Shown: piece after piece, positions 1 to 64,000 of the stretch | How the letters are laid out: the number at the start of each line of letters is the position of its first letter | Position numbering within the stretch: position 1 is the first letter of the stretch | Notes under the pieces: model-generated | Seen by the model: the letters and a program-made list of their open reading frames with translations, nothing else | The model's database searches: none | Told to the model about the DNA's origin: nothing | Translations under genes and position numbers: made by a program | IMG/VR virus record: IMGVR_UViG_3300042898_001927 | DNA: 64,000 bases | Source of the DNA: a virus | Taxonomy: Duplodnaviria; Heunggongvirae; Uroviricota; Caudoviricetes | Strand: one strand, 5' to 3'

Positions 1-102
1 CATGTCGTTCATAGTTTTATCACGACTGACACTTTTCTCTACATCTGGATTTGTTGCACATCCCGTTAAGAGCAGTGCTGTAATAATTATAATTGATTTC
101 AT
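1..102 (-). CDS. Putative lipoprotein, N-terminal part only (gene runs off the window start)
   Basis: Minus-strand ATG at 100-102 gives MKSIIIITALLLTGCATNPDVEKSV..., a signal peptide plus LTGC lipobox. The frame is open to position 1. It abuts the stop of the upstream ORF at 104. Confidence 0.4.
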   Translation of the reverse strand, partial: MKSIIIITALLLTGCATNPDVEKSVSRDKTMNDM

Positions 103-103
103 A

Positions 104-424
104 TTATGTTTCTTTTAATTTAAATTTAATGTCTTTATGTTTGACTATAATAAACAAAGTTATTTTATCATTAACTCGCATAGGCAAATCTAAGTGTATA
201 GTTACTTCTGGCCCGTTGATGTCGTTAATCTTGCGGTCATTACCCACTGTACCAACAAATGGGATTTTATTATAGTGACCAAATACACGATCACCTATGT
301 TATAGGTATGCTTGTATCCAATCTTGTTAAAATAATCAGTTTGATTTCCCATATACTTTCCAACAGTTATTTTCAACGTCCCAATGACGATTGTCATAAA
401 GAGTTGCGTTAATGCTGTAGCCAA
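104..424 (-). CDS. Hypothetical protein
   Basis: ORF track. The true start is possibly at an internal Met (M25). It overlaps the 336..629 ORF in another frame. Confidence 0.35.
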   Translation of the reverse strand: MATALTQLFMTIVIGTLKITVGKYMGNQTDYFNKIGYKHTYNIGDRVFGHYNKIPFVGTVGNDRKINDINGPEVTIHLDLPMRVNDKITLFIIVKHKDIKFKLKET

Positions 425-629
425 ACAGACCCAGACCTAATGTTGCACCAGAATGGTCGCATCGTGTGCGAACTGTAAAGTCAAACTCTACAAGGGCACC
501 ACTTTGTAAGACTTCGAACTCCCAATATTTATTCTTCCAGGGCAAGTGTCCGTGCCAGTTACGGATGTTTTTAAAATCCCGCCAACTTCTAAAGTATGGA
601 TTCTGTATAGAAAAGGTAACGGCTATCAT
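336..629 (-). CDS. Hypothetical protein
   Basis: ORF track, 97 aa, with Trp/His-rich composition. It overlaps neighbours at both ends, so its start is uncertain. Confidence 0.35.
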   Translation of the reverse strand: MIAVTFSIQNPYFRSWRDFKNIRNWHGHLPWKNKYWEFEVLQSGALVEFDFTVRTRCDHSGATLGLGLFGYSINATLYDNRHWDVENNCWKVYGKSN

Positions 630-1021
630 TCGTCATCCTCATCGAGATCTCCGTCATGCATATGTCCAATGATATCTTCATCGTCCAATGTTGCACCTAG
701 CATACGAATCAATCGCATAACTTCCTCGGGACCGAGACTCAGTGTCATACTGGTATAGTCAGCAATCAGTGTCAAGGTAGTTGCACCATTGGCGCTGTCG
801 TATCCTATTCTGTAATGATCCTTTACTTGGTTAGTAGGGATGTTAGGAATAGGAGGAATGGGTGTTACATCGGGCATAGCTTTTTTCATATCATTACCAA
901 TCTTTTCCATATCAGATGCCATGTCTCCAGTGGAATAACCACGAGTAGCAAATAAATTTCTAAACCAATCAAACATATTCTTCAAATCCTTAAAATGGGA
1001 TGTCATCATCCATATAGTCAA
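626..1021 (-). CDS. Hypothetical protein with an acidic C-terminal tail
   Basis: ORF track, 131 aa. The C-terminus is DDEDIIGHMHDGDLDEDDE. There is a 4-nt overlap with the neighbour, in operon style. Confidence 0.5.
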   Translation of the reverse strand: MTIWMMTSHFKDLKNMFDWFRNLFATRGYSTGDMASDMEKIGNDMKKAMPDVTPIPPIPNIPTNQVKDHYRIGYDSANGATTLTLIADYTSMTLSLGPEEVMRLIRMLGATLDDEDIIGHMHDGDLDEDDE

Positions 1022-1307
1022 ACACCACTCGCTTGGGCACAGGTGCTACATAATCAACATTGTCAAAGTTTTCAAACACGGTATTGTAATCACCCCTAAG
1101 CCTGTCTGGATTGTCACACAAGATTTCTGTCTTTTCAAGTGAGCTAAAGTCACCGCTGGGACAATCCAATACAGTAATATATCCATTTGTGAATACACCC
1201 TGCCAGCAACCATTGACTACCCAGAAGTCAAAATGTGTTAGTGACATTTCTTGTTCAAGTTCGATTAACAAACTTGGATTATCCTTAGTGCCCAGCATCA
1301 GTCTCAT
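990..1307 (-). CDS. Hypothetical protein
   Basis: ORF track, 105 aa, ordinary amino-acid composition. The preceding gene's terminator lies just upstream at 1333-1360. Confidence 0.5.
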   Translation of the reverse strand: MRLMLGTKDNPSLLIELEQEMSLTHFDFWVVNGCWQGVFTNGYITVLDCPSGDFSSLEKTEILCDNPDRLRGDYNTVFENFDNVDYVAPVPKRVVFDYMDDDIPF

Positions 1308-1332
1308 TTTTCAATCCTTACATTATTATAGC

Positions 1333-1360
1333 ACAAAAGAAAAGGGCCGTCAAGGCCCTT
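1333..1360 (-). terminator. Rho-independent terminator for the SPFH gene
   Basis: The hairpin has stem aagggcc/ggccctt and loop gtcaa at 1342-1360. On the minus strand it is followed by a T-rich run (plus-strand A-run at 1335-1343). It lies 19 nt after the stop at 1379. Confidence 0.6.
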
Positions 1361-1378
1361 GTTCTAGTTTTTATCCAA

Positions 1379-2176
1379 TCACTTGTTCATCATCAGTGCT
1401 GTGAAGTTGCTTGGCACTACAATAGTCTGTACCTTGCCGTTCTTAATACCTTCGGAGATATTCAGCATGGCCTGTGCTTCCATGAACTTGATAGAACTGG
1501 CGCTGTTATTAGCCAATGCTGCCATACGTCGGCTTTCAGCTTCAGCAGTCTTAACTTCAACTTCCTTCTGCTTCAATTCGTTCTTACTACGAACCAATGC
1601 ATTGGCACTTTCAACAACTGTGTCGCTAGGTACAACATTACGAATCAACACTTGACTAATCATAATAGTACCGTCCAACTTTTCCTCTGCCAAGTTGCGA
1701 ACGATTTCATCCTGGATGAACTTTTCCATTTCGCTACGCTTGTCAGCCATGTCCAATGCTTCGTACTTTCGTGCTGCCTTGTAGATAGCGTTACGAGCAT
1801 TTTGAACAATGTAGTTGTACATCACATAGGTATCACCCTTCATCTCAGCGTGGAACGCCTTGTTCTTGGTACTGTACAATTCTGCCACTTGTTGCGGATT
1901 GATGTTATAAACAACCACAGCATCCAAGTCTTTCATTGTGCTGTTATCAGCAGCCACAGGAGTCATGTCATTCAGCGCAACATTAACGTCCTTGATAGGG
2001 AATGTAAGCACATCACCGATGAATGTTTGGTTGAACGAACCAGGCAGCAACTCACCTGGCTGTACCTGTTTATCAAAACCAACTCGCACACCGACCTCAC
2101 CAGTCTCAATTCGAGTACAAGCACTAGTCAGTGCAACTGCGGCCACGACCAAACCAACTTTAATAAAACGCATCAT
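1379..2176 (-). CDS. SPFH/band-7 (prohibitin/HflC-like) lipoprotein
   Basis: 265 aa. The N-terminus MMRFIKVGLVVAAVALTSAC is a signal peptide with a lipobox Cys. The body is SPFH-like with an alternating charged coiled-coil C-terminus (EVEVKTAEAESRRMAALAN). Confidence 0.75.
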   Translation of the reverse strand: MMRFIKVGLVVAAVALTSACTRIETGEVGVRVGFDKQVQPGELLPGSFNQTFIGDVLTFPIKDVNVALNDMTPVAADNSTMKDLDAVVVYNINPQQVAELYSTKNKAFHAEMKGDTYVMYNYIVQNARNAIYKAARKYEALDMADKRSEMEKFIQDEIVRNLAEEKLDGTIMISQVLIRNVVPSDTVVESANALVRSKNELKQKEVEVKTAEAESRRMAALANNSASSIKFMEAQAMLNISEGIKNGKVQTIVVPSNFTALMMNK

Positions 2177-2272
2177 TTAAATAACTCCAGTAGAAAAAAG
2201 ATAAAAACAAACAACAAAGCCCAATGCAAAATACAAGGGCCTAAGCCAAAAGTCATTGATCATAATGATCCC

Positions 2273-2449
2273 TTAAAAAATTATCACCAATCCAAACATC
2301 AGCGCAATTGCTACTGCTGAACTGATTGTAGCATACACAGCGGCCTTTGTCAAGTCCAGGGCCTGCTTGCCTGAGAGTTTTTGGACTCCAAGAATGCCGC
2401 CCCAGACTAGAGCCGTCAATACCAAAAATAGGAAGATGACTCTGATCAT
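2273..2449 (-). CDS. Small membrane protein (58 aa, below the ORF-track cutoff)
   Basis: Hand translation gives MIRVIFLFLVLTALVWGGILGVQKLSGKQALDLTKAAVYATISSAVAIALMFGLVIIF, two predicted TM helices. It fills the gap between SPFH and rIIB on the same strand. Confidence 0.4.
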   Translation of the reverse strand: MIRVIFLFLVLTALVWGGILGVQKLSGKQALDLTKAAVYATISSAVAIALMFGLVIIF

Positions 2450-2452
2450 ATA

Positions 2453-3514
2453 TTAACCTTTAGTTGGGAAAGGCCAATCACCGCCTTGTGCTTTGAACAC
2501 GGTTCCTGGAGGAGGTGTTACCTTACCATCAGCATTGCGAGTCCAGCCGGTGGGAGTTGGCGGTACATAGCGATAGCGTTCCGGATCACCGTTTTCGCGA
2601 TCTTCCACTCCAGCTTCGTATCCAACGTCATAGGCATTGTGTTCTCTGGAACCATAGTTGTATGAATTGCTATAGTCTGCACCAGAGAAGCCGTCGCTAT
2701 AACCACGCTTATGGATACTTGAACCAACACGCACTTCTGGAACAGGCTTGGCTGCTCGAACAGTTTCGGTACCGTTAGCATTGCCCTGGACTGACTTGTT
2801 AAAAGCCTTGCCTGGTTCCACACCCAACTCACCGATAACTTCGTAGCGGCAAGCACGGCCTTTGGCCCCGTTGTAGTCGCTTGGAATTGATACAACATCG
2901 GCTGGATCAATCTTAACAATAACAGTTCGGCTATCAGTGCCACCAAAGTGATCCAAGTAACTCAAACCGCAGAAGTGTAGGCCAGCGGAACAGGTTTGAT
3001 CCTTGTTGTCATCCACTTGGTTGCGTTCCATTTCAACAACAGTACCTGGACTATTGTCCATAGTACCACTGTGAATGTCTTTGAAGTCACGGCGGACTTT
3101 CTTGTAAGCCAAGAAGTGACCATCGGGAGTGATTGGCAAACTGTTCTTTTCCAAAAAGCCGTAGAGTTCATCAACACTACGCTTGCTAGGGTTCTTCATC
3201 AAGTTATGCATGAACAGAACCATTGGATCAATAGTAAAGCCATCTTGCAACATAGTAATCATACGACTTGCCAACACACCTGCAAAAGGCTGACCCTTCC
3301 AGAACAGTTGTTCGCCCTTGACAGAGATGTTGCCAGCGCCGTAGTTCAGCACAACCTTAACTGGGTCGATAATGTTTTTAACAGTCTCCCAATCGTGTGC
3401 TTTGATAGCATCAACTACCTTTTGGTAAGTGACGTGGGTTTTAGAGATAGTGTGTGGCTTACCCTCGATAACCACGGTGACATTGCTGCCTTGAATAATA
3501 AACGGATAACTCAT
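2453..3514 (-). CDS. rIIB: rIIB-like protein
   Basis: 353 aa. It lies immediately downstream of rIIA with a 1-nt gap, in the T4 gene order. The size and C-terminal region (DNSPG...CSAGLHFC...DVVSIP.DYN.AK.R.C.YEV) are consistent with the rIIB family. Confidence 0.65.
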   Translation of the reverse strand: MSYPFIIQGSNVTVVIEGKPHTISKTHVTYQKVVDAIKAHDWETVKNIIDPVKVVLNYGAGNISVKGEQLFWKGQPFAGVLASRMITMLQDGFTIDPMVLFMHNLMKNPSKRSVDELYGFLEKNSLPITPDGHFLAYKKVRRDFKDIHSGTMDNSPGTVVEMERNQVDDNKDQTCSAGLHFCGLSYLDHFGGTDSRTVIVKIDPADVVSIPSDYNGAKGRACRYEVIGELGVEPGKAFNKSVQGNANGTETVRAAKPVPEVRVGSSIHKRGYSDGFSGADYSNSYNYGSREHNAYDVGYEAGVEDRENGDPERYRYVPPTPTGWTRNADGKVTPPPGTVFKAQGGDWPFPTKG

Positions 3515-3515
3515 T

Positions 3516-5696
3516 TTAGATTCCTTTCTTTGAATCGATCATTGAAACATATTCAGCGATATCGCTCGCTTCAACGCGGTAAGTACTCAAGGACTTCAAC
3601 AACGGGTACCTACGATTTACGTTGTCGAGTTGTGTTTGATATTTCACAATCAATGCATCTGGGCTAAGGTTAGCATTAGGTGCAAACTTGCGGAATAAGT
3701 TCTTCATATTATACTGGTTACCAGTAAATTTGTCAATACCTTTAAACTCCAAAATCAACCTGGCGTAAGGGCTGTTAAGATCGATGTCATTCAACACATC
3801 TTTGGAAAACTCCAGGATGTCTCGATTGTCCAAATTGGCCTTGACCAAACTCATCAATAACTTACTTACATCTTTGCCATTCAATTGGGCAGTAATGTGA
3901 TCTTCGAAATTGACCCAGTTCTTACGCTTCTTGATCTCTTCGATATCGCTCTTACGCACACCATAGATCTCACCGTTGAACAATCCAGGCAATGACTTAA
4001 CGTCCTCATACATTTCTTTGCCGCTTTGGTAGCCTTTAGCACTCTGCATAGTAAAGCCGCAGAGAGGAACATAGTAGTAAGTCTGTGTATCCACAAACTT
4101 GCTGGTATCACCTGCGTCACGCCAAACCATATCTTCATCACTACGACGATAACCACTGCGACTTCCGCGCTTCTCCAACTTAAGGATCGAAATGTTACGA
4201 CCCAAAGTCTCACGCTCACGTTGCTTCAGTGTAGAGGCTGCAAAGCGTCGGGCTAGCGGAGGTTCTTGGATTGCGGCAAAGAAGGCAGCAGTATCCATTA
4301 CTTTGGTCTTGTCAGCCTTGTCCAGAATCCAAATAGCACGGCTATAAACATTACAGCCAGTTTCCTTGTAGTGATAACGAGCACGTTCGGCAGCACCAGT
4401 CTTCAAATCATTGATAATAAAGTGGCTGTCAGCATCAACCTGCACACGCCATTCTTGCCAAGTGATGTAATGTCCATTGGCATTTTTAGCATGACCTGGT
4501 GCATACTCGGTAGTGCTTTTACCATTGGTAACAGTTTTGCTACCGCGATGTTGCGACAACTGTCGAATCACAATGTTGTAGTTGGCGGCCAAGTCTTCAA
4601 CTTTGAAATCAAAGCGAGTCATGTAACCGTACTGTTTGGTATTGTATGTAGGCAGGGCAGTGTCTATGGCATACTGATTTACAGCCGCAGTCCAAAGGCG
4701 GTGTTCTTTCTTCTTGAACAAGAACACAGCACGATCCCACAGGTTCTCGATGGCATCTGACTCTCGAGCAATTACAACTGTCAGGGCCGCATTGAGTTGT
4801 TCCAACTTGGCTTTGATAGCCGCAATAGTTGAAGGAATGTAACTCAAGCCTTCACGTGACGCTTGGAAGTCCAGCTCGCCGATGGCAAAGTGCATTTCCA
4901 AACCACAGCCCAATAATGCTCGTACATCTTGTTCGATGCTTTGATCAGCGGCAGGAATTTCAATAGGGTAAGCAATATTGCCCATAACAGCCACGCTGCC
5001 ACGACGACCTTCGTTTTTGTAACTATGCACACCGGGAATGATGTCACGGCTTTCGTATTCCGGAGTTTCGAATCCAAAGTCGCCGTTGCCCGACACTACT
5101 GGACGCAGAGCAAAGTGGCGATATACTTGACGTGCTTCTTGACGGAACTTGTCAAAGTCATAGCGTTCAGTAACAGCAAACTTGACTTCTACACCTGCCG
5201 GTTCGTCAGTGGCTTCTTCCATCATCTGGGCAATACTAGGCACACCAGCTTCGTTGATGAAAGCAGTGTAGATACCTTTGCGGCCGTTTTGGATAGCAGT
5301 TACTGTGAAGTTGTCAGTGTAACTAAACGGGCTTTTGGATCCCAAACCAAGGGCACCAATGAACTGGTTGCTCGCGGTTTTAGTACTTTCAAAGTAAGTG
5401 GTGTAGATGTTAGTGACTTGTTCGTGCGACAGACCAGTACCATAGTCTCGGATACTGAAGTGCGGTTCCAAGCTGTTTGGAAGATGAACGTCAAAGGGAG
5501 TGTCTTGCTTGCCAGCAGCCGCATGGCTGTCCACAGCGTTGCAACTGAGTTCGCGGATAACTGCTCGGATTTTGTTGGCATAAAGACCTGAGGAAAGAAT
5601 GGAAAACGCTTTGGCTGAGTTGCGAATACGGAATTCGCCAATCTCGCCCACGTTAGAAACAATGGCTTCGTTTTGCGGAGCGTTGTTGAGAATCAT
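3516..5696 (-). CDS. rIIA: rIIA protein (GHKL-ATPase family)
   Basis: 726 aa; T4 rIIA is 725 aa. The N-terminal Bergerat fold is present: N-box IRELSCNAVDSH and G1 box DYGTGLS. It carries the highly conserved rIIA block GALGLGSKSPFSYTDNFTVTA. Confidence 0.9.
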   Translation of the reverse strand: MILNNAPQNEAIVSNVGEIGEFRIRNSAKAFSILSSGLYANKIRAVIRELSCNAVDSHAAAGKQDTPFDVHLPNSLEPHFSIRDYGTGLSHEQVTNIYTTYFESTKTASNQFIGALGLGSKSPFSYTDNFTVTAIQNGRKGIYTAFINEAGVPSIAQMMEEATDEPAGVEVKFAVTERYDFDKFRQEARQVYRHFALRPVVSGNGDFGFETPEYESRDIIPGVHSYKNEGRRGSVAVMGNIAYPIEIPAADQSIEQDVRALLGCGLEMHFAIGELDFQASREGLSYIPSTIAAIKAKLEQLNAALTVVIARESDAIENLWDRAVFLFKKKEHRLWTAAVNQYAIDTALPTYNTKQYGYMTRFDFKVEDLAANYNIVIRQLSQHRGSKTVTNGKSTTEYAPGHAKNANGHYITWQEWRVQVDADSHFIINDLKTGAAERARYHYKETGCNVYSRAIWILDKADKTKVMDTAAFFAAIQEPPLARRFAASTLKQRERETLGRNISILKLEKRGSRSGYRRSDEDMVWRDAGDTSKFVDTQTYYYVPLCGFTMQSAKGYQSGKEMYEDVKSLPGLFNGEIYGVRKSDIEEIKKRKNWVNFEDHITAQLNGKDVSKLLMSLVKANLDNRDILEFSKDVLNDIDLNSPYARLILEFKGIDKFTGNQYNMKNLFRKFAPNANLSPDALIVKYQTQLDNVNRRYPLLKSLSTYRVEASDIAEYVSMIDSKKGI

Positions 5697-5730
5697 TTGG
5701 AACCTTTCAGTAGTGTGTCTGTATGTATAT

Positions 5731-5759
5731 ATTATAACAAGGTTTTACCTATTTGTCAA
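5731..5759 (-). promoter_or_regulatory. Sigma70-consensus early promoter for rIIA
   Basis: Read on the minus strand it is TTGACA (5754-5759), a 17-nt spacer, then TATAAT (5731-5736). The conserved downstream block ATATATACATACAGACACA follows, about 35 nt before the rIIA ATG. Confidence 0.7.
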
Positions 5760-6702
5760 GCTGATCTTGAAAAAGATTTACCACATTTTTAGATTTTTTT
5801 GTTGTTGTTTTTTTCTGTTTCGGTGCAGCATCTGGATTTCTGATTTTTTCCAAAATACCCTGCTCATATTTTTCGTTAGGAGTTGTTTGCACTCCTTCGG
5901 GCAATTGTGTGCTCAATTGTTTGTCAGCTGAAGTTACCGAGGATTCTACAGTTTGATTAATTCTTGTTTCAGCAATCTTGAAATATTCTTCAGTCATTTC
6001 AACACCAATGAAGTTTCTGCCAGTCAATTTGGCACTCACGCCACAACTACCGGATCCCATAGTAAAGTCCATAACAGTATCACCCGGGTTGCTGTATGTC
6101 ATGATCAACCAATTTAGAATATTAGTTGGCTTCTGAGTAGGATGCACTGTTTGCTGTGCAGAGAAATTTCTCGAAGCGTGAAGAATACTTTTTGGATAAC
6201 GAGTACCGTGATTCTCGCCGCCGAGGTATGGCTTTCCGTTGTTTCCAAAACCATATCCGTGACTGTTCTTACCTGTACCGTAGCCTTTTTCTTTGTCCTT
6301 GGCTTCTCGTTTGTAGGCTTCGCCTTCTTCCATAATTGGATTGTATGTGCCGCCACTTTCCTTGCTAAAGATCATAATATTTTCATGAACTTTTTGAGGA
6401 CGATATTTGGCCAAGCCTGGACTGCCGCACTTATTTTTATTCCAAATAAGCTCATGCCTGAACCAATCAATCTTACTGGCAATTACTAAACTGGTAAAAG
6501 GCTGACTACCAAAAATAACTATATTGCCTTTTGGTTTAACAATTCTTTCTAATTCAGCCCACATGGTTTTGAAGTCCAGGGTCTTGTCCCATTCAATGGT
6601 TGTAGTACCATATGGAGGATCGACACAGACCATATCTACTGATTGATCTGGAATCTTTTTAAAAGCTTCAAAGCATTGTTCGTTAAACAGAGTGATATTC
6701 AT
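5749..6702 (-). CDS. DNA amino-methyltransferase (N6-adenine or N4-cytosine), beta-class
   Basis: 317 aa. Motif IV DPPY (VCVDPPYGTT) is near the N-terminus. The AdoMet motif I (VMDFTMGSGSCGV) is near the C-terminus, giving the beta-class permuted order. There is a Lys-rich C-terminal tail. Confidence 0.85.
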   Translation of the reverse strand: MNITLFNEQCFEAFKKIPDQSVDMVCVDPPYGTTTIEWDKTLDFKTMWAELERIVKPKGNIVIFGSQPFTSLVIASKIDWFRHELIWNKNKCGSPGLAKYRPQKVHENIMIFSKESGGTYNPIMEEGEAYKREAKDKEKGYGTGKNSHGYGFGNNGKPYLGGENHGTRYPKSILHASRNFSAQQTVHPTQKPTNILNWLIMTYSNPGDTVMDFTMGSGSCGVSAKLTGRNFIGVEMTEEYFKIAETRINQTVESSVTSADKQLSTQLPEGVQTTPNEKYEQGILEKIRNPDAAPKQKKTTTKKSKNVVNLFQDQLDK

Positions 6703-7379
6703 TTTATATTTACTTTTTTTAGATTAGCTGTGCGGTAAGTAATGGCCTTGTTCCACTGTGCTGCCTTGTCTGCCCAGCATTTGAAAGCCCCGTCTGTAAT
6801 TACATTATAAAAAACATCTTCAAAGGATTGAGTACCTGGTTCGCACCCGTGTTCTTTACCCCACATAATTTGCAAGTTATTTGTTGGGTTTTTACCCCAG
6901 TGTGTAATTTGTTTGACTCCACGAACCATTACATGGCCGAAGTCTTTCTTGTCGAGACTAAGGAACCAATAGTCACGGTCAGTTTCTTTTTTATGCTTAA
7001 TAACTAACTCGGCAAATTTTGCATCGCTGATTTTATTGGCAATTTTAAATTCAGTGTATTGTTTAGCTGTGAGATCTGTCAGTGCCCACAAAATGCCTAG
7101 CTTACTAAATGCGTTGTCAGAACTGCCAATTGATGTTTTGATATTTACAGCATGGGCTGTGCCGTCGTCGTCGATTACTTCAATATCCATGAAGTTTCGG
7201 AGAACACCTTCTTTAATGCGATCTTTAAATTGTGGCTGTTTTTGCAGCCAAGCAATGATCTTATCTTCGTCTTTTTTACTATTGACTCGACCTTCATTGT
7301 TTTCGCTAACTGCTTTAAGATTAGACTTTTTCAGTGCTTCAACAATATCGTTCAAAATTTTTGGTGCTTTTGTATTCAT
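6699..7379 (-). CDS. Hypothetical protein co-transcribed with the MTase (candidate nuclease, unproven)
   Basis: 226 aa. Its stop overlaps the MTase start (ATGA). There is a weak D-x-E...N-I-K stretch (MDIEVIDDDGTAHAVNIK). No confident family could be assigned by eye. Confidence 0.5.
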   Translation of the reverse strand: MNTKAPKILNDIVEALKKSNLKAVSENNEGRVNSKKDEDKIIAWLQKQPQFKDRIKEGVLRNFMDIEVIDDDGTAHAVNIKTSIGSSDNAFSKLGILWALTDLTAKQYTEFKIANKISDAKFAELVIKHKKETDRDYWFLSLDKKDFGHVMVRGVKQITHWGKNPTNNLQIMWGKEHGCEPGTQSFEDVFYNVITDGAFKCWADKAAQWNKAITYRTANLKKVNIK

Positions 7380-7537
7380 TCTGTATCTCCGGAATCTTCT
7401 TGATCTTGCTTAAATGCTTCTGCTTCGAACAGCGTATCAAACGGATCGCTTTGAAAAGCACATTGTCCGAAAGGACCGTTAAAGTAAACATAGTACTTGC
7501 CTTCATCCTCAGCAAAGCGTATTTTAAGTTTGTCCAT
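7376..7537 (-). CDS. Small acidic hypothetical protein (start revised to an internal Met)
   Basis: The annotated start at 7597 lies inside the promoter -35 and terminator hairpin. The internal Met (MDKLKIRFAEDEG...) has an AAGG RBS and sits downstream of the promoter. Confidence 0.3.
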   Translation of the reverse strand: MDKLKIRFAEDEGKYYVYFNGPFGQCAFQSDPFDTLFEAEAFKQDQEDSGDTE

Positions 7538-7567
7538 CTTGAAGCCTTTTTGTGTCTGTATGCATAT

Positions 7568-7608
7568 ATTATACAAGAAAAAAACCGAGCATGTCAATAC
7601 TCGGTTTT
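7568..7608 (-). promoter_or_regulatory. Terminator hairpin overlapping a sigma70-consensus early promoter
   Basis: On the minus strand the hairpin is ccgag-N10-ctcgg followed by TTTTTTT (7578-7608). TTGACA sits in the hairpin loop (7592-7597), then an 18-nt spacer and TATAAT (7568-7573). The same downstream block ATATATGCATACAGACACA as at the rIIA promoter follows. Confidence 0.6.
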
Positions 7609-7623
7609 ACCTTATTTGTCCAA

Positions 7624-8154
7624 TTACTTTGTACGGATCTTCAATTTTGCGTAGCAGTTTTGGACGCCGACGGCCTGACGAATAGCATCCTGTAGAGCAT
7701 CGTGCTTACTGCCTTTGGGCATATCTGGATCTACGCCCAAATCAAACAAGGTGCGTGTATCACGTAGTTGCCAAAAGTTCCAAGGTAAAGGTTTGCCTAA
7801 TTGACGATAGATATTTTCTATAATGACCAAGTCAAAGGTAGCACCGTGACTCCAGAATGTATCACAGCCCCATGCAAACTTGTGGAACTGGTCTATTGCA
7901 TCTACAAGCGGAATGCGATTGTCTGGACTAAATGCTTCCTCCATAATAGCAGGATCTTGCTTGCTCCACCACTCAATTGTGTTTGGATCAATTTCCCTGC
8001 CTAGCTTGTCTTGATCGTCAAGATCAATACGGAAGTACAGTTTGTCTCCGTAGCCATTACCATGTGGGTTAAAATGTACAGCACCTAAGGATAGGACAAC
8101 TGCGTTTGGGGAGACTGCCATAGTCTCCATATCGATCATAAGTGCTTTAGTCAT
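7624..8154 (-). CDS. DEDDh 3'-5' exonuclease (DnaQ/RNase T/T4 DexA-like)
   Basis: Exo I is MIDMETM, Exo II is HGATFDLVII and Exo III is HDALQDA. The start is set at Met-7 (8154) because the longer ORF start at 8172 lies upstream of the promoter -10. The start remains uncertain and the mRNA may be leaderless. Confidence 0.75.
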   Translation of the reverse strand: MTKALMIDMETMAVSPNAVVLSLGAVHFNPHGNGYGDKLYFRIDLDDQDKLGREIDPNTIEWWSKQDPAIMEEAFSPDNRIPLVDAIDQFHKFAWGCDTFWSHGATFDLVIIENIYRQLGKPLPWNFWQLRDTRTLFDLGVDPDMPKGSKHDALQDAIRQAVGVQNCYAKLKIRTK

Positions 8155-8160
8155 GCAACA

Positions 8161-8189
8161 ATTATAACACAACTAAAGAACTTTGTCAA
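8161..8189 (-). promoter_or_regulatory. Sigma70-consensus early promoter
   Basis: Read on the minus strand it is TTGACA (8184-8189), a 17-nt spacer, then TATAAT (8161-8166). It lies between the bS21 stop and the exonuclease gene. Confidence 0.65.
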
Positions 8190-8434
8190 TAGTTTTTCTT
8201 AGGTAATTCGTTATCGCGAAGCTTCTTTTGCCAACGGGCTTTGGCTGCTCCGTTTTTACGCTTTCGTTCTGTGGTGGGCTTTTCGTAGAACATTTTAGCA
8301 CGGACAGTTTCTAGCACTCCGCTGTCTTCGACTTTCTGTTTAAATTTTCTCAATGCCACATTCAATGGCAGATCACCTACGATAACTTTATTACCAACTG
8401 CTTTATTTTGTTTGCTCATTTTTCTTTTTATCAA
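8186..8434 (-). CDS. rpsU: Ribosomal protein bS21
   Basis: 82 aa. The block NVALRKFKQKVEDSGVLETVRAKMFYEKPTTERKRK aligns with bacterial S21 (FYEKPTTERKR is near-invariant). It has a basic C-terminus. The start may instead be Met-6 at 8419. Confidence 0.85.
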   Translation of the reverse strand: MIKRKMSKQNKAVGNKVIVGDLPLNVALRKFKQKVEDSGVLETVRAKMFYEKPTTERKRKNGAAKARWQKKLRDNELPKKNY

Positions 8435-9635
8435 AAATCATTATGGCAGGTTTGCCATCAATCGTATCTTTACTTATCCTAATCGAAGTCAATCCGCGTT
8501 CAACTAAATCTACGGCATCAAATTGATATGGCAGAAGTACTTTTTCAATAATGTTTTTCAATCCACGGGCATTGGTCTTTAATTCTTTTGCCTGACGTGC
8601 GATTTCTCTTAATGCAGGGGTATCAAAATCCAACTGGATACCGTCTAGCTCAAACATATATTGATATTGCTTGATGGGACTATTTTTTGTCTCTTGTAAT
8701 ATATTGACCAATTGGTCTTCTGATAGCTCATCGACATGAGTGATAAGTCCGAATCGTCCTACGAACTCAGGAATAAGGCCGAACTTAATAAGATCTTTAG
8801 TAGTCACATCTTGGAATACATCAGCATCTTTGTCAATATTTTCAACATTGGCGTGAAATCCTACAGACCGTGCGCCAGTCCGTTGCTTAATGATTTTATC
8901 AATTCCTACAAATGCACCACCGCATATAAACAATATACTCCTGGTGTCGATTTCCTGCATGTCGGAACCTGGATGCTTCCTTTTGCTAGACGAAGGGACT
9001 CTCATAATCGAGCCTTCGATCATTTTTAAAAGTGCCTGTTGGACACCTTCTCCACTTACATCTCGGGTAATACTTACGTTTTCACCCTTTCGACTAATCT
9101 TATCAATTTCATCAATATATACAATACCTCTTGCAGCTTTTTCTAAGTCACCATCTGCTTCAGATATCAACCGAGTAAGAATGCTTTCAACGTCGTCACC
9201 TACGTATCCTGCTTCTGTAATACCGGTTGCATCGCATATGGCAAAAGGCAAGTCCAAATATTGTGCAATTTTTCGAGCCATCATAGTTTTTCCACAACCA
9301 GTAGGCCCTAGTAACAGCACATTAGTTTTTTCTAATTCAATATCAGTGCTAGGATTATTAATCCTTTTGAAATGCTGGCTAACTGCTACGCTTAAACTTA
9401 TTTTTGCATCCTCTTGACCGATAACATATTCGTCAAGGTATTCTTTTATTTTGGCAGGATTTAATAATTTTTTCTCATTTGGAAAAGTTTTTATTTTGTT
9501 ATCTTTGAGTATGTCCTCACATAACTCAACACAGTCATTGCATATTGCGGCATTGTCGCCTACAATGAGTTTCTCAACCTCATCCTTGCTTTTCCCACAA
9601 AAATCACACTTGTGATCGCTGTCCGATTTTGTCAT
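8403..9635 (-). CDS. clpX: ClpX-like AAA+ unfoldase
   Basis: 410 aa. The N-terminal C4 zinc-binding domain is CDFCGKS...CNDCVEL. Walker A is GPTGCGKT and Walker B is IVYIDEIDKI. The ClpX-specific blocks ITRDVSGEGVQQALLKMIEG and FGLIPEFVGR are present, plus sensor-2. Confidence 0.9.
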   Translation of the reverse strand: MTKSDSDHKCDFCGKSKDEVEKLIVGDNAAICNDCVELCEDILKDNKIKTFPNEKKLLNPAKIKEYLDEYVIGQEDAKISLSVAVSQHFKRINNPSTDIELEKTNVLLLGPTGCGKTMMARKIAQYLDLPFAICDATGITEAGYVGDDVESILTRLISEADGDLEKAARGIVYIDEIDKISRKGENVSITRDVSGEGVQQALLKMIEGSIMRVPSSSKRKHPGSDMQEIDTRSILFICGGAFVGIDKIIKQRTGARSVGFHANVENIDKDADVFQDVTTKDLIKFGLIPEFVGRFGLITHVDELSEDQLVNILQETKNSPIKQYQYMFELDGIQLDFDTPALREIARQAKELKTNARGLKNIIEKVLLPYQFDAVDLVERGLTSIRISKDTIDGKPAIMIFDKKKNEQTK

Positions 9636-10017
9636 GTAGTGCTCTTTCTAAAAATGATTCAACGCTAGAAACTCTGTTCTGATTAATGTAATGATACACA
9701 GCTGATTTGCTTTCATCAGTAATACTGTAATAGGTATTTTTCTTACCTACTATATACCCGCTTAATGCACTGGTAGCATAGTTAAGTCCGTCTAAGTCTA
9801 TATACTTATACTCGCTCCTACCTAGCGCAAATAAAAACCAGGGTATATCTATTTCGTGATCATAAAAGTAAATGTTTATATGTTCGGTTAAGTTAGCGTT
9901 GGCTAGCCATTGGCTAACTTTTGATTGGTCTGCTTCGCTCAAGTGAATGAAAAGAATACTGTAAGTTTCATTTTCAAAAAAATCAGGTGGCGTTATTAAT
10001 GTTATTCTATTATCCAT
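9604..10017 (-). CDS. Hypothetical protein
   Basis: ORF track, 137 aa. It is part of the same-strand operon, with a 32-nt overlap with clpX. Confidence 0.5.
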   Translation of the reverse strand: MDNRITLITPPDFFENETYSILFIHLSEADQSKVSQWLANANLTEHINIYFYDHEIDIPWFLFALGRSEYKYIDLDGLNYATSALSGYIVGKKNTYYSITDESKSAVYHYINQNRVSSVESFLERALHDKIGQRSQV

Positions 10018-10018
10018 T

Positions 10019-11485
10019 TTATATTCTTGCTTTAACTGCTAACATGTATTCTTCGGGAATACTTTGTAATGATAGTTTTCCAGATTTCACTAATGCAATA
10101 TATTCTGCAACCTCTGGCTGAGGCGCATCATTGTAAAGATCAGGGGCGGCGCTGGCACTGGCTTCCAAATACTCTTCCTTACTGATTAATGTAGAAGTCC
10201 ATAAGCTACTGTCTTTTTGTTCTTCGTTTTGAACAAACAAAGGTTCGTCAAGGTAATCTTCAGATTCTGTTGTACTACTATTCTGTTCAGGTGCAACTGC
10301 CAATCTATCGTTCATTCTTTCTAATTCGGGTTTATATACTATTGGTTGTAAGTTCTTAAAATACCTAAAAGGTTGCAACAGATAAGGATGTTGTTCTAAT
10401 ATAGATTTTTCCGGAATATAAGTTTTAGCAACTTCGACTAATCGATCACGTTCTAATTCTTCTTCGATCTCACGTTGTCTTTGCTCTTCCAACTCTTGTC
10501 TAGCCTGTGCCAACAGATTGTTAATCTCATCTACACTAACGGTTACAGTTTCCTCTTCTATACCAGTTACAGCTTCTGGAATTACGTCTGCTACTTCTTG
10601 TGCTACAAACCCATTATGTGCAGGCTCAACATCGTCTAAATTTGTGACAGTGGGTTCCGGGGAGACTACATCAACAACCGGTCCTGATGGGCTGTCACCC
10701 TCCGCAATACGTTTTCTAAAATCCTGGAAACTGATTTGACTAGATAGTAGCAAGATAACTGCCATTGGATCAAATACTACAATAAGAAGTATGATGACCC
10801 AAGTGACTGCTTTCTCTAGTATGCCTTCGGAGGTCTCGCCATAGACGAATGCCGCAATGTATTTTATCGGCCCAACTTCCGCTTCGACCTTTCGAACGTC
10901 TGCGGCAATCGGAGCCCTTTCTTCTGTAAGGCCAGCAATAGTTTTTTGTTCGGCGGAGATCTCAGATTGAAGGCGGGCACGTTCTTTTTGTTGTGCGCGG
11001 CGTAGTCCAACTGCTTTATCTGCACCTTTTTCATCTTGACTTCGACCCATAACTTGGTCCACAGCCTCATCCATCTGTTTAAGCGCCTTGCGGTTAGCAT
11101 CTATATTTTCCTTTGCTGTTTTAATCTTCTCGTCATACACTGCAATCTTGGCCATTACATCGCCCGACACCAAACTTTGATCACTGTGGGCTTGGCTTAG
11201 GAAGCCGAAGATACCCATAGATGTTACGCCCATGAGAACGGCAATAGCAGTTAGCAAATAGATTCTAACTGACCAAGGTGCAATGCTCCAATTTTGTTTA
11301 AGCCAGAGCGTAGCGGCAATTTTGCCAACACCGAGCACAATCCCCATAATAATTACAGGAATAACCGCGGCGGCAAAGATAGCAGTAAAGCCGATGATAC
11401 TGTAGTATTCGGCAACAACGGATATAGCAAGTCCGCTAATTAATGTAAGATAGGCTATTAGTTTTTCATTTAATGTTACAGGCAT
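10019..11485 (-). CDS. Membrane protein with coiled-coil and acidic Pro/Glu-rich regions
   Basis: 488 aa. It has three N-terminal TM helices, a further TM segment (VTWVIILLIVVFDPMAVILLL) and a central KQ/ER-rich coiled coil. Confidence 0.55.
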   Translation of the reverse strand: MPVTLNEKLIAYLTLISGLAISVVAEYYSIIGFTAIFAAAVIPVIIMGIVLGVGKIAATLWLKQNWSIAPWSVRIYLLTAIAVLMGVTSMGIFGFLSQAHSDQSLVSGDVMAKIAVYDEKIKTAKENIDANRKALKQMDEAVDQVMGRSQDEKGADKAVGLRRAQQKERARLQSEISAEQKTIAGLTEERAPIAADVRKVEAEVGPIKYIAAFVYGETSEGILEKAVTWVIILLIVVFDPMAVILLLSSQISFQDFRKRIAEGDSPSGPVVDVVSPEPTVTNLDDVEPAHNGFVAQEVADVIPEAVTGIEEETVTVSVDEINNLLAQARQELEEQRQREIEEELERDRLVEVAKTYIPEKSILEQHPYLLQPFRYFKNLQPIVYKPELERMNDRLAVAPEQNSSTTESEDYLDEPLFVQNEEQKDSSLWTSTLISKEEYLEASASAAPDLYNDAPQPEVAEYIALVKSGKLSLQSIPEEYMLAVKARI

Positions 11486-11494
11486 AGATGATAT

Positions 11495-11971
11495 TTATTT
11501 GTTATATCGAGCAACATCTTTACAAAATTCAATAAACTCATCATTGTTTAGATGTTGTTTTAGACAATTAGCCTTCCATGTAATTAATTGAATATTGCCT
11601 TCGATATAACCTTTATCGCTGTCAATTCTGTCAATGGTGCAACTATTGGGATTGCACCATTTGCCTAACCAATATTGACCACCTCTGGTAAATTCAAGGT
11701 CTTCCCCTGTTAATGCACAGTAGAAATCTTGTTCAGCACCTATATCGTATAGGTAATCTAAATCAACTTCAATGGGTTGAGTATTTTCTGTACGATTTGC
11801 CGCTCTTTGTAGATTCTGTCTTAAGAATGCTAGTGTGTGTCTAACTTCTACAAGGGTTTCTTGAGCGCTCTCGTATGCTGCATCTCTTTCCCAGTAGTCT
11901 CTCTGATACGGGCCTCGCTCCTTTAAGAAATACTTATAAGTTTCAGATTCACAGACTTTAGCAATTTTCAT
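11495..11971 (-). CDS. HNH-like endonuclease-domain protein (divergent)
   Basis: 158 aa. A Cys pair precedes IDRIDSDKGYIEGNIQLITWKANC, which resembles the HNH core (HH..N..N) with the His pair replaced by DR. It may be degenerate. Confidence 0.4.
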   Translation of the reverse strand: MKIAKVCESETYKYFLKERGPYQRDYWERDAAYESAQETLVEVRHTLAFLRQNLQRAANRTENTQPIEVDLDYLYDIGAEQDFYCALTGEDLEFTRGGQYWLGKWCNPNSCTIDRIDSDKGYIEGNIQLITWKANCLKQHLNNDEFIEFCKDVARYNK

Positions 11972-11975
11972 AATA

Positions 11976-12368
11976 TTATCTCCTCATGTTAGCAATGGCC
12001 ACAGCTTCTTCGTCTGAGAAGATAGGCACAGCGTTTGACTTGTGCATTGTGCCAATACCTTTGATCTTGTCGCCAGTATAGACCTTAGCTGGTGCTAGTG
12101 CGGCAATACCTGCACCGGAGTTTAGGCTTTTGATATGATGTGTATTTGTTCTACCGACAGGTGTTGGAAGTGAATAGGTCAGCGTTTCTGCCTTCATAGC
12201 TCGCTTACGTTTCTTGTCTTCTGCCTCTACTCCCCACTTCTTTTGTAGGGCATTCCACTGCTCATCAAGCTCACGTGCCTTACGTGCTTCTTCAGCATTG
12301 CGGAATTTGACCTTGCCCTTCTTCTTGCCATTGAGACTAAGGCTAGGGTGATGCAGGTGCATTGACAT
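11976..12368 (-). CDS. Hypothetical basic protein
   Basis: ORF track, 130 aa. It has a Lys/Arg-rich N-terminus. Confidence 0.5.
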   Translation of the reverse strand: MSMHLHHPSLSLNGKKKGKVKFRNAEEARKARELDEQWNALQKKWGVEAEDKKRKRAMKAETLTYSLPTPVGRTNTHHIKSLNSGAGIAALAPAKVYTGDKIKGIGTMHKSNAVPIFSDEEAVAIANMRR

Positions 12369-12369
12369 A

Positions 12370-12702
12370 TTATGCTACTTCGAGTGCAGGGAAGTTGATA
12401 GGATTAGTTGTGTTTGAAGAGTGTGGTTCAAATGTCTTTTGAACCTTACTAGGGATACCTGTGAATCGTAGTACCTGGCCATTGGCAGCAATTTTGAGTG
12501 AGCCTGCAACTACCCAAATCTGTTTGCCCGATGCATCGATGCCTGCTAACTTTCGTACTACACCGTTGATTAGTCCAGTGGGGGTATCCTTACCCCTATT
12601 CCATTGATATGCAGTATCTTTATTAAACCAAATCTGTTCATCCTTAGATTGGGCAATGCACCAAAGTTTAATTTGGGTAAGTGTATGTTCGGCGTTGGTC
12701 AT
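12370..12702 (-). CDS. Hypothetical protein
   Basis: ORF track, 110 aa. A strong RBS (AGGAGG) lies 6 nt upstream, and a TTGCAA-N17-TATAGT promoter is upstream. Confidence 0.5.
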   Translation of the reverse strand: MTNAEHTLTQIKLWCIAQSKDEQIWFNKDTAYQWNRGKDTPTGLINGVVRKLAGIDASGKQIWVVAGSLKIAANGQVLRFTGIPSKVQKTFEPHSSNTTNPINFPALEVA

Positions 12703-12732
12703 AGAACCTCCTAATGTGTATGTCTATGCACT

Positions 12733-12761
12733 ACTATACAACAAAACTGGTTTTATTGCAA
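12733..12761 (-). promoter_or_regulatory. Sigma70-like early promoter for the operon starting at 12702
   Basis: Read on the minus strand it is TTGCAA (12756-12761), a 17-nt spacer, then TATAGT (12733-12738), about 25 nt before the AGGAGG RBS. Confidence 0.55.
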
Positions 12762-12769
12762 CCAGAATT

Positions 12770-12800
12770 TTTACCAAAAGAAAAGCACCCGAAGGTGCCA
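12770..12800 (-). terminator. Rho-independent terminator downstream of pstS
   Basis: The hairpin is gcacc-cgaa-ggtgc (12785-12798). On the minus strand it is followed by a T-rich run (plus-strand ccaaaagaaaagc). Confidence 0.55.
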
Positions 12801-12845
12801 GTGCTGACCACTTATCACATTATACGCCGTCAGCGGGCGAGCATA

Positions 12846-13850
12846 TTATTTGATTTGTGTCCAAACACGCTCACGGATCTGCTTTGTTAATGCGTCCGGC
12901 AATGCTACATAGTCTAAGTCTGCGGCATCTTTCTTACCATTCTTAAATGCCCAATCAAAGAACTTTAACACTTCATCGCTGTTGGCTTTGTTAGCAGGTG
13001 TCTTATACATGATGATAAAACTTGCTGAACTTACTGGCCATGCATTAGGATTCTTTTGATCCACAATACTTAATCCCATACCAGGAACTGAGAACCAATC
13101 AGCGCCATCTGCAGCCGAGGCAAATGTTAGATCATCTGGGCTAACATACCGGCCACTCTTGTTTTGTAGTTGTAGGAATGTCATGTTGTTTTTCTTAACA
13201 TAAGCATACTCTACATAACCGATTGAACCTTTGATACGGTTCACGTTGGCCGCCACACCTTCGTTGCCTTTGCCACCCACTGAACTAGCAGCCGGCCATT
13301 TGATTGTGGCACCACGACCTGCACGTTGTAACCACTCTGGGCTGACTGTGGCAAGATAGTCTGTCCAGTTGAATGTAGTGCCTGAACCATCAGCACGGTG
13401 TACAACGGTGATTTCTGTGTTTGGCAATACTTTGCCAGGATTCAACGCCGCTAGTTTAGCATCATTCCAACGATTGATCGTGCCCAAGAACACTTCAGCC
13501 ATAACCGGGCCAGTGATGCGTAGCTCACCTGGTTTGAAACCATCCAAATTGATGACAGGCACAGTTCCGCCAATGATAGCAGGGAATTGAACCTGCCCCA
13601 TCTTGTCTAAGTTCTCGCCGCTTACTGGTGCGTCTGTGGCACCAAAGTCAACGGTCTTTGCATTAATTTGACGAATGCCACCGGATGATCCGATGCTTTG
13701 ATAGTTCATACCAGTACCTGTGGCTTTTTTGTAGCCCTCGGCCCACTTGGCATAGATCGGGAATGGGAAGGTAGCACCTGCCCCTGTAATGTCTGCGGCT
13801 TGTGCTGACACTGCTACAGCCGCAAATAGAATAGCAAATAATTTTTTCAC
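12846..13850 (-). CDS. pstS: Phosphate ABC transporter periplasmic substrate-binding protein PstS
   Basis: 334 aa. It has a signal peptide (MKKLFAILFAAVAVSAQA). The mature N-terminus ADITGAGATFPFPIYAKWAEGYK...YQSIGSSGGIRQI matches the PstS family. It has a GTG start with an AAGGAG RBS 7 nt upstream. Confidence 0.9.
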   Translation of the reverse strand: MKKLFAILFAAVAVSAQAADITGAGATFPFPIYAKWAEGYKKATGTGMNYQSIGSSGGIRQINAKTVDFGATDAPVSGENLDKMGQVQFPAIIGGTVPVINLDGFKPGELRITGPVMAEVFLGTINRWNDAKLAALNPGKVLPNTEITVVHRADGSGTTFNWTDYLATVSPEWLQRAGRGATIKWPAASSVGGKGNEGVAANVNRIKGSIGYVEYAYVKKNNMTFLQLQNKSGRYVSPDDLTFASAADGADWFSVPGMGLSIVDQKNPNAWPVSSASFIIMYKTPANKANSDEVLKFFDWAFKNGKKDAADLDYVALPDALTKQIRERVWTQIK

Positions 13851-13899
13851 TGTAAGTCTCCTTGTGTGTTAGTTCTTACATTAATATTTAAACACAGAA

Positions 13900-13920
13900 T
13901 GATTACAATATGATTACAAT
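13900..13920 (-). promoter_or_regulatory. Pho-box-like tandem direct repeat upstream of pstS
   Basis: On the plus strand it reads tgattacaat-a-tgattacaat, a perfect 10-nt direct repeat with an 11-nt period. On the minus strand it is TTGTAATCATATTGTAATCA. It lies about 10 nt upstream of a -10-like TAAATATTAAT and 50-70 nt before the start. The architecture is that of the E. coli Pho box CTGTCATAAAACTGTCA. Confidence 0.6.
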
Positions 13921-13945
13921 TTTAAGAAATTTTAGCCAAACTAGA

Positions 13946-14668
13946 TTAATTCCAATAACGGTTGTGATCCGTTTGATGCCAGTATGACTGATTATTGCGA
14001 TTGATAAAATTTTTCACTAGATATTTTGCCATACCAAAATATCCCATCTTCTTGAATCTGCGACTATCCTGTCCAAAATAGTGAGGCACAATCTTAAACT
14101 TTTTAGGGCTGTATTGTTTTGACAAGAAGTAATCTTCTGATGTTAAACAATGTTCAGGGAATCCGCCAAATTCTTCAAAACGATCTCTGCGTGTTAGCAT
14201 AAATGCACCTACGGCAAATGGTGAGAAGTGTTTTAAAATTTTATTAGTTATATTAAATGCTGCAAATCCGACAGATGCTCGCTTGTCACGATCATAACAT
14301 TTAATGTTCAGTCCAACAAGATCCAGATCGTTGGCTTCTAATTCATCGACAGCATCACGTATTACAGTGGATTTAAAAAAACGAACATCTGCATCAATGA
14401 ACAGGATGTAGGGAGTAGTGACTAGTCGTGCGCCGCAATTTTTAGCAACAGACACCGGACCACCGTCAATAATTTCTACATTCAAATTGCCTTTCATTAT
14501 TTCGATAACTTCTCTAGTTTTGTCTGTTGAACAATCTGCAATGATGATTCTAGTATTGCCTATCATTTGCTGACGTAAATGCATTAATAGATGTGCTATA
14601 TAGTTTTCCTCATTCTTACAAGGTACAACAATAGTGATTGCATCGCTGAGTTTTATTGTTTTCTGCAT
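13946..14668 (-). CDS. Family-2 glycosyltransferase (GT-A fold)
   Basis: 240 aa. The N-terminal block ITIVVPCKNEENYIAHLL and the DXD motif (LFIDADV) are present. It is separated from the upstream phosphoesterase gene by 21 nt containing an AAGGTAGAAGGA RBS. Confidence 0.8.
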   Translation of the reverse strand: MQKTIKLSDAITIVVPCKNEENYIAHLLMHLRQQMIGNTRIIIADCSTDKTREVIEIMKGNLNVEIIDGGPVSVAKNCGARLVTTPYILFIDADVRFFKSTVIRDAVDELEANDLDLVGLNIKCYDRDKRASVGFAAFNITNKILKHFSPFAVGAFMLTRRDRFEEFGGFPEHCLTSEDYFLSKQYSPKKFKIVPHYFGQDSRRFKKMGYFGMAKYLVKNFINRNNQSYWHQTDHNRYWN

Positions 14669-14689
14669 TGTCCTTCTACCTTAAAATTA

Positions 14690-15571
14690 TCAAACTTTAG
14701 TTGATATGACATCGTCTTGAGAACCGATTCGCACGATGTCTGGTCCGGGAACGTCAGTGTTATTCTTCCTGGGATGTCGTTTGGATTTTTTGAATGAATC
14801 GCTAGTAGTAACATTATCCACATCATCTCGCTCCTTAGTCCAAGTAACAATCTCCCAACGACCGTCCCAATGCTCAACTAAAGCTGTGCATGATTCAACC
14901 CAGTCGCCGTCATTCATATACATTACACCGTCTATCTCTTTTATTTCTGCGTGATGTATGTGTCCGCATATGACTCCATCAAAGCCACGTTTCTTACAGT
15001 AGCCTGCAAGATTCTTTTCAAACTGAAACATAAAATCTACTGCTCGTTTGACTTTGTATTTGAGATACTGACTTAAACTCCAATAACCAAATCCCATTTT
15101 GTGACGAACCCAGTTAAACTTACCGTTTAGGTATAAGACAAAGTCGTAGGCCTTGTCACCTAAAAAACCCAACCACGGTGCCAGGCGGGTAATGCCGTCA
15201 AACAGGTCGCCGTGTGTGACTAGATAGTGTTTGCCGTCAGCACCTATATGTTCTATTTGATTGTGTATCTCTACCAATCCAAAACTAAAACCATAAGGTA
15301 TCATTGGTCTTAAAAACTCATCGTGATTGCCTGCAATATAAACAACTCTAGTACCACGTTTGGCGTGACCTAGCACACGACGAACTACATTGGTATGACT
15401 CTGCTTCCACCGCCATTTGTTTTGTTGTATGCGCCAAGCGTCTATTATGTCACCTACTAGATAGAGTGTATCGCAGGTGTTGTGTTTGAGGAAGTTGTTT
15501 AACTTATCCGCTTGACTGTCTTTGGTTCCAAGATGCACATCACTGACAAAGATTGAGCGGTATGTCTTCAT
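14690..15571 (-). CDS. LpxH/PlcP-like calcineurin-type metallophosphoesterase
   Basis: 293 aa. The metallophosphoesterase motifs are present in order: DVHLG, GDIIDAW, GNHDE, THGD and GHIHH. The overall layout is as in the LpxH (UDP-2,3-diacylglucosamine hydrolase) / PlcP (phospholipase C) family. Confidence 0.8.
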   Translation of the reverse strand: MKTYRSIFVSDVHLGTKDSQADKLNNFLKHNTCDTLYLVGDIIDAWRIQQNKWRWKQSHTNVVRRVLGHAKRGTRVVYIAGNHDEFLRPMIPYGFSFGLVEIHNQIEHIGADGKHYLVTHGDLFDGITRLAPWLGFLGDKAYDFVLYLNGKFNWVRHKMGFGYWSLSQYLKYKVKRAVDFMFQFEKNLAGYCKKRGFDGVICGHIHHAEIKEIDGVMYMNDGDWVESCTALVEHWDGRWEIVTWTKERDDVDNVTTSDSFKKSKRHPRKNNTDVPGPDIVRIGSQDDVISTKV

Positions 15572-15591
15572 ACTATTATTTACGGAATATT

Positions 15592-15612
15592 CGATTACAG
15601 TATGATTACAGA
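15592..15612 (-). promoter_or_regulatory. Pho-box-like tandem direct repeat upstream of the phosphoesterase-GT operon
   Basis: On the plus strand it reads gattacag-tat-gattacag, an 8-nt direct repeat with an 11-nt period. On the minus strand it is CTGTAATCATACTGTAATCG. It is followed by GTAAATAAT (-10-like), then the ATG about 20-40 nt downstream. It is near-identical to the pstS box including flanks. Confidence 0.6.
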
Positions 15613-15613
15613 G

Positions 15614-15652
15614 TCAAAAAGAAACCCGCCGAAGCGGGTCCTGTTATTTTCT
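15614..15652 (-). terminator. Hairpin terminator/insulator upstream of the Pho-box promoter
   Basis: An A-run, then the hairpin acccgc-cgaa-gcgggt, then the T-rich run cctgttattttctgtt. It looks bidirectional. Confidence 0.5.
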
Positions 15653-16019
15653 GTTACGAGGTATAACTACCCTAAGCAGTGTTTAGGCTGCTAATGCGAA
15701 CTGTGAGTCGTTTGCGGTTACTTTGTTTTGCTTCTGCGACCGGGAATCCCCAATCCTAACGGCTTCTACATTGCCGGACTGTCCATTTCAATACTTGTGA
15801 CCCAATCGATATCTATGTCATCCCCACCTAAATATACATCATATACTTAGGTGGAGATGCCGGGAACTGCCCCCGGGTCTTGAATCCTTTTCTGTCTACT
15901 TCATACAGTCTTAACTTTTAACAGACTTCCCAGGGTGTGTTTGGCCTCTGCTAAGCCTGTAGGAATCTCACCTACTGCATATCTGCTACGCAAACTTGCC
16001 CCTGCGAAAGCAATTGTAT

Positions 16020-16217
16020 TTAATTAATACGAGTATAGTTCAGTACATTGCCTGAACCATATTGGGATTCGGCAATCATTTTGGCCTGCAGATCATCGTT
16101 AGCGTTTACGCGAACATGTGCAGTTTGATATTGATTGAGACGGATCCAAACTTCGTATGTGTACATTTTAAACTTTCTTTGTCGATCGAATATTTTGAGC
16201 CTGCTTACCTTTGTCAC
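16020..16217 (-). CDS. Small hypothetical protein
   Basis: The ORF-track ORF overlaps the csp 3' end by 50 nt. The real start is probably the internal Met at 16166 ([12 protein letters not shown]..., 48 aa). Confidence 0.25.
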
Positions 16218-16377
16218 CCTCAGCTAGATCAAATTCAACTTCTTGTCCAACTGCTAGTGTCCTGTACCCTTCCATTTGGATCTGACTAAAATGTGCAAAC
16301 ACATCATCAGTTGTGCCATCTGGAACGATAAATCCAAAACCTTTTGAATTATTAAACCATTTAACTTTTCCCTGCAT
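16168..16377 (-). CDS. cspA: Cold-shock protein (CspA family)
   Basis: 69 aa. It carries the RNP1 motif KGFGFI, the RNP2-like VFAHFS, and the N-terminal [15 protein letters not shown]. Confidence 0.9.
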
Positions 16378-16434
16378 ACTGCTTCCTACTTGTTATTATT
16401 ATACTAGATATTCACTGGTACGTCAAGTGATATT

Positions 16435-17289
16435 TTATACTACTTTTATACTACCGCCAGATCCGGAATATGTAACTTCTCTGTCGTATTCATTAGGGAC
16501 TTCCCAATCTCGTCCTACATATACAATAGGCATGCCAGCTGATTTAAAACCTACTTCTGTCAGATTGTCACTTTGGTTTCCACCTGCAATAAGCACACTG
16601 CCGTTGGCTTTGTTATAACCCCTAAAAAATCCAATGTGCCCACCGCCGTTCCTGCTGAAGATTACAATATCATTGAGTCTCCATTTAGTTTTATCAGTTA
16701 CTGGCACGGATGTACCGAAATTCTTATATGCTAGGCTACTTAAGGTCTTTAATGATTTTACACCAACATTCTTAAGAACGCTACCTGCAAATGCTGCACA
16801 CCAAGGAGTCGAATCCGATGCCAGGTTAAATCCTACAGCTTTATATGCTGCTAAGATTCTGGCGGTAGATCCTGTTTCCTTCCACAAATTCTGTTTTGCT
16901 TCCGATAAACAGAGATCGATATTTCTTGCCAAATCAATGAACACTGTTCCGGTGGCAGTAGTAGCTGTCGAAGTCGCAGCAGTGTCAGATGCAATTTCTG
17001 CGTTAGTGCTTACCGTTTCAGCCGGCCCTTCTTGCGGAACTTCGCCGACTCCTGACAGGCCTACTTCTGCTTCTGCTTCGGAATTAGCAGCAGCGGCAGA
17101 AGTAGTAATTGCCTCTTCTTGTTCCGGACTTAGGGTTATTAGATTGAGCTCAGGAAGTGAAACTGATGCACTGGCACCAGGTGCTAACCAAAGTGCAACG
17201 GGCACACTATTAACAAAAACATTTCCGCTTCGATACACATCTGCTACGTGGACTACTCCATGTACGCCTGCGCCTGGAACATATGGCAT
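16435..17289 (-). CDS. Cell-wall hydrolase, TIGR02594/CHAP (NlpC-P60-like) family
   Basis: 284 aa. The C-terminal domain has the catalytic Cys in TPWCAAFAGSVLK and the His in GGHIGFFRGY, then GGNQSD. The N-terminal ~140 aa is Ala/Thr/Glu-rich and of unknown function. Confidence 0.65.
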   Translation of the reverse strand: MPYVPGAGVHGVVHVADVYRSGNVFVNSVPVALWLAPGASASVSLPELNLITLSPEQEEAITTSAAAANSEAEAEVGLSGVGEVPQEGPAETVSTNAEIASDTAATSTATTATGTVFIDLARNIDLCLSEAKQNLWKETGSTARILAAYKAVGFNLASDSTPWCAAFAGSVLKNVGVKSLKTLSSLAYKNFGTSVPVTDKTKWRLNDIVIFSRNGGGHIGFFRGYNKANGSVLIAGGNQSDNLTEVGFKSAGMPIVYVGRDWEVPNEYDREVTYSGSGGSIKVV

Positions 17290-17311
17290 ATTGTTATCTC
17301 CTATTGCTTAT

Positions 17312-17605
17312 TTAAGAGAGGGCAATACCTGTTGTGCCTTCGAGATACTGTTTGGCAGCTTCCCCTTTACTTTCTACAACAAAGAAAGTGTTACGCTTGG
17401 CAATAGTAACCTCACTGTCTTTGCCCAGGAACACCCAAGGAATCATTCCTAATCCTTGACCGTTCATAGTTAATGCCAATGGGCGATTAACAGTAATGGT
17501 GTCGTTATCTTCTTTTTCAAACTTTGCAATGATCTCATCACCATTGATTAATTTGATACTTACTACATCTCCTGCGGAGAAATTTTTACTTACATCAATT
17601 AACAT
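17312..17605 (-). CDS. Hypothetical protein
   Basis: ORF track, 97 aa. It is a small beta-rich protein. Its size and pattern are GroES/gp31-like, but no motif is convincing. Confidence 0.45.
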   Translation of the reverse strand: MLIDVSKNFSAGDVVSIKLINGDEIIAKFEKEDNDTITVNRPLALTMNGQGLGMIPWVFLGKDSEVTIAKRNTFFVVESKGEAAKQYLEGTTGIALS

Positions 17606-17606
17606 T

Positions 17607-18050
17607 TTATTCCTTATCTTCTTCTTTAGGTATTTCGCATAGTGCTTCTAGAGTTTTATAATGCTGGTATGCTTTCCGGAGTGCCTCGAAGTGTTCTAAC
17701 TTGGCAGGATCCGGAGTTAGGATAGCTAGACGCTTTTCAATGGTGGTCAGCATATCTCCAAGACTACGGCCCTTCCATTTGATATCCCCTTCGAATATTG
17801 CATCTGTACTAACATGCAGGCCCGTGCTCGAAATGTTTCCTACTGTGTTACTAGTTGAGAAAACATAAGGGTTAGTGCTCCATGTTCCGTTTGCGCCTGC
17901 GCTTACAAAATAGGACCCTGCAGAGCCTGTGGCACCAATGGAGTAGTTATTCATTGAGTTGCTAATATCAATTGATATAGTGTCATTGATCAGTGACTCA
18001 TCGGATAAATCATCTACAAAGATGGTTAGATCGTCATCGGTGTTAGCCAT
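17607..18050 (-). CDS. Hypothetical protein
   Basis: ORF track, 147 aa. It has an acidic N-terminus. Confidence 0.5.
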   Translation of the reverse strand: MANTDDDLTIFVDDLSDESLINDTISIDISNSMNNYSIGATGSAGSYFVSAGANGTWSTNPYVFSTSNTVGNISSTGLHVSTDAIFEGDIKWKGRSLGDMLTTIEKRLAILTPDPAKLEHFEALRKAYQHYKTLEALCEIPKEEDKE

Positions 18051-18267
18051 TTAACTTAGCCTTTAGTTCAGTAAAGCCGCCGATCAGTTCTCCATCTAAA
18101 AAGATCTGAGGAACTGTACGAGCGGTAGGTACAGCTTCTAATAATTCTTCTTTGGTGTAACCGTCACCAATTTTCTTTTCTTCAAAGGCAATGCCTTTCT
18201 GTTTCAATAATGCCTTTGCTTGATCGCAGTAAGGGCAATGGTACTTAGACCATACAATCGCGTTCAT
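18043..18267 (-). CDS. grx: Glutaredoxin (NrdC/NrdH-like redoxin)
   Basis: 74 aa. The CPYC active site is in VWSKYHCPYCDQAK. The C-terminal TVPQIFLDGELIGG is the glutaredoxin signature. Confidence 0.85.
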   Translation of the reverse strand: MNAIVWSKYHCPYCDQAKALLKQKGIAFEEKKIGDGYTKEELLEAVPTARTVPQIFLDGELIGGFTELKAKLNG

Positions 18268-18278
18268 TTTATTTCCTT

Positions 18279-19379
18279 TTATAGATCTGGTAATTCTTCG
18301 TACTCAACTGCATCGCTCATAACGCCGATGACGTAGTTTGTACTTTCATTTTCTTGTAGAGCAGTCTGCTTCTTGTTGATATTAACATGTTTGTTGAACC
18401 AAGGAATAGGACTAAATTTAGGATGCTCCCCTTGGTACTTAATACCAATTTCCTTTAAACGTGTAAATGCAGTATAATCGACAAAGTCGCTAAGGATGGC
18501 AGCATTAAGTCCGATAACTGGACCTAACTTAAACAAGTAGGTTGCCCATTCTTTCTCTTCACGGATAACATCCATGTACATTGCATACACTTCTTCAGCA
18601 CATTCATCGACGATGGCTGCAAATCTAGGATCGTCTTTGACTACATTGTTGATTAGCCAAGCAGTCCATTCTGCGTGTAGTAACTCATCTTGTAAAATCA
18701 AACTGATGATGTTGCCATTGCCAATGTAGATCTTGTTCTCGACCATTGCCAACGATGTAGCAAAGGATACCATAAAGCGGAATGCTTCGAGGGCATAGCT
18801 GGCGTTCAAGGCTAACCAGATAGCCTTGATGTGTTCATGCTCGCTAATTTCCTCACCGACTTCCTTGCGGCAATTAATTCGATGTAGTGTTTCGTAGTAC
18901 ATACCGACACTACTGGCCATACTTACGATTGGCTCGATGTCATGAATCTTGTTAAATTCTTCTTTAGGTACGCCATAGACATTACGAATAATGTGACTGT
19001 AAGATTTTGAGTGAATATTTGTTTCAAAGAAACTCCAATTAGATACTAGTGCTTCTAGTTCCGGGATTGAGATAACAGGACTGAATACCTGATTAGGTGC
19101 TCGTCCTTGAATACTGTCCAAGGCTGTTTGACGCAGTAGGTTGCTGGTAAAGATATGTTTTACTGCATCGCTAGATTCTTTATGATCCATTTTGTCTTTG
19201 GTAAGACTGATTTCTTCTGGGACCCAAAAGAAGCCACGTGCTAGTTCTTCATACTTGGCAATCTTAGGATACTTAACTTCTTCAAATCGTTGCACAGTGA
19301 CAGGACCAGCAGGATCTAAAAACATTTTTCGTTTTAGATAGTTTGTTTGCTTACTTAAATTATATTGTTCTTTACTCAT
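18279..19379 (-). CDS. nrdB: Ribonucleotide reductase class Ia small subunit
   Basis: 366 aa. It is ferritin-like with di-iron ligands (FFWVPEE...; paired EXXH helices) and has the C-terminal acidic tail used for docking R1. Confidence 0.9.
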   Translation of the reverse strand: MSKEQYNLSKQTNYLKRKMFLDPAGPVTVQRFEEVKYPKIAKYEELARGFFWVPEEISLTKDKMDHKESSDAVKHIFTSNLLRQTALDSIQGRAPNQVFSPVISIPELEALVSNWSFFETNIHSKSYSHIIRNVYGVPKEEFNKIHDIEPIVSMASSVGMYYETLHRINCRKEVGEEISEHEHIKAIWLALNASYALEAFRFMVSFATSLAMVENKIYIGNGNIISLILQDELLHAEWTAWLINNVVKDDPRFAAIVDECAEEVYAMYMDVIREEKEWATYLFKLGPVIGLNAAILSDFVDYTAFTRLKEIGIKYQGEHPKFSPIPWFNKHVNINKKQTALQENESTNYVIGVMSDAVEYEELPDL

Positions 19380-19758
19380 TTGTGTGTTTCTTTCTATAGT
19401 CTTCTACTGCGGCTTTAATTGCATCTTCGGCTAGAATACTGCAATGTATCTTAACTGGGGGCAATGCTAGTTCTTCAGCAATTTGGCTATTACGAATGTG
19501 ACTAGCATCATCCACATGCATTCCTTTAACCATCTCAGTGACAAGACTGGAGCTGGCGATTGCTGAACCACATCCATATGTCTTGAAACGAGCATCTCTA
19601 ATAATACCATTTTCATCTACCTTTATCTGTAGTTTCATTACATCACCGCAGGCAGGGGCACCGACCATTCCAGTACCTACTCCTTCTTCGTCTTTAGCAA
19701 AGCTACCTACGTTACGAGGATTCTCATAGTGGTCAATAACTTTATCTGAATAGGCCAT
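19372..19758 (-). CDS. iscU: IscU/NifU-type Fe-S cluster scaffold protein
   Basis: 128 aa. The three conserved Cys are present (GAPACGDVMKL, KTYGCGSAIASS, HCSILAEDAIKAA). The LPPVK motif is also present. The gene overlaps nrdA and nrdB at both ends. Confidence 0.85.
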   Translation of the reverse strand: MAYSDKVIDHYENPRNVGSFAKDEEGVGTGMVGAPACGDVMKLQIKVDENGIIRDARFKTYGCGSAIASSSLVTEMVKGMHVDDASHIRNSQIAEELALPPVKIHCSILAEDAIKAAVEDYRKKHTNE

Positions 19759-22118
19759 TATAGTTTACATGCCTCGCAGTCGGCATCGTCGTACAGAGTT
19801 ACATTATCAACAGCATTAACATATGATGGAGGAGCAACTACTAATGTATTGGTAGTTGTTACACCTTCCTTAGCGCCGACTTTGTTAATTAAGCTATAGT
19901 ATATAGTCTTGATACCCCATTTGTAAGCCAGCATTAAGTTTTTGGCAATTAAAGTTCCGGGGACCTTGCGATCCTTTTGTGGATCTAAACTGGTAAAGTG
20001 TGCAGGATTGTAGAATGTGTTAGTGCTCAAACTTTGATCAATGTAGGCTGCAAGTACTGCGGCAGTTTTCAAATAATCAACACAGTCCTTTTGATCCCAC
20101 ATCAACTGATAACGATTCTTTAGACGTTTGTATTCTGGTACTACCTGTACAAAAGACCCTGCCTTGGATTCCTTAACACTGATAAGTTCCATCGGCATTT
20201 CAATACCGTTGGTACTGTTAAGCACGACCGAACTAGATTCAACTGGAGCAACTGCCATTAAGGTAGCGTTACGAATACCATACTTTTTCATCATCGCACG
20301 TAGAGGTTCCCAATCCATGCTTGGTGTAAAGTCTGTTAGTTCATCTACTCCTTTATTTCTACGCTCCCAAGGAAACACTCCCTTACCATAATAAGTATGC
20401 TGACTACGTCCGCATGGCCCACGTTCTTGGGCAAGCTCGACACTTGTTTCAGTTAGGTAGTATGCTTGATGTTCCATCCAACGTTTGACTTCGGCAAGAG
20501 CATCCTTCTCGCCGTATTTAAAACTACGCTTGGCATGCCAGTAGGCCAAGTTAGTAATGCCAACACCTAACGGTTCAAATTCACTATTGGCCATCTTTGA
20601 CTGTACGCTTAAGAAATCTTGATATGATAACAAGTTACTCAAGCTACGGACCAACACACGGCAGGCTTTACGCATCTCTTGCGGATTGCGGAACGCACCC
20701 CAGTTGATTGACCCAAGAGTGCAAAGAGCAATTCGTCCCTCTGCATCTTCAATTCTCTGGAAAGGACGGGTGGGTAAAAGTATCTCTTGGCATAGGTTTG
20801 ATTGATATATTGGATCCAAGGTTGTATCAAACGGGCCCTGGTTGATAACGTTGTCGATGTTGACAAAATATATGCGCCCAGTGTCAGTGCGCTCTTTAAG
20901 TATTCCAGCTTTGAATATCGCATCCGCTGATACAACTTTCTTTTTCTTTGTCTTATCTTGCTCATACTGTAGATACAATTTTTCAAACAGGCCGCTATCA
21001 CGATAGTAGGCTTCGTACAAGTCCGGAACTTCTGCAGGGTCAAACAAGCTCATCATTTCGCCATTCTTATAGCGGTTCCAGAACATCTTGCTGACTACTA
21101 CTGAATAGTCCATTTGACGCACACGAGTTTCTTCAGTACCTTGGTTGTTCTTTAGAACAATAAGATCTTCGAACTGATAATGCCAGACGGGAAAAGTCAC
21201 CGTACAACTTGCATTACGGATTCCACCTTGGCTGCAACTGCGAAGGTCTGCGAACCACTTTTTCAAGAAAGGGATCATTCCAGTATGCTTGATCTCACCG
21301 TTGCGAATTGGTGCACCTAACGGTCTGATTCTGCCTATTTCAAGGCCGATTCCGGCTCGTTTTGAAGCATATTTGGCCATCATTTCGCCTGCTGCGAAGA
21401 TACTATCCAGTGTGTCATCACTGCTGATCAATACACATGAACTGAATTGTTTTGTTGTGGTTCCTAGGCCGGCGAGAACAGGTGTAGCTAATGTGAAGTG
21501 TCCGTCACTAGCTGACTCGTAGTATTCCTTAACCCACTTTAATCTTTTATCTTTAGGTTCGTTATGAAACGCTGTTGCTGCGGCAATTGCATAGCGAACC
21601 TGAGGTGTTTCGTAGATTTGACCAGTAGCACGGTTCTGTACCAGATACTTTTCTGCTAACTGTGCAATGGCTGCATAGGTATAGTTTTCATCCTTGGCAT
21701 GATCGATGAATAGATCAATGATATCCCATTCTTCTTTAGAGTACCAGTCTAGCAGTTCGCTAGTGTACATGCCTAGATCTACATTCTTTTTAACAATATC
21801 ATACAATGCTGGAGGATCATAATCACCATAGACCTCTTTGCGTAACATGCTAACTTTTTGACGACCTGCTACATACTGATAATTGACATTATTAATTTCT
21901 GGATTTTCAGATTCGTCAATTAAATCTACCATGGCCTTGAGCAAGAGCTCGTCTATGGTTTCGGTAGTCATACCGTCGTGGAGTTCAATTTGAGCTTTAA
22001 TCTCAATCATCGAAGGACTTACTCCATCGATACCCCTGCAGCCGTAAGCTACTTGTCTCTGTATTTTTGCGATATCTAACGGAACGCGATGTCCATTACG
22101 CTTGACCACTGTGATCAT
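19758..22118 (-). CDS. nrdA: Ribonucleotide reductase class Ia large subunit
   Basis: 786 aa. The N-terminal ATP-cone is VVKRNGHRVPLDIAKIQ. The catalytic region and the C-terminal CEAC (CX2C) shuttle pair are present. Confidence 0.95.
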   Translation of the reverse strand: MITVVKRNGHRVPLDIAKIQRQVAYGCRGIDGVSPSMIEIKAQIELHDGMTTETIDELLLKAMVDLIDESENPEINNVNYQYVAGRQKVSMLRKEVYGDYDPPALYDIVKKNVDLGMYTSELLDWYSKEEWDIIDLFIDHAKDENYTYAAIAQLAEKYLVQNRATGQIYETPQVRYAIAAATAFHNEPKDKRLKWVKEYYESASDGHFTLATPVLAGLGTTTKQFSSCVLISSDDTLDSIFAAGEMMAKYASKRAGIGLEIGRIRPLGAPIRNGEIKHTGMIPFLKKWFADLRSCSQGGIRNASCTVTFPVWHYQFEDLIVLKNNQGTEETRVRQMDYSVVVSKMFWNRYKNGEMMSLFDPAEVPDLYEAYYRDSGLFEKLYLQYEQDKTKKKKVVSADAIFKAGILKERTDTGRIYFVNIDNVINQGPFDTTLDPIYQSNLCQEILLPTRPFQRIEDAEGRIALCTLGSINWGAFRNPQEMRKACRVLVRSLSNLLSYQDFLSVQSKMANSEFEPLGVGITNLAYWHAKRSFKYGEKDALAEVKRWMEHQAYYLTETSVELAQERGPCGRSQHTYYGKGVFPWERRNKGVDELTDFTPSMDWEPLRAMMKKYGIRNATLMAVAPVESSSVVLNSTNGIEMPMELISVKESKAGSFVQVVPEYKRLKNRYQLMWDQKDCVDYLKTAAVLAAYIDQSLSTNTFYNPAHFTSLDPQKDRKVPGTLIAKNLMLAYKWGIKTIYYSLINKVGAKEGVTTTNTLVVAPPSYVNAVDNVTLYDDADCEACKL

Positions 22119-22152
22119 TAAGTAACCTCTTTTTATTGTTCTAGGTTGATAT

Positions 22153-22587
22153 TTACCTTGGGACGGTAACTTCTATTAAATTTTCAAGTCTAAATGAGTC
22201 GGTCAATTCTTGTCCAGAGATTGGTCCATTATCATCATAGTTTATAATCCATTTATCATCAACATATACTAGATTATACTGCCTCGTACGATTAGAATCA
22301 ACTAGTGTTCGCAATTCAATTTTGCTATCCTTAAATTTTTTTGTCAATTTAAGCGTCCAGCCGATCATTAGTGCTTTGGTAAAATCATCATAGATGTTAT
22401 CTGCAATAATTTCCCAGGGGCTGGGCCAGCTTTGTTGATAATGAGGATCAATGTTCCTATTGTGTGGGGTGAAGGGAGCCCGGTGCCAAAAATCCCAAAC
22501 GGTCTGTAAGGGGTCTGCTGACTCGTCTAACTCTCTTCTATGATTTGCCCACTCTGTTAATCTACTATCTACAGGTTGGTTAAACAT
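22153..22587 (-). CDS. Hypothetical protein
   Basis: ORF track, 144 aa, Trp-rich. Confidence 0.5.
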   Translation of the reverse strand: MFNQPVDSRLTEWANHRRELDESADPLQTVWDFWHRAPFTPHNRNIDPHYQQSWPSPWEIIADNIYDDFTKALMIGWTLKLTKKFKDSKIELRTLVDSNRTRQYNLVYVDDKWIINYDDNGPISGQELTDSFRLENLIEVTVPR

Positions 22588-22594
22588 ATTGTCC

Positions 22595-24304
22595 TTATAA
22601 CATTAATTTTGTCTGAAGTTCTACTTGTACTGCACTGGCCAATGTTGGATTTACGCCAATAAGTTCGTAGTATCTATATGCAGGTTCTACAGTTATTCCC
22701 CAATATAATCCACCATCTGATCCGGATGCATTATATTCGTCAAATAGTTGTACGTCAGAAGGAGTTGAACCTTTTCTAATATACACATGTAAATTTCCTG
22801 TTCTAGCTATAGTGCTATCATATGAATTACAATTATACTTTAAATTTAGATATTGTGCATTCCCTGTTATAGGTAAGCGCATGATCGTAGTTGAAGTATT
22901 TGCTGCCATCGTAGCAGTTGATACAGAGCTAAGATCAAGTGTTGCAGGTCCTTCAACTAATGGAAAATATGTATAGTTTGTTCCGAAGTTTTGGTCTTGC
23001 CATTGCTGTCTATAGAAGTAGTCGTTAATACTGGCATTTCCCTGAGTGGAAAATTTGATAACACTAGTTCCTACATTGGCAGTTTCGTTCAAACCATAAT
23101 TGCCTACTCTAACGTAGGAGTTATTCATACTAATATGATTAGTAGGTTCTTTATTTGTGTTTGGTCCAACAAAGAATCCTTGATTCTGAATCTCTTCAAA
23201 TTTATTATTAACTAGCCTTGCGTACTTCGGCCCCGATGTTGCTAATAGATTAGTCGCTGTACTAAATGCTACACCGTAGGCAGAATATTTAAAGCTATTA
23301 TTCTGAATAACAATGTTGTTTGTATCATAGTTTGATCTAACGTCATAGTACAAACCTGTGAATTGACAATTGTCAATTAAAATGTTTTCGGAAGTAACAT
23401 TACTATACCCGCGGATATCGATACCTGTATATCCAGGATCTCCGAGATCTAGTGGAGTTTGATGACCTTCAAATTTTACTTTTCTAATTGTAGCGTGATC
23501 TACACAGTCTAAACTTAAAAGGCTTAGGTGTCCAGTTGTAGGAATGTCAGCATTATACCTAATGGTCATGCCTTCTATCTGAATATTAGCAGGCTGTCCG
23601 CTTCCTGAAATAGTTGTAATCGAACTACCAGTATTGGCATCAAATCTTCCAGTTGCAGCATCGAGCCTTCTTGCATCGTAATCAACGGTTTGAAATACTC
23701 CAGATCCTGTACTGATACATTCAATAATAGTTTTATCAATACCTTCACCGATGATGACAGTGTTTCTAGGAATATAGACTTTTCCGCCTACTCTATAGAC
23801 ACCGGCAGGAACTAGCAGTTTCTTATTATATCTGTTAGAGCCGTAATCATCGAATGTTTCTCCGGTGATTAAATTCTTATCTAAAAACAAATGATCAACT
23901 GCTAACTGTAGAGTCTCAGTAATATCAATTGCTTCTGTAGCAGTGGTAGTAATTATTCCAAAGTCTGCAACACTGACAATATCATCTAGTTTGTTCTGGG
24001 CACTTCTAACTACTTTGGCACTGATAGTAGAAGTAGAAGTGATCTTGTTAGCATTATCAATTTCCCATGTGTAGGAGGCTTGCAGTGCTGCATTGGAAAC
24101 AAAACTATTGAACAGTCTTACATCGTTTTCAGTCAGTACTCGGATGTTAGCATCTCGGGCACCACCGTCTTCTCTTTTAAGACCAATATATAAGTTTTCA
24201 GTATCCTCAGCCCAAGCAAATTCTCCTCCAGCAAGCTGCGGAATGCCTATTTGATTCTCTTGTCCTCTGCGAACCTGTATTTTTGCAATCTCAATTACGG
24301 CCAT
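22595..24304 (-). CDS. Tail fibre/tailspike-like protein with a parallel beta-helix (pectate-lyase fold)
   Basis: 569 aa. The N-terminus IAKIQVRRGQE...GE.A.AEDTENLYIG is the conserved phage fibre N-terminal motif. The body has repeated beta-helix rungs (IDNCQFTGLYYDVRSN, IVIQNNSFKYSAYGVAFS). Confidence 0.6.
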   Translation of the reverse strand: MAVIEIAKIQVRRGQENQIGIPQLAGGEFAWAEDTENLYIGLKREDGGARDANIRVLTENDVRLFNSFVSNAALQASYTWEIDNANKITSTSTISAKVVRSAQNKLDDIVSVADFGIITTTATEAIDITETLQLAVDHLFLDKNLITGETFDDYGSNRYNKKLLVPAGVYRVGGKVYIPRNTVIIGEGIDKTIIECISTGSGVFQTVDYDARRLDAATGRFDANTGSSITTISGSGQPANIQIEGMTIRYNADIPTTGHLSLLSLDCVDHATIRKVKFEGHQTPLDLGDPGYTGIDIRGYSNVTSENILIDNCQFTGLYYDVRSNYDTNNIVIQNNSFKYSAYGVAFSTATNLLATSGPKYARLVNNKFEEIQNQGFFVGPNTNKEPTNHISMNNSYVRVGNYGLNETANVGTSVIKFSTQGNASINDYFYRQQWQDQNFGTNYTYFPLVEGPATLDLSSVSTATMAANTSTTIMRLPITGNAQYLNLKYNCNSYDSTIARTGNLHVYIRKGSTPSDVQLFDEYNASGSDGGLYWGITVEPAYRYYELIGVNPTLASAVQVELQTKLML

Positions 24305-24345
24305 AAAAATATCCCTGTTATAGGATATTTATCAGAGAGCAGTGT

Positions 24346-25038
24346 TTATAATTTGTAGTACTCTTCGACTTTGCTCAACCACATGTCTTCGTACTTGTTA
24401 AAATTATCTTTGTTTAGATCAAATTGCTGATATTGGAAGTCTCTGCTACACATAAAAATAACACCTCTACGAATATCAGTCTTATAGACTTCATTATGTG
24501 CTAAGATATAGGCAACTAGCTGTACATAGTAGTCTTCAACCCATTCTGCCTTCTTTGGTTTGTTAGTTTGTTTGTGGTCGCAAACTGCTGGTTCGCCTTC
24601 AAATACTCCTACTAGGTCAGTGGTACCGCTGTATAGTCCAGGAAAGTACAATGACTGTTCCATAGCCCATACTTCGTTCATTTTGCTTAGACCGTTTTCA
24701 ATAATAACATCTGCCATTGCGTTAGCCTGTACATGCACAGGGTTATTGCCCGGCTGTCGCTGTTCGCCGATTAAGAAGCGTTCTAAGTTGGCGTGCATAG
24801 CTGTACCTACTCCTGCGGCTTCCTTAGTGATCTGTGCAGCATTAGCTTCACCTACTCGCTTACGCCATTCGATCAAGTGTGTTTGATCTTTAGTAGCGCC
24901 AAGGATAGTAGTAACGCTAGGTAGTTTTTCACCGTCAGGTGTTTGATAAACTCGTTTCCGTGTTACCGGATCATTTATCTGCTGACAATTTTTGTATTGG
25001 AATCGTTCGATGAACGGAGGAGGAGTATAAACTTGCAT
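24346..25038 (-). CDS. PD-(D/E)XK nuclease, RecB/Cas4-like family
   Basis: 230 aa. Motif II is TTDLVGVF, motif III is CDHK, and the QhxxY motif (YVQLVAYILAH) follows. Confidence 0.55.
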   Translation of the reverse strand: MQVYTPPPFIERFQYKNCQQINDPVTRKRVYQTPDGEKLPSVTTILGATKDQTHLIEWRKRVGEANAAQITKEAAGVGTAMHANLERFLIGEQRQPGNNPVHVQANAMADVIIENGLSKMNEVWAMEQSLYFPGLYSGTTDLVGVFEGEPAVCDHKQTNKPKKAEWVEDYYVQLVAYILAHNEVYKTDIRRGVIFMCSRDFQYQQFDLNKDNFNKYEDMWLSKVEEYYKL

Positions 25039-25070
25039 TACTATAATTATAGCAGTGCAAGTTTATGAAG

Positions 25071-25409
25071 TCAAATATCTGGCGATAATTTCTTAGCATT
25101 TCTAGATGCCATTGCATCTAATGCTGGAGAGCCTGCGGGCTCTTGTGGTTGATTTGGATTTGCTTCCCCTGTGTTAAGGATAACATTTCCTTGATCATCG
25201 ATATCTTGGATAACATCGCCTGCTGGATCAACAGCGTTTTTGAGTGCAATCAATCCGTCTGGAGTGTTAATGCCTAGATTATAGGGTTGTAACAATTTCA
25301 TTACAACAGGGAAAGGCAAGGTAGAGGATTGTTGTTCTCTATTAGCTTGCCCTTGTAAGACTGCTAGAACATCTCTAGCAGATCCTAAATCTACTTCAAA
25401 TAATCTCAT
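25071..25409 (-). CDS. Hypothetical protein
   Basis: ORF track, 112 aa. Its stop overlaps the next gene's start. Confidence 0.45.
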   Translation of the reverse strand: MRLFEVDLGSARDVLAVLQGQANREQQSSTLPFPVVMKLLQPYNLGINTPDGLIALKNAVDPAGDVIQDIDDQGNVILNTGEANPNQPQEPAGSPALDAMASRNAKKLSPDI

Positions 25410-26710
25410 TTAGCTAATTTGCTTAGAATAGAATGGCTCTCAGCTAGCTTACGAGCAAATCGGCTTTCGCGCATTTCACGACCCGGAACGCCTGCACCTG
25501 CTGCGGCATCACTTGCGCCAAACTCGTCGCCTGCTGCTGGCATTGGATTCATATCATCCGGTGCTGCAACATCCATGCTTGGTTCCATACCTGCGTCCAT
25601 ACCTGGTTCCATTCCCATGCCTACGTCTGGAGTAGCTTCGCCTGCTAGAACTGCAACTGCTCCGCTAACTGCTTCGCGCTGTTGAGTTAGTGTTTCTAGT
25701 GTAGCGCTCAATGCTGGACCAACTGCCTGTTTAAATGCTTCTGCTTCTGCTGCTCCAAAGTCCGCTTTGATAGCATCTGCAAGTTCAATCATTGTCTTAG
25801 TCTGATATTGACCAACACGTTGCATCCAGCTAGTGAAATCATTGACCATATCTCCTGCGCTGGTAATAGCTTTAGCCTTGCCTTCTTCATCTTCGTTAAT
25901 AAGATAATTTAGACTTTCATTAACAATAGCAACATGACGCTTATAGATAGAATTAGCTTCTTCTAGCTTGTTAGTTTTTTTAGCAACAGATTCTTTTTTG
26001 GCTTTAGCTTTAGCTTTCTTAGTATCTGCATCGTCGCCACCGTCAGTGAATGTGCTAGCTTTACGTGTATATTGAGTACCTGTACCAGTATCTTTCTTGT
26101 CGAACTTGCCAGTAGTCTTTTCTTTTTCAGCACGAGCCTTAGCATCTGCTACAGTTGGAAAGCCTTCTTTAACTTTCTTTTCTTTAGCAGCTTTCTTCAT
26201 TGGCTCTTTCTTGTTACCATCTTTGTCCATGTCTAAGAAGTCAGGCTTTGCTGATTCTTCAAATGGCTTGCCAGATTTAGCAGCAGCTTTAGCACGGCTA
26301 CCCCAGACTTCGTCTTTAGGGCTTTCTTTCTTACCGTCGCCGTCATAATCCTTAGCGGCTGTTCCCTGTGCGTGAATCTTGTGCTTAGGAGCGCGAACTC
26401 CTTTTTTAGCTTCGCTTAATTCTGTCATTTTGTCGCGTAATTTTTTGATGTCTTCGCCTAGCATTTCTTTGATCCTTGTATTAAGCAATGCTAACATTGC
26501 TTTGTCTTTTTGATATGTCTCGTTGGTCAGTAGGTCATTAATACCTGCTCTACCTTCTTGCTGGAACACACGAGTGCGAAGTTTATTTCGCATGTCTTCT
26601 AACTGCTCTCTAGAATACTTATTAAAGTTGACGTTGACGCCAAACATTTTGTTCATGTTTTCATTAAGCTGTGAACTTGTTGTTTTATTCCTGAAATCAC
26701 TAGTTTTCAT
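25406..26710 (-). CDS. Lys/Ala-rich coiled-coil protein with a Met/Pro/Gly-rich C-terminus (scaffold/internal-protein-like)
   Basis: 434 aa. It has a long KAKAKAKK-type basic low-complexity stretch, and the C-terminus has MGMEPGMDAGMEPSMD repeats. The call is speculative. Confidence 0.5.
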   Translation of the reverse strand: MKTSDFRNKTTSSQLNENMNKMFGVNVNFNKYSREQLEDMRNKLRTRVFQQEGRAGINDLLTNETYQKDKAMLALLNTRIKEMLGEDIKKLRDKMTELSEAKKGVRAPKHKIHAQGTAAKDYDGDGKKESPKDEVWGSRAKAAAKSGKPFEESAKPDFLDMDKDGNKKEPMKKAAKEKKVKEGFPTVADAKARAEKEKTTGKFDKKDTGTGTQYTRKASTFTDGGDDADTKKAKAKAKKESVAKKTNKLEEANSIYKRHVAIVNESLNYLINEDEEGKAKAITSAGDMVNDFTSWMQRVGQYQTKTMIELADAIKADFGAAEAEAFKQAVGPALSATLETLTQQREAVSGAVAVLAGEATPDVGMGMEPGMDAGMEPSMDVAAPDDMNPMPAAGDEFGASDAAAGAGVPGREMRESRFARKLAESHSILSKLAK

Positions 26711-26739
26711 ATTTGTTCCAAAAGATTGATTAAATTTAT

Positions 26740-27210
26740 TTATCTAAACCGCATCAGTTTCTCAAAACCATTGAGGATTACTTTTTTGTGCTCTTCTTTC
26801 TTATGTTTGGCTATTTTAAATTTAGTAAACATAATATCTGCTCTGTCTAGGTTATTCGACTGAATATTTTTTTCAGCTATCTGTTTGTGCAGTTCTTCTT
26901 CAAACAGTGCATGTCCGTAACTCCGGTCTGCTGATAACAATACATCGTCAATGCACTTTCCTAAGGCAAGTCGATTGGCTAATAATGCAGCAGTTTGAGG
27001 AAGATTAATATGATCGATTACTATGTCATTACTGTAATCTAAAACTCGATAAAATCCAGTTTGAGATTTTTTAATTTTAAAATATCCTACTCGAATAGTA
27101 CCGTCTTCTGTTTTAGAAGGTACAATAATTCCTTGGCTCTTTAAACGGTCTTTGACATTTTGGCCAAGTTGTTTAACTCGTTGATAGATATCGTTAGGAG
27201 CTTGTTTCAT
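26740..27210 (-). CDS. Hypothetical protein
   Basis: ORF track, 156 aa. Confidence 0.5.
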   Translation of the reverse strand: MKQAPNDIYQRVKQLGQNVKDRLKSQGIIVPSKTEDGTIRVGYFKIKKSQTGFYRVLDYSNDIVIDHINLPQTAALLANRLALGKCIDDVLLSADRSYGHALFEEELHKQIAEKNIQSNNLDRADIMFTKFKIAKHKKEEHKKVILNGFEKLMRFR

Positions 27211-27403
27211 TTATGTTCTTTATCAGTGTTCGACTGTCTTTACTTATCGAGTAAATGCCTTTCCTGACAAGGTTCTGAGCAAGCCATTGATCATGCTCAC
27301 TCAATGCATTAATATTGACATGAGTGCTGTGGCTTTCTACAAATTGCTGTTCTTGATTTGTAAGAACAATACCAATGCCCGATATTAATTGTTCAATTTT
27401 CAT
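27194..27403 (-). CDS. Hypothetical protein
   Basis: ORF track, 69 aa, with operon-style overlaps. Confidence 0.4.
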   Translation of the reverse strand: MKIEQLISGIGIVLTNQEQQFVESHSTHVNINALSEHDQWLAQNLVRKGIYSISKDSRTLIKNINETSS

Positions 27404-27810
27404 ATGGCTCCTGGAACTGCCGGTTGCTGCCCCGGTGTAGATAACTTAGCCGCTGCTGGATTTTTACTTCCTATTGTTTTCATCAATCCTGCAATCTGTG
27501 TTGTTAGGCCAGGTTTTGCCACTACTGCTTTAGTGAATGCACCTAAAGTCTTTTCTTGATCTGGATTTAAGGGTTGCTTTTGTTGTACAGCAGTATATGC
27601 ATTAAGAAAGTCATCTACACTGTTAACATTGATTTGATTTTGTTTCAACAAATTTCCTAACTGGGCTGAATTAGGATCTTCCGGTGATTTCTCTGAAGCA
27701 CCAGGTGCCGGTGTCTGGGGGACAGGTTGGACTGGTTGATTTGTGGGCATGGAAGAAGACCCCACTGATCCTATTGATTGTTGTTCACTAATCAACTCTG
27801 CTATTCTCAT
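27400..27810 (-). CDS. Pro/Gln-rich hypothetical protein
   Basis: ORF track, 136 aa. Confidence 0.45.
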   Translation of the reverse strand: MRIAELISEQQSIGSVGSSSMPTNQPVQPVPQTPAPGASEKSPEDPNSAQLGNLLKQNQINVNSVDDFLNAYTAVQQKQPLNPDQEKTLGAFTKAVVAKPGLTTQIAGLMKTIGSKNPAAAKLSTPGQQPAVPGAI

Positions 27811-27811
27811 A

Positions 27812-28099
27812 TTATTTTCCTAAAATTTTTGAAACAATATCAAAATAACCTGCGACCCAACTTAATGCAGCAACTGCACCAAATATAATATAGGTCCATT
27901 TGGTCTTGAAGCCTTCGATATCTTTAATTTTATCTGCAAGCTGTGCATGTTGATCGCATGATGCACTATACATAGTATGCAACTGATCTTTGATATCGAG
28001 GTGACTAGATTTAACGTCAGCTCTGATATCGTCTATTTTTTCGTTGATCCCGTCTACTTTAGTTTCTAGAATACCAACTCTTTCTTGTACTGTTGCCAC
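27812..28099 (-). CDS. XhlA-like coiled-coil protein with a C-terminal TM helix (possible lysis-associated protein)
   Basis: 95 aa. The N-terminal heptad coiled coil is ILETKVDGINEKIDDIRADVKS. A single C-terminal TM helix (WTYIIFGAVAALSWVAGYF) is present. Confidence 0.4.
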   Translation of the reverse strand: MATVQERVGILETKVDGINEKIDDIRADVKSSHLDIKDQLHTMYSASCDQHAQLADKIKDIEGFKTKWTYIIFGAVAALSWVAGYFDIVSKILGK

Positions 28100-28136
28100 C
28101 GGTCTTGACCTCCATAGTTAATTGACCTAAATTAAT

Positions 28137-28562
28137 TTATATTGCTGCCGGAAGTGCCTTGATGATTGTATTTTTAGTTGACGGATTGTGCAATTCAAAA
28201 ATTGCTTGTTCTATATTTATAGTTTCTGATAACTTTTGGATAATTGGAACACCGTTGACATCTTCAATAAGAGACCCTAATTCGTTATCACCCGAAACAT
28301 ATACTCCGCTGCGGTCAGGACTAAACCTAAAGGTCCATACAGCATGTTTGCCCTTGTACTTTGTACCAAAGCCCATGTCTTTAATGTCGCTAACTTCTAG
28401 TATTGGACCTGTATCATAACTGATAATAGATCTAATTTCAACACACTGCTTTAGTGTAACAAAATTCCTATATTGATCGTGCTCAAGTTGGGTTCCTTGA
28501 TTTAGTCTAACAACTTTAGTGTCAGTAATATCTATTAATGTTTTGATTTCGATGATTTGCAT
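28137..28562 (-). CDS. Hypothetical protein
   Basis: ORF track, 141 aa. A late-like ATAAATAT element and a terminator hairpin lie upstream. Confidence 0.5.
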   Translation of the reverse strand: MQIIEIKTLIDITDTKVVRLNQGTQLEHDQYRNFVTLKQCVEIRSIISYDTGPILEVSDIKDMGFGTKYKGKHAVWTFRFSPDRSGVYVSGDNELGSLIEDVNGVPIIQKLSETINIEQAIFELHNPSTKNTIIKALPAAI

Positions 28563-28587
28563 AATGTACCTATATAATATATTTATG

Positions 28588-28622
28588 CCACAAAAAAAGG
28601 CCTTCCTAAGAAAGCCTTTTCA
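28588..28622 (-). terminator. Rho-independent terminator
   Basis: The hairpin is aaaggc-N12-gccttt. On the minus strand it is followed by a T7 run (plus-strand caaaaaaa at 28591-28598). It lies 15 nt after the stop of the gene 28636..29040. Confidence 0.55.
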
Positions 28623-28635
28623 CTTAATTTAAAAA

Positions 28636-29040
28636 TTAAATGTTTGTTGCAACACCAGCTACAACTGTTGTAGCAGTGTTAGCAACGGTTTGTAGCGAAC
28701 CAGTAGCTAGACCGGAAGCCTGTACTAGGTCTTCTAGGTGAGCAGCGAAAGTTTCGCTGTTTGTACCGTCCCAGAAATCTGTACCAAAGTTACCACCGAT
28801 AGCAGCGATACCGATAGAAATTTCAGTATTGCTGTTTTGTGGCTCACCGACGATTTCGATAGAGCAAACTTGTGCAATTGCGTCTAATGCAGCAACAACT
28901 GGTGAGCGAACACCGGCTGCTGTAGCACCTAGTTTTTCATGAATAGCACTTTGGAAAGTGAGTGTGAAAAACTGTAGTGTTGGGCCGTTCTTGAAAAGTG
29001 GTAGTACAACCTTTTCGTTCTTTTTTACTTGAGTAACCAT
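28636..29040 (-). CDS. Hypothetical protein (possibly abundant or structural)
   Basis: 134 aa, Ala/Gly/Thr-rich. It is followed directly by a strong terminator. Confidence 0.5.
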   Translation of the reverse strand: MVTQVKKNEKVVLPLFKNGPTLQFFTLTFQSAIHEKLGATAAGVRSPVVAALDAIAQVCSIEIVGEPQNSNTEISIGIAAIGGNFGTDFWDGTNSETFAAHLEDLVQASGLATGSLQTVANTATTVVAGVATNI

Positions 29041-29131
29041 TTTAAATCTCCTTGATCTTTTTTGAACTCCCCTATGGAGCTCGTTATGTTTTTATTTAGC
29101 CTCTTTGAAAAAAAATTACTCAAATAGCCAA

Positions 29132-29431
29132 TTAATCGTCATCTTTGACATTACCTTCAATCAATTTTAGCCCCTTAGCCGTCTCTTTACTATCACGCAA
29201 CTTGCGTATTCCTCTAGTAAACTTAGCAGGATCACCTGCTTTGATACTGTTTAGGAATCTTCTTTCGAGTTCGTATGCTTGCTCGGGTGGAAAGTTTTCT
29301 TTAATCGTGGTAAGAAGATTAATAGCACTGTTGATAACATGTGCTGCCCTGCTTTCAACAATGGCTTCACTGTCTTTTTTCAGTGTTACTGAATTAAGTT
29401 CTTCTAACAGGCTGCGTGTTGCTCGTTTCAA
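29132..29431 (-). CDS. Hypothetical protein (TTG start)
   Basis: ORF track, 99 aa. The start codon is TTG, with an AAGGA RBS 8 nt upstream. Confidence 0.4.
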   Translation of the reverse strand: MKRATRSLLEELNSVTLKKDSEAIVESRAAHVINSAINLLTTIKENFPPEQAYELERRFLNSIKAGDPAKFTRGIRKLRDSKETAKGLKLIEGNVKDDD

Positions 29432-29604
29432 GATAGTATCCTTTGTTTTATTTAGTTATAGTGTAGCATATTATTTGGTAAAATAAAAGTTAGTGTTTGC
29501 TCACTAGAGAAAAGTCTTTTGCGGCGGTGCAACATATGTTATACTAAATACAGTATCAGTAGAAACCATGAGATGATACTGATTACAACACACAGGAAAA
29601 CAAA

Positions 29605-29781
29605 ATGAAATACATATCAGAAAAAATGATCTCTATCATGGAACGATTAGCTGAAATGTTCCCAGGTAGCAGTTATCAAAGCCGCTTAGATGCGTATCTA
29701 AGCACCAAAGGCATTACCGATGCCGCTCAGTTGGAAAACTACATCCGACAATTTAATTCTCAAAAGGAAAGCTATCTATGA
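29605..29781 (+). CDS. Small hypothetical protein (58 aa, below the ORF-track cutoff)
   Basis: Hand translation gives MKYISEKMISIMERLAEMFPGSSYQSRLDAYLSTKGITDAAQLENYIRQFNSQKESYL. An AGGAAA RBS is present. It is the first gene of the plus-strand island downstream of an extended -10 element (TGTTATACT). Confidence 0.35.
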   Translation: MKYISEKMISIMERLAEMFPGSSYQSRLDAYLSTKGITDAAQLENYIRQFNSQKESYL

Positions 29782-29900
29782 AAAAATTACTAAACATTCT
29801 ATACGAAATTGGCCTAAGCATTGGTCAAGCTCGCGCCGCCGCCGCTATGGTTCGTGTAGGCATGCACAAAGAAGCACAGACATTACTGGCTGGCAAGTAA
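29778..29900 (+). CDS. Small hypothetical protein (40 aa)
   Basis: It has an ATGA overlap with the previous ORF and an AAGGAAA RBS. It encodes MKKLLNILYEIGLSIGQARAAAAMVRVGMHKEAQTLLAGK. Confidence 0.3.
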   Translation: MKKLLNILYEIGLSIGQARAAAAMVRVGMHKEAQTLLAGK

Positions 29901-30006
29901 TATTGTATTTTGTCAGATCGCTTTACAAAGCGTGACAAGGTCTATATAATAAATACTTAGGCAGTAATGATACTGCTTATACAAACATACACACAAGGAG
30001 AAAAAT

Positions 30007-30261
30007 ATGTTTTCAGCATTTGCACCATACTTCACGCTCGAAGCACAAATCGATGCGTTTCAAACTACCAAGCGTGGTTTAACAGATAAGATCATTACTG
30101 ATCCTACACTGAACAAGGCAGCACATCAATATATCGATGCTCAGACTACATTTGCCAAGATGTTGTCAAAGAACTTTGCTGATCTTGCCAAGTATTCCGT
30201 GGATTCTTTTGCCAACAAGGCATTTCCACAGACTAAAGAAAAAGCCACTACTAAGGCTTAA
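30007..30261 (+). CDS. Hypothetical protein
   Basis: 84 aa. An AAGGAG RBS lies 7 nt upstream within a conserved ACACAAGGAGAAA context. Confidence 0.5.
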   Translation: MFSAFAPYFTLEAQIDAFQTTKRGLTDKIITDPTLNKAAHQYIDAQTTFAKMLSKNFADLAKYSVDSFANKAFPQTKEKATTKA

Positions 30262-30282
30262 TACACACACAAGGAAAATACA

Positions 30283-30555
30283 ATGTCAAATTTTGAAACA
30301 CCAAAGCTACCAGAAGTAAAATTTAATAAGAACGGATACGAAATCCGCACAGACATCCTGGCCATGGCCAAAGACATGGTACAACAAGACTTTCAAGTCA
30401 AGTTTGCCGGTTGGGAAATGACTGCTGAGCGCGACGAAAAGACTGGCCAAATCGTTAGCAAGGTCAATATGCCAGAGTTTCCAGGACTTGAAAAAGTTCT
30501 AGAAACAGCTGAAAAGATGTACGGTTTTGTTAATGCTGGTGCTACTAGAAAATAA
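30283..30555 (+). CDS. Hypothetical protein
   Basis: 90 aa. An AAGGAAA RBS is present within the same ACACACAAGGAAA context. Confidence 0.5.
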   Translation: MSNFETPKLPEVKFNKNGYEIRTDILAMAKDMVQQDFQVKFAGWEMTAERDEKTGQIVSKVNMPEFPGLEKVLETAEKMYGFVNAGATRK

Positions 30556-30602
30556 TTTATTATAATAATATAGGGCATAGCCCACAATAATATATAGAAA
30601 AT

Positions 30603-30629
30603 AAAAAAGGACCTTTGGGTCCTTTTTTT
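30603..30629. terminator. Bidirectional rho-independent terminator between convergent genes
   Basis: The sequence is aaaaaa-ggacc-tttg-ggtcc-ttttttt. It has a GC stem flanked by an A-run and a T-run. It serves the plus-strand island (ending at 30555) and the minus-strand gene ending at 30628. Confidence 0.7.
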
Positions 30630-31032
30630 ATAGTGGCTTACTTTTTAAGTATTCTGGATAGCGTTTGTTGAAGTTACGCATAATAACTCCTGCTATTTCA
30701 TGTGCTTGATTCTCATGTGGGCTACCTGTTTCGCCACTGTTGTCCGTTAGCTCGCCCTGCTGATCTTGTTTGAAATGTACTAGTTCGTGTGCCACTGTTC
30801 TCAGTATATCTACAGGGTGACGATTCTTTAATGCAACTAACAGGGTATTCTCACCTGGCACATAGGCTCCAAAGCTAGGCTGTTCGCCTGTATTTAGATC
30901 TGGTGCAAACTGCATCTTGGGCAGTTGATCTATTTCAAGGATCTCCATAGCTAATGGTAGGAACTTTCGAAACATTTCCACAACATTGGCATTTTCTTCT
31001 GCGCCCTCAACGATAAACTGACGTGCTCTCAT
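30628..31032 (-). CDS. Putative minimal zinc metallopeptidase (HEXXH)
   Basis: 134 aa. The HEXXH motif is in TVAHELVHF, and a downstream HENQAHE supplies a possible third ligand. Confidence 0.45.
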   Translation of the reverse strand: MRARQFIVEGAEENANVVEMFRKFLPLAMEILEIDQLPKMQFAPDLNTGEQPSFGAYVPGENTLLVALKNRHPVDILRTVAHELVHFKQDQQGELTDNSGETGSPHENQAHEIAGVIMRNFNKRYPEYLKSKPL

Positions 31033-31040
31033 ATCAGTAT

Positions 31041-34000
31041 TTAGCGTCGAACAAAGTGATAATCTCCGTCGGGTCCATTGTTGCTAAAGATGCCCAAACA
31101 GTCAAAACCCTGTGTGTCCATGTAGGCGATTACAGCATCTTTTAAAGGAGCACCTTTATTGTATTCCACTACCTGTAGTTCTAGAATAACATGCTTCACT
31201 GTGGACAGTGTTTCTACAGCACCCCTTAGTACATCTAACTCTGCACCTTGCACATCCATTTTAATCATGTCCGGAGCAGGAAAGTTTTTAAGTCGGCGCA
31301 CAGCATCTAGAGTTACTGTCTTTAGCCTACGACGATGTGATTCGTTAAAGTAGTTGACTGTTTCTGGATTAACTTCTTCGTTTTCTTTGTAATAGCTGTT
31401 GCCGCCTGGATGAACATCATTTTGGTAGAAGTCAACTTCTTTACCGCTCTCGTCACTCAGCACACCCATGTGATATTTTAGCCCACGTTCTTTAAATAAG
31501 AACTCACTACTGTCCATAGCTTCAAAAACAACATATTCTGCTCGATCCCAAATACGTTGTGCTTCGTTGGTCCAATGTAGCACACATGCACCGATATCGT
31601 ATATAACCTTTGGTTCAAACCCTTGATTTTTTAGTTTAGCAAGATAATCTACATGATCACGTGGAATTAATCGCTGACTTCCTAGTTCTCTTAGTCTATC
31701 CTGAATGCTAAAAGGCTTTGCATCGGGCAGTGCAGGAATAGCCGTATCTACATTAAATGTAAAACTGCCAGTGTGGCTGCACAATACGCTAGGATCTGCC
31801 CAAATTTTAAAACCTCTATCTAATGCCTTGCGACAGAAATCTACATCTTCTGAAACAGTGTGTCTATGATCAACCGCACTATAATACTTAAACTGTGGAT
31901 AGCCTATTTCACGCATTACTTCTGCTTTGACTAAGGCACAACCAAAACCACACCCGGCAATTTCTACTAGGCTCCTGCCCTTTAATTTTTCGTAAGGCAT
32001 ATTGGTAACACCACCTTGAGCAGTGTGCTCATAGATTTCAAGAATGTGCAAGCCCGGCTTGCGCTGTATGTATAATCCGCTAACAACATCCTTGTCGTGC
32101 GCCAACAGCTTTAACAGTGTGTTAGGAGGAAAGCTGATATCGCTATCAACGCTGAACAAATAATCATATCCCTTAACTACCCAGTCGGCGATTAAGTTTC
32201 GTACTTGATCAATATTGTATCCGTAGAAGTATTGGAACGTTGCTTCGTAGCCCTCGGGGATGATCAAGTCATAGATACTTTTAAAAGTTTCCGGCTCAAT
32301 ATTACGAGCTGTCGGAATTGCTATGAGAATCTTTTTTTTAGATGGATTCATTTTTTTAATAATAGATTTAGCTGCTACGTTCTGTTCAATAGCATTTACT
32401 TTGTAATCGTTGAGTGGATTAACATCATTGTAATTATATACAATATCCTGCAGGCATTTAACTCGGGCAGGATTGGCTGATTCAATAAGGGCATAGAAAA
32501 TACTACCGTCACCTCCAGCTTTATACCATGCACCTGTTTCGTCCTGGAATAGGCTGTCGTCTAACTCGTCAATTAAATGTTTCTTAAAGGTACGTAGATG
32601 CGTGTATGGTAAGATCCAGTTGAAATGATGATTCCTATATTCTTTGCTGTTCTTTACGTGCTCAGGATAAGGCTGGCTAATCAATGGAATATTATCAACC
32701 ATTGACCAGCAACTGCCATAACTGAATTCTGTTGTGCCATCATAGACATTGTTATAGTAGCTAAACACAGTATTGTCATTTACTAGACTGTCGTCGCCAT
32801 CTAGAATCATAACAATAGCGTCGGGATCTTGTATAGATCTAAATGCATCTATTTGATTCTTTACAGCACCTACATTATTTTGATTTTCGATAACTTCGAA
32901 CTTATTTCGAATGTCAGCCGGATAGTGTGACAATGCAACATACAATGCTTCTAGTGTATTGTCAGTGCTGGCATCATCGACTAAGATACAGCGATAGTTA
33001 TCGTAGTCCTGTGCAGCAATGCTATCAATACATCTTGTAATATAGTTTGCACAGTTATAGAATGTACTGACAACAACAATAGGCTGTTCTGTCCCGGGCT
33101 TGTAATCTTCTAGCTCAACAGTATTGTGAAACTTGCGATTGTAAATTTTGTGCAGTCTATGATTGATCTTACTAACCGCACGATAGTCGTCTCTACGTAG
33201 ATAGCACCCTGTACGCTTGTAGAAGTGTTGCTTCCATTGCAGTGCTACACTATCCCATCCTGCAATATCTTTGACAATGTTACAATAGTATTGTTTCTGT
33301 TGATGCAGGTAAGGATTTCGATAGGCCTCTACGGCAGTCTTGACAAATTGTTCAATTTGATGCGGAACATTTATGTTAGGGAACAAACCGTTAGGTTCGA
33401 TAGCATAGTCGATTAGGTAACAGGCACCCGCTACTGCTATTTCTTCAAGTGCGCCAAATCTGCAGGTTACAATGGGAGTGTTGTAACAGAGACTTTCCAT
33501 TGATGAAATACCATAGGTCTCTGGGAATGCTGCTGGATACAGCATAAAGTTTGCCTGAGTTAGTATATCAGCGATTTCCTTCTGACTAATAACTCCGGTA
33601 AATTCTATACCCTGTGCTGCCAGCTGAGGATCGGCGGCCATGGCACGCCAATCTTTTTCTTGTTGGTCAGGTTCCGACCCTGTACTGAACCTATAGTAGC
33701 CGCCAATGACTTTTAATCGAGCTTCAGGTATGTGACGTTTAATATGCGGCCAGATCAGTTTAACTAAAGGGATCATTCCCTTAGTAACTGACGCATTGTA
33801 GACAAACAGATTCTTGTCTTTGGCGGCAATATCAACTTCTCGATTGTAGATGCGTACACCGTTACGAGTAATAAACATCTTACGCTTGAGTACTTCAAAG
33901 TTTCTGCGCTTCCCGTGATCGCAGTTAGCAACATAGGTCAAGTGAAAATCACTTAGTGTAAAAATGTCTGTAATTCTATCGGCAATTGCAAGTTCTTCAA

Positions 34001-34409
34001 TTAGGTTATCACCTAGACAAAATGTGTCATGCATCCACAATACACGCATACGTGCTCTACTGATAATCCTATCATAAAGATTCATAGGAGCGAACGGTGT
34101 GCTCCTATAGTCATTTAATTTTGGATAGTCTGCAGGGTCAGTAAATGGGATGATTGTGCGTGAGCTGATAACAATATCAAACTCGTGATCCTGTGCTAGA
34201 TCTGTAAGTGGGCGATATGTTACTTGATCGTATGTGCCCGGCAGTGCATGGTCAATATTACAGTTATTGAAAACTGTAACATCAAACCCAATTTGAGCAA
34301 GTTCTCTGCTCATTAGGATAACAGCACTTTCGCTGCCACCCAAGCCCTGTTTGAAAACGGTTGTACCGTCATATGGAATACCAATAATGTCTATAATAGC
34401 TAGTTTCAT
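31041..34409 (-). CDS. Four-domain glycan-modifying enzyme: GT4-like + GT2 + second GT-A + FkbM-family methyltransferase
   Basis: 1122 aa. The GT4-type EX7E motif is ETYGISSMESLCYNTPIV. The GT2 block is VVVSTFYNCANYI...ILVDDASTDNT...ILDGDDS. A second DXD domain is FSVDSDISF. The C-terminal FkbM MTase motif is MIKMDVQGAELDVLRGA. Confidence 0.8.
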   Translation of the reverse strand: MKLAIIDIIGIPYDGTTVFKQGLGGSESAVILMSRELAQIGFDVTVFNNCNIDHALPGTYDQVTYRPLTDLAQDHEFDIVISSRTIIPFTDPADYPKLNDYRSTPFAPMNLYDRIISRARMRVLWMHDTFCLGDNLIEELAIADRITDIFTLSDFHLTYVANCDHGKRRNFEVLKRKMFITRNGVRIYNREVDIAAKDKNLFVYNASVTKGMIPLVKLIWPHIKRHIPEARLKVIGGYYRFSTGSEPDQQEKDWRAMAADPQLAAQGIEFTGVISQKEIADILTQANFMLYPAAFPETYGISSMESLCYNTPIVTCRFGALEEIAVAGACYLIDYAIEPNGLFPNINVPHQIEQFVKTAVEAYRNPYLHQQKQYYCNIVKDIAGWDSVALQWKQHFYKRTGCYLRRDDYRAVSKINHRLHKIYNRKFHNTVELEDYKPGTEQPIVVVSTFYNCANYITRCIDSIAAQDYDNYRCILVDDASTDNTLEALYVALSHYPADIRNKFEVIENQNNVGAVKNQIDAFRSIQDPDAIVMILDGDDSLVNDNTVFSYYNNVYDGTTEFSYGSCWSMVDNIPLISQPYPEHVKNSKEYRNHHFNWILPYTHLRTFKKHLIDELDDSLFQDETGAWYKAGGDGSIFYALIESANPARVKCLQDIVYNYNDVNPLNDYKVNAIEQNVAAKSIIKKMNPSKKKILIAIPTARNIEPETFKSIYDLIIPEGYEATFQYFYGYNIDQVRNLIADWVVKGYDYLFSVDSDISFPPNTLLKLLAHDKDVVSGLYIQRKPGLHILEIYEHTAQGGVTNMPYEKLKGRSLVEIAGCGFGCALVKAEVMREIGYPQFKYYSAVDHRHTVSEDVDFCRKALDRGFKIWADPSVLCSHTGSFTFNVDTAIPALPDAKPFSIQDRLRELGSQRLIPRDHVDYLAKLKNQGFEPKVIYDIGACVLHWTNEAQRIWDRAEYVVFEAMDSSEFLFKERGLKYHMGVLSDESGKEVDFYQNDVHPGGNSYYKENEEVNPETVNYFNESHRRRLKTVTLDAVRRLKNFPAPDMIKMDVQGAELDVLRGAVETLSTVKHVILELQVVEYNKGAPLKDAVIAYMDTQGFDCLGIFSNNGPDGDYHFVRR

Positions 34410-34443
34410 GCTATTAATTATACACTCTTTGTCTGTGAATTAG

Positions 34444-35352
34444 TTAGTTCTGAAATAATATAGTACCCGAACCGGTAAAAGTATAAACAAAATTACTATT
34501 GACTGTAGACAATGATACCGTTCCAGTTACTACAGCTGGGTTGAATGTTATTGGATACCTTATAATAATTATACCAGATCCACCAGCTAGATTGTTGCCT
34601 CCTCCTCCCTGGCCGCCAGCGCCTCCTCCTGTGTTTGGATCTCCGGCTGTGGGAATGCCACCGGGGGCACTGCCCTCGCTGCCCCAACCGCCGCCACCTA
34701 ATGCTTTTGTAGTCTCGCCGCCACCTTGACCATTCGCCCTACCATACCCCCCACCGCCACCATAATAAAGGGCAGTACCTGAAATATCAAATTCTATGCC
34801 ATTCCATCCATCAGTTCCAGCGCCGCCGCCTCGGGCAGCTGAAAGGAAGTTACCACCGGTAAATCCAGATCCTCCAAATCCTCCCCATATACTACTTGGT
34901 TGTAACGCGGAACCGCCTACTCCGCCTGTACCGCCACCGCCACCGCCTGATCCTCCGTTAGAACCAGCTCCGCCGGCGGCAGCGCCACCGCGTCCGCCAC
35001 CCAATGCTTGAACAAGAACATCAGAATTTGAAGTCCTAACTAAACTACTATCACTGCCATTTGCACCTGCAGTTCCTGCACCTACAATCACAGTATAAAG
35101 GTCAACGTCAAAGCCCGATACAACATTTAAATTACCATAATATACACCACCTGCGCCACCACCACCGGTAACTCCTGTGACACTGCCGCCACCTGCTGCA
35201 ACTACAAGGCATTCGATTATAAATGGAGTTTTTGGCCAATTACTATCTTGTCTAGCTTGCAAAACTTCCCAAGGTTTCCATACACCCTGTGCTTCAGAAA
35301 GGCTAGGTACATATTCTGTTGTTTCTATAATATTTCTTGGGTTATTAGACAT
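34444..35352 (-). CDS. Glycine-rich repeat structural protein
   Basis: 302 aa with GGGxGG runs. The C-terminal GGSGIIIIRYP motif is shared with the other Gly-rich proteins here. Confidence 0.6.
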   Translation of the reverse strand: MSNNPRNIIETTEYVPSLSEAQGVWKPWEVLQARQDSNWPKTPFIIECLVVAAGGGSVTGVTGGGGAGGVYYGNLNVVSGFDVDLYTVIVGAGTAGANGSDSSLVRTSNSDVLVQALGGGRGGAAAGGAGSNGGSGGGGGGTGGVGGSALQPSSIWGGFGGSGFTGGNFLSAARGGGAGTDGWNGIEFDISGTALYYGGGGGYGRANGQGGGETTKALGGGGWGSEGSAPGGIPTAGDPNTGGGAGGQGGGGNNLAGGSGIIIIRYPITFNPAVVTGTVSLSTVNSNFVYTFTGSGTILFQN

Positions 35353-35354
35353 GA

Positions 35355-37091
35355 TTAAAACGTAATAGTTCCAGATTGAGTAAATGTGTAAACAGTAAAT
35401 TCACCTGATGTAGTAATAGTTGGACTACCTGTTACACTTAATGTTGCTACTCCTGTCAAATATCTAAAAATAACAATGCCCGATCCTCCTTGACCAGAAG
35501 TTCCTAATTCAGTTTCGGTATTCCAGCTTCCACCACCACCGCCACCGGTGTTAACGCTGCCGTTAGTCGGTGCCTGAACGACACCAAGATCATCTCCTCC
35601 ATCGCCGCCACCACCAAGTCCGCCGGCGCCACCGATGTCACGGGCAGCTCCGCCACCACCACCAGCATAAAATACTGCGCTACCAGTTATATCAATAGCT
35701 AATCCAATACCGCCAACTCCTCCAGTGTCGGCTGAGCCGTCTCCTTCGCCGCCACTACCGCCAGCGCCACCACCACCACCACCGGCACTGTCGTCATTTA
35801 CAGTTCCGCCACCATCAAACCCTTGACCAAGGGTTCCTAAACCTCCAACAGCATTGACAAATGCGTTTGCACCACCGCCGCCACCTGAACCTCCATTACT
35901 ACCAGTCCTAACACTTTGACCTGCGCCGCCGGCACCACCGCCTATGGCAGTAACTCCATTAAATGAACTGTTTGCTCCATTTGTGCCGTTAGCGCCATTA
36001 TCGACACCACCGTTGCCTCCAGCACCTACAATAATAGAGTATGTACCAGGCACTAAAATTTTGTCAGAATAGAGTAAGCCGCCAGCTCCTCCACCTGCAC
36101 TGTCGGACCCTCCGCCACCACCGGCTACTACTAACTGCTGTAATACAATATAATTCCCGCCGACTAAATCAATAGTGTTTGTGGCAGGAAAGGCCCGGCC
36201 TAGGCCCCAAATTATACGAACTGCACCTCCACCACCTGCACCACTGTTACTCGAGCTTCCGCCACCACCACCACCATAAAATCCACCTCCGCCGCCATTG
36301 CCAGATCTTGGATTGGCGCCGTTGGTTCCCCCCGAGCCGCCCCTGCCGAAGCCATTCGTTGTGGAATCATCAACCCCGGCTGCTCCGCTTGCGCCTTGAC
36401 CATAGATACCAACGCCTCCTCCGCCACCGCCGTTGCTGCCACTGTCACCGCCTCCTCCTCCGCCACCGCCGCTGCCCGCACTTCTCCAATTGCCGCCATT
36501 GCCCGAATATCCGCCCGCGCCGCCTCCCCCACCACCCATTTGGCCTCCACCTCGGCCGCCGTCGCCGCCGCCCTCTCCTACAAAAGTTCCGCCAAGTGCT
36601 TGAGGACCGTTAGGACCAGCACCGACAGCACCTGCGCCGCCGTTTGCTCTAACCACAGTAGAGTCTATAAAAAGACTATGTTCTCCAGCAATACCGTTTA
36701 CAAAGTTACCGCTTCGGCCAGCAGCCCCTGCTCCGACTACAACTGTGTAACTTTGTCCAGGCACTACCGTAATGTTATTTCGCCATGCAAGGGCTCCAGC
36801 ACCGCCACCGCGACCTGAAGAAACACCTGCGTCACCAGTTGAGCCACTACCGCCCCCACCTACGCACACTGCACATACTGAAAAAACTTTATTAGGCGCT
36901 GTCCATGTATAAGTCCCTGGTGTGGTAAATTCTACTTGTCCTACTTGGAGAGGATATCTCCAATATTCGGATCCAGAGTTTGTCTGCAGTCTAAGTTCAT
37001 TGGGAGAGAATATACCAGATTGATTATTAGAATTATTAAAATTAAGCAGGGGATTAGCCGCACTTACCATTCTATACTTAAACTTTGACAT
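35355..37091 (-). CDS. Glycine-rich domain structural protein
   Basis: 578 aa. It has the N-terminal YTWTAPNKVFSVCAVCVGGGG module, the internal AVRIIWGLGRAFPATNT motif and the C-terminal GGSGIVIFRY. It is a paralog of 48748..50481 and 52812..53666. Confidence 0.65.
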   Translation of the reverse strand: MSKFKYRMVSAANPLLNFNNSNNQSGIFSPNELRLQTNSGSEYWRYPLQVGQVEFTTPGTYTWTAPNKVFSVCAVCVGGGGSGSTGDAGVSSGRGGGAGALAWRNNITVVPGQSYTVVVGAGAAGRSGNFVNGIAGEHSLFIDSTVVRANGGAGAVGAGPNGPQALGGTFVGEGGGDGGRGGGQMGGGGGGAGGYSGNGGNWRSAGSGGGGGGGGDSGSNGGGGGGVGIYGQGASGAAGVDDSTTNGFGRGGSGGTNGANPRSGNGGGGGFYGGGGGGSSSNSGAGGGGAVRIIWGLGRAFPATNTIDLVGGNYIVLQQLVVAGGGGGSDSAGGGAGGLLYSDKILVPGTYSIIVGAGGNGGVDNGANGTNGANSSFNGVTAIGGGAGGAGQSVRTGSNGGSGGGGGANAFVNAVGGLGTLGQGFDGGGTVNDDSAGGGGGGAGGSGGEGDGSADTGGVGGIGLAIDITGSAVFYAGGGGGAARDIGGAGGLGGGGDGGDDLGVVQAPTNGSVNTGGGGGGSWNTETELGTSGQGGSGIVIFRYLTGVATLSVTGSPTITTSGEFTVYTFTQSGTITF

Positions 37092-37109
37092 GATGTCCCA
37101 GTTCTTTAA

Positions 37110-37481
37110 TTAACTAATAATTTCAAATACTGCAATATAGTCTAATGAATCAGCAACCTGAGATGTAACAGCTATACTCTTATCTTCTGTTAGATACAAG
37201 AAGTTGCCCTTGTCAATTAACTGTAAACTAGCGTTTGCCGGAACGTAAATATCATAAGCTAGATAATAATTAGTGCCAAGCCCACTTGCACTAGTATTTA
37301 ATGCTACCCTAGTAGCCGCAACAGTATTAGTTACATTGGTAATAACAAGTGAGTTAACCTTAACTACCGAATTGCTGCTGGCTGCATTTATTACTAATAT
37401 GTTTGAAGAAATATTACTGGGCGATAATGCAGCATAACCTGCAACGATCGATGAAACATTTACAATATTTGGTGCTGCCAT
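37110..37481 (-). CDS. Small MAAPN-family protein (cassette paralog 1)
   Basis: 123 aa. MAAPNIVNV...NAASSN..VKVNSL is a paralog of 53668..54051, with weaker similarity to 55911..56246. Confidence 0.5.
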   Translation of the reverse strand: MAAPNIVNVSSIVAGYAALSPSNISSNILVINAASSNSVVKVNSLVITNVTNTVAATRVALNTSASGLGTNYYLAYDIYVPANASLQLIDKGNFLYLTEDKSIAVTSQVADSLDYIAVFEIIS

Positions 37482-37482
37482 T

Positions 37483-37758
37483 TTATCCTCCGAATACCAA
37501 TGCCATTGCTATGGCTTTTCCCGTAGTAACGCCACCTGCGCTACCTGTATAACCTATATTACCCTGATAACCTTGGCTACCGGTGTATCCGCCGGCTGGA
37601 CCACGACTACCTGTATAGCCTCTGCTGCCTGTATAACCGTCAGGGTCACCTTTGCTGCCTGTATAACCTTGACTGCCTGTATAGCCATCAGCAGGACCGG
37701 CACTACCAGTAAATCCTGTTAGATTAGAGCCCAGTATTGTTTTTACGCTAATGACCAT
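37483..37758 (-). CDS. Short collagen-like (GYTGSxG) repeat protein
   Basis: 91 aa with G-X-Y triplets (GYTGSQGYTGSKGDPDGYTGSRG...). Confidence 0.5.
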   Translation of the reverse strand: MVISVKTILGSNLTGFTGSAGPADGYTGSQGYTGSKGDPDGYTGSRGYTGSRGPAGGYTGSQGYQGNIGYTGSAGGVTTGKAIAMALVFGG

Positions 37759-37766
37759 TGATTAAA

Positions 37767-38069
37767 TTAACTCCAGAATTGGTATATGATAGGTGTAGTG
37801 GTGTTAGAATAAACATCGCCAAACAATTCAACTTCTATTTGTTTATTAGGTTGAATAAACCCTTTCTCTAGGTATTTATCGTCATGTCTAGTGCCGATAT
37901 TTACTAACGACATCGGAGAACTGTTACGCATAAACACAGTCTTGCTATTTGTTACTAAATTGATAAAATTGTAGGAAGCAGAATTTTCACCTAGAACAAA
38001 TCGTGTAGATACAATGCTGCCACTCAAAGATTGTGTGGTCGTTTGTGTTCCTATGGATACGATTGCCAT
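37767..38069 (-). CDS. Hypothetical protein
   Basis: ORF track, 100 aa. It has an ATGA overlap with the upstream gene. Confidence 0.45.
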   Translation of the reverse strand: MAIVSIGTQTTTQSLSGSIVSTRFVLGENSASYNFINLVTNSKTVFMRNSSPMSLVNIGTRHDDKYLEKGFIQPNKQIEVELFGDVYSNTTTPIIYQFWS

Positions 38070-40171
38070 TATGCTTTGATCAACAATCTACCAGTTTGGC
38101 CGCCATTGACCGCAGTGGTATTATAGATGCCTGTAATGCAATTGATTCTGTTATCACTGGCTACTACAGTAGAGAATGTAGTAACTAGTCTGCTACCATT
38201 AGTGGTCATACCAGCTGCATATCCTAGTGGGTTAGTTGTAGTTCCAATGCTGGCCAGTGTTGCAATAGTAGAAATATTACCGCTGGTCACTTGTTGAGGA
38301 TAGTTAAATTGCACACGAGCAGCATAGCCCACTGTTGCAGATATCTGTCCTACTTTTCTTGGACTGATGATAAACGATCCACGTACTGCAACAATGTTTA
38401 AGTCACCCCGGTAATCTAAAGAGGCCGATTGATTTAAGTGAGAATGGCAGGCCGCCCCGGTTGCTGCTGTTGCAAATGTTGCTACGTTGGATGTTACTGT
38501 TAAATCGGTGTTTAGTTCATAAAGGTTTCCAGTGGCTGCAAATCCCACGGCTAGATAAATCCTTCCACTTGCATAATCAATGTAGAATGAAGTAGGACTA
38601 TCTGGAGTAACAGTGCTTGCACCGGTTACTCTTGGATTAACAACACCTGCTGTTTGTACACCGTCGTCTGCTGTAAATCTAGCAATACGCATTGTTTGAG
38701 AAGACAGCGTCCCACCTTGAGTTGCGACATATACGTTTCCTAGATAATCCGGAACAGGTTTTCCAAATCCACTAGCTACTGTTATAGGTGTTCCTAATGT
38801 ATAAACACCGGCATTGGTTGTAAAAGTCGATCTATTGACCATTGCTACTGTTGGTGTGGTGCTGGCAGTTCTCCTAACACAATAGACATACTTATTATCA
38901 ATTCCTAAATAAGAAACGTCGGCGATAGTGGACGACATATTAAGTACAGTGGAATTAAATGTTTCAGTGTCGATCTTAACTATGCCTGTATTGGTAGAAC
39001 CGTAAATTGTACGTTGTCCGTCAAACACAATATCCTGTACGCCGCCGGAGATACTGTATCGTAGAGTAGTTAATCCACCCTGGCCAGTACTCGTATCGTA
39101 AGTTCTAATACCGTCACTTGCTGCTAACCAGACGATACTACCGATGATAATAGGTGTAGAAAGAACTGCGGCCTGTGCTTGTCCAAATGTGTTTGTGCTC
39201 TTACCGGCTGCATAAGCTGCATCAACTTCACAGCCGCCATTCATTGGCATCAGTAAAAATTCTGTGCTTGTACCACTGGCGCTAGGCCATCCACCGGTGC
39301 TATCAGCAGTTACTAATGTGCTGTCCAAGAAACTACCAATAGATTTAGTAACACCTACATTGTAGGCACGGCCTACTGGCATACTCTTAGTAATGGCATC
39401 TGCTGCCACTGGGCTAACAATGGTCTTAGTAGGATCCCAACCGTAGGTTATGTTGAAATAAGAACCTAGGTGCAGTAAGTTGGTATCGGTACCGACTGTT
39501 ACTGTAGTAGATGGATAGCTCGGAGGAAACATTCCTCTGTTGGTGCTAGGTGCATATGTCCTAGCTGCGGCAGCTCCTGTTAGTCCGTCAGCAGTTTTTG
39601 GAAATGCCAGCATTACTTGACTGATTGTAGCAGTAGTAGCTTGACCCCACGGGGTACCGATCATGACAGAGCTAGTCCATGCAAAACAGGGGACATTAAG
39701 TGCAGCAGTGTCTTCTGATGCTACTCGTTCAAATTCAAATACCCCAGACCACAGTCCGCCTTCGTTTCTGATAAATGTCCATAATACGCAATGCCTTGCT
39801 GATCCTGAGATAATAATATAGCTGTCTTTTAAGTCATAATACTGTTCAAAGCCTCCAGCACCGCTCCATGTTTCATTAGTTGCAATATGCAGTGTATCGT
39901 TCCATGATTCACACGCAGATGTGTTAATAGCTAGTGTAATAGTGTTTATTCGAAACAACATATACTTGTAGGTAACTGTGTCTGCATTCAACACACGATA
40001 TACTTTTGTTATAATAGGAGAAAACGTTGTTGTTCCCACAGTGTCAAACAGCGACCATCCAATTGCAGCCATTGCATTATCAATTTGGGGAATGATGTTG
40101 GTAGATGATGTTTCGTTACTGATAGTAATTCTTATACTATTTGCGGTATAGGTTGATGTGGTTATTGACAT
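38069..40171 (-). CDS. Large Ser/Thr/Ala-rich structural protein (fibre/baseplate-associated?)
   Basis: 700 aa with beta-rich composition. It is preceded by a T4-type late promoter TATAAATA and an AGGA RBS. Confidence 0.55.
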   Translation of the reverse strand: MSITTSTYTANSIRITISNETSSTNIIPQIDNAMAAIGWSLFDTVGTTTFSPIITKVYRVLNADTVTYKYMLFRINTITLAINTSACESWNDTLHIATNETWSGAGGFEQYYDLKDSYIIISGSARHCVLWTFIRNEGGLWSGVFEFERVASEDTAALNVPCFAWTSSVMIGTPWGQATTATISQVMLAFPKTADGLTGAAAARTYAPSTNRGMFPPSYPSTTVTVGTDTNLLHLGSYFNITYGWDPTKTIVSPVAADAITKSMPVGRAYNVGVTKSIGSFLDSTLVTADSTGGWPSASGTSTEFLLMPMNGGCEVDAAYAAGKSTNTFGQAQAAVLSTPIIIGSIVWLAASDGIRTYDTSTGQGGLTTLRYSISGGVQDIVFDGQRTIYGSTNTGIVKIDTETFNSTVLNMSSTIADVSYLGIDNKYVYCVRRTASTTPTVAMVNRSTFTTNAGVYTLGTPITVASGFGKPVPDYLGNVYVATQGGTLSSQTMRIARFTADDGVQTAGVVNPRVTGASTVTPDSPTSFYIDYASGRIYLAVGFAATGNLYELNTDLTVTSNVATFATAATGAACHSHLNQSASLDYRGDLNIVAVRGSFIISPRKVGQISATVGYAARVQFNYPQQVTSGNISTIATLASIGTTTNPLGYAAGMTTNGSRLVTTFSTVVASDNRINCITGIYNTTAVNGGQTGRLLIKA

Positions 40172-40208
40172 AATTATCCTGTTTTATTGCACAACGGTGC
40201 ATTTCTTA

Positions 40209-40216
40209 TATTTATA
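40209..40216 (-). promoter_or_regulatory. T4-type late promoter (TATAAATA)
   Basis: On the minus strand it reads CAGTATAAATATAAG, about 38 nt upstream of the ATG at 40171. Confidence 0.6.
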
Positions 40217-41027
40217 CTGCGATGTACTGTACTTGTACATATAAATCTGTACCAGACCCTGTTCCCACGCCTGTTTGCAGCACATTGACAGTTAGGTAGT
40301 CTCCTGCAGAGAGAGCAGTAGTTGCTGTATTTGTAATTCCCGTAGTTTGCCCCGCCGGAATAGATAAAGAAACAGTAGGTGTTCCATTCTTTACTAGGCT
40401 TAATACGATATCTACAGATGAAGCTACTCTAACCCTAGGAACAATCTTGGTGATAGCAGCATTATATGGAGCATACCATCTTGCTACACCAAAGAAAGTT
40501 GTTAAATTTCCTGGCTGTTGCAGTGTAATAACATCAGCACCTTGACTACCTGTATAACCTGTTGGTCCGATAGGTCCTGTAGTAGATGTTACTTGCCAAG
40601 TGGATCCTGTATAGACAAATTCAAAGGTAGATCCTTTTAGATCTAGCAATACATTATCAGAGTAACCTTCTATAGTTGATCCGTTACGTATCACAGTTAC
40701 TGGATATAATGCTAGATCGTACCCGTCTGTAATCTGTATGTATTGACCCGCTGTAGGAGTATCAGGCAGTGTTATATTAAATGATCCGAATACAGTGTTG
40801 GCAATAATCCTATCACCATCTGTTGCTGTATAATCTTCTGTCTGTACTTGCCACGGATTAGTAGCACTGCCCGGTAATCCCCTGCTGCCCACGTATCCTG
40901 TACTTCCAGTATAGCCCACTGTGGTCGAAGTAGCCATCCAAAAATCACCTGTCCAGGTCCAGGTTCTATTACCGAATGTATAAGTTTGCCCTACGGTAGG
41001 CGATGTTGGAAAATTAACTGTTGTCAT
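40212..41027 (-). CDS. Collagen-like fibre protein with a conserved N-terminal NFP domain
   Basis: 271 aa. The N-terminus MTTVNFPTSPTVGQTYTFGNRTWTWTGDFW is a paralog of the N-terminus of 50485..52770, followed by GYTGS triplets. Confidence 0.6.
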   Translation of the reverse strand: MTTVNFPTSPTVGQTYTFGNRTWTWTGDFWMATSTTVGYTGSTGYVGSRGLPGSATNPWQVQTEDYTATDGDRIIANTVFGSFNITLPDTPTAGQYIQITDGYDLALYPVTVIRNGSTIEGYSDNVLLDLKGSTFEFVYTGSTWQVTSTTGPIGPTGYTGSQGADVITLQQPGNLTTFFGVARWYAPYNAAITKIVPRVRVASSVDIVLSLVKNGTPTVSLSIPAGQTTGITNTATTALSAGDYLTVNVLQTGVGTGSGTDLYVQVQYIAV

Positions 41028-41036
41028 AGTAAATAT

Positions 41037-44000
41037 TTATCGAGTAGGATATGGTGCACGGAACACCGTGAAATTTGAAGTGTATCGTGCCACACCTTTG
41101 GTAATTCTAAGATCGTTGATATAACCGTTAAAATATTGTAATGCAGCAGCTGATCGTAAAAATCCTACATATAAGTTAGCAGGCAATGTAGGAACAACAG
41201 TTAATGTAGTTGATGCTACACTGGCCCCATTTAAATAGACTGTGAGAGTATTTTCATTTCTCACATACGCAGCATGATACCAAAAACCAACATTAACTAA
41301 CTCATTTGCAGATATAGCCGAATTGGCAGTAACACTTCCTGTTTCTACGTAGGCATAAATTCCTCCTAGTGCATTAATTCCTAATTGAACTCGGTTGGCA
41401 TTTGAACTAGTAGTTCCGTTGAATATAAAGCCCGAACCTTCTGCACCTCCTCGAGAATTTGCATAGAACCAGAATTCAATTGTAAAATTAGAAGCGTAAT
41501 CAAATACAGAGTTTTCAATATATAAATAGTCCCCAGAGCCATCAAAAGACATAACTGCGGCAGCATCCGGGTAGTACTCGATCGCCGAGTTTTGTAATTT
41601 AGATTCCCCTACTGCTATCACATGATTTCGACCAGTGCGATCAACAATAGCCCCGTTAGTTCCGTCAAGCAATAGAACAGTGTTAGGTACGGCTCGTGCA
41701 GGGGATTGGGGGGTAGTAAAATTACTTGTATCAATAACGTCAGCTGTTGGAATTCTAGCAGTACCTTTGAGTATGCGAAGATTAGAAATAAGACCCTGGT
41801 AGTAACCAGTTAGAGATGGGCCTACTGCTCCAATGTATATAGGATCTACAGTATTGTTGTATATCGACGATGCTATCCCGGTATCAGTTGAGTCTAATAC
41901 CCCATTGATATAAATTTTAGCAGTTGTTCCTTGTTTTATTGCTGATATAAAATACCATGTGTTGGGCAATATCTCTTGGTTACTGTAAAGGATGCTAGCT
42001 CCAGATCCAGTTCCTACTCGAAATAAAATTTCTCCATTTCGCACGGCAAGGTACCAAGATCTTCTATTATTTGAATATCCATAAAGGGATGCTATTACAT
42101 GCTCACCGTCAACATCGGTAGGATATATCCATGCTTCGATAGTAAAATTGTTAGATCCAAAATTTAATGTTGATGTATTGGCTACACTCAACACTTGCTT
42201 TGTCGGTGCAGTGTTAATAAAACTGTAACTATAATATCCATCATTGCTGATATTATTAGCAAAGGGCGTACTGGTTGATATAAATGCCGAACCTCCTATG
42301 GTATTGTCATATGTAGAATTATCAATTAGACCGGATGATTGTGCTGTTAGTAATACTGTATTGTCTATCGCAGTTAATGGTGTGTAATTCGGCCCTGCAT
42401 ATAAGGCAGTTCCTATGACCAGTCTAACATCCGACATGTATCCTGTAAAGAAATTTGAACCAGAACCGCGTTGAGAACCCACATGTAGGCCGCCTGCAAC
42501 ATCAATGCTATTTGTAAATGCTGCACTACCGTCGAGCTGACCATTTATCCAGAGATATAGTGTTCCGGCTCGTCGAGTAACTGATACATGAATCCAACTG
42601 TTTAATGGAACTTTAGTTGTTCCTGTAATTATTGTACTATTACTAAAATCAAATGTTAAAAAACCTGTAATGTTAGTGGTACCGAGGTAATACGCACCCG
42701 TAGCTAGACTTGGTGCCGATGATAGTATAGTTTTACTACCTGTGAAATTTAATAGATATATCCAGGCCTCTATAGTAAAATCGCTAGTTCCTATAACATG
42801 ATCCTGATCATAGGCTATATCTAGATAATCACTCGATCCGTTAAAATACATAGACCCGCTGTTTATTAAAGAGTTGTATCCAGGTGTACGATAGGGTGAG
42901 AATCGCTGAATACTGGCATTACCAAAACTACTAATTGTAAAATTGTTCCCACTATTATCAACAAATCTATTGCTTTGCAGTGTTAATAACACTGTGTTAG
43001 ATATGCGAGGTAATTCTGAAGTGGGTCGAATGCCTATAATATCTGCTGTATCTGCGAATGGAAAAGATCTGCCAGGGCCCGAAATTATACGCACCGCGCC
43101 TGCGCCTGCTGCACCACCTGTAACTGTTGGCGATCCACTAGCACCGACGCCGCCGGATCCGCCACCACCGCCGCCATATAAACCACCAGCACCACCTCGT
43201 GCAGCAGTAGCGAATAGAATGCCCGTGCCATTTGCGCCTGCAGTACCACCAGATCCACCGCTACCGCCGATTCCTGCCCCGCTGCCGCTGCTTGGACCAG
43301 CTGCACCACTGGTTCCTTGTCCAAATATTCCAACGCCGCCACCGCCAGCTCCACCTGAGACAAAGTTACCGTTTCCGTTGGTATCATTAAATGAGGATCC
43401 ACCACCACCGCCAGCACCACCTGCTCCTGCGCCGGCTGACCCCGGGTCGGTGGCTTGACCTGATGCTCGGGCACCTGCTCCACCATTTCCTGCGTAACCG
43501 CCTGCACCACCACCGCCTGCACCTTGGGCAGATCCAACGCCGCTGTAAAATCCGCCTGCACCACCACTGCCGCCGCCGTCACCCGTAAATGTGCCGCCTA
43601 TGTTTGCTCCCGAAGGCTGACCACCTCGACCACCGCCACCTCTAACGGTGGATGTGCTTATAAAGTAACTATCACCACCATTGCCGCCATTGACGTTAAG
43701 AGTGCTTGTTGCAGGTACTCCAGCAGCACCGACAACTAAAGTATACGATTGTCCGGGAACTACTGCAATATTATTTTTCCACCCAAGACCACCACCACCA
43801 CCACCGTTGACGTTGTTTGCGCCTGCGCCGCCACCACCAACACAAACTACACTAACACTGGTAACTCCTTCTGGCGCAATCCAAGAATATGTACCAGGTA
43901 TAGTATAATTTACTTGTAAGATGCCGGAAGTTGTGTATATTATAGAATTTGTAACTCTAAAATTGCTTATATAGCCATTGATGTAGTCTCCTGCAACTCC

Positions 44001-47000
44001 GCCAAAATGTTGCCAACCTATAGCCCAACTTGTTCCAGAACTTAAAGAAGCATTTGTACTGGTAGCTTCTGCTATGCCATTTACAAATAGAGTCGCAACT
44101 CCTGTGCTTGAATTTCTTGTTACAGCTACATGATACCAAGTGTTGGCCAATACAGTGGCTGTTCCTATGGCAGGACTACCTGCCGCAGCATTTAAGGTTG
44201 TAAGACGAAATACTCCGCTAGAATCACGAAACAACACATATCTATTATTAACATCTGTACCAAAATTAAATATGTGCGGAGTAGTGTTTGTAAAATTATT
44301 AAAGAATACCCAACACTCTATAGTCCAATCGGTTGCACTTAAACTTTCTCCAGTCAGTGTTAAATAATCTCCAGTACCGTCAAAGTATCCGCTCCATCCT
44401 TGCCCGTGCGGACTAAACGTTCCCTGAGACACTGTTGTCCCCACTGGAGTTATAGTTGAATTAACAATCGATTTATCGTAAAACGCTCTATTATTTGCAA
44501 GACCATTGTTTTGTAGAGTTAGTAACGATGTGTTAGGAATAGCAGTTAGTGGCCTAAATGGCGGAGGGAAGTTATTAATATAGACTGCTGTGCCGTTTAC
44601 TACACGTAGGTTGGAAATATAACCAATAAAGTTGTTCTCGAAAGATGTAATATTTCTTCTGCCAATCTGTACAGTGTTAACTTGGTTCCCCCATGAAAGG
44701 TACGATGTTGTCTGCGTTGTAACTAGGGATCCGTTCAAAAATAATCTAACGGTCGTTCCAACTTTAGTAGCAGCTAAATGGACCCATTGATTCTGGGGGA
44801 CTGAGCCGGTGATCGCGATCGTTTCAGCATTCCCGCCAGTATCAATTATGCGCTGTATGCCAAAGTTCGTTGGTGTTGCGAAAAATGAAATACTTCCCGC
44901 ACTACGTGTAGGACCGTCATTTGACAGAATCATAAAGTTACTAGAGGACAAACCTGTACCGTATATCCAGCATTCTATTGTAAAATCAGAGTTACCAAAA
45001 TTCAAAGGACTAGCCCCAGGCGCAGTTAAATAATCCCCAGTACCGTCGAAGTACGCACTACCCTGCGAAGAATAGGGAGATATGTAATTAAATGGCTGTA
45101 GATTAGATACTGCGGCTGTTCCAGTTGTAAAACTTAAATTAGCAGGTGATTTATCAACAATTCTATTGCTAGAAGCCGTTAACAATGCCACTGTACCGGT
45201 GATAGCAGAATCAACACTAGTATGACCGATTGTGGCAGTCGGTAGTGGCTGTGTTCCTACAGAGAATTCTTCTGTATATAATCCTTCTCCCTTAACTACT
45301 CGCAAATTGCTGATATATCCGTTAAATAGCTCACTGCCATTGAGGTTTGCACCAATAGTGGCAGTGGTGAGAGTTAGTTCGTTTTGAATTGGGGCTGTTC
45401 CTGCAAACAAAATACTCCCAGATGCAGTAAATGTATATAGTATATTGCCGCCGGTGTTGACTACAGTAACTCCGCCTGTAACAGTGGCCTGTGTGAGTGT
45501 TGCACTATGTCTAATAATAACTAAACCTGATCCACCTGATCCACCTGTGGTGGGCGTAGGTGAGCCGCGCCCTGCGCCACCACCACCCCCACCTGTATTT
45601 GGTGTGCCGGGACTGCCATTAATTCCAACATTACTACCATTACCTCCGCCGCCTAGTCCACCCGTCCCGGCTGTACTACCACCTACTGTACTTTGGGCTC
45701 CGCCGCCGCCGCCTGCATAGTATGTTGAGGTTCCAGAGATTGAATCTAATACACCGACACCTCCATTACCGGCAGTATTACTTACACTGCTAGATCCTGG
45801 TGCCCCGCCTCCGCCGCCTCCGCCACCTGCTTGGTTACCGCTAGTGCCGTTTCCACCTGCTCCACCATCATTGCCCTGACCCGGAGTACCTAAACCATTC
45901 GCAATCAATGGGGTACTAAATGCAGCGTCGCCGCTTCCACCGCCTCCGCTACCACCACTACTTCCATCAACATCGGTAGAGTTTGCGCTATTACCGCCGC
46001 CACCACCGCCACCACCGATGGCAGTTATAGTGGATAAATTTGCACCTGATATGATAGTATTAGATCCAGTATTACCAAGATTACCAGCTACTCCTGTGCC
46101 TCCGCCACCTACACTTATTGCATATGGCACACCACCTGTTAGGATTGTACTAGTTGATATCACTCCACCCGCGCCACCACCGCCTCCACCGCCATTAGAA
46201 CCACTGGCGGCGCCACCAGCACCACCGCCTGCTACCACTAGATACTCTACAGGTACTGCATTCACTCCTTCTGCGTCGTTGTTAGGAACTACAGATCCGT
46301 TTAAAAATAAATTTATATACCCGGCATGTTTAACTACTGCAACATGATTCCAATTGTTAGTTAATAGTAGATCGCTTACATTGTTTGCAACGAATTCGCC
46401 CATGTACCAATATAGTCCGCCTGTGGGATTCACACCAAACGCTCCGCCTGTGTATATACCAGCAGTTGCACTAGATGGTCTAGTAGAATATATTGTGCGA
46501 TAAGTGCCCGGCGCACCCGTTACATAAATCCATGCTTCTACAGTAAAATTATCTGAACCAAATGCAACAGTTGAGGTGCTGGCTAATCTTAGATAATTAG
46601 TAGATCCATTAAATTTTATGCTGTAATTTTCAGCATATGGATGAAAATTATCCGGTCTAGTGTCGCCCAAAATGGATACATTAAAATTATTGACGCTAGA
46701 ATCATCAACAAAGGTAGTTTTTATTTCAGAGGATAATAATAATGTTGTATTTTTAAAATTAGGTTCAGGAGCATTAGATGATTGTGCAGGATATCTAACA
46801 GTTAAAGGCGCCTGTTCCGTTACATAGGAGATAGTTCCCCCCGTAGCAGTTCCTAAACTGGTTTGATATTTAATAATAACAACACCCGATCCGCCACTGC
46901 CACCTACTTTACTATTAGTAGGGGCACCTGCACCACCGCCACCACCTGTGTTCGGATCGCCAGGAGTACAAAGATCAGCAGCCGCTGTTGTTCCGTTATC

Positions 47001-47894
47001 TTTCGCTCCACGGCCGCCACCACCTAATCCACCTTGACCTTGGGTTACGCCGGATGCGCCACCTCCGCCTGCATAGTATGTCGATGTACCGATAATACTG
47101 ATCAGCCGGCCGATGCCCCCTGTTCCTCCAACTGTTGGACTACCGGTAGTGACGCCACCGACACCACCAGCGCCGCCACCCGCGCTACCATTTTGCCCGG
47201 TGGCGTCACCTCCATTAAAACCTTCTCCCACGATACCGGTGCCACCAACTTGTCCGGACGCTCCGCCGCCACCTGATCCGCCACCACCACCTGGTGTTGG
47301 GAAGATGCCACCTATAAATCCGTCTGCACCGCCACCGCCACCACCAAATCCACCACCAGTTGGGTTAATAACACCAACCGGAAAGCCTGTAATTGAGCTG
47401 TTAGTTCCCGAAGTAAGAGCTGCGCCGCCACCCCCTACGGTTACTGTTTTAGTGCCAGCGGATATCTCAAGATTTTCATAAAATCTCACTCCACCAGCGC
47501 CCCCACCACCACCAACGTGGTTTCCAGTTCGACCGTATCCACCTCCGCCGCCGCCGGCAACCAGCAAAGCAGACACGTTGCTGATAGAGGTAGTGGGTGT
47601 AAAATCTCCGCTACTGGTAAAAGAATGAACAGTAAAGCTAGTAGCAGAAGTATCGACTACTGTATACGACTCTGTCGGTGGTACTATGACCGTTCGAACA
47701 ACATTACCTCCTTCATCGACAAGTTCTATAGGTACAGGAATTGTCGATGTATTGGTAAAAGTACCTACTGTGTAAAATGTGTGATAATAGTAGTTGTCGC
47801 CGCCAACACGATTGATCGTAACAATTCCGCCTGTGCCGGAATAAGTAGGCCCAATGTATCTCTGTCTAGCTGTTACACCTAAATCGTATGCCAT
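41037..47894 (-). CDS. Giant fibre protein with ~6 LamG/ConA-like lectin modules separated by glycine-rich modules
   Basis: 2285 aa. The repeated motifs are FTIEAWIY/FTVEAWIY/FTIECWIY, WYHVAVTR/WNHVAVVK/WIHVSVTRR and LFVNG/LFLNG/LWING/IYINGV, typical of laminin-G/pentraxin-type jelly-rolls. They are interleaved with the same GGGG...GGSGVVIIKYQT modules as in neighbouring genes. Confidence 0.75.
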   Translation of the reverse strand: MAYDLGVTARQRYIGPTYSGTGGIVTINRVGGDNYYYHTFYTVGTFTNTSTIPVPIELVDEGGNVVRTVIVPPTESYTVVDTSATSFTVHSFTSSGDFTPTTSISNVSALLVAGGGGGGYGRTGNHVGGGGGAGGVRFYENLEISAGTKTVTVGGGGAALTSGTNSSITGFPVGVINPTGGGFGGGGGGADGFIGGIFPTPGGGGGSGGGGASGQVGGTGIVGEGFNGGDATGQNGSAGGGAGGVGGVTTGSPTVGGTGGIGRLISIIGTSTYYAGGGGASGVTQGQGGLGGGGRGAKDNGTTAAADLCTPGDPNTGGGGGAGAPTNSKVGGSGGSGVVIIKYQTSLGTATGGTISYVTEQAPLTVRYPAQSSNAPEPNFKNTTLLLSSEIKTTFVDDSSVNNFNVSILGDTRPDNFHPYAENYSIKFNGSTNYLRLASTSTVAFGSDNFTVEAWIYVTGAPGTYRTIYSTRPSSATAGIYTGGAFGVNPTGGLYWYMGEFVANNVSDLLLTNNWNHVAVVKHAGYINLFLNGSVVPNNDAEGVNAVPVEYLVVAGGGAGGAASGSNGGGGGGGAGGVISTSTILTGGVPYAISVGGGGTGVAGNLGNTGSNTIISGANLSTITAIGGGGGGGGNSANSTDVDGSSGGSGGGGSGDAAFSTPLIANGLGTPGQGNDGGAGGNGTSGNQAGGGGGGGGAPGSSSVSNTAGNGGVGVLDSISGTSTYYAGGGGGAQSTVGGSTAGTGGLGGGGNGSNVGINGSPGTPNTGGGGGGAGRGSPTPTTGGSGGSGLVIIRHSATLTQATVTGGVTVVNTGGNILYTFTASGSILFAGTAPIQNELTLTTATIGANLNGSELFNGYISNLRVVKGEGLYTEEFSVGTQPLPTATIGHTSVDSAITGTVALLTASSNRIVDKSPANLSFTTGTAAVSNLQPFNYISPYSSQGSAYFDGTGDYLTAPGASPLNFGNSDFTIECWIYGTGLSSSNFMILSNDGPTRSAGSISFFATPTNFGIQRIIDTGGNAETIAITGSVPQNQWVHLAATKVGTTVRLFLNGSLVTTQTTSYLSWGNQVNTVQIGRRNITSFENNFIGYISNLRVVNGTAVYINNFPPPFRPLTAIPNTSLLTLQNNGLANNRAFYDKSIVNSTITPVGTTVSQGTFSPHGQGWSGYFDGTGDYLTLTGESLSATDWTIECWVFFNNFTNTTPHIFNFGTDVNNRYVLFRDSSGVFRLTTLNAAAGSPAIGTATVLANTWYHVAVTRNSSTGVATLFVNGIAEATSTNASLSSGTSWAIGWQHFGGVAGDYINGYISNFRVTNSIIYTTSGILQVNYTIPGTYSWIAPEGVTSVSVVCVGGGGAGANNVNGGGGGGLGWKNNIAVVPGQSYTLVVGAAGVPATSTLNVNGGNGGDSYFISTSTVRGGGGRGGQPSGANIGGTFTGDGGGSGGAGGFYSGVGSAQGAGGGGAGGYAGNGGAGARASGQATDPGSAGAGAGGAGGGGGSSFNDTNGNGNFVSGGAGGGGVGIFGQGTSGAAGPSSGSGAGIGGSGGSGGTAGANGTGILFATAARGGAGGLYGGGGGGSGGVGASGSPTVTGGAAGAGAVRIISGPGRSFPFADTADIIGIRPTSELPRISNTVLLTLQSNRFVDNSGNNFTISSFGNASIQRFSPYRTPGYNSLINSGSMYFNGSSDYLDIAYDQDHVIGTSDFTIEAWIYLLNFTGSKTILSSAPSLATGAYYLGTTNITGFLTFDFSNSTIITGTTKVPLNSWIHVSVTRRAGTLYLWINGQLDGSAAFTNSIDVAGGLHVGSQRGSGSNFFTGYMSDVRLVIGTALYAGPNYTPLTAIDNTVLLTAQSSGLIDNSTYDNTIGGSAFISTSTPFANNISNDGYYSYSFINTAPTKQVLSVANTSTLNFGSNNFTIEAWIYPTDVDGEHVIASLYGYSNNRRSWYLAVRNGEILFRVGTGSGASILYSNQEILPNTWYFISAIKQGTTAKIYINGVLDSTDTGIASSIYNNTVDPIYIGAVGPSLTGYYQGLISNLRILKGTARIPTADVIDTSNFTTPQSPARAVPNTVLLLDGTNGAIVDRTGRNHVIAVGESKLQNSAIEYYPDAAAVMSFDGSGDYLYIENSVFDYASNFTIEFWFYANSRGGAEGSGFIFNGTTSSNANRVQLGINALGGIYAYVETGSVTANSAISANELVNVGFWYHAAYVRNENTLTVYLNGASVASTTLTVVPTLPANLYVGFLRSAAALQYFNGYINDLRITKGVARYTSNFTVFRAPYPTR

Positions 47895-47898
47895 TAAT

Positions 47899-48261
47899 TT
47901 ATTCTGTTGGGAAAGTGACTGCTATCCAATTTAGACTATCTTCATCCCAAGTGTATGTTGTGTTATCTTGAGATTCGGGCATGGCAACAGGGGCAGACCA
48001 TATGCAGGTGTCTTCGTCTAATATCCAGCTAGGATACGGTTGCGGTATATAGAATGCATCTCTAACTGCATCATATACATAACCAATGCCCGCATAATTT
48101 TTACGTAGCGGACGACCTTCTGGATGTTGCCCAGCATAGGTGTTATAACTGGTTTGAATCCAAGATGCAGGATCTCCTACTAGACCAGTATCAATAAAAT
48201 CTTGTTCTGCAACAATGACCTGCGTAACAATACCGTTTTCAACTTTAGCAAAATGACTCAT
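47899..48261 (-). CDS. Hypothetical protein (tandem paralog A)
   Basis: 120 aa. The C-terminus YPSWILDEDTCIWSAPVAMPESQDNTTYTWDEDSLNWIAV is a paralog of the C-terminus of 48323..48745. A TATAAATA late promoter lies upstream at 48292-48299. Confidence 0.5.
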   Translation of the reverse strand: MSHFAKVENGIVTQVIVAEQDFIDTGLVGDPASWIQTSYNTYAGQHPEGRPLRKNYAGIGYVYDAVRDAFYIPQPYPSWILDEDTCIWSAPVAMPESQDNTTYTWDEDSLNWIAVTFPTE

Positions 48262-48291
48262 TTTAATCCTTTTAATTAACTATGATACAGT

Positions 48292-48299
48292 TATTTATA
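48292..48299 (-). promoter_or_regulatory. T4-type late promoter (TATAAATA)
   Basis: On the minus strand it reads TTATAAATAACTG, about 31 nt upstream of the start at 48261. Confidence 0.6.
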
Positions 48300-48322
48300 A
48301 CTCAGTAGAATAGGCCAATTGC

Positions 48323-48745
48323 TTATTCTGAACTAATTTCTATCCAACTTAGACTAGGTTCGTCCCAAATGTATGCTACATTGTCGTGTTTATCTGGTCT
48401 AGGAATAGGTGCTTCAAACATACAAAGTTCTTCATTAAAAATCCAAGAAGAGTATCCGTCGTTTTCTATCCATGCAGCTTTAACTTGATCCTGTAAAGCT
48501 GTTTTTTCTTCTTGGGTCATAGGTCTAATGTGCCAAACATCTTTGACAATCCCATCTACCCATTCGTAGGTTACGCCTTCATTAATCTCATAATGAGAAA
48601 TTTGGGGACACTCAACTCTTTCAAAGGGTACAAAAATGCTGGGAATATTATCAGGATCTATTTCGGGATAAGCAGCCAGCAAATTTTCCAATACAATTGG
48701 ATGACCCGTTGGCTGACCGTTTTCTAATCTAATGTATAAATTCAT
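48323..48745 (-). CDS. Hypothetical protein (tandem paralog B)
   Basis: 140 aa. The C-terminus YSSWIFNEELCMFEAPIPRPDKHDNVAYIWDEPSLSWIEI matches paralog A. Confidence 0.5.
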   Translation of the reverse strand: MNLYIRLENGQPTGHPIVLENLLAAYPEIDPDNIPSIFVPFERVECPQISHYEINEGVTYEWVDGIVKDVWHIRPMTQEEKTALQDQVKAAWIENDGYSSWIFNEELCMFEAPIPRPDKHDNVAYIWDEPSLSWIEISSE

Positions 48746-48747
48746 AA

Positions 48748-50481
48748 TTAACGATCTGCTGTGTTTGTAGTAGGATACAATCTTTCTCGACCATATATGA
48801 TACGCACAGCACCGGATCCGGCTCCTATAACTGCTGTATTATCTCCGCCGGGTGCTCCACCGCCGTACAGACCTCCGCTAGCATTTGCACCCCTGGCACC
48901 GTTGCCTCCTGCATTTGATCCGTTGCCGCCACCTGTACCGTCGCCTGCACCGCCTCCAGCACCGGCAACACCATTAGCGCCTTGTCCTAATATGTCGGTT
49001 CCGCCGCCGCCAGCGCCGTTGTCAGCTGAACCACCAGCGCCACCACCACCACCGCCTCCACCAGATCCTGCTGCTCCACCTACACCACTTGATGTACCGG
49101 AGTTACCGCCGCCACCACCGCCATTGCCACTATAGCCCCCGGCACCGCCGCCGCCGCCACCGACTGCGGACGCACCGTTGCCGCCACCACCACCGGCGCC
49201 ACCGCCTATTATTCCTCCAAACGGATTAAACACCAATGCATTACCGCCAGTTGCACCGGCGCCACCGCCACCACCGCCTGCACTACTTGCTCCGCTATCA
49301 TATCCAAGATCGTCACCGCCTGCGAACCCTTGTCCTGCTGTTCCTGAACCAGGTCCTAAACTCTGTCCGTTTTCGCCTGCGCCGCCACCTGATCCGCCAT
49401 TAGTGGCCTGCACAGTCCAGGTTCCACCGCCACCGCCACCGATGGCTATTATCTGTACTGCCGTGGATAGTACGAAAGAACTATTATTTCCGCTGCCTCC
49501 GACTACAAATCCGGCAGTGTTTGTTCCACCAGCGCCAATAGTTACAGTATGTTCCCCAGCAGGCACAGTTAATGCTGCGCGAGTCGCTCCGCCAGCGCCC
49601 CCACCACCACTGGCAATACTTGTACCCTGACTACCACCGCCACCGCCACCGCCAGCTACTACGAGATATTCTACATTAAAACTACCTGCGGTTGTAAATG
49701 TTCCACTTGCTGTAAAAACATGAACATTATAAACATAAATTCCTTCTGTTATAGAAGTTATCGTATTACCACCAGTCGCAGAATTTCCAGTTGGTACTGA
49801 ATCGATTGAAGTAATGTAGCGAAGGACAGTAATGCCACTGCCGCCGGATCCGCCAGGCTGAGCGGCTTCATTACCGTTGGTTAGTGATCCACCACCGCCT
49901 CCACCGGTATTTGCTGTTCCTGCTGAGCCTTGGCCAGTTGTTAATGTTCGGCCGTTGCCACCACCGCCAATACCTACTGTACCTCCCCCAGAACTTCCTG
50001 CTCCTCCTCCACCGCCGGCATAGAACACAGAACTTCCAGTGATAGATGATTCTATTCCATTTCCGCCAATTCCGCCAATAGAACTACTTAAACTAGTCCC
50101 GCCGCCGCCAGCGCCTCCGGTTGTAGTTACAGCAGGACTTCCGCCTGTTGCTTCTAATAACACATTTCCGTTTGATGCTCTAGTTAGCCTGCTAGTTCCG
50201 CCGCCACTAGGTGTTGTGGTGCTACTACCTCCGGCACCTCCTACAGTAATAGTCAGTGTTTCTCCAGGAGTTACTGGAAGGTCATTAATCCACCTAAGAC
50301 CGCCACCACCGCCAGCGCCGCCTCCACTGCCAGTAAATCTACCACCACCACCACCGCCGACTAACACAGCACTAACAGCATACACTTCGGTGGGTACCAC
50401 AAAAGAAAAAGATCCCGGCGAAGTATAATTAACTTGACTATCTGCTTGACCCGGAAATCCAGGATTAATCATTATGGCCAT
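48748..50481 (-). CDS. Glycine-rich domain structural protein
   Basis: 577 aa. It has the N-terminal YTSPGSFSFVVPTEVYAVSAVLVGGGGGG module, the internal GGSGITVLRYIT and the C-terminal AVRIIYGRERLYPTTNTADR. Confidence 0.65.
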   Translation of the reverse strand: MAIMINPGFPGQADSQVNYTSPGSFSFVVPTEVYAVSAVLVGGGGGGRFTGSGGGAGGGGGLRWINDLPVTPGETLTITVGGAGGSSTTTPSGGGTSRLTRASNGNVLLEATGGSPAVTTTGGAGGGGTSLSSSIGGIGGNGIESSITGSSVFYAGGGGGAGSSGGGTVGIGGGGNGRTLTTGQGSAGTANTGGGGGGSLTNGNEAAQPGGSGGSGITVLRYITSIDSVPTGNSATGGNTITSITEGIYVYNVHVFTASGTFTTAGSFNVEYLVVAGGGGGGGSQGTSIASGGGGAGGATRAALTVPAGEHTVTIGAGGTNTAGFVVGGSGNNSSFVLSTAVQIIAIGGGGGGTWTVQATNGGSGGGAGENGQSLGPGSGTAGQGFAGGDDLGYDSGASSAGGGGGGAGATGGNALVFNPFGGIIGGGAGGGGGNGASAVGGGGGGAGGYSGNGGGGGGNSGTSSGVGGAAGSGGGGGGGGAGGSADNGAGGGGTDILGQGANGVAGAGGGAGDGTGGGNGSNAGGNGARGANASGGLYGGGAPGGDNTAVIGAGSGAVRIIYGRERLYPTTNTADR

Positions 50482-50484
50482 ATT

Positions 50485-52770
50485 TTAACTAGGTAGATAG
50501 TATAATGTTACTTTTAGGCCAGCAGCTCCTGTGCCAGCAGAAGTGATGTCGATTGTAAATTCAGCATCGTCAGCAATTGAAGTAGTTGCTAATGTTGTAG
50601 GTGTTGCGGCTGTGGTACTAGTTTTCTCATTAGCATCTATTGTCAATTTGTTTGCACCTAAAATTGTAGTTCCATTTACTTTAATATCAACAGTAACTAA
50701 TCCAGAGGTCGATGCTGCTGTTAAACTTGCTCTAGGTATGCTAGATAGCGTTAATGCGTTAGGCGCTCTAAAAGTTACTTTAGATGTTCCTACTGCTACT
50801 GAACCTAGTTCATTAGTTACTGCAACAATAAAAGGAGTTCCGCCACTAGCGCCACGACTACCTACAAATCCTACATCACCTCGGCTACCTGTGAATCCAA
50901 CAGCGCCATTGGTGCCATTAACTCCTCGACTACCTGTGTATCCTGTTGCAGCTGGGGATATAAAGCTCCACTCGTTAGTGCCAGTTTTGATCAATGTACC
51001 AATGCTGAATTGCGTGTTCAACATAGGATATTCAGTGCTGTTTAAGACAACTCCCGGGGCACCTACTACAATAACAGGACCAGTACTCAACTGTTGTAAA
51101 TCAATACGCTGGCCGATGGCAAAATCTGCGGTACTTTCTTCTGGTACAGTGACAGTAGTACCTAGTGTATTGTTTAATTTAACTAATAGTCCTGTGTCAC
51201 TTCCTATTAGTGTATAAGTTGTACCAGTCTGTAGATTCATAGTCTGAATAGAACTGAACCCGCCCAAACTTCCTGTATACCCAAAACTACCTGTATAACC
51301 TAGATCACCTGTCCTAGAGTATTCAACTGCCATTTGGTCAGCAACAATAAACGCAGATAAACTTCCACTTATGTAGGATACCGGAACCATTAAGTAATCT
51401 ACTTCATTTGTAATAGGACCAGTAATATTATACACCGCAGTAGCAGTTGATACGTTAGCATTTTTCTTAAATGATATGTATCCTTTGCTGTCAGGATTAC
51501 TGCTATTGTCCCAACTCAGTATATAATTTTCGTTACTGCTTCCGTAAATATCGAGTTTATTAATATAAATTTCACCAACTGAGCTAGTTACAGTACTGTT
51601 AAACCTAATCCTTCCGTTGGCAATTGCTTCGGTAGTTGTTGTAGGGTCAAATAAGTATTGCAGTCCGCTGCGATTTCCCTGACTTCCTGTATAACCAAAA
51701 CTACCTACGAAGCCCGTGTCCCCTTTGATACCTTGGCTACCGGTAAATCCTATATCACCCTTTTCACCTTGATCACCTATGTCACCTTGACTTCCTGTGT
51801 AGCCTGTTGCAGTGCTTGCACTACCAGTATAACCCATACCTGCAAATGCGCCGTCGATACCTTGGTCGCCCTTGCTACCAGTATATCCTATCTGTCCTAG
51901 ATAACCACTGGCTGAAATTTCAACCCATTGTGTAGTATCGCCATCATCTGTCCAAACTAATTCAATACCGTAGTTGGTATTAAACCATCGATCACCGACT
52001 GCCGGATTAAACGGTGCATTTATAGAGTAAGTATAAGAGCTTTCTCCTCGGCTACCAGTGAAACCATTTGTTCCAGCACTGCCAGTAAATCCAGTACTGC
52101 CATCATACCCGTTGATACCTTGGCTACCAGTAAAGCCGGCACCTTGACTACCAGTATATCCTTCACTTCCAGTATAGCCTACGTCTCCCTGTGATCCAGT
52201 AAAGCCAGCACCTTGACTACCTGTGTAGCCCAAGTCGCCCTGTGACCCGGCATATCCTTGCGATCCAGTAAATCCTTCACTACCTGTGTATCCAGCGTTG
52301 CCTTGACTGCCTGTATAACCATCGATACCATTAATACCTTGACTGCCTGTATATCCTTGACTGCCTGTATAACCATCTACACCAATGTTACCATCTGCAC
52401 CAGCACTTCCTGTATAGCCTATGCTACCAGTGTATCCGATAATTGCGCCAACATCATTCCATGTGGCCCCAGTCCAAACGTTAAGATGTCCGTTATCCGA
52501 TGTAATATATCCATCACCTATGTTGCCTGAGTATGGATCAGGTAATGCACTATATGTAGAAGTTGAACCAATGATAGTTACACTTGTGCCGTCGGCACCT
52601 GTACTACCAGTATAACCTATGCTACCAGTGTATCCACTGTCACCGGCACTACCAGTATAGCCTATTGTAGTAGAGATCGCTTCCCAGTAGGTGCCGTTCC
52701 ATAACCAGGTTCGGTCACCCGCTGAAAATTCTTCATTTAGACTAGGGGTGTTGGGAAAATTAACGGCCAT
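50485..52770 (-). CDS. Collagen-like (GYTGSxGDxGYTGS) fibre protein
   Basis: 761 aa. It has the N-terminal NFP domain, long G-X-Y tracts, the internal VGDRWFNT...QWVEISASGY module and a C-terminal Thr/Ala-rich beta domain. Confidence 0.65.
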   Translation of the reverse strand: MAVNFPNTPSLNEEFSAGDRTWLWNGTYWEAISTTIGYTGSAGDSGYTGSIGYTGSTGADGTSVTIIGSTSTYSALPDPYSGNIGDGYITSDNGHLNVWTGATWNDVGAIIGYTGSIGYTGSAGADGNIGVDGYTGSQGYTGSQGINGIDGYTGSQGNAGYTGSEGFTGSQGYAGSQGDLGYTGSQGAGFTGSQGDVGYTGSEGYTGSQGAGFTGSQGINGYDGSTGFTGSAGTNGFTGSRGESSYTYSINAPFNPAVGDRWFNTNYGIELVWTDDGDTTQWVEISASGYLGQIGYTGSKGDQGIDGAFAGMGYTGSASTATGYTGSQGDIGDQGEKGDIGFTGSQGIKGDTGFVGSFGYTGSQGNRSGLQYLFDPTTTTEAIANGRIRFNSTVTSSVGEIYINKLDIYGSSNENYILSWDNSSNPDSKGYISFKKNANVSTATAVYNITGPITNEVDYLMVPVSYISGSLSAFIVADQMAVEYSRTGDLGYTGSFGYTGSLGGFSSIQTMNLQTGTTYTLIGSDTGLLVKLNNTLGTTVTVPEESTADFAIGQRIDLQQLSTGPVIVVGAPGVVLNSTEYPMLNTQFSIGTLIKTGTNEWSFISPAATGYTGSRGVNGTNGAVGFTGSRGDVGFVGSRGASGGTPFIVAVTNELGSVAVGTSKVTFRAPNALTLSSIPRASLTAASTSGLVTVDIKVNGTTILGANKLTIDANEKTSTTAATPTTLATTSIADDAEFTIDITSAGTGAAGLKVTLYYLPS

Positions 52771-52790
52771 TCATAATCTCTTTAATTCAA

Positions 52791-52798
52791 TATTTATA
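52791..52798 (-). promoter_or_regulatory. T4-type late promoter (TATAAATA)
   Basis: On the minus strand it reads ACTATAAATATTG, about 21 nt upstream of the ATG at 52770. Confidence 0.6.
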
Positions 52799-52811
52799 GT
52801 ATGTTTTACTT

Positions 52812-53666
52812 TTAAAATGTGATACTACCTGAACTGTTGAATTGATAGTATCGGTAACCGCCAGATAGTGTGATTGTCGGGCTCCCTGTTGTGCTAGTTG
52901 CGGCATTGAATGCGTCTGAATAGCGAATAACTACAACTCCAGATCCACCAGCACCACCAGTATTACCAGCACTAGAACCACCTCCACCTCCACCACCGGT
53001 GTTCACTGTTCCTGCAATGCCATTTGCGCTAGTTCGGGCACCAGCACCACCACCGCCAATACCGCCTGTTCCTGCTGTTGCGGTTTCCCGTGTGCTTCCA
53101 CCACCCCCGCCAGCGTAGTAGTTACCGTCTACCCACTGTAATCCGGCCCCGCCATTACCTGCATTTTGGCCAGAGGCATTTGCGCCTACTGCGTTTGCGC
53201 CGCCACCACCGCCACCAGGATACCCGCTAGGAGAAAAGGCGCCGGCGCCACCGTTATTGCCTTGTCCTACTGTGCCAGCACCGCCGATACCATTGTAGCC
53301 GCCGCCGCCACCAGAGCCACCAGCGCCACCGTTCACGTCATGTGAACCGTAACCGCCACCTGTTGATGTTACTCCAAATGCACTTGAGTTATTACCGCTA
53401 GATCCGTTATTTGGCCACACGCCTCCAGCGCCACCTGATCCGACTGTGATTGTATATGTTTGTTGAATAACTGATGCAGTTCCCGATCGATATCCACCTG
53501 CACCGCCTCCTCCTCCGCCACCGCCACCTCCGCCACCGCCGGCTACCACTAGATATTCAACTGAAGAAAGAACCAGTAGTGGCCAGTTTGACCCCATTAA
53601 ACTATTGCGTACATCTAGTAATGACCAAATACCGCTAGCACTACCAGTGGATGGAAATTGAGCCAT
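52812..53666 (-). CDS. Glycine-rich domain structural protein
   Basis: 284 aa. It has EYLVVAGGGGGGGGGGGGAGG and the C-terminal GGSGVVVIRYS. Confidence 0.6.
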   Translation of the reverse strand: MAQFPSTGSASGIWSLLDVRNSLMGSNWPLLVLSSVEYLVVAGGGGGGGGGGGGGAGGYRSGTASVIQQTYTITVGSGGAGGVWPNNGSSGNNSSAFGVTSTGGGYGSHDVNGGAGGSGGGGGYNGIGGAGTVGQGNNGGAGAFSPSGYPGGGGGGANAVGANASGQNAGNGGAGLQWVDGNYYAGGGGGSTRETATAGTGGIGGGGAGARTSANGIAGTVNTGGGGGGGSSAGNTGGAGGSGVVVIRYSDAFNAATSTTGSPTITLSGGYRYYQFNSSGSITF

Positions 53667-53667
53667 T

Positions 53668-54051
53668 TTAACTTATATCCTCATAACTACACGTTACAAT
53701 TAATGTGCTTGTTGTTCCTGCAGTTGCCCCCAAACTATTATTTTCTTCCAAATAATACTGTGTATTTTTTTGTATAACTGTTACTGTGCCTCCAGAAGGA
53801 ACTGTAACGTTACTTGCAATTGCAAATGCTGTTCCACCGACGTTGGCAGCATTATACCAAGCAACCGTAACGGCAGCTGTGTTAGGACCGTAATTAGCTA
53901 CGTTTAATGTATTAACCTTTAGGCACTTATTGCTACTAGCAGCATTACTCAACACCACCGTTGTTGCTGTAGTAGTCAGACTAGTACCTGTTGTTTTGCC
54001 ATTGATTGTTGTTGCGCCGATTAAGTTTGGTGCTGCCATATTATCCTCCAA
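53668..54051 (-). CDS. Small MAAPN-family protein (cassette paralog 2)
   Basis: 127 aa. MAAPNLIGATTI...SNAASSNKCLKVNTL is a paralog of 37110..37481. Confidence 0.5.
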   Translation of the reverse strand: MEDNMAAPNLIGATTINGKTTGTSLTTTATTVVLSNAASSNKCLKVNTLNVANYGPNTAAVTVAWYNAANVGGTAFAIASNVTVPSGGTVTVIQKNTQYYLEENNSLGATAGTTSTLIVTCSYEDIS

Positions 54052-55918
54052 ATACTAATGAATAACCTACTGCGGCGGCAGTACTTCCGCCGCCGGTTCC
54101 GGAAGATCCGGTGAACCCTGTTCTGCCTAAGAATCCACTTGCTGCTGTTTCTACCCATTGAAAGCTATCGCCATCGTCGACCCATACTGCTATTTTTGAT
54201 CTAGTTGTATCGAACCAACGATCTCCCACTTGCGGACTGCTAGGAGGAGTAGTACCCCATGTGAAACTACTTTCTCCTTTGCTACCGACAAATCCAGGAT
54301 TACCTGTATAACCTTGACTTCCAGTGAAGCCTTCGCTACCCGTATAACCTTTATCACCTTGTGATCCAGTAAATCCAACACCTTCACTACCCGTGTATCC
54401 TAAGTCACCTTGGCTACCTACAAAACCGACACTACCAGTAAATCCAGCACTGCCTGTATAACCTATATCCCCGGGACTACCGGTGTTGCCCACACTTCCG
54501 GTAAATCCCTGACTGCCAGTGTAGCCCTGACTTCCGTCATACCCTTGACTGCCAGTAAATCCCTGAAGACCGAAACTACCAGTGTATCCTGTAGCCCCGT
54601 CAAGACCTGCACTGCCAGTATATCCTCGACTTCCCGTATATCCAATATCGCCTTGTGATCCAGTATAGCCCGTATCCCCTTTATCTCCATTGACAATAAA
54701 TGATACAATTACATTAGTATCGTCCGGAGGAACTGTTGTAGCACCCGAAACATATGAAACAGGGATATGAAAGTGATCGTCATGTATATAGTGTTCATTA
54801 ATAATTGCAAAGATTGCAAAATTATTAGGATTTCCTTCCTGGGATAGTTTAATATACCCCTTGATATCACTTGTCGAATCATCAACTGTTTGTATAAATG
54901 AAGAGATATCTGTACTAAATCTATCAGTATCTGCTAACGCAATAAATGTTACTGATGTAGTGACTGTACTATCTAATCGAAGATACCCGTCAGGTACAGT
55001 TCCTGCATATGTATCTGATTCAAATATGTAATAAAATGATGCGCCACCGAACTGACCATCAACACCTTTTGATCCTGTATAACCTCTATCACCTTGACTA
55101 CCAGTGAATCCTGTCGCTCCATCAGTTCCGCTAGTGCCATTTGATCCATCTAGACCTTTCGATCCAGTATATCCAATATCACCTTGACTACCTGTATAAC
55201 CAGCTGCACCGTCGGTTCCGCTAGTTCCGTCTAATCCAGCCGATCCAGTATATCCAATATCACCTTGACTACCTGTGTAACCTGCATCACCCTGTGATCC
55301 AGTATATCCTTGGCTACCTGTATAACCTTCACTTCCAGTATAACCTAAATCGCCCTGACTTCCAGTATAACCTAAATCGCCCTGACTTCCTGTATATCCA
55401 ATATCACCTTGTGACCCGGTATAACCTTGACTACCGTCATACGCATACCCGATTGGAGTACCGCTTCTGTATATCTCACCTTCGACATTTAGATCACTAC
55501 CGACATATAGTCTTTCACCAATACCAACACCGCCCGTAACGACTAATGCACCACTGCTTATATCAGTAGCCGATGTAGAATTCTGAATATTGAATACATC
55601 ATCAGTTTGTATTAATGTTGTGGTAATAGTAGTGTATTGGATGGTTAGCTTGTCGGCGACGATTTCTCCAATGACATGTAAATTGCCAGTTACAGTACTT
55701 GCACCAACTGTTAAACTACCAAGTGTAAAATTAGTGTTAGATGTATCTGTCCATACTCTTGTTCCGTCTAGGTTACCTACTAATAAAGAATTATCAGTCG
55801 TCGGTAACCCTAGATCGGGCTCAGCTTGACTAACATCTAGATAATCGTACCGATCAGCGGAAAGTTTATCTCCGCTTAATTTCTTAATCTTTCCGCTGAA
55901 TAATCTACTTTTACTCAT
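54041..55918 (-). CDS. Collagen-like (GYTGSxG) fibre protein
   Basis: 625 aa. It has two G-X-Y tracts separated by a globular insert. The C-terminus is PQVGDRWFDTTRSKIAVWVDDGDSFQWVETAASGF. Confidence 0.65.
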   Translation of the reverse strand: MSKSRLFSGKIKKLSGDKLSADRYDYLDVSQAEPDLGLPTTDNSLLVGNLDGTRVWTDTSNTNFTLGSLTVGASTVTGNLHVIGEIVADKLTIQYTTITTTLIQTDDVFNIQNSTSATDISSGALVVTGGVGIGERLYVGSDLNVEGEIYRSGTPIGYAYDGSQGYTGSQGDIGYTGSQGDLGYTGSQGDLGYTGSEGYTGSQGYTGSQGDAGYTGSQGDIGYTGSAGLDGTSGTDGAAGYTGSQGDIGYTGSKGLDGSNGTSGTDGATGFTGSQGDRGYTGSKGVDGQFGGASFYYIFESDTYAGTVPDGYLRLDSTVTTSVTFIALADTDRFSTDISSFIQTVDDSTSDIKGYIKLSQEGNPNNFAIFAIINEHYIHDDHFHIPVSYVSGATTVPPDDTNVIVSFIVNGDKGDTGYTGSQGDIGYTGSRGYTGSAGLDGATGYTGSFGLQGFTGSQGYDGSQGYTGSQGFTGSVGNTGSPGDIGYTGSAGFTGSVGFVGSQGDLGYTGSEGVGFTGSQGDKGYTGSEGFTGSQGYTGNPGFVGSKGESSFTWGTTPPSSPQVGDRWFDTTRSKIAVWVDDGDSFQWVETAASGFLGRTGFTGSSGTGGGSTAAAVGYSLVFGG

Positions 55919-56246
55919 TGCTTGTTTCTAATATACTTAGGATTAAATTTACACTGTTATTTGCACCTGCACTAGCAGTAACTGAAGAACCGGACTCTAA
56001 CACTAGCTTGCCCGTAGTAACTTCACATGCATCATTGACAGGAATTTCAAAATCTTTTAGCATGACAAAAGTAGTATCGTTTTTGATCAATGTAAATTTA
56101 ACGGTAACTGGATTATCACTAATATTATTGGCTTGTGCGCCCAGCACAATGGTGGTAAGATCTTCCGGAGTTGTGTATATAGTCTGTGTTGAAGTTGTCA
56201 ACTCAAACGCTTTAGTCTTAAACGAATTTAATGGTAATGTTGCCAT
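55911..56246 (-). CDS. Small protein, distant MAAPN-family member (cassette paralog 3)
   Basis: 111 aa. It occupies the same position relative to a collagen-like gene, with weak similarity (IVLGAQANNISDNPVTV). Confidence 0.45.
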   Translation of the reverse strand: MATLPLNSFKTKAFELTTSTQTIYTTPEDLTTIVLGAQANNISDNPVTVKFTLIKNDTTFVMLKDFEIPVNDACEVTTGKLVLESGSSVTASAGANNSVNLILSILETSNE

Positions 56247-56249
56247 ATT

Positions 56250-59200
56250 TTATTTTCCAATTGCTAGTATGTACGGTGTCATGACTGCAAATAAACTTTT
56301 AGTAAAAGTTCTTCCAGATATTGTGCCTAGATTATTATTTATAACCAGCTCATTACCGATCCTAAAGTCACCTTGCTGGTCTGTTCCTGTGAAATAGACT
56401 TTTCCGCCATTAACCATAACAGCTTGATTTTCAGATATAGGCACACCGCCTAGCGACGGCAATGCTGAATTAATATTTGTGCCAGCACCAATCCATTCAA
56501 AGTTATGTGCCGAACTCTGTATCAAACTGTACTTGTGGAATGTTACTGTAGTATCATCTGCTATGATGTTTGCAATATTTTGTTGCAGTGTGATTGTACT
56601 AGAATAGGCGTTCTCTAGTATATTTGATACTATACCTACTAGACTTTGTGCTCTTGCTGACTCTGTAGATGTCACAGGATCTACGCTAAAATCTTGCGGA
56701 ACGACTGTTTGCAATGTAAGAGCTTCGGTTCCTAACAAACACTCGTCAATGATTGATTTAATAAAATCATACGCTGCTATAGTAAGTGCTTTTTCATTTT
56801 CAGGTATTCTAAATACAGCACCATCATAATATGCATCAGCTGCTTTGGCAGTTTGACTATTGCCCCCGTATAACATGTCATAGGTAACTGCATCGATAAC
56901 ATAGCCCACATCTCGTTTGCAAGTCGATGTGTTATATGTTACTCCAACAAATGTGTCATCAATGTAGGCAATTGTTTCAGCTTTGATAAACTCTCTGTTG
57001 GCCAACAACAGGTTAAATGCATTAACTGTAGAAGTTGTAGTGCTGGAAGTTAGACCAATTGGAATACGCAATGGTGCAACACTAGGACCATTGTTAATGA
57101 TATTAGTAATGATATTAATTACATTAGATATTAATGATACTTCAATAGTTGTTGCTGTGTTAGTGCTAGTTACCTGAGATACAATGTTTTGATATGTTGC
57201 TGTGCTAACAACACCTGTAACAATGTTTGCACTAAGAGTTTTGATAAAATTATAAGCAGCAGTTGTTTGAGGAATTTCAGTTGGAATGTTAATACTTCCG
57301 CTATCAAACTCATAGTAATAGACACCCATCATAAAACTTTGTCTATTACCGGTATGTAAGAAATCAAAAGCAACACTGTCTATAATGTAACCTATGTCTC
57401 TGTAATAGGTTGAGGTATTATAAACCAAAGAAGGATATGTTGAATTAATGTAACTGATAGTATCTTGTTGCAGAGATATTTTATCAGCTAATATTGCATT
57501 ATAAGAATCTACAATAGTAGATGTTGTACTAGCAATACTGTTTGGTTCAATTAAATCAGTTATTCCGTCTGTACCATAATTGACAACGTCGAGGATGTGC
57601 GCAAATAGATCTCCGATTCGAGTCACTGCATCTCCATCGCCGATTGGTGTTACTATAGACTCGATAGAATCTCTTAGATAAGCAAGAGCGCCGCTAAGAG
57701 GAACAAGTTCTGCTCCGATAGTACCAATATAGCCATCCTTGTTCCAATATTGCAGACCGGCAAACGTACTTTGACTTGTGCCCCCGTGCAACAGATCAAA
57801 AGCAATGCTATCAACAATTAGTCCAGTGTCTCTAGAACAGGTTGCAGTGTTGTATGAAAAATTAGGTTGTGCATAGGTTACAGTTTCTTCAGCAATAAAT
57901 GCCTTGTTTGCCTGTAATATTAAACCAGCATTTATTGTATTGTCGCTTGCGCCAGTTGGTGGATTAAATGCAAACGCAGCCGCAGCTTCGGTACCGTTTT
58001 CTAATATATCTAACAGTTCGTCAAACAGTGCTGAAATTCTAGTATAAGGAGTTGTAGCAGGAGTTAGTATTGCCAATACCCTAGTCTTTAAAAATGTAAT
58101 TGCAGCCAGTGTCTCTGTTAGTTGTTCATCAACAACTACTAAACTTGCTGCCCTATAGTAACTAGTACCTGCCATAACAGTTTGATAATTGGTGTTTAAC
58201 ACCATGTCATAGCAAACTGCATTTATAATAGTCGCAACATCTCTACTGCACTTAAACTGATTAAAATCAAATCCTGGATATTCTTCCAGTATATAATTAA
58301 TCGTTTCTACTTGTAATCTAGTCTTTTCGTCTAGAACATCTTGTCTAGCATTTCTTAATGCTGCATCTTCAGTGGTCAATGTGGGAAATACAATGTCAGT
58401 GCTGCCCGTTTTAAACGCTGTACTAGATGCCACAGTGTAGTATGTGCTAGTACTGTCCCCAAATTTAACTGCATCGCCTACATTAGGTTTTGTTGTTAAA
58501 TTGTCTAGTATAAATGTACGTCCTCGCTGTGCTCCAACTAGCTTTCCCGAATATTGACTAGGGCTCACTCCATCTGCATATAACGCATAATTACCAAAAC
58601 TACTATTACTGTTAGTAATAGAACAGAATCCCCCGGTTTCACATAAGAATCCCTTGTCACAGCAAATAGTGAATACAGAAACTAGTTGTGTATAACCTAA
58701 GTTAAGCATGTGAATACCAATACCACCTTGGTTATACTGGGTAAATGCATCAACAACCATGCTCTTTGTGCCCAATGCATGACTACCATCGACACGCATA
58801 CCGGTACCTGTGCTGGTCATTGACGTGCAGTTCTGTACATAAGGGCTAGTGGAAATAACACCAGCACTACCGTCTGGATTAAACGCAACTGCGGCTGCAG
58901 GGCTTACATGGTCCTTAAAGGTCATGTGTGCCAGATAGGATCCGTTATTAACATAGAATAAATCTTGTGTAGTGTTTGCTGGGCGAACAGTTACTGAACG
59001 AAGATTATCACCTATTACTGATACAAAATCTGGAACGGTTACGGGATTCGCTTCAGTATAATCACCGCTTTTAACCATGATTGTTGTACCGCGAGTGGCA
59101 ATTGCTAAAGCTGCTTTAATGGTGAGTTTTGAACTACCATAAGATGTTCCATTGTTAGCATCATTACCACTTTTGCTCACATACAGTACGTTTTGTACAG

Positions 59201-59408
59201 CAATGCCACCGACGGATCCTGCGTATCCAGTGCTACCTGTATAACCCCTTATGCCACCGTAGTCTAAATCGTTCCATTGAAGGGCACCGTTACCAATTTT
59301 AAATAAATTAGTATCAGTTTCAATACCCATTTCGGCTAGGGCTAGAATAGGGTTAACCGTGCTCCATTCTGTAGCTGTGCCCCGTCTAAATTGGATTTGA
59401 ATAGCCAT
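56250..59408 (-). CDS. Tail fibre/tailspike with the conserved N-terminal IQFRRG motif and a pectate-lyase-like beta-helix
   Basis: 1052 aa. The N-terminus is MAIQIQFRRGTATEWSTVNPILALAEMGIETDTNLFKIGNGALQWNDLDY. There is one GYTGSTGYAGS triplet stretch, then beta-helix rungs (MRVDGSHALG, GIGIHMLNLG). Confidence 0.7.
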   Translation of the reverse strand: MAIQIQFRRGTATEWSTVNPILALAEMGIETDTNLFKIGNGALQWNDLDYGGIRGYTGSTGYAGSVGGIAVQNVLYVSKSGNDANNGTSYGSSKLTIKAALAIATRGTTIMVKSGDYTEANPVTVPDFVSVIGDNLRSVTVRPANTTQDLFYVNNGSYLAHMTFKDHVSPAAAVAFNPDGSAGVISTSPYVQNCTSMTSTGTGMRVDGSHALGTKSMVVDAFTQYNQGGIGIHMLNLGYTQLVSVFTICCDKGFLCETGGFCSITNSNSSFGNYALYADGVSPSQYSGKLVGAQRGRTFILDNLTTKPNVGDAVKFGDSTSTYYTVASSTAFKTGSTDIVFPTLTTEDAALRNARQDVLDEKTRLQVETINYILEEYPGFDFNQFKCSRDVATIINAVCYDMVLNTNYQTVMAGTSYYRAASLVVVDEQLTETLAAITFLKTRVLAILTPATTPYTRISALFDELLDILENGTEAAAAFAFNPPTGASDNTINAGLILQANKAFIAEETVTYAQPNFSYNTATCSRDTGLIVDSIAFDLLHGGTSQSTFAGLQYWNKDGYIGTIGAELVPLSGALAYLRDSIESIVTPIGDGDAVTRIGDLFAHILDVVNYGTDGITDLIEPNSIASTTSTIVDSYNAILADKISLQQDTISYINSTYPSLVYNTSTYYRDIGYIIDSVAFDFLHTGNRQSFMMGVYYYEFDSGSINIPTEIPQTTAAYNFIKTLSANIVTGVVSTATYQNIVSQVTSTNTATTIEVSLISNVINIITNIINNGPSVAPLRIPIGLTSSTTTSTVNAFNLLLANREFIKAETIAYIDDTFVGVTYNTSTCKRDVGYVIDAVTYDMLYGGNSQTAKAADAYYDGAVFRIPENEKALTIAAYDFIKSIIDECLLGTEALTLQTVVPQDFSVDPVTSTESARAQSLVGIVSNILENAYSSTITLQQNIANIIADDTTVTFHKYSLIQSSAHNFEWIGAGTNINSALPSLGGVPISENQAVMVNGGKVYFTGTDQQGDFRIGNELVINNNLGTISGRTFTKSLFAVMTPYILAIGK

Positions 59409-59437
59409 AATTACTTTTTATTCCCGCTTTCTGATAT

Positions 59438-62400
59438 TTAGCTGGAAACTCCGCCTGCGTCAATTGAGGTAATTCCACCATAATTTGAGTCAGGTTGCCC
59501 GCCATCTAAGTTTCCAAATGCGCCGCCGCCGCCGCCACCTGATATAGTGACTACAACGGCGCCTGCGCCACCTGATGCAGCAGATACACCGTCGCCTAAG
59601 AAGGTAATGCTGGTTACGGTGTTGGTTACCGTGGTCGTTTCATCTATAATCTTAATAGAAGACCCTGCGCCGGCGCTACCAGTAAATCCTAAAGATCCGG
59701 TAAATCCTGCACCTGCACTACCTGTATAACCTATTACACCTCGACTGCCAGTAAATCCTACACCTTGACTACCTGTAAATCCAGAGTTTCCCTGTGAGCC
59801 AGTAAATCCTGCTCCTTCACTCCCAGTAAATCCAGCAGACCCAGTATATCCATCTGCGCCAGCACTACCAGTAAATCCTGCACCTGCACTACCTGTGAAA
59901 CCAGTATCGCCTTTGCTACCATCGTATCCGTCTCGACCAATTAAGCCGTCCTGTCCTGCTGATCCAGTAAATCCAACTCCAGTACTACCAGTAAAACCTA
60001 GATCTCCCTGCGATCCTGTAAAGCCGGCACTACCAGTAAAGCCGCTGCCGGCTGAACCAGTAAATCCAACACCTTGGCTACCTGTATATCCTAAATCACC
60101 TCTGCTGCCAGCAAAGCCGGCACTACCAGTAAATCCTGCACCTGCACTACCAGTATAACCCAAGCTCCCGGAATATCCTCTGCTACCCACAAAACCAGCA
60201 CTACCACTAAATCCGGCACCTGCTGATCCTGTAAATCCTCTACTGCCAGAAAATCCTCTACTGCCTGAGAATCCGACTGAACCAGTTCTACCTGTGCTGC
60301 CTGCAAAACCTTGTGAGCCAGTAAATCCTCTACTTCCGGAATATCCCCTGCTTCCACTATAACCTAAACTACCGGTAAATCCTAAACTACCAGTAAATCC
60401 TCGACTTCCATTAAATCCCTGACTGCCTGAAAAGCCCCTACTGCCTGTGAAGCCAGCACCTGCACTGCCTGTAAAACCGACGCCGCGACTACCAGTATAT
60501 CCTAAAACTCTACCTACGCTGGTCCATGCTGATCCGGTCCATATCCATAAGAATCCAGTATCGGATGCAATATAACCATCACCTTTAACTCCGGTATAGC
60601 TAGGTGGTAAATTCAGTGATGACGATACTGTACCTACAATAACAACACTGCTACCCGGTGTTCCCTGAATACCTTGTGATCCAGTGTAACCTACTTCACC
60701 TCGACTACCTACAAATCCTGCACCTTGCGATCCTGTGAATCCTAAAGTACCCTGACTGCCCGTATATCCAGGAGTTGTACTTTGACTACCGGTGTAACCC
60801 TGACTACCTGTATAACCAATATCACCTAGGCTACCTGTAAATCCTGCCGAACCAGTATAGCCCAAGCTACCGCTGTAACCAATGCTACCGGTATATCCGA
60901 TAATTCGGCCTGCATCGGTCCATATAGTGCCTGTCCAGACCCACAAGTTTCCTGTGTCTTGTGCAATATATCCGTCGCCAACGAGTCCTGCGTAGCTAGG
61001 ATTTAAATTCGCGGCGGTACCAACTTGCCCAACAATTTTAACACTGGTACCTGCATCACCTTTGCTGCCAGTAAATCCTACACTACCATTAGTGCCGTTA
61101 GTACCTGCACTACCAGTGAATCCAACTACACCTTGCGTACCAGTGCTACCTGTACTACCAGTAAATCCAATTGGTCCCTGAGTACCAGTACTACCGGTGA
61201 AACCCCTGCTGCCAGTGTAGCCTTTACCTTCAGTAATAACTGGGGAAAATACGTTTAAGTCAAAAGTTGCAGTACTAGATTGAGGAACAAGGTCTGTTAT
61301 TGTAACAGTAAATGTAGCTGTACTAAATGATGCAGTTGGATTGCCGCTTAGTACACCTGTGCCGGTATTAAATGATAGCCCGTTCGGCAATAGAGTTGGA
61401 CTAATTGCATAACTCAGTGTTCCAAATCCCCCTGATCCGGTAACTGGAACAACGTCAACTGAATCGCCTTGGACTAATGACAATGGATTAACTGTGGCTG
61501 CTGCCGTTAATACCGGAGGAGCGTCGTCATTAACAGTAATTGTAATAGTCGCAGTTGATTGTTGATTTAAAGAGTCGCTTACTGTAACAGCATAGATTGA
61601 AGTAGGCGATGTTGCTGTAGGTGTTCCTGTAATTTGTCCAGATATAGAGTTGAAACTTAGACCAGCTGGCAATGATGGACTTATACTGTAGCTTAGTGTC
61701 CCAAACCCTACACTGCCTATAACAGGAATAAACGGTGTAACAACTTTATACTGTGTTAATACTGTTGTTGGAAAAGGTACTGTTGTTACAATAGCTCTAG
61801 GATTAACAGCAATAGAAACCTGTGTAGATGTAAACACAGACAGAGTGTCAGTTGCTGTAATTGTGTAGGCAGTGGCAGAACTTAATACCGTAGGAGTGCC
61901 ACTTAATACACCAGTAGAAGTATTATATAACAGTCCAGCTGGTAAAGTTGGACCAATTCTATATCTTAATGTACCATAGCCGCCGGATGCAAAGGCCAAT
62001 GTAACAGGTGTAATTGCTGTAGAAATTGTATAAGCCACTGACGATGTCGAAGCTGAGATCGTTAATGTAGGAGGCTCGTTAACAAATACTGTAAAACTAG
62101 AAGCAGTTGTACTGGCTACAGAATCTGTTACTGTAATTGTATAAGATGCAGTTGATGTAAAAGCAGTAGGTGTTCCACTGATAATACCAGTGCTGCTACT
62201 TAATGCCAAGCCATCAGGCAGTGCAGGTGACACACTATAATTGTACGGTGTTGATCCACCGCTGACTGCAACGGGCCTAACTGGAGTTATAGTTAACCCA
62301 TCAATAAAGGATAGATTAGTCGCAGTAGTAGTTGCAGTTAACGGTGGATTGTTTACTATCAAAGTAAACGGTGTACTGCTAGTTTGACCAAGACTATCAG

Positions 62401-64000
62401 TTGCAGATACTGTGAAAGTGCTGTTTGTTAATACTTGAGCAATGCCTGTTATCTTACCGTTAGTGGTTGAGAAACTCAATCCAGTTGGCAGTGCTGGATT
62501 AACAGCAAACGCAATACTACCAAAACCACCACTAGCACTTACAGGTGCGATATTTGCACTTGTTACTAATCTAACTAATGTAACAGTACTGACTACCTGT
62601 GTTGTAATCAATGCAGCAGGAGAATTAACTTCTAGATTGAATTGTCTGCTAACTATTTGACCTTGGCTGTCTGTTATGAATACAGAATAAAATGTACTTG
62701 CACTATTAACTATAGGAGTTCCGCTAACTAGTCCAGTAGAACTATTAATAGCCAACCCAGTCGGTAGTACAGGATTTATAGTGAATACATTTCCGCCGTA
62801 TCCGCCACTAGCAGTAACAGGAGTAAAAGGAGTTACTGCTACAGACCTAACTGCGATTAATGCACTTACAACTAGTGTAGAAGTAAATGCAGGCGGTATA
62901 ACACTTAATACAAATGTTTGAGTATTTCGTTGTGTTGCCTGATCACTTACTGTTACTGAATAAGTTGATGTAAAACTAAAACCAGTAGGTGTTCCGCTAA
63001 TGTTGCCATTGACTGTACTATAACTTAATCCGTTTGGCAACACTGGAGTAACTGCGTAGGCCAGTGTTCCAAAACCACCAGTTGCAGTTACTGGAGCGAA
63101 TGGTGTTGTTGCTACACCTTGATTTAAAGTAGATATTGCAACAGTAGTCGTTGTGACCAACAATGGTGGATCAATAACATTTAAACTAAATGATCTATCT
63201 ACTGTTTGAAATATTTGGTCAGAAACTGTTATGGTATAAGTTGCTGTAGAACTAGTTGTTGTAGGACTACCAAGAATCTGTCCAGTCTGTGTTAAGAAAG
63301 TTAAACCAGTTGGCAAACTAGGACTGATGCTATAGGTTAATATACCTCGACCACCAGTTGCTGTTACAGGAGTATAGCTTGATGAAACTTGATTTCTTAC
63401 CAGTGTAATAGACGAGATTACTACTGTTGCTGTAATAGCAGGCGGAGGTGGAGCGAGTGCAACAAATAAATTAAAAGACTTGCTGCTTGTTTGATTTATA
63501 GTATCTCTAGCAGTGACTGTAAAACTTGATGTGCTTAGACCAACAATTGGAAAACCTGATACTGCACCAGTTGAAGTATTGAATACTAAGTTATTAGGTA
63601 ATGCAGGGCTTACTGAATAAGCTATTGATCCTTGCCCACCACTAGCAGTAACTGGAATAAATGTAGTTGCTGTGGTAAACTGAGTTAACGCTGCACTAGG
63701 AACAGCCAACGTAGTAAACAACGGCGGATGTATTACTTCTAAATTAAAAGTCTGTGTACTCTGTTGACTTAAGGTGTCGGACACAGTAACTGCATAACTG
63801 CTTAGAGGTTGTATTACTGTAGGAGTTCCGCTTATAACACCTGTACCTGTGTTGAAAATTAATCCGGTACTTAATGCAGGATTTACTGCATATTGTAGTG
63901 TTCCAACTCCGCCACTGGCAGTAACAGGAGTACTAGTTTGTCCTGTTTTATTTAGAATAAAAGTAGTCGTACTTACTGCTAAGTTAGTAACAACAGCAGG
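59438..64000 (-). CDS. Giant fibre protein with ~14+ tandem Ig-like (~90 aa) repeats followed by a long collagen-like G-X-Y region (5' end beyond the window)
   Basis: The ORF track gives 59438..63784, but that start is a GTG (Val) inside the repeat. The same frame stays open to 64000 and still encodes the repeat (...TPVTASGGVGTLQYAVNPALSTGLIFNTGTGVISGTPT...). The repeat unit is ...PVTASGG.G...Y.V.P.LP.GL.FN..TG.ISGTPT....TY.VTV.D. The C-terminal ~600 aa are GFTGS/GYTGS triplets. Confidence 0.7.
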   Translation of the reverse strand, partial: PAVVTNLAVSTTTFILNKTGQTSTPVTASGGVGTLQYAVNPALSTGLIFNTGTGVISGTPTVIQPLSSYAVTVSDTLSQQSTQTFNLEVIHPPLFTTLAVPSAALTQFTTATTFIPVTASGGQGSIAYSVSPALPNNLVFNTSTGAVSGFPIVGLSTSSFTVTARDTINQTSSKSFNLFVALAPPPPAITATVVISSITLVRNQVSSSYTPVTATGGRGILTYSISPSLPTGLTFLTQTGQILGSPTTTSSTATYTITVSDQIFQTVDRSFSLNVIDPPLLVTTTTVAISTLNQGVATTPFAPVTATGGFGTLAYAVTPVLPNGLSYSTVNGNISGTPTGFSFTSTYSVTVSDQATQRNTQTFVLSVIPPAFTSTLVVSALIAVRSVAVTPFTPVTASGGYGGNVFTINPVLPTGLAINSSTGLVSGTPIVNSASTFYSVFITDSQGQIVSRQFNLEVNSPAALITTQVVSTVTLVRLVTSANIAPVSASGGFGSIAFAVNPALPTGLSFSTTNGKITGIAQVLTNSTFTVSATDSLGQTSSTPFTLIVNNPPLTATTTATNLSFIDGLTITPVRPVAVSGGSTPYNYSVSPALPDGLALSSSTGIISGTPTAFTSTASYTITVTDSVASTTASSFTVFVNEPPTLTISASTSSVAYTISTAITPVTLAFASGGYGTLRYRIGPTLPAGLLYNTSTGVLSGTPTVLSSATAYTITATDTLSVFTSTQVSIAVNPRAIVTTVPFPTTVLTQYKVVTPFIPVIGSVGFGTLSYSISPSLPAGLSFNSISGQITGTPTATSPTSIYAVTVSDSLNQQSTATITITVNDDAPPVLTAAATVNPLSLVQGDSVDVVPVTGSGGFGTLSYAISPTLLPNGLSFNTGTGVLSGNPTASFSTATFTVTITDLVPQSSTATFDLNVFSPVITEGKGYTGSRGFTGSTGTQGPIGFTGSTGSTGTQGVVGFTGSAGTNGTNGSVGFTGSKGDAGTSVKIVGQVGTAANLNPSYAGLVGDGYIAQDTGNLWVWTGTIWTDAGRIIGYTGSIGYSGSLGYTGSAGFTGSLGDIGYTGSQGYTGSQSTTPGYTGSQGTLGFTGSQGAGFVGSRGEVGYTGSQGIQGTPGSSVVIVGTVSSSLNLPPSYTGVKGDGYIASDTGFLWIWTGSAWTSVGRVLGYTGSRGVGFTGSAGAGFTGSRGFSGSQGFNGSRGFTGSLGFTGSLGYSGSRGYSGSRGFTGSQGFAGSTGRTGSVGFSGSRGFSGSRGFTGSAGAGFSGSAGFVGSRGYSGSLGYTGSAGAGFTGSAGFAGSRGDLGYTGSQGVGFTGSAGSGFTGSAGFTGSQGDLGFTGSTGVGFTGSAGQDGLIGRDGYDGSKGDTGFTGSAGAGFTGSAGADGYTGSAGFTGSEGAGFTGSQGNSGFTGSQGVGFTGSRGVIGYTGSAGAGFTGSLGFTGSAGAGSSIKIIDETTTVTNTVTSITFLGDGVSAASGGAGAVVVTISGGGGGGAFGNLDGGQPDSNYGGITSIDAGGVSS

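Follow-up and report, generated by a model that had tools for sequence, protein, structure and literature searches.

A clpX-overlapping gene for a phage-type ribosomal protein bS21 in what appears to be an uncultured freshwater clade of jumbo phages

Introduction

The ribosomal protein bS21 joins the 30S subunit late and loosely and is exchangeable; it supports the anti-Shine-Dalgarno (anti-SD) sequence on the platform and is needed for initiation led by a Shine-Dalgarno (SD) sequence (PMC6375957; Jha et al.). Its N-terminal helix covers the anti-SD at the mRNA site, while the C-terminal helix acts as an anchor (Chen et al., 2022, PMC9723584). In the 30S head of Escherichia coli the C-terminal RLY is packed into h37, with a stacking contact to A1167, and Betaproteobacteria have KLY where E. 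coli has RLY (Watson et al., 2020, PMC7550191).

Among the ribosomal proteins detected in viruses bS21 makes up 88% of cases, mostly aquatic (PMC6375957). That virus-encoded S21 occurs, pelagiphages included, had been noted in the initial annotation of the locus described here, and HTVC008M is the case in point: like the present phage it is a T4-like aquatic virus, in its case a lytic myovirus, and its bS21 is also under purifying selection (Mizuno et al., 2019, PMC6375957). The HTVC008M protein enters E. coli 70S ribosomes, and ribosomes carrying it are about 5% active in vitro (PMC6375957). This assay, in heterologous E. coli, is the sole published functional test of a viral bS21, and that such proteins favour phage mRNA has so far been a hypothesis for every phage. 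The two proteins differ in derivation, which is alphaproteobacterial (SAR11) for HTVC008M, whereas the protein studied here ends in a tail of Burkholderiales type and carries a basic extension at its N terminus. With the present protein as query, HTVC008M bS21 is not among the tblastn matches in the phage collection at E<=1e-3.

A second set of relatives comes from huge phages, where rpS21 is likewise encoded on phage genomes of >200 kb (Al-Shayeb et al., 2020, PMC7162821; Watson et al., 2020, PMC7550191). Their S21 proteins share with ours N-terminal extensions rich in basic residues, predicted to aid competitive binding or preferential initiation (PMC7162821), and KLY-like tails to which a betaproteobacterial origin has been attributed (PMC7550191). 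The huge-phage proteins themselves are predicted to take the place of host S21 (PMC7162821).

The third system is found in large freshwater phages of Bacteroidetes, for which the same substitution mechanism has been proposed (Chen et al., 2022, PMC9723584). There bS21 lies among late structural genes with which it is co-expressed, and it is Bacteroidetes-like with a Tyr54 signature. In contrast, the gene analyzed here has early-type neighbours and host-type promoters, lies far from the late motif TATAAATA, and its product resembles the proteobacterial bS21 of SD-using bacteria, with a C-terminal domain of pI 10.75. In a survey of 900 bS21-encoding phages, genes for Clp ATPase (50 and 47 cases), for exonuclease (37) and for endonuclease (32) rank with the most frequent neighbours of the gene (PMC9723584). 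In one bacterial pathogen, bS21 paralogues give rise to specialised ribosomes (PMC9578407). They embody the same concept, a variant swap that alters gene expression; they are a cellular rather than a viral system, and we liken them to the present case by concept alone.

Results

An intact gene for bS21

We analyzed a 64,000-nt stretch of viral DNA, called the window below; its features around the gene, which we call rpsU, are collected in Table 1. The initial annotation had read the open reading frame (ORF) as a bS21 homologue and proposed comparison with the Pfam Ribosomal_S21 HMM. The product MSKQNKAVGNKVIVGDLPLNVALRKFKQKVEDSGVLETVRAKMFYEKPTTERKRKNGAAKARWQKKLRDNELPKKNY (77 aa, from the ATG at 8419) matches that model, PF01165, with E=1.1e-13 and 51 bits (cut-off 27), and it also matches the NCBIfam S21p equivalog TIGR00030 (52.1 bits, cut-off 28.95), PHROG 21469 'ribosomal protein S21' (2.9e-15, 57 bits) and the bS21 chains of Acinetobacter, Pseudomonas and E. 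coli ribosomes in the PDB (E=1e-13 to 2e-12). We took ALRRFK...G.L...R....YEKP(S/T)..RK as the core pattern of bS21. The core of the phage protein, VALRKFK...GVLETVRAKMFYEKPTTERKRK, aligns to solved bS21 chains with E about 1e-13; the core motif quoted earlier is thus present, although its exact text is GVLETVR and not GVL.EVR. With 77 aa and a pI of 10.4, the protein fits the small (about 55-80 aa), very basic bS21 type. An AF2 model of middling confidence (pLDDT 69) has a strand at residues 13-18 and helices at 19-33, 35-45 and 50-71; a Foldseek search of the PDB with this model gave zero matches. Judged by the profile and chain matches, which are far beyond chance, 8186..8419 encodes a clear and intact bS21.

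The frame is uninterrupted on the minus strand from 8186 to 8434, where a TTG would start an 82-aa protein in the ORF listing, and the gene had originally been given this full extent. The ORF itself stands, but its start does not. Because the ATG at 8419 is used in public annotations of the identical sequence, and the homologous ATG by every relative, two lineages without clpX upstream among them, we place the gene at 8186..8419; the same comparison rules against the TTG at 8434, and translation almost certainly begins at the ATG instead. Frame-disrupting errors, which had been named as a possible objection, were not found in the rpsU reading frame. On the plus strand at the same position the ORF listing contains no rival frame that reaches 40 aa.

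Table 1. Features of the rpsU region, in window coordinates.
Feature	Coordinates	Strand	Remarks
Exonuclease gene, Rv2179c-like 3'-5'	7624..8154	minus	Pfam PF16473 1.2e-38; PHROG 255
Perfect sigma-70 promoter TTGACA-N17-TATAAT, TG-extended	8161..8189	minus	nearest to rpsU
rpsU-like gene (phage bS21)	8186..8419	minus	77 aa, 77 codons; ATG start, TGA stop
C-terminal tail LPKKNY and stop codon	8186..8206	minus	for relatives' tails see text
N-terminal extension MSKQNKA	8399..8419	minus	first 7 codons; without counterpart in 70-71 aa cellular bS21
clpX	8403..9635	minus	410 aa; NF003745, TIGR00382, Pfam zf-C4_ClpX and AAA_2
orf137	9604..10017	minus	rpsU operon, upstream of clpX
orf488	10019..11485	minus	rpsU operon
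Endonuclease VII-like gene	11495..11971	minus	rpsU operon
orf130	11976..12368	minus	same seven-gene rpsU operon
orf110	12370..12702	minus	first gene of the operon ending in rpsU
Five operon genes upstream of clpX, together	9604..12702	minus	
Operon promoter TTGCAA-N17-TATAGT, TGT-extended -10	12733..12761	minus	imperfect sigma-70 type, probable
Intrinsic-terminator-like hairpin	12784..12799	minus	after pstS; upstream operon boundary

Overlap with clpX

The gene preceding rpsU scores 536 bits against NF003745 (cut-off 359) and 509 against TIGR00382 (cut-off 371), and has both an N-terminal C4 zinc finger (zf-C4_ClpX, 59 bits) and the AAA+ module (AAA_2), so that its product is, by these profiles, a full-length ClpX. 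Its translation contains GYVGDDVE, KRKHPG and SVGF, which by analogy with E. coli ClpX we take to be the GYVG pore loop, the RKH loop and, in the VGF, an IGF-type ClpP-docking loop. As first annotated, the two genes overlap: the end of clpX covers the start of rpsU by 17 nt (8403..8419). No SD sequence was found in the rpsU leader (…GATAAAAAGAAAA-ATG), and AGGAG or GGAGG ribosome-binding sites stand ahead of many other genes of the window. Because rpsU starts inside the tail of clpX and has no SD sequence, the two genes are probably translationally coupled. The product of orf137, the gene upstream of clpX, has a flavodoxin-like, nucleoside-deoxyribosyltransferase-like fold with no evident link to translation.

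Promoters and time of expression

Perfect TTGACA-N17/18-TATAAT sites occur four times in the window, each time on the minus strand, against an expectation of 0.07. The initial annotation had taken promoters of this kind to drive an early operon containing rpsU. The sites do exist, but none of the four stands upstream of clpX-rpsU, and they serve neighbouring transcription units. The nearest of them has the last Tyr codon and the stop codon of rpsU as its -35 box (TAT-TGA-CA), an overlap kept in nearly all related loci whichever gene comes next, and the ATG of the exonuclease gene sits 6 nt past its -10 box. From this layout, we assign the promoter to the downstream exonuclease gene and not to rpsU.

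The probable promoter of orf110-orf130-endoVII-orf488-orf137-clpX-rpsU is instead the imperfect site at 12733..12761, which is followed by an AGGAGG site. This site and the terminator hairpin after pstS are the first convincing signals for transcription on the upstream side of rpsU. Terminator, operon promoter and AGGAGG site are all kept in six diverged loci (L001, L002, L006, L020, L025 and L030), and on this layout we read rpsU as the final gene of an operon of seven that is transcribed by a host-type RNA polymerase. A late promoter upstream of rpsU was considered and rejected: the T4-type late motif TATAAATA occurs 6 times in the window, is not enriched, and is not found between 8.4 and 12.8 kb. 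With seven genes behind a host sigma-70-type promoter, rpsU is therefore probably expressed early or in the middle of infection rather than late. The early operon first proposed is plausible to this extent, from promoter type alone.

Phage context and conservation

Nearly all sizeable ORFs of the window lie on the minus strand. They include rIIA (PHROG 612, 3.6e-132), about 30% identical to the rIIA of jumbo Pseudomonas phages, and genes for a DNA methyltransferase, an endonuclease VII-like protein, NrdA, NrdB, collagen-like tail fibres and very large structural proteins; rIIB is annotated in an identical public contig. The claim that this bS21 is phage-encoded thus holds, with rIIA/rIIB, endonuclease VII, NrdAB and tail fibres found mostly on the strand of rpsU. 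The phage also carries helpers of a housekeeping type, namely clpX, a tmRNA, a cold-shock protein, PstS, NifU and glutaredoxin.

No near relative was found among isolated phages: a megablast search with 6 kb around rpsU gave zero DNA-level matches in 50,697 phage records, and tblastn with the protein found only 18 of these records, at <=60% identity and mostly representing bacterial contamination or prophage flanks. Metagenomic relatives are common. The identical protein is present on 25 public contigs, where it is annotated as S21, and close variants occur on contigs of 240-376 kb in JGI, ENA, NCBI and Logan assemblies. A homologue search returned 1422 bS21 relatives, the best 120 of which are all 77-78 aa long and at least 82% identical. 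The neighbourhood of rpsU is common to 28 IMG/VR viral contigs, and the order orf137-clpX-rpsU-(variable insertions)-exonuclease is kept down to about 63% S21 identity (37 loci); in two loci (L031 and L033) clpX is missing and rpsU is kept beside orf137. By its genes and relatives, we assign the phage to an uncultured, T4-like clade of freshwater jumbo phages.

The median dN/dS of rpsU is 0.15 over 67 pairwise comparisons, and for the closest informative pair (L001 and L006) dN is 0.034 and dS 1.34. These ratios indicate a functional gene under strong purifying selection.

N-terminal extension, C-terminal tail and origin

The initial annotation had proposed comparing the N-terminal extension with cellular bS21. 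The segment ahead of the ALR motif has 21 aa and a net charge of +2 in the phage protein, versus 14 aa and -1 in cellular bS21 (E. coli and beta-type). The codons of the extension fall mostly inside the overlap with the clpX tail; the extension is retained in relatives without clpX, and it is disordered in the AF2 model (pLDDT 69). Burkholderiales RpsU shares with the phage protein the core ALR+FK...G.L.E.R...FYEKPT.ERKRK and the LPKK-x-Y end. The phage protein differs by seven additional N-terminal residues, by VGDLPLN in place of the acidic cellular ENEPFE segment, by ARWQ in place of KRHY, and by a penultimate residue that is usually Asn or Met in the phage family instead of Leu. It does not have the 70-aa Burkholderiales architecture with its MP.I.VKENEPFEVALRRFK start, and we regard it, on these differences, as a derived homologue rather than a host-like copy.

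The tail belongs to the LPKKLY motif class of Burkholderiales except at this penultimate position. In the best 120 of the 1422 relatives the tails are LPKKNY (47), LPKKMY (45), LPKKMF (19), LPKKLF (4) and LPKKLY (2), and LPKKLY proper also occurs in more distant relatives of the phage family. Among bacteria, LPKKLY is the tail of Burkholderiales-type genera, Burkholderia, Polynucleobacter, Acidovorax, Curvibacter, Polaromonas and Massilia among them; LPPKLY is found in other orders of Betaproteobacteria (Thauera, Sideroxydans, Gallionella, Laribacter and others), and RLY in Gammaproteobacteria (Watson et al., 2020, supplementary file 1, PMC7550191). We took the taxonomy of the nearest cellular-like sequences from the tail motifs tabulated there.

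The blastp alignment to beta-type 70-aa bS21 runs without gaps to the terminal Tyr (58% over 60 aa, 70 bits), while that to E. coli bS21 (59 bits) leaves the tail unaligned; identity of the core to gammaproteobacterial bS21 is 57-60%, equal to that with the beta type. When the nearest relatives were grouped into 50%-identity clusters, 124 of the 150 nearest representatives ended in LPxKx[YFH], and at least 16 of the 150 were N-extended and shared an (A/Q/N/R)RW signature. In a neighbour-joining tree (70 columns, no bootstrap) these N-extended sequences group with the present family in a single clade, outside which fall 100 of the 101 cellular-like sequences. We read this as a phage-type lineage of bS21, with a basic N-terminal extension of 7-9 residues and the ARW signature as its markers. 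It most likely descends from betaproteobacterial bS21, of the Burkholderiales type. A basic C-terminal domain marks the bS21 of SD-using bacteria as opposed to Bacteroidetes (criterion of Jha et al.), and the strongly basic domain of the phage protein (pI 10.75) places it with the SD-using bacteria by that measure.

The host

From the same similarities we infer that the host belongs to the same group, the Burkholderiales-type Betaproteobacteria. This host call has one tail motif and overall similarity as its basis. A search of the window for tRNA and tmRNA genes with ARAGORN found none; an Rfam search found a permuted tmRNA 7 kb upstream of rpsU. The tag of this tmRNA ends in ALAA, a ClpX degron. 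Its class is 'beta' in the window, and we dropped that label as host evidence since the syntenic copy in the close relative L006 scores as 'alpha'. The only match in GTDB is one 2.3 kb contig with orf137-clpX-rpsU, binned in a Bacteroidetes MAG. A Bacteroidetes host does not fit with consensus sigma-70 promoters and AGGAG sites, and we read the contig as a mis-binned viral fragment. Taken together, the MAG contig and the ambiguous tmRNA class are weak counter-evidence to a Burkholderiales-type host.

Discussion

We think it likely that this gene supplies a functional, phage-adapted bS21 of Burkholderiales type, made from an early or middle operon, which substitutes for the host protein in the 30S subunit and gives preference to phage mRNA. 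Uptake into the host 30S subunit with a bias in initiation, as the initial annotation also suggested, is the usual hypothesis in the literature. AGGAG-type sites precede many genes of the window, and the host ribosome therefore presumably reads SD sequences, where bS21 acts. The phage protein would exchange into the host 30S platform beside the anti-SD end of the 16S rRNA, replacing or topping up host bS21. Its core and LPKK-x-Y tail would dock in the manner of host bS21 (against h37 and A1167 in E. coli), while the altered N-terminal part, lying on the mRNA path, would shift the preference of initiation toward phage messages. Substitution with an altered mRNA preference fits the combination of a conserved anchor and tail with a changed N-terminal part.

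The conserved parts would also be explained if the protein simply kept 30S subunits complete after host transcription has been shut off, without any preference for phage mRNA. Core and tail are kept as in cellular bS21, the protein binds last, loosely and exchangeably, and clpX, tmRNA, cold-shock protein, PstS, NifU and glutaredoxin are further housekeeping-type helpers that the phage brings along. However, the specific N-terminal extension and the replacement of ENEPFE have been kept over long divergence and would be superfluous for plain replacement, which makes simple supply a rather unlikely account.

A more far-reaching version of the favoured reading, substitution with a preference for phage mRNA, is that rpsU closes a conserved early 'translation take-over' set in a large uncultured group of Burkholderiales-infecting jumbo phages, consisting of ClpX, the tmRNA with its ALAA tag, the cold-shock protein and the N-extended bS21, with ClpX presented as co-translated with bS21. 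The extended bS21 would then reprogram the 30S subunit toward phage messages, SD-less ones included, and the favoured messages would include the apparently leaderless one that starts directly after rpsU; the task of ClpX and the tmRNA would be to remove host bS21 or stalled products of the host. We consider this version of the idea speculative and, as it stands, unlikely to be correct.

Instead of redirecting host ribosomes, phage bS21 could poison them on host mRNAs, with a gain for the phage that is relative only. The activity of about 5% of control for E. coli ribosomes with pelagiphage bS21 (PMC6375957) points in this direction, and so does the location in a region with host-type promoters that are typical of take-over genes such as rIIA/B. 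But the ribosome in that measurement was heterologous, hundreds of phage genes depend on these very ribosomes for their translation, and the strongly conserved docking tail points to a ribosome that works; we find poisoning improbable. Still less probable is a role outside the ribosome, in which the protein would bind RNA as a regulator or chaperone, for example phage mRNAs or the phage tmRNA, or would interact with the co-translated ClpX as its partner or substrate. The overlap with clpX is tight and conserved, the tmRNA gene lies 7 kb upstream of rpsU, and a non-ribosomal RNP containing bS21 has been proposed (PMC12054373). However, rpsU persists without clpX in L031 and L033, and the conserved residues are those of ribosomal bS21, the rRNA-docking tail included. 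Finally, one might suspect that rpsU is no phage gene at all but a bacterial one carried by a bacterial or chimeric contig, or a recent capture now in decay, given that many 'phage' database records with S21 matches are bacterial contamination and that one relative was binned into a bacterial MAG. This reading is contradicted by phage genes flanking rpsU on the same strand, by the same neighbourhood on >30 independent contigs including IMG/VR viral contigs, by a best cellular-type match that is only about 58% identical and by strong purifying selection, and can for practical purposes be set aside.

The clade is of interest because bS21 is the commonest viral ribosomal protein, yet no native host has so far been used to demonstrate what it does to translation. 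The clade is abundant, its rpsU is very well conserved and combines a host-type docking tail with a phage-specific N-terminal extension, and the early-type operon contrasts with the late-expressed bS21 of Bacteroidetes phages. With a host in culture, it would make a clean system for studying how ribosomes are redirected by the swap of one platform protein.

All general elements of the case are published: viral bS21, its aquatic bias, N-terminal extensions, huge-phage tmRNAs (the last two reported together by Al-Shayeb et al., 2020, PMC7162821), KLY-like tails, and Clp and exonuclease neighbours. Specific to it are the conserved clpX overlap, the stop codon in the -35 box, the sigma-70-type operon promoter and the early-type neighbourhood; the first three, like the genome itself, are absent from the huge-phage S21 papers. 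The gene is thus a sound example of a phenomenon described from 2013 to 2020 and adds little beyond the published surveys. In ALT_PHAGE_39_18, listed as 'putative betaproteobacteria' (PMC7550191), the region upstream of rpsU reads ATGATTTTTGAAGAGAAAAATG and is nearly identical to ATGATTTTTGATAAAAAGAAAAATG at the present locus; the same phage group is therefore probably already in the data set of Watson et al.

Overlap of the rpsU stop with the exonuclease promoter

The final codons of rpsU, the phage bS21 gene, share bases with the -35 box of the promoter serving the next gene downstream, which encodes an Rv2179c-like 3'-5' exonuclease. This arrangement of C-terminal Tyr codon, stop and -35 box is kept in nearly all of the related loci compared with the window (L001-L037), and the terminal aromatic residue of phage bS21 is functionally important. 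A gap of just 5-7 nt separates the -10 hexamer from the start codon of the exonuclease gene downstream, so the exonuclease mRNA should have little or no leader, a prediction from promoter geometry; the short spacing is also kept in diverged relatives (L006, L018, L024, L025, L031, L034, L035). Ribosomes lacking bS21 have been reported to favour leaderless translation (PMC10491246), which makes it curious that a gene with a predicted leaderless mRNA should sit beside one encoding bS21.

Features of the window discussed in the text
Feature	Position (nt)	Strand	Remark
TTGACA -35 box of next promoter	8184..8189	minus	last Tyr codon and TGA stop of rpsU, plus CA
Exonuclease start and promoter	8154..8189	minus	perfect TG-extended consensus promoter
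Endonuclease VII-like gene	11495..11971		presence varies among relatives
Region with host-like auxiliary genes	12846..13850, 16168..16377, 18043..18267, 19372..19758	minus	
tmRNA gene	15620..15946	minus	permuted (two-piece); Rfam match
Four small genes (58, 40, 84, 90 aa)	29605..30555	plus	CACACAAGGA-type ribosome-binding site before each
TATAAATA motif	52791..52798, 48292..48299, 40209..40216, 28214..28221	minus	T4-type late-promoter motif

Gene gain and loss around rpsU

The junction between rpsU and the exonuclease gene is an insertion hotspot, occupied in L002, L015-L017, L019-L023 and L026-L030. The insert in L002 is an opposite-strand gene for a NUMOD3 homing endonuclease, that in L029 a methyltransferase/endonuclease pair, and other loci carry 0.6-3.9 kb of other genes. 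Two IMG/VR contigs (L031 and L033) have no clpX, with orf137, elsewhere the gene just upstream of clpX, followed directly by rpsU; clpX has been lost in these two lineages. Because rpsU is kept in both clpX-less contigs, retention of bS21 is independent of ClpX.

One related locus, the 2315 bp GTDB record CAILDT010000461.1 (L009), carries orf137-clpX-rpsU of the window's phage clade and was deposited within a MAG named 'uncultured Bacteroidetes bacterium'. Its placement there is probably a binning artefact, and the label could misdirect host prediction for the clade.

tmRNA and host-like genes

The tmRNA gene lies in a 596-nt gap between a cold-shock gene and a metallophosphoesterase gene. Rfam scores it at 107 bits for tmRNA_permuted (GA 47) and 92 bits for beta_tmRNA (GA 84), whereas ARAGORN did not detect it. 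The class label is unreliable, since the window copy matches beta_tmRNA while the syntenic copy in the related locus L006 (4810..5102) scores as alpha_tmRNA. The reading frame encodes the tag ANDSQFALAA*, ending in LAA; LAA-ending tags are a degron class recognised by ClpX. The phage's own clpX is 6 kb away from the tmRNA gene.

The host-like auxiliary genes comprise a PstS phosphate-binding protein scoring at equivalog level, a CspA-type cold-shock gene preceded by a TTGACG-N17-TATAAT promoter, a glutaredoxin gene, and a NifU-like Fe-S scaffold gene between nrdA and nrdB.

Strand layout and late-type motifs

The four-gene cassette is the only one on the opposite strand, the rest of the 64 kb window being all minus. 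The TATAAATA motif shows no enrichment over chance across the whole window; its position directly upstream of several structural or unassigned genes suggests that late transcription in this phage is T4-like.

Follow-up and report, generated by a model that had tools for sequence, protein, structure and literature searches.

A divergent clpX gene overlapping rpsU in large uncultured freshwater phages as a candidate component of a phage-borne tmRNA/ClpXP system

Introduction

Phage-encoded ClpX, ClpP, bS21 and tmRNA have each been surveyed in large phages, where the roles assigned to them are putative. Full-length ClpX is encoded by the jumbo phages Agrobacterium Atu_ph07 (gp2), Sinorhizobium Phosso and AP-J-162, in which clpX is directly followed by the gene for a 30S translation-initiation protein, and the genomes of such phages encode several more Clp proteins at other sites, ClpP and ClpS among them (PMC6102473; PMC11242549). 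Bacillus phage G encodes both ClpP and ClpX, as gp257/gp258 (PMC7824862). Homologues of the ribosomal protein bS21 occur in large aquatic phages (PMC6375957, PMC9723584, PMC7162821), and one survey found 'ATP-dependent Clp protease' families among the common neighbors of phage bS21 (PMC9723584). The only experimental case is the bS21 of Pelagibacter phage HTVC008M, which was shown to be incorporated into the 30S subunit when expressed in E. coli (PMC6375957).

Here we analyze a clpX gene located in a 64,000-nt stretch of Caudoviricetes DNA (IMG/VR record IMGVR_UViG_3300042898_001927; the window, hereafter, is this whole stretch). An original prediction, made from the sequence alone, had described the gene as a full-length clpX in an early phage operon, translationally coupled to S21, with no clpP visible in the window.

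Results

The clpX gene (8403..9635, minus strand) starts with ATG and encodes an AAA+ unfoldase of 410 aa, with a C4 zinc domain at its N-terminus, GYVG and RKH pore loops and a VGF docking loop. The protein scores above the cut-offs of two NCBIfam ClpX equivalogs (NF003745, 536.1 bits against 359; TIGR00382, 509.4 bits against 370.75), matches the Pfam families zf-C4_ClpX (PF06689, residues 9–44, 58.9 bits), AAA_2 (105.5 bits) and ClpB_D2-small (23.3 bits), and finds its best matches among solved structures in ClpX chains (E = 8e-125). In the alignment with E. coli ClpX (49.8% identity), the zinc-domain cysteines C10, C13, C32 and C35 correspond to E. coli C14, C17, C36 and C39 and are kept across the phage clade to which the protein belongs. 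The same alignment identifies Walker A (GPTGCGKT), Walker B (YIDEIDK), the arginine finger (EFVGR) and sensor-2 (NARGLK), all of them invariant or nearly so in 127 ClpX sequences of the clade. The three substrate loops (pore-1 GYVG, pore-2 RDVSGEGV and RKH) likewise align with those of E. coli; EAGYVGD is present in 127/127 clade members and RKHP is conserved. The predicted zinc domain, Walker motifs and sensor motifs are thus borne out by the equivalog scores and by a full motif set, the pore loops are intact rather than degenerate, and the window ClpX looks complete and, judged by these motifs, appears active.

The IGF/LGF loop that the original prediction had singled out for inspection is present as VGF, aligned with E. 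coli I268-G269-F270 (IGF) and fitting the ClpP-docking pattern [LIV]-G-[FL]. All 127 clade members carry either VGF (114) or IGF (13), and VGF also occurs in one of 81 cellular ClpX sequences sampled, the others having IGF, MGF or LGF. The docking-loop region is 37 aa long in the window ClpX and ranges from 36 to 46 aa in cellular ClpX. Across the clade the docking tripeptide is invariant in this sense while other loop residues vary, which argues for selection on ClpP binding. The clpX genes of the clade are under purifying selection, with dN/dS at or below 0.07 wherever it is computable, saturated synonymous sites and a dN of only 0.03–0.3.

The phylogeny against host ClpX called for in the original prediction recovers the phage ClpX clade as monophyletic in 100/100 neighbor-joining bootstraps and deeply diverged from all cellular ClpX, at Kimura distances of at least 0.70 compared with a cell-to-cell mean of 0.48. 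The nearest cellular ClpX sequences are at most 54% identical and the matches are spread over many phyla, which led us to reject the recent acquisition of clpX from a host. A close cultured relative was likewise rejected: the phage collection gave no nucleotide match, ClpX identity stays below 60% for every deposited phage, and rIIA shares just 30% identity with that of PA5oct-like phages. The window ClpX stems from an old, phage-specific lineage in large (up to ~370 kb) uncultured freshwater phages. Sampling of this abundant clade is good, lake metagenomes having contributed hundreds of sequences.

Downstream of clpX lies an rpsU-like gene (8186..8419, minus strand) encoding a 77-aa bS21 with a basic N-terminal extension of ~10 aa (MSKQNKAVGNK). 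The protein matches the S21 families PF01165 (51 bits, cut-off 27) and TIGR00030 (51.5 bits, cut-off 28.95) as well as PHROG 21469; it is of proteobacterial type and shares the core FYEKPTTERKR with E. coli S21. The two genes overlap by 17 nt (8403..8419, minus strand): the last clpX codons contain the S21 ATG, which is in the +1 frame, and clpX in turn stops (8405-8403) within the S21 ORF. The ATG is preceded by an A-rich stretch without a Shine-Dalgarno (SD) sequence (GATAAAAAGAAAAATG). SD-like cores are present at 23 of 52 other ORFs of the window. Gene calls on identical contigs place the S21 start at the same ATG (8419), yielding 77 aa. In related phages, all 79 loci where S21 adjoins clpX have the S21 ATG 8–35 nt inside clpX, always with an overlap length of 2 mod 3, that is, in a fixed relative frame and with no SD. 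Adjacency of clpX and S21 is found in 76/80 loci spanning ClpX identities of 63–100%; S21 is missing downstream of clpX in 2/80 relatives and lies ~690 nt away in one.

The predicted position of the clpX stop inside the S21 ORF therefore holds and is conserved in all 79 loci, but the overlap is 17 nt and not the 32 nt proposed. That figure corresponds to an S21 start at TTG 8434, which we rejected because the TTG is missing in many relatives while ATG 8419 is universal. A genuine overlap of 32 nt does exist between the start of clpX and the ORF upstream of it (9604-10017). We also rejected a fused ClpX-S21 protein made by -1 frameshifting at the A-rich DNA: the frame of S21 is +1, and the heptamer in the zero frame does not appear to be a canonical slippery site. 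A conserved, SD-less overlap is what translational coupling predicts, and we infer such coupling from it; the A-rich leader could also permit independent initiation on S21.

The two genes close a tightly packed predicted transcription unit on the minus strand. Its first genes are ORF130 (phrog_27048, in 76/80 relatives) and ORF110 (50/80), at 11976..12702, followed by ORF158 (11495..11971), an HNH/endonuclease VII-like protein found in only 5/80 relatives that is probably a mobile insertion in the operon, and by ORF488 (10019..11485), a predicted membrane/coiled-coil protein that weakly matches DUF4407 and is the upstream neighbor in 73/80. ORF137 (9604..10017), with no Pfam or PHROG match, overlaps the start of clpX by 32 nt and is directly upstream of it in 80/80 relatives. 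Its predicted model (pLDDT 87.5) has a flavodoxin-like, nucleoside-2-deoxyribosyltransferase-like fold with additional matches to TIR and receiver-type domains; because this predicted fold matches neither ClpP nor SspB nor ClpS, we rejected the idea that ORF137 is a ClpX adaptor or a diverged ClpP. The probable start of the operon is at 12733..12799 (minus strand), where a terminator-like hairpin (12799-12784) precedes a promoter-like site, TTGCAA-17-TATAGT (12761-12733), identified by consensus match only. At the other end, a perfect TTGACA-N17-TATAAT promoter (8161..8189, minus strand), which begins at the S21 stop codon, marks the predicted 3' boundary of the clpX-S21 unit and would drive the next gene (7624..8154, minus strand), which encodes an Rv2179c-like 3'-5' exoribonuclease and is the downstream neighbor in 71/80 relatives. 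All eight near-consensus sigma-70 promoters of the window lie at 1.3–25 kb on the coding strand, TATAAATA motifs are found only at 28–57 kb, among tail-fiber genes, and no T4-type late motifs were found in the clpX region. These promoters and motifs agree with the early location that had been proposed and suggest that clpX and S21 are expressed in an early region.

The original prediction had missed a tmRNA gene 6 kb upstream of clpX (15620..15946, minus strand). Rfam covariance models and the sequence identify it as a two-piece (permuted) tmRNA of betaproteobacterial type (RF01850, 92.1 bits, gathering threshold 84; RF04321, 107.4 bits, gathering threshold 47), the tag reading frame of which (15715-15683) encodes ANDSQFALAA. 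A tmRNA lies upstream of clpX in at least 47 of 84 relatives, whose tags end in LAA or MAA. A tag ending in ALAA is the classic ClpX degron, and a phage tmRNA with such a tag hence offers an obvious substrate class for ClpX. Neither the window nor any of the phage loci fetched yielded an SmpB, so the tmRNA would need host SmpB or a gene not seen in these sequences.

As had been reported, clpP is absent from the 64-kb window: the best tblastn match with E. coli ClpP has E = 2, and Pfam and PHROG scans of mid-sized ORFs agree. Extending the search, as the original prediction had advised, gave none in the further 10 kb downstream of the window, and clpP was not found within ±10 kb of clpX in 80 relatives, but clade clpX and clpP occur together on at least five longer contigs of this clade (3300025466_001309, 3300042302_000394, 3300027734_002590, 3300032240_000688 and 3300032240_001991). 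The second of these is 86% identical to the window in ClpX and 93.5% in S21, and the expectation of clpP in the window phage is extrapolated from relatives with ClpX 67–86% identical. The clade ClpP is a bona fide protease by sequence (Pfam CLP_protease, 255.6 bits), with the catalytic Ser, His and Asp conserved, and belongs to a phage ClpP clade with many members and strong conservation. Where its position was mapped, on three of the contigs, clpP lies ~60–90 kb downstream of clpX on the same strand, and would thus fall outside the window. In cellular loci clpP is directly upstream of clpX in 75/80 cases; the two genes are unlinked in the phage clade, so that their joint function is not guaranteed. 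Because longer contigs of the clade hold clpX together with a bona fide clpP, a phage ClpXP pair seems more likely than either of the roles originally proposed from the absence of clpP, the redirection of host ClpP and ClpP-independent remodeling, both of which are weakened.

Discussion

We consider it probable, with moderate confidence, that the clpX gene of the window encodes a functional phage ClpX operating in a phage-borne tmRNA/ClpXP system and expressed with bS21 in the early region. This reading draws on the integrity and conservation of the sequences, on gene order and on the co-occurrence of clpX with clpP and tmRNA; the timing of expression, the coupling, the partner and substrates of ClpX and the purpose of the system would then be as follows. 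Host-type promoters of the early region would transcribe clpX within a unit of seven genes, of which it is the last but one, and ribosomes that have just completed clpX would translate bS21 by termination-reinitiation across the 17-nt overlap, so that ClpX and bS21 would be made together. The partner of ClpX would most likely be a ClpP encoded elsewhere in the phage genome, and the two would degrade proteins bearing the ...ALAA tag of the phage tmRNA, in addition to other ClpX substrates. A plausible purpose would be to clear stalled host ribosomes and recycle the products, while phage bS21 re-tunes translation initiation.

Two other accounts concern the partner of ClpX. The phage ClpX might dock on host ClpP and redirect host proteolysis, either in a phage without clpP or before phage ClpP accumulates, and the lack of clpP in the window, in the 10 kb beyond it and around clpX in the 80 relatives would be in keeping with this, as would a VGF tripeptide that fits the general docking motif and is also seen in one cellular ClpX of 81. 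Against it, at least five clade contigs of sufficient length hold their own clpP, which would make dependence on host ClpP unnecessary, and the phage ClpP clade is both abundant and highly conserved; we regard this account as unlikely. Activity of ClpX independent of ClpP is established from the disassembly of the Mu transpososome, a precedent for a stand-alone unfoldase or remodeler of replication- or transposition-type complexes, of ribosomes or of free S21, and clpX in these phages is unlinked from clpP and tied instead to S21 and ORF137. The invariance of the docking tripeptide amid variable loop residues and the co-occurrence of clpP in the lineage nevertheless make a ClpX without any ClpP very improbable.

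The overlap itself invites opposite readings. It might reflect the compact packing of two unrelated host-takeover genes, with A-rich DNA shared by a lysine-rich ClpX tail and a lysine-rich S21 extension: overlaps are common in the operon (32 nt between ORF137 and clpX), the length of the clpX/S21 overlap varies, and in a few relatives S21 is absent or displaced. Persistence of the adjacency down to 63% ClpX identity, the fixed frame in every adjacent case and the lack of an SD before S21 leave mere packing with a slight probability. At the other extreme, the overlap might embody a direct functional partnership within a phage ribosome-takeover circuit, which we think quite improbable. In such a circuit, the neighboring 3'-5' exoribonuclease would truncate host mRNAs, the phage tmRNA would rescue the stalled ribosomes, phage ClpXP would destroy the host peptides so tagged, perhaps together with the host's bS21 or further components of initiation, and phage bS21, made in step with ClpX, would replace its host counterpart, favoring phage messages. 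If this circuit were real, the clpX-IF3 pair of Atu_ph07-like phages would represent a second, independent tie between ClpX and a 30S initiation factor.

The preferred reading, a phage tmRNA/ClpXP system expressed with bS21, would show a virus carrying a trans-translation and proteolysis pathway almost whole. The clade unites ClpX, ClpP, bS21 and tmRNA, two of them locked together by a conserved gene overlap, and thereby turns a vague idea of tinkering with proteostasis and translation into specific questions: whether ClpX pairs with the phage ClpP, whether the pair degrades proteins that bear the phage's own tag, and whether bS21 synthesis is tied to ClpX translation.

Compared with the bacterial ClpXP and SsrA/tmRNA system of E. 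coli, the window ClpX has the same domain order at ~50% identity and shares all catalytic, pore, RKH and docking motifs; the window tag ends in ALAA as cellular tags do, and the ClpP of phage relatives has the Ser-His-Asp triad. The phage system differs in that clpX overlaps rpsU instead of forming an operon with clpP, which lies ~60–90 kb off where mapped, in that its ClpX forms a long, separate branch, and in that no SmpB was seen in the window or the fetched phage loci.

Among phages, Atu_ph07, Phosso and AP-J-162 resemble the window in having a full-length ClpX and a 30S translation-initiation protein directly after it. Their ClpX is ~51% identical and groups weakly with the window clade (53/100 bootstraps), but its RKH loop is not conserved as RKH, the docking site of Atu_ph07 is FGF, and the neighboring gene encodes IF3, with no overlap, in place of an overlapping bS21. 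The ORFs upstream of clpX in Atu_ph07 or Phosso were rejected as ORF137 homologues (hhalign probability below 1%). Phage G retains the gene order of bacteria (clpP-clpX) and has a ClpX nearer to that of the Firmicutes, with no S21 adjoining it; no translation genes were found adjoining clpX in Lak and LR756511 phages. The basic N-terminal extension of the window bS21 is shared with other phage homologues (HTVC008M; Chen et al., 2022; Al-Shayeb et al., 2020). In the Bacteroidetes-infecting lake phages of Chen et al., however, bS21 lies among the genes for capsid and terminase, on the opposite strand and with late expression, whereas the window gene is of proteobacterial type, lies in the early region and overlaps clpX. 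Each component has precedents in large phages, while the conserved clpX-rpsU overlap and the combination of components are new.

Identity and Lineage of the Phage ClpX

The clpX gene (8403..9635, minus strand) starts with ATG in the ORF listing and encodes a 410 aa protein in which Pfam recognizes the ClpX C4 zinc finger (58.9 bits), an AAA_2 domain (105.5 bits), and a C-terminal ClpB_D2-small domain. Its scores against the NCBIfam ClpX equivalog models (536 and 509) exceed the respective cut-offs (359 and 371), and its nearest solved structures are ClpX chains, with Neisseria meningitidis ClpX at E = 8e-125. Aligned to its E. coli K-12 counterpart (reference sequence from NC_000913.3), the protein shows 49.8% identity over 408 columns and matches all functional elements: the four zinc cysteines, Walker A (GPTGCGKT), pore-1 (GYVG), Walker B (YIDEIDK), pore-2, RKH, arginine finger, and sensor-2. 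The ClpP-docking tripeptide is VGF, versus IGF in E. coli. Judged from its sequence, the protein truly belongs to the ClpX family. The equivalog scores and the full motif set bear out the complete ClpX of the original prediction, and the presence of both docking and pore loops (VGF, GYVG) speaks against a degenerate copy.

Hundreds of sequences 76–100% identical to this ClpX are found in the protein database (JGI, ENA, and Logan metagenomes), and contigs bearing close relatives reach 367 kb. Among deposited phages, none encodes a ClpX more than 60% identical, and the window's rIIA is no more than 30% identical to that of PA5oct-like jumbo phages. Across 185,579 species genomes, no ClpX exceeds 54% identity, and the cellular matches are scattered over the Firmicutes, Proteobacteria, Cyanobacteria, Acidobacteria, and others. 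The suggested phylogenetic comparison with cellular ClpX places the phage proteins in a separate, monophyletic clade (100/100 NJ bootstraps, 153-sequence alignment). Members of this clade lie further from every cellular ClpX (minimum 0.70, mean 0.85) than cellular ClpX of different phyla lie from one another on average (mean distance 0.48). Functional motifs are all invariant across 127 clade sequences, and clade clpX genes show dN values of 0.03–0.3 against saturated synonymous sites. These patterns argue that the clade ClpX is an old phage-resident lineage maintained as functional.

A Conserved Overlap Between clpX and the S21 Gene

The bS21 homologue downstream of clpX (8186..8419, minus strand; Pfam, 51 bits; NCBIfam, 51.5 bits; PHROG 21469) had been described as overlapping clpX by 32 nt, which corresponds to the TTG start at 8434 in the ORF listing. 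In contigs with identical ClpX, gene callers start S21 at ATG 8419, yielding 77 aa. The window's junction was compared with those of three metagenome loci and of 80 IMG/VR loci with ClpX 63–88% identical to the window's. In 79/79 loci with adjacent S21, the ATG aligned with MSKQNK... falls within the final clpX codons; the TTG derives from the conserved ClpX motif I-F-D, is missing from many loci, and was rejected as a start. The overlap itself is real and conserved, and its length, measured from the ATG, is 17 nt in the window and ranges across the loci from 8 to 35 nt, most commonly 17 nt (32 loci) and then 14 nt (22 loci). It is 2 mod 3 in every locus, so that the S21 frame relative to clpX is constant. 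An A-rich run, GATAAAAAGAAAAATG, precedes the S21 ATG, and no Shine-Dalgarno core is found before it in the window or the compared loci; such a core is present in 23 of the 52 other window ORFs. The junction thus displays the signature that would be expected for translational coupling via termination-reinitiation. S21 adjoins clpX in 76 of the 80 IMG/VR loci, including one in which it lies ~690 nt further away, and the remaining four comprise two contig ends and two loci without S21 downstream.

Genomic Context of the clpX Operon

All genes in the window lie on the minus strand, and seven ORFs (ORF110, ORF130, ORF158, ORF488, ORF137, clpX, and S21) are packed between 12702 and 8186 with gaps of 1–9 nt or overlaps. 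Immediately preceding this unit are a hairpin resembling a terminator and a promoter-like site of moderate quality (12799-12733, minus strand), and a perfect TTGACA-N17-TATAAT match (8189-8161, minus strand) starts at the S21 stop codon. The coding strand carries eight promoter matches that deviate from the consensus at no more than one position, each located within 1.3–25 kb, and the T4-type late motif TATAAATA is confined on that strand to 28–57 kb, amid the genes of the tail-fibre/baseplate half of the window. This distribution makes "early operon" a reasonable description of the clpX unit, by analogy with T4 only. The tail-fibre and baseplate-like array is long (28000-63784, minus strand) and includes proteins of 2285, 1448, and 1122 aa.

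ORF137 is present in 80/80 relatives, ORF130 in 76, ORF488 in 73, and a downstream Rv2179c-like exoribonuclease gene in 71. ORF158, an HNH/endonuclease VII-like gene within the operon (11495-11971, minus strand), occurs in just 5 of the 80 and is hence probably a mobile homing-endonuclease insertion. ORF137 (9604-10017, minus strand) encodes an orphan protein restricted to this phage group; it always abuts and overlaps the start side of clpX, and a confident model predicts a nucleoside-2-deoxyribosyltransferase-like/flavodoxin fold. In the perfect sigma-70 promoter after S21 (8154-8189, minus strand), only ~7 nt separate the end of the -10 box from the start codon (ATG) of the exoribonuclease gene, the mRNA of which may therefore be leaderless. 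Early or auxiliary genes flank the module at 1379-5696, 12846-13850, and 18279-22118 (minus strand), encoding Band_7, rIIB, rIIA, a PstS-like phosphate-binding protein, and the large and small subunits of class I ribonucleotide reductase; a NifU/IscU-like protein is encoded at 19372-19758 (minus strand).

A Phage tmRNA Upstream of clpX

A two-piece (betaproteobacterial-type) tmRNA is located at 15620-15946 (minus strand), scoring above the Rfam gathering score for both beta_tmRNA (92.1 bits) and tmRNA_permuted (107.4 bits); ARAGORN did not detect it. Its tag frame, ANDSQFALAA followed by a stop, spans 15715-15683 (minus strand), and an LAA C-terminus is an established degron recognized by the ClpX pore and RKH loops in bacteria (see also PMC10638403). 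A blastn search locates the tmRNA in no fewer than 47 of the 84 clade loci, 3–8 kb upstream of clpX and in the same orientation, and Rfam confirmed it in four of seven relatives checked. All clade tags end in LAA or MAA (e.g., ANDSQFALAA, ANDAYFGEDRLAA, ANASNDEVWALAA). No SmpB gene was found in the window or in the phage loci compared. A CspA-like cold-shock gene (69 aa; 16168-16377, minus strand) lies just upstream of the tmRNA, with a TTGACG-N17-TATAAT promoter at ~16426 and a counterpart in relatives annotated as PF00313 CSD.

Among the relatives, ClpS (17/80) and HSP20 (20/80) are encoded ~8.5 kb downstream of clpX; in loci L008 and L009 these genes lie at 20499-21215, ~10 kb downstream. 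L008 also carries a Polynucleobacter-1 RNA (18533-18679, plus strand; Rfam, 99 bits). These elements, along with a Porin_4 gene and the beta-type tmRNA, point tentatively to a host among the freshwater betaproteobacteria, for example Polynucleobacter.

A Probable Split ClpXP System

As originally noted, the 64-kb window contains no recognizable clpP (best E = 2 with an E. coli ClpP query), and none was found in 80 relatives across the 10 kb on either side of clpX, nor in the 10 kb past the window's low end. In 75 of 80 cellular loci and in Bacillus phage G, clpP lies directly upstream of clpX. In an IMG/VR scan with a ClpP alignment made from the cellular clpX loci, one match fell on 3300025466_001309, a contig also bearing a clade clpX (L087), and this ClpP, used as a query, retrieved at least 126 close relatives; two motif scans supplied additional contigs. 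At least five contigs bear both clade clpX and clpP: 3300025466_001309 (70.5 kb), 3300042302_000394 (207.8 kb; ClpX 86% and S21 93.5% identical to the window's), 3300027734_002590 (101.7 kb), 3300032240_000688 (66.2 kb), and 3300032240_001991 (326.7 kb; ClpX 67% identical, S21 overlapping). In three mapped contigs, clpP is encoded on the same strand as clpX, 61–89 kb downstream, and would hence fall beyond the window's low end. Just past window position 1, the continuing sequence (L178, 3458-11828) encodes AhpC, GDSL lipase, CMD, and DUF2828 proteins. It also carries the genes of an NAD salvage pair like that of some large phages, namely NAMPT and a NadR-like NMN adenylyltransferase/NUDIX protein, and then that of an AAA ATPase.

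The clade ClpP matches Pfam CLP_protease (255.6 bits), conserves the catalytic Ser (GQACSMG), His (MIHQP), and Asp, and on these features is a true ClpP; in metagenomes it is both abundant and strongly conserved, and its gene sits outside any head-assembly module. The co-occurrence of clpX and a true clpP on clade contigs indicates that the lineage encodes a complete but split ClpXP, a conclusion that for the window's phage is an extrapolation. The original prediction, seeing no clpP in the window, had proposed that the phage ClpX could redirect host ClpP or act as a ClpP-independent remodeller. Both alternatives are weakened, losing their main argument, by a docking tripeptide under selection and by the clade's own ClpP. 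The overall evidence fits a phage-borne trans-translation and ClpXP pathway, encoded among the early genes and expressed together with a ribosomal initiation protein. The proposed role of such a pathway would be to release ribosomes stalled on damaged host messages and destroy the tagged products, with phage bS21 biasing initiation; the conserved 3'-5' exoribonuclease beside S21 is compatible with this role but no proof of it. The original observation stands with its overlap length corrected, and its interpretation is supported in part.

Comparison with Known Phage Systems

The components of this module have precedents. Phage clpX genes are on record in Atu_ph07, AP-J-162, Phosso, phage G, and Lak phages (PMC6102473, PMC7824862, PMC11242549), bS21 in HTVC008M and many uncultured phages (PMC6375957, PMC9723584), and tmRNA and SmpB in huge phages (PMC7162821). 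In a survey covering 900 bS21-encoding phages, the 20 commonest bS21 neighbours include two families named "ATP-dependent Clp protease", which received no further analysis there (PMC9723584). Within a limited coverage of the literature, no description was found of a conserved clpX-rpsU overlap, or of the combination of tmRNA, ClpX, ClpP, and bS21 in this clade. Nothing in the module is categorically new, but it forms a coherent and abundant unit that is amenable to experiment. The ClpX of Atu_ph07, Phosso, and AP-J-162 joins the window clade weakly (53/100 bootstraps), leaving common ancestry uncertain. Whereas S21 follows clpX in the window clade, in these three phages clpX is directly followed by IF3 (9296-9799 in Agrobacterium phage Atu_ph07, L011; 5299-5820 in Sinorhizobium phage Phosso, L174), which is a second pairing, possibly of independent origin, of a phage ClpX with a 30S initiation protein.

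Follow-up and report, generated by a model that had tools for sequence, protein, structure and literature searches.

The 64-kb window, i.e. the whole stretch of viral DNA analysed here, carries on its minus strand two transcription units that together are probably a mobile phosphate-starvation module carried by the phage and driven from two promoters, one unit comprising a PlcP-type metallophosphoesterase (MPE) and a glycosyltransferase, the other the phosphate-binding protein PstS, each being switched by PhoB. A preliminary description had read the first unit as a viral lipid-renovation pair, and this reading was supported overall: of the two tests run against it, clustering of the MPE with LpxH and occurrence of the repeats upstream of many unrelated genes, neither went against it.

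Promoters of the two units

The preliminary description placed near-identical tandem repeats of 21 nt before both units. Repeats are present at both sites, but they comprise 19 nt, with coordinates differing by 1-2 nt from those given. Box 1, CTGTAAT-CATA-CTGTAAT(C) (CTGTAATCATACTGTAATC; 15593..15611, minus strand), consists of two direct 7-nt half-sites with an 11-bp period and lies before the MPE-GT2 unit, and box 2, TTGTAAT-CATA-TTGTAAT(C) (TTGTAATCATATTGTAATC; 13901..13919, minus strand), lies before pstS. Searching the 64-kb window with the 19-nt repeat and up to three mismatches yielded only two matches (0.11 expected; two matches in 0 of 100 shuffles), and exact matches to the degenerate pattern [CT]TGT[AC]A[CT]-N4-[CT]TGT[AC]A[CT] were found in the window at the same two sites only (shuffle mean 0.04). 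Both sites contain two CTGTCAT-like 7-nt direct repeats 4 nt apart, as in the Pho-box consensus quoted in PMC8528852 (CTGTCAT half-sites, 7+4 spacing). The half-site of box 1 agrees with CTGTCAT at six of seven positions and the spacing equals that of the consensus, which may not be the consensus of the host; the window half-sites read TGTAAT rather than TGTCAT, with A for the C of E. coli, and PhoB of the host may differ. From these sequences we infer that the repeats are binding sites for host PhoB. A third, weaker half-site read from the sequence, CTGTGTT (13891..13897, minus strand), precedes pstS in 11-bp register with box 2, and a comparable one is found in relatives, e.g. locus L015.

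As had been claimed, a similar -10-like element follows both repeats: TAAATA is located 11 nt past each 18-nt box core, at 15577..15582 in the MPE promoter and at 13885..13890 in the pstS promoter (both minus strand). No sigma-70 -35/-10 pair was predicted upstream of either unit, and in both window promoters as well as in most relatives the box, at this distance from TAAATA, takes the place of the -35 element. The pstS transcript would begin with a leader of ~34 nt, within which AAGGAG (13858-13863, minus strand) serves as Shine-Dalgarno sequence. The MPE start codon ATG follows only 5 nt past TAAATA, suggesting that the MPE mRNA is leaderless and lacks a Shine-Dalgarno sequence. The T4-type late promoter TATAAATA stands before several structural genes in the window, and its six 3'-terminal bases are identical to TAAATA; the hexamer also coincides with the T4-type late-promoter core NATAAATA, present upstream of at least seven other genes in the window. 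As TAAATA is invariant and matches this core, transcription from the promoter may depend on a late sigma factor of the phage and not on sigma-70 and PhoB.

Immediately upstream of box 1 lies the end of a tmRNA gene, closed by its terminator. This predicted intrinsic terminator (GGACCCGC-TTCG-GCGGGTTT plus T-run; 15622..15641, minus strand) shields the MPE promoter from tmRNA read-through, and the tmRNA-terminator hairpin is likewise found before the box of the relatives L004, L005, L030, L042 and L043.

The assignment of the second unit to pstS (12846..13850, minus strand) was confirmed, the encoded periplasmic phosphate-binding protein of 334 amino acids, with an N-terminal signal peptide (MKKLFAILFAAVAVSAQA/AD), passing both PstS equivalog models (NF008171, 391.7 bits, cut-off 339; TIGR00975, 362 bits, cut-off 205). 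It shares 51% identity with enterobacterial PstS, compared with 37-39% for cyanophage PstS. An intrinsic terminator is predicted past pstS (12784..12799, minus strand) and none was found between the GT2 gene and pstS. The architecture of box 2 is kept in all 13 of 13 related pstS loci.

The metallophosphoesterase and the GT2 glycosyltransferase

The gene order reported for the first unit was reproduced: according to the ORF list, Pfam and NCBIfam, an MPE gene (14690..15571, minus strand; 293 amino acids; PlcP family by profile) is followed 21 nt past its stop codon by a GT2 gene with its own Shine-Dalgarno sequence (13946..14668, minus strand; 240 amino acids). The MPE matches Pfam Metallophos with 43 bits and has the complete calcineurin-like motif set DxH, GD, GNH[D/E], H and GHxH in the form of D11xH13, G40D41, G81N82H83D84, H120 and G203H204xH206, all of which are invariant in an alignment of 41 sequences. 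Residues 121-194 form a helical cap and residues 255-293 a disordered basic tail. The cap is present in the AlphaFold2 model (pLDDT 83); the seven PDB entries most similar to this model are all structures of LpxH with lipid X, indicating that the substrate of the MPE may be a lipid.

With LpxH the MPE shares the fold including the helical lipid-binding cap, the metal-binding motifs and the database label, but it remains below the family cut-offs (NF003743, 44.1 bits, cut-off 134; TIGR01854, 31.9 bits, cut-off 190.35), the model alignment covers residues 5-123 only, leaving the C-terminal half unaligned, and BLASTP with E. coli LpxH gave 23% identity restricted to the N-terminal 120 residues. 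Furthermore, AGNHDEF of the MPE aligns with HGNRDFL of K. pneumoniae and E. coli LpxH, so that GNHD replaces GNRD, the Arg of which contacts the lipid X phosphate. Published PlcP trees use LpxH as outgroup. On a plcP profile built from 52 bacterial MPEs of plcP-agt operons, in which the very next gene encodes an Agt-like GT4, the window MPE scored 378.6 bits, whereas E. coli LpxH scored 36.2 bits. Together, the profile scores, the sub-cut-off matches and the GNHD motif indicate that the MPE is not LpxH, in agreement with the preliminary description, which had called it PlcP-like and had asked if it clusters with LpxH. The MPE belongs to a clade of agt-linked bacterial MPEs and is probably PlcP-type, its link to the characterised PlcPs being made via synteny and literature descriptions; its phospholipase C activity is putative. 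PMC4796936 counts as PlcP a protein that matches a characterised member, e.g. MED193_17359, in BLASTP with E < 1e-40.

GT2 has a GT-A fold and contains DAD (residues 92-94) and TSED (residues 176-179). It matches PF00535 (Glycos_transf_2) with 68.4 bits and PF13506 (Glyco_transf_21) with 30.8 bits (cut-off 21.7), the latter being the family to which the Pgt glycolipid synthases belong. The enzymes closest to GT2 in fold are generic GT-A proteins (TarP, TarS, PcManGT), polyprenol-phosphate and phosphoglycerate glycosyltransferases included. An Agt-type GT4 was ruled out, GT-A fold and GT2 family standing against the GT-B fold and GT4 domains of the latter.

Related loci in phages and bacteria

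At least 592 IMG/VR contigs encode this MPE with 78-92% identity, and the cassette is also represented among metagenome proteins, in thousands of cases. We surveyed the best 80 of these contigs (619 kb in total) and found the MPE gene followed ~24 nt on by a glycosyltransferase gene in 78 of the 80 loci, i.e. in all that have downstream sequence; the partner is GT2 in 59 and an Agt-like GT4 in 19. MPE-glycosyltransferase pairing is obligatory in the related phage loci. GT2 and GT4 loci are interspersed on the MPE tree among MPEs of more than 90% identity, requiring at least 14 parsimony changes. This interchangeability of GT2 with Agt-like GT4 in the same slot is the one basis on which we propose diacylglycerol (DAG) as acceptor, making GT2 a candidate DAG glycosyltransferase. 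The phage GT4s (e.g. in L002) contain xRVxxEKN and FPSxxxTFG, corresponding to the Agt-clade motifs GRVAxEKN and FPSxTDTFG (PMC8231724).

The best 80 loci contain 59 exact boxes, 36 of them upstream of the MPE gene, 14 upstream of pstS and six upstream of one 216-amino-acid gene of no known function, with the other three falling in the same classes. The boxes are conserved and specific to these genes, and with two copies in the window the suspicion that the repeat might stand before many unrelated genes was not borne out. Among 61 distinct related upstream sequences the box before the MPE gene is conserved in 44, and TAAATA lies 4-8 nt before the MPE ATG in 54. Both spacings, 11 nt from box to TAAATA and 4-8 nt from TAAATA to ATG, are kept across relatives despite differing flanks. 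The base preceding TAAATA is variable in the related box promoters and A in clear late promoters, and some lineages have TGTCAC/TGTCAT half-sites.

Viral MPEs form a clade with 78-96% identity within itself and at most 59% to any bacterial genome match. In bacteria the nearest homologues share 48-59% identity, and a GT4 comes next in 52 of the 80 closest loci, other neighbours being a DUF3419 (BtaA-like) gene in one locus and ppk, whereas the window-type GT2 was found beside bacterial plcP in 0 of these 80. Their neighbourhoods match those described for bacterial plcP in PMC4796936, and the closest homologues sit in operons of the PlcP-Agt type. In such operons (S. meliloti SMc00171; Phaeobacter MED193_17359; SAR11 HTCC7211 PB7211_983/960; P. 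aeruginosa PA3219-PA3218) a Pho box is likewise followed by an LpxH-related Mn MPE and a glycosyltransferase. The characterised PlcPs of OB3b and HTCC7211 share 51% identity, so that the identity of the window MPE to its bacterial homologues is within the range between characterised PlcPs. Unlike these operons, the window cassette resides on a lytic T4-like or jumbo phage, would give a leaderless mRNA, contains a 240-amino-acid GT2 instead of a GT4 and encodes an MPE with a disordered basic C-terminal tail of ~47 amino acids. Processive glycolipid synthases of the Pgt type (GT21) are encoded directly downstream of plcP in some bacteria, as Devers et al. 2011 are quoted in PMC4796936. Pgt, known here by description, resembles the window GT2 in being a GT-A type glycosyltransferase directly past plcP, and GT2 exceeds the Glyco_transf_21 threshold, but GT2 is small and its best family is Glycos_transf_2 (68 versus 31 bits).

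Two cultured phages encode homologous MPEs named 'UDP-2,3-diacylglucosamine hydrolase', Pelagibacter phage Mosig EXVC030M (49% identity, 348 bits on the plcP profile), where the gene adjoins pstS, and Synechococcus phage S-SRM01 (36% identity, 190 bits). A glycosyltransferase past the MPE is absent in both, and the two genome papers do not comment on the MPE gene. The preliminary description held the cassette to be undescribed as a phage gene set; no earlier description was found in the open-access literature searched, although the gene itself is abundant in databases, where annotation pipelines label it LpxH. Cyanophage pstS and phoA auxiliary genes are reportedly controlled by PhoR/PhoB of the host, and the window resembles this case in wiring phage phosphorus genes, pstS among them, to the phosphate-starvation regulon of the host. 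It differs in that the host is not a cyanobacterium, the PstS is of proteobacterial type, the box has proteobacterial 7+4 spacing and a lipid-remodelling pair is added.

Proposed function and alternative readings

In the mechanism that we favour, phosphorylated PhoB of a phosphate-starved host would bind both direct half-sites of each box, which replaces the -35 element 11 nt before TAAATA, and turn on both units. The leaderless mRNA of the first unit would yield a cytoplasmic PlcP-type, Mn-dependent phospholipase C that cuts the phosphorylated head group from host membrane phospholipids, providing phosphorus for phage DNA synthesis and leaving DAG. The co-transcribed glycosyltransferase would add a sugar to DAG, and capping it to a phosphorus-free glycolipid would let the membrane hold until lysis. 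Additional PstS from the second unit would increase phosphate capture via the PstCAB transporter of the host. In this way the cassette may benefit the phage.

Envelope modification is the usual reading of phage 'lpxH' genes. The MPE would then act LpxH-like or on another lipid-linked pyrophosphate and, with the glycosyltransferase, alter a surface glycoconjugate such as lipid A or LPS, e.g. against superinfection. We consider this very improbable even though annotation pipelines call the MPE LpxH, LpxH structures are its best fold matches, its N-terminal part weakly matches the LpxH models, a weak PHROG match links GT2 to GtrB-like O-antigen conversion and one phage paper takes an 'lpxH' auxiliary metabolic gene to modify LPS: the MPE reaches 44 bits where 134 are required, aligns over residues 5-123 only, has GNHD instead of GNRD and scores ten-fold above LpxH on the agt-linked profile, its alternative partner is an Agt-like GT4, and Pho-box control and pstS linkage speak for phosphorus economy and not for masking of receptors. 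It is also improbable that the repeats are no PhoB sites but bind a phage regulator or form the upstream part of a phage late (gp55-type) promoter class, with expression tracking the infection programme instead of phosphate. T4-type late promoters are not known to require any element further upstream; moreover, the repeats occur only before phosphorus-related genes and are absent at other TAAATA sites, the base before TAAATA varies where clear late promoters have A, the layout of 18-nt box, spacer of 10-11 nt and hexamer corresponds to PhoB-dependent promoters, and lineages with TGTCAC/TGTCAT half-sites exist. These points outweigh the presence of TAAATA, the 3' six bases of TATAAATA, in 54 of 61 related promoters and the A at the position of the E. 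coli C.

The PlcP assignment might be right and GT2 nevertheless use an acceptor other than DAG (the head group, polyprenol phosphate or another), so that phosphorus would be scavenged without membrane renovation. The generic fold matches, including the polyprenol-phosphate and phosphoglycerate enzymes, the 0 of 80 closest bacterial plcP loci with such a GT2, and reviews naming GT4, GT21 and GT28 but not GT2 as glycoglycerolipid synthase families are consistent with this. We regard it as unlikely, given that GT2 swaps with Agt-like GT4 at the same slot and spacing among near-identical MPEs and lies above the Glyco_transf_21 threshold. Moreover, GT2-family DAG glycosyltransferases exist, namely Mycoplasma MG517 and cyanobacterial MgdA. 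Beyond the PhoB-switched module itself we put forward, tentatively and as a speculative extension, that Pho box, TAAATA, leaderless plcP and glycosyltransferase form a self-contained mobile unit that may have reached many unrelated phages, jumbo phages among them, that the 240-amino-acid GT2 represents an unrecognised phage-specific (inverting) DAG glycosyltransferase family replacing Agt, and that TAAATA is the phage late-promoter core, so that phosphate status, via host PhoB, and timing, via late transcription, would be integrated.

The promoter is a compact, conserved, candidate phosphate-responsive leaderless promoter and GT2 a candidate for a new glycolipid synthase family. The cassette is not rare, judging from its IMG/VR contigs and metagenome proteins and, in part, from the cultured SAR11 phage Mosig, and could bear on those auxiliary-gene catalogues in which it is listed as 'lpxH' among LPS biosynthesis genes. 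It could also bear on glycolipid-to-phospholipid ratios as proxies of phosphorus stress, and plcP as a biomarker of phosphorus limitation would be affected because some plcP reads would be viral. The known phosphorus auxiliary genes of phages serve uptake and scavenging (pstS, phoA, phoH); if the proposed function is true, membrane-lipid renovation would be a new route by which a phage mines host phospholipids for the phosphorus of its DNA under phosphate limitation.

Phosphoesterase and glycosyltransferase partner

The metallophosphoesterase encoded at 14690-15571 on the minus strand (MPE, 293 aa) contains all metallophosphoesterase motifs and is labeled by annotation pipelines as LpxH, the UDP-2,3-diacylglucosamine hydrolase. 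We rejected this identity as MPE reaches only 44 and 32 bits with the LpxH equivalog models (cut-offs 134 and 190, respectively), aligns to them with its N-terminal half alone, and carries a GNHD motif where LpxH has GNRD. PDB LpxH sequences match MPE with E ~1e-3 and E. coli LpxH shares 23% identity with it over 120 residues, so that the question raised in the preliminary description, whether the enzyme belongs with bona fide LpxH, can be answered in the negative. The AlphaFold2 model of MPE (pLDDT 83) has a metallophosphoesterase core with a two-helix cap (residues 121-194) and ends in a tail that is basic and disordered, and its seven top PDB fold matches are all LpxH, several with lipid X bound. 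MPE is thus predicted to resemble LpxH and to act on a lipid, yet to be distinct from LpxH itself.

Among 185,579 species genomes scanned, the best bacterial matches are just 48-59% identical and come from Alpha-, Beta- and Gammaproteobacteria, with Limnohabitans, Pseudomonas and Azospirillum among the genera. A GT4 glycosyltransferase gene lies directly 3' of the bacterial homologue in 52 of 80 loci, and the neighbors in other loci are ppk, another GT4 gene or a DUF3419 gene, which we take to be BtaA-like. These neighborhoods are of the types described for bacterial plcP, the gene of the phosphate-starvation phospholipase C (Sebastián et al. PMC4796936; Jones et al. PMC8528852). With a plcP profile built from 52 agt-linked bacterial proteins, MPE scores 378.6 bits, the homologues of the cultured phages Mosig and S-SRM01 348 and 190 bits, respectively, and E. 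coli LpxH 36 bits. The putative link between MPE and biochemically characterised PlcP runs through synteny and the literature only.

The gene following MPE (13946-14668, minus strand) codes for a GT2 protein of 240 aa with a GT-A fold, whose DAD and TSED motifs are invariant among its relatives. A PDB fold search returned generic GT-A enzymes only, so the acceptor of GT2 is not deducible from the matches, and a tblastn search of cultured phages gave weak Staphylococcus matches and nothing else. Among the best 80 related phage loci 78 include downstream sequence, and in all of these a glycosyltransferase gene starts ~24 nt after MPE, this GT2 in 59 and a 330-aa GT4 in 19. The phage GT4 shares 37-44% identity with the GT4s encoded next to bacterial plcP on its downstream side and carries both UDP-sugar motifs of the Agt clade of GT4 diacylglycerol glycosyltransferases (PMC8231724). 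GT2 and GT4 partners are intermixed among MPEs that are >90% identical, and the partner type must have changed at least 14 times on the MPE tree, which is an unbootstrapped neighbour-joining tree. Such non-orthologous displacement in a fixed slot is good evidence that both enzymes serve the same purpose, which would be to consume the diacylglycerol made by PlcP. The GT2 of the window is absent from all 80 bacterial plcP loci closest to it; within this sample the PlcP-GT2 pairing is phage-specific. In one related locus, a 378-kb metagenome contig (L002), genes for CsgF-like, CsgG-like, FecR-like and curlin-repeat proteins (1859-7236) lie just 5' of the MPE-GT4 pair, and the remainder of the contig is full of small phage-like ORFs.

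Candidate Pho boxes and TAAATA elements

The cassette of MPE and glycosyltransferase genes is followed on the same strand by pstS (12846-13850), the product of which, judged by its sequence, is a bona fide PstS and carries a signal peptide. It is of proteobacterial type, being 51% identical to enterobacterial PstS versus 37-39% to cyanophage PstS. Two nearly identical repeats of 21 nt had been noted upstream of MPE and pstS; the repeats exist, although they are 19 nt long and displaced by 1-2 nt from their initial coordinates. Box 1, CTGTAATCATACTGTAATC, precedes MPE (15593-15611, minus strand) and box 2, TTGTAATCATATTGTAATC, precedes pstS (13901-13919, minus strand). They are the sole matches in 64 kb at up to three mismatches (expected 0.11) and the sole exact matches to the degenerate Pho-box pattern in the window (shuffle mean 0.04), so the repeat is not a sequence found before many unrelated genes. 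We discarded TTGTAATGAAATTGTTAC (25289-25306, minus strand), which resembles the boxes with one mismatch, as it lies within an ORF (25071-25409) and 1.6 such sites are expected by chance.

Terminators are predicted directly upstream of box 1 (15622-15641, minus strand) and 3' of pstS (12784-12799, minus strand), and none is predicted in the GT2-pstS interval. Next to box 1 lies a permuted, two-piece tmRNA gene of betaproteobacterial type (15620-15946, minus strand), which was found with Rfam (RF04321, 107 bits; RF01850, 92 bits), whereas ARAGORN reported no tRNA or tmRNA. Its tag reading frame, read by eye, is ANDSQFALAA*, and its terminator abuts box 1; several relatives likewise carry this hairpin ahead of the box. 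The type of the tmRNA may hint at a betaproteobacterial host. A CspA-like cold-shock gene (16168-16377, minus strand) adjoins the tmRNA gene.

In both promoters an 18-nt core is followed after 11 nt by TAAATA, and a sigma-70 -35/-10 pair is predicted at neither site. The ATG of MPE, which is the earliest possible start codon, lies 5 nt downstream of TAAATA and lacks a Shine-Dalgarno sequence, which argues that the MPE mRNA is probably leaderless; GT2 and pstS have Shine-Dalgarno sequences. The element had been described as -10-like, and it also resembles the core of T4-type late promoters. TAAATA is invariant and also precedes 17 of the 63 genes of the window, and several of these sites are full T4-type late promoters, TATAAATA or NATAAATA, 17-37 nt before structural genes. 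NATAAATA, often as the full T4 late consensus TATAAATA, is found on the minus strand at, for example, 52796, 48297, 40214, 28585, 26742 and 24331, and 8 of the 12 ATAAATA copies on this strand lie no more than 60 nt before a start codon. T4-type late promoters appear to be in use in this phage. In the box promoters the base preceding TAAATA varies, being G before MPE and T before pstS in the window, and as this base is not conserved the box promoters look unlike the clear late promoters. The reader of TAAATA may be sigma-70 together with PhoB, a late sigma factor of the phage, or both of these, and under either geometry the predicted transcription start coincides with the A of the MPE ATG or adjoins it.

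The promoter in related loci

At least 592 IMG/VR contigs encode this MPE with 78-92% identity; their lengths span 4-525 kb, and many are >200 kb. Both strands of the best 80 of these loci (619 kb) together contain the exact box pattern 59 times: 36 times before MPE, 14 times before pstS, 6 times before a conserved ~216-aa protein, and 3 times in the same classes. In 13 of the best 80 loci pstS is a neighbor of the cassette, on one side or the other. Comparison of 61 distinct MPE-upstream sequences revealed a box with at most one deviation plus TAAATA in 44, TAAATA with a degraded distal half-site in 10, and neither element in 7. Five of these seven MPE genes lie directly behind pstS and apparently belong to a pstS-MPE-GT operon. 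The box and TAAATA are separated by 11 nt or by one additional helical turn, and TAAATA and ATG by 4-8 nt (mode 5). The arrangement of box, 11-nt spacer and TAAATA recurs at all 13 related pstS genes, where the ensuing leader includes a Shine-Dalgarno sequence. Half-sites differ by lineage (TGTAAT, TGTAAC or TGTCAC/T), and the sequences flanking the promoter vary widely from locus to locus; this divergence of the flanks argues for a promoter that is maintained by selection and moves together with the cassette. A strict Pho-box pattern (at most one mismatch) precedes 8 of the 80 bacterial plcP homologues, mostly of high GC, which is rare, yet ~30-fold above background; the survey of these 80 loci yielded no clue to the host.

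The conserved protein with upstream boxes (215-219 aa; L017, 3198-3845; also L018, L038, L067, L068, L080 and others) has a high content of Ala, Val and Glu and lacks a Pfam domain. One or two exact boxes lie ~80-90 nt upstream of its gene, which is thereby a third candidate for phosphate regulation in phages; no homologue is present in the window. In the cultured SAR11 phage Mosig pstS also adjoins the MPE homologue. The two genes are divergent, and the interval between them (3851-4000) contains the direct repeat TTTAACA-AAAA-CTTAACA (11-bp period), possibly a Pho box of SAR11 type.

Phage context and relation to known systems

The window is a fragment of a phage genome (GC ~0.42) with nearly all genes on the minus strand, among them rIIA, rIIB, endonuclease VII, a gp5-like baseplate hub lysozyme, NrdA, NrdB, glutaredoxin and many tail-fibre proteins. 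When the locus and 25 kb of the window were compared by BLAST with 50,697 phage records, no match was found at the DNA level, and the phage has no close cultured relative in this set; the best match of rIIA, in PA5oct-like jumbo phages, is only ~30% identical. The phage is seen again in several JGI metagenomes. A role as defence system was rejected because PADLOC gave no credible match. Genes for glutaredoxin, NrdB and NrdA (18043-22118, minus strand) lie near the phosphate module and, with the cold-shock gene, are further host-like auxiliary genes around it. Among tail-fibre-like genes sits one for a 1122-aa protein (31041-34409, minus strand) that matches a PHROG glycosyltransferase with residues 215-398 and a PHROG methyltransferase with residues 978-1083.

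Cyanophage pstS is known to be under host PhoB control. The bacterial PlcP-Agt pathway and its control by Pho boxes are likewise known (Sebastián et al. PMC4796936; Jones et al. PMC8528852). Our searches of open-access papers turned up neither a PlcP nor a lipid-renovation cassette described from a phage, in agreement with the earlier view that the module was undescribed as a set of phage auxiliary genes, and an earlier description may exist elsewhere. The genome papers of Mosig and Synechococcus phage S-SRM01, both of which carry MPE, are silent on it, and one phage paper reads 'lpxH' as an auxiliary gene for LPS modification. The chemistry and the regulation are the known parts, and the phage carrier, the GT2 partner and the predicted leaderless promoter architecture are new.
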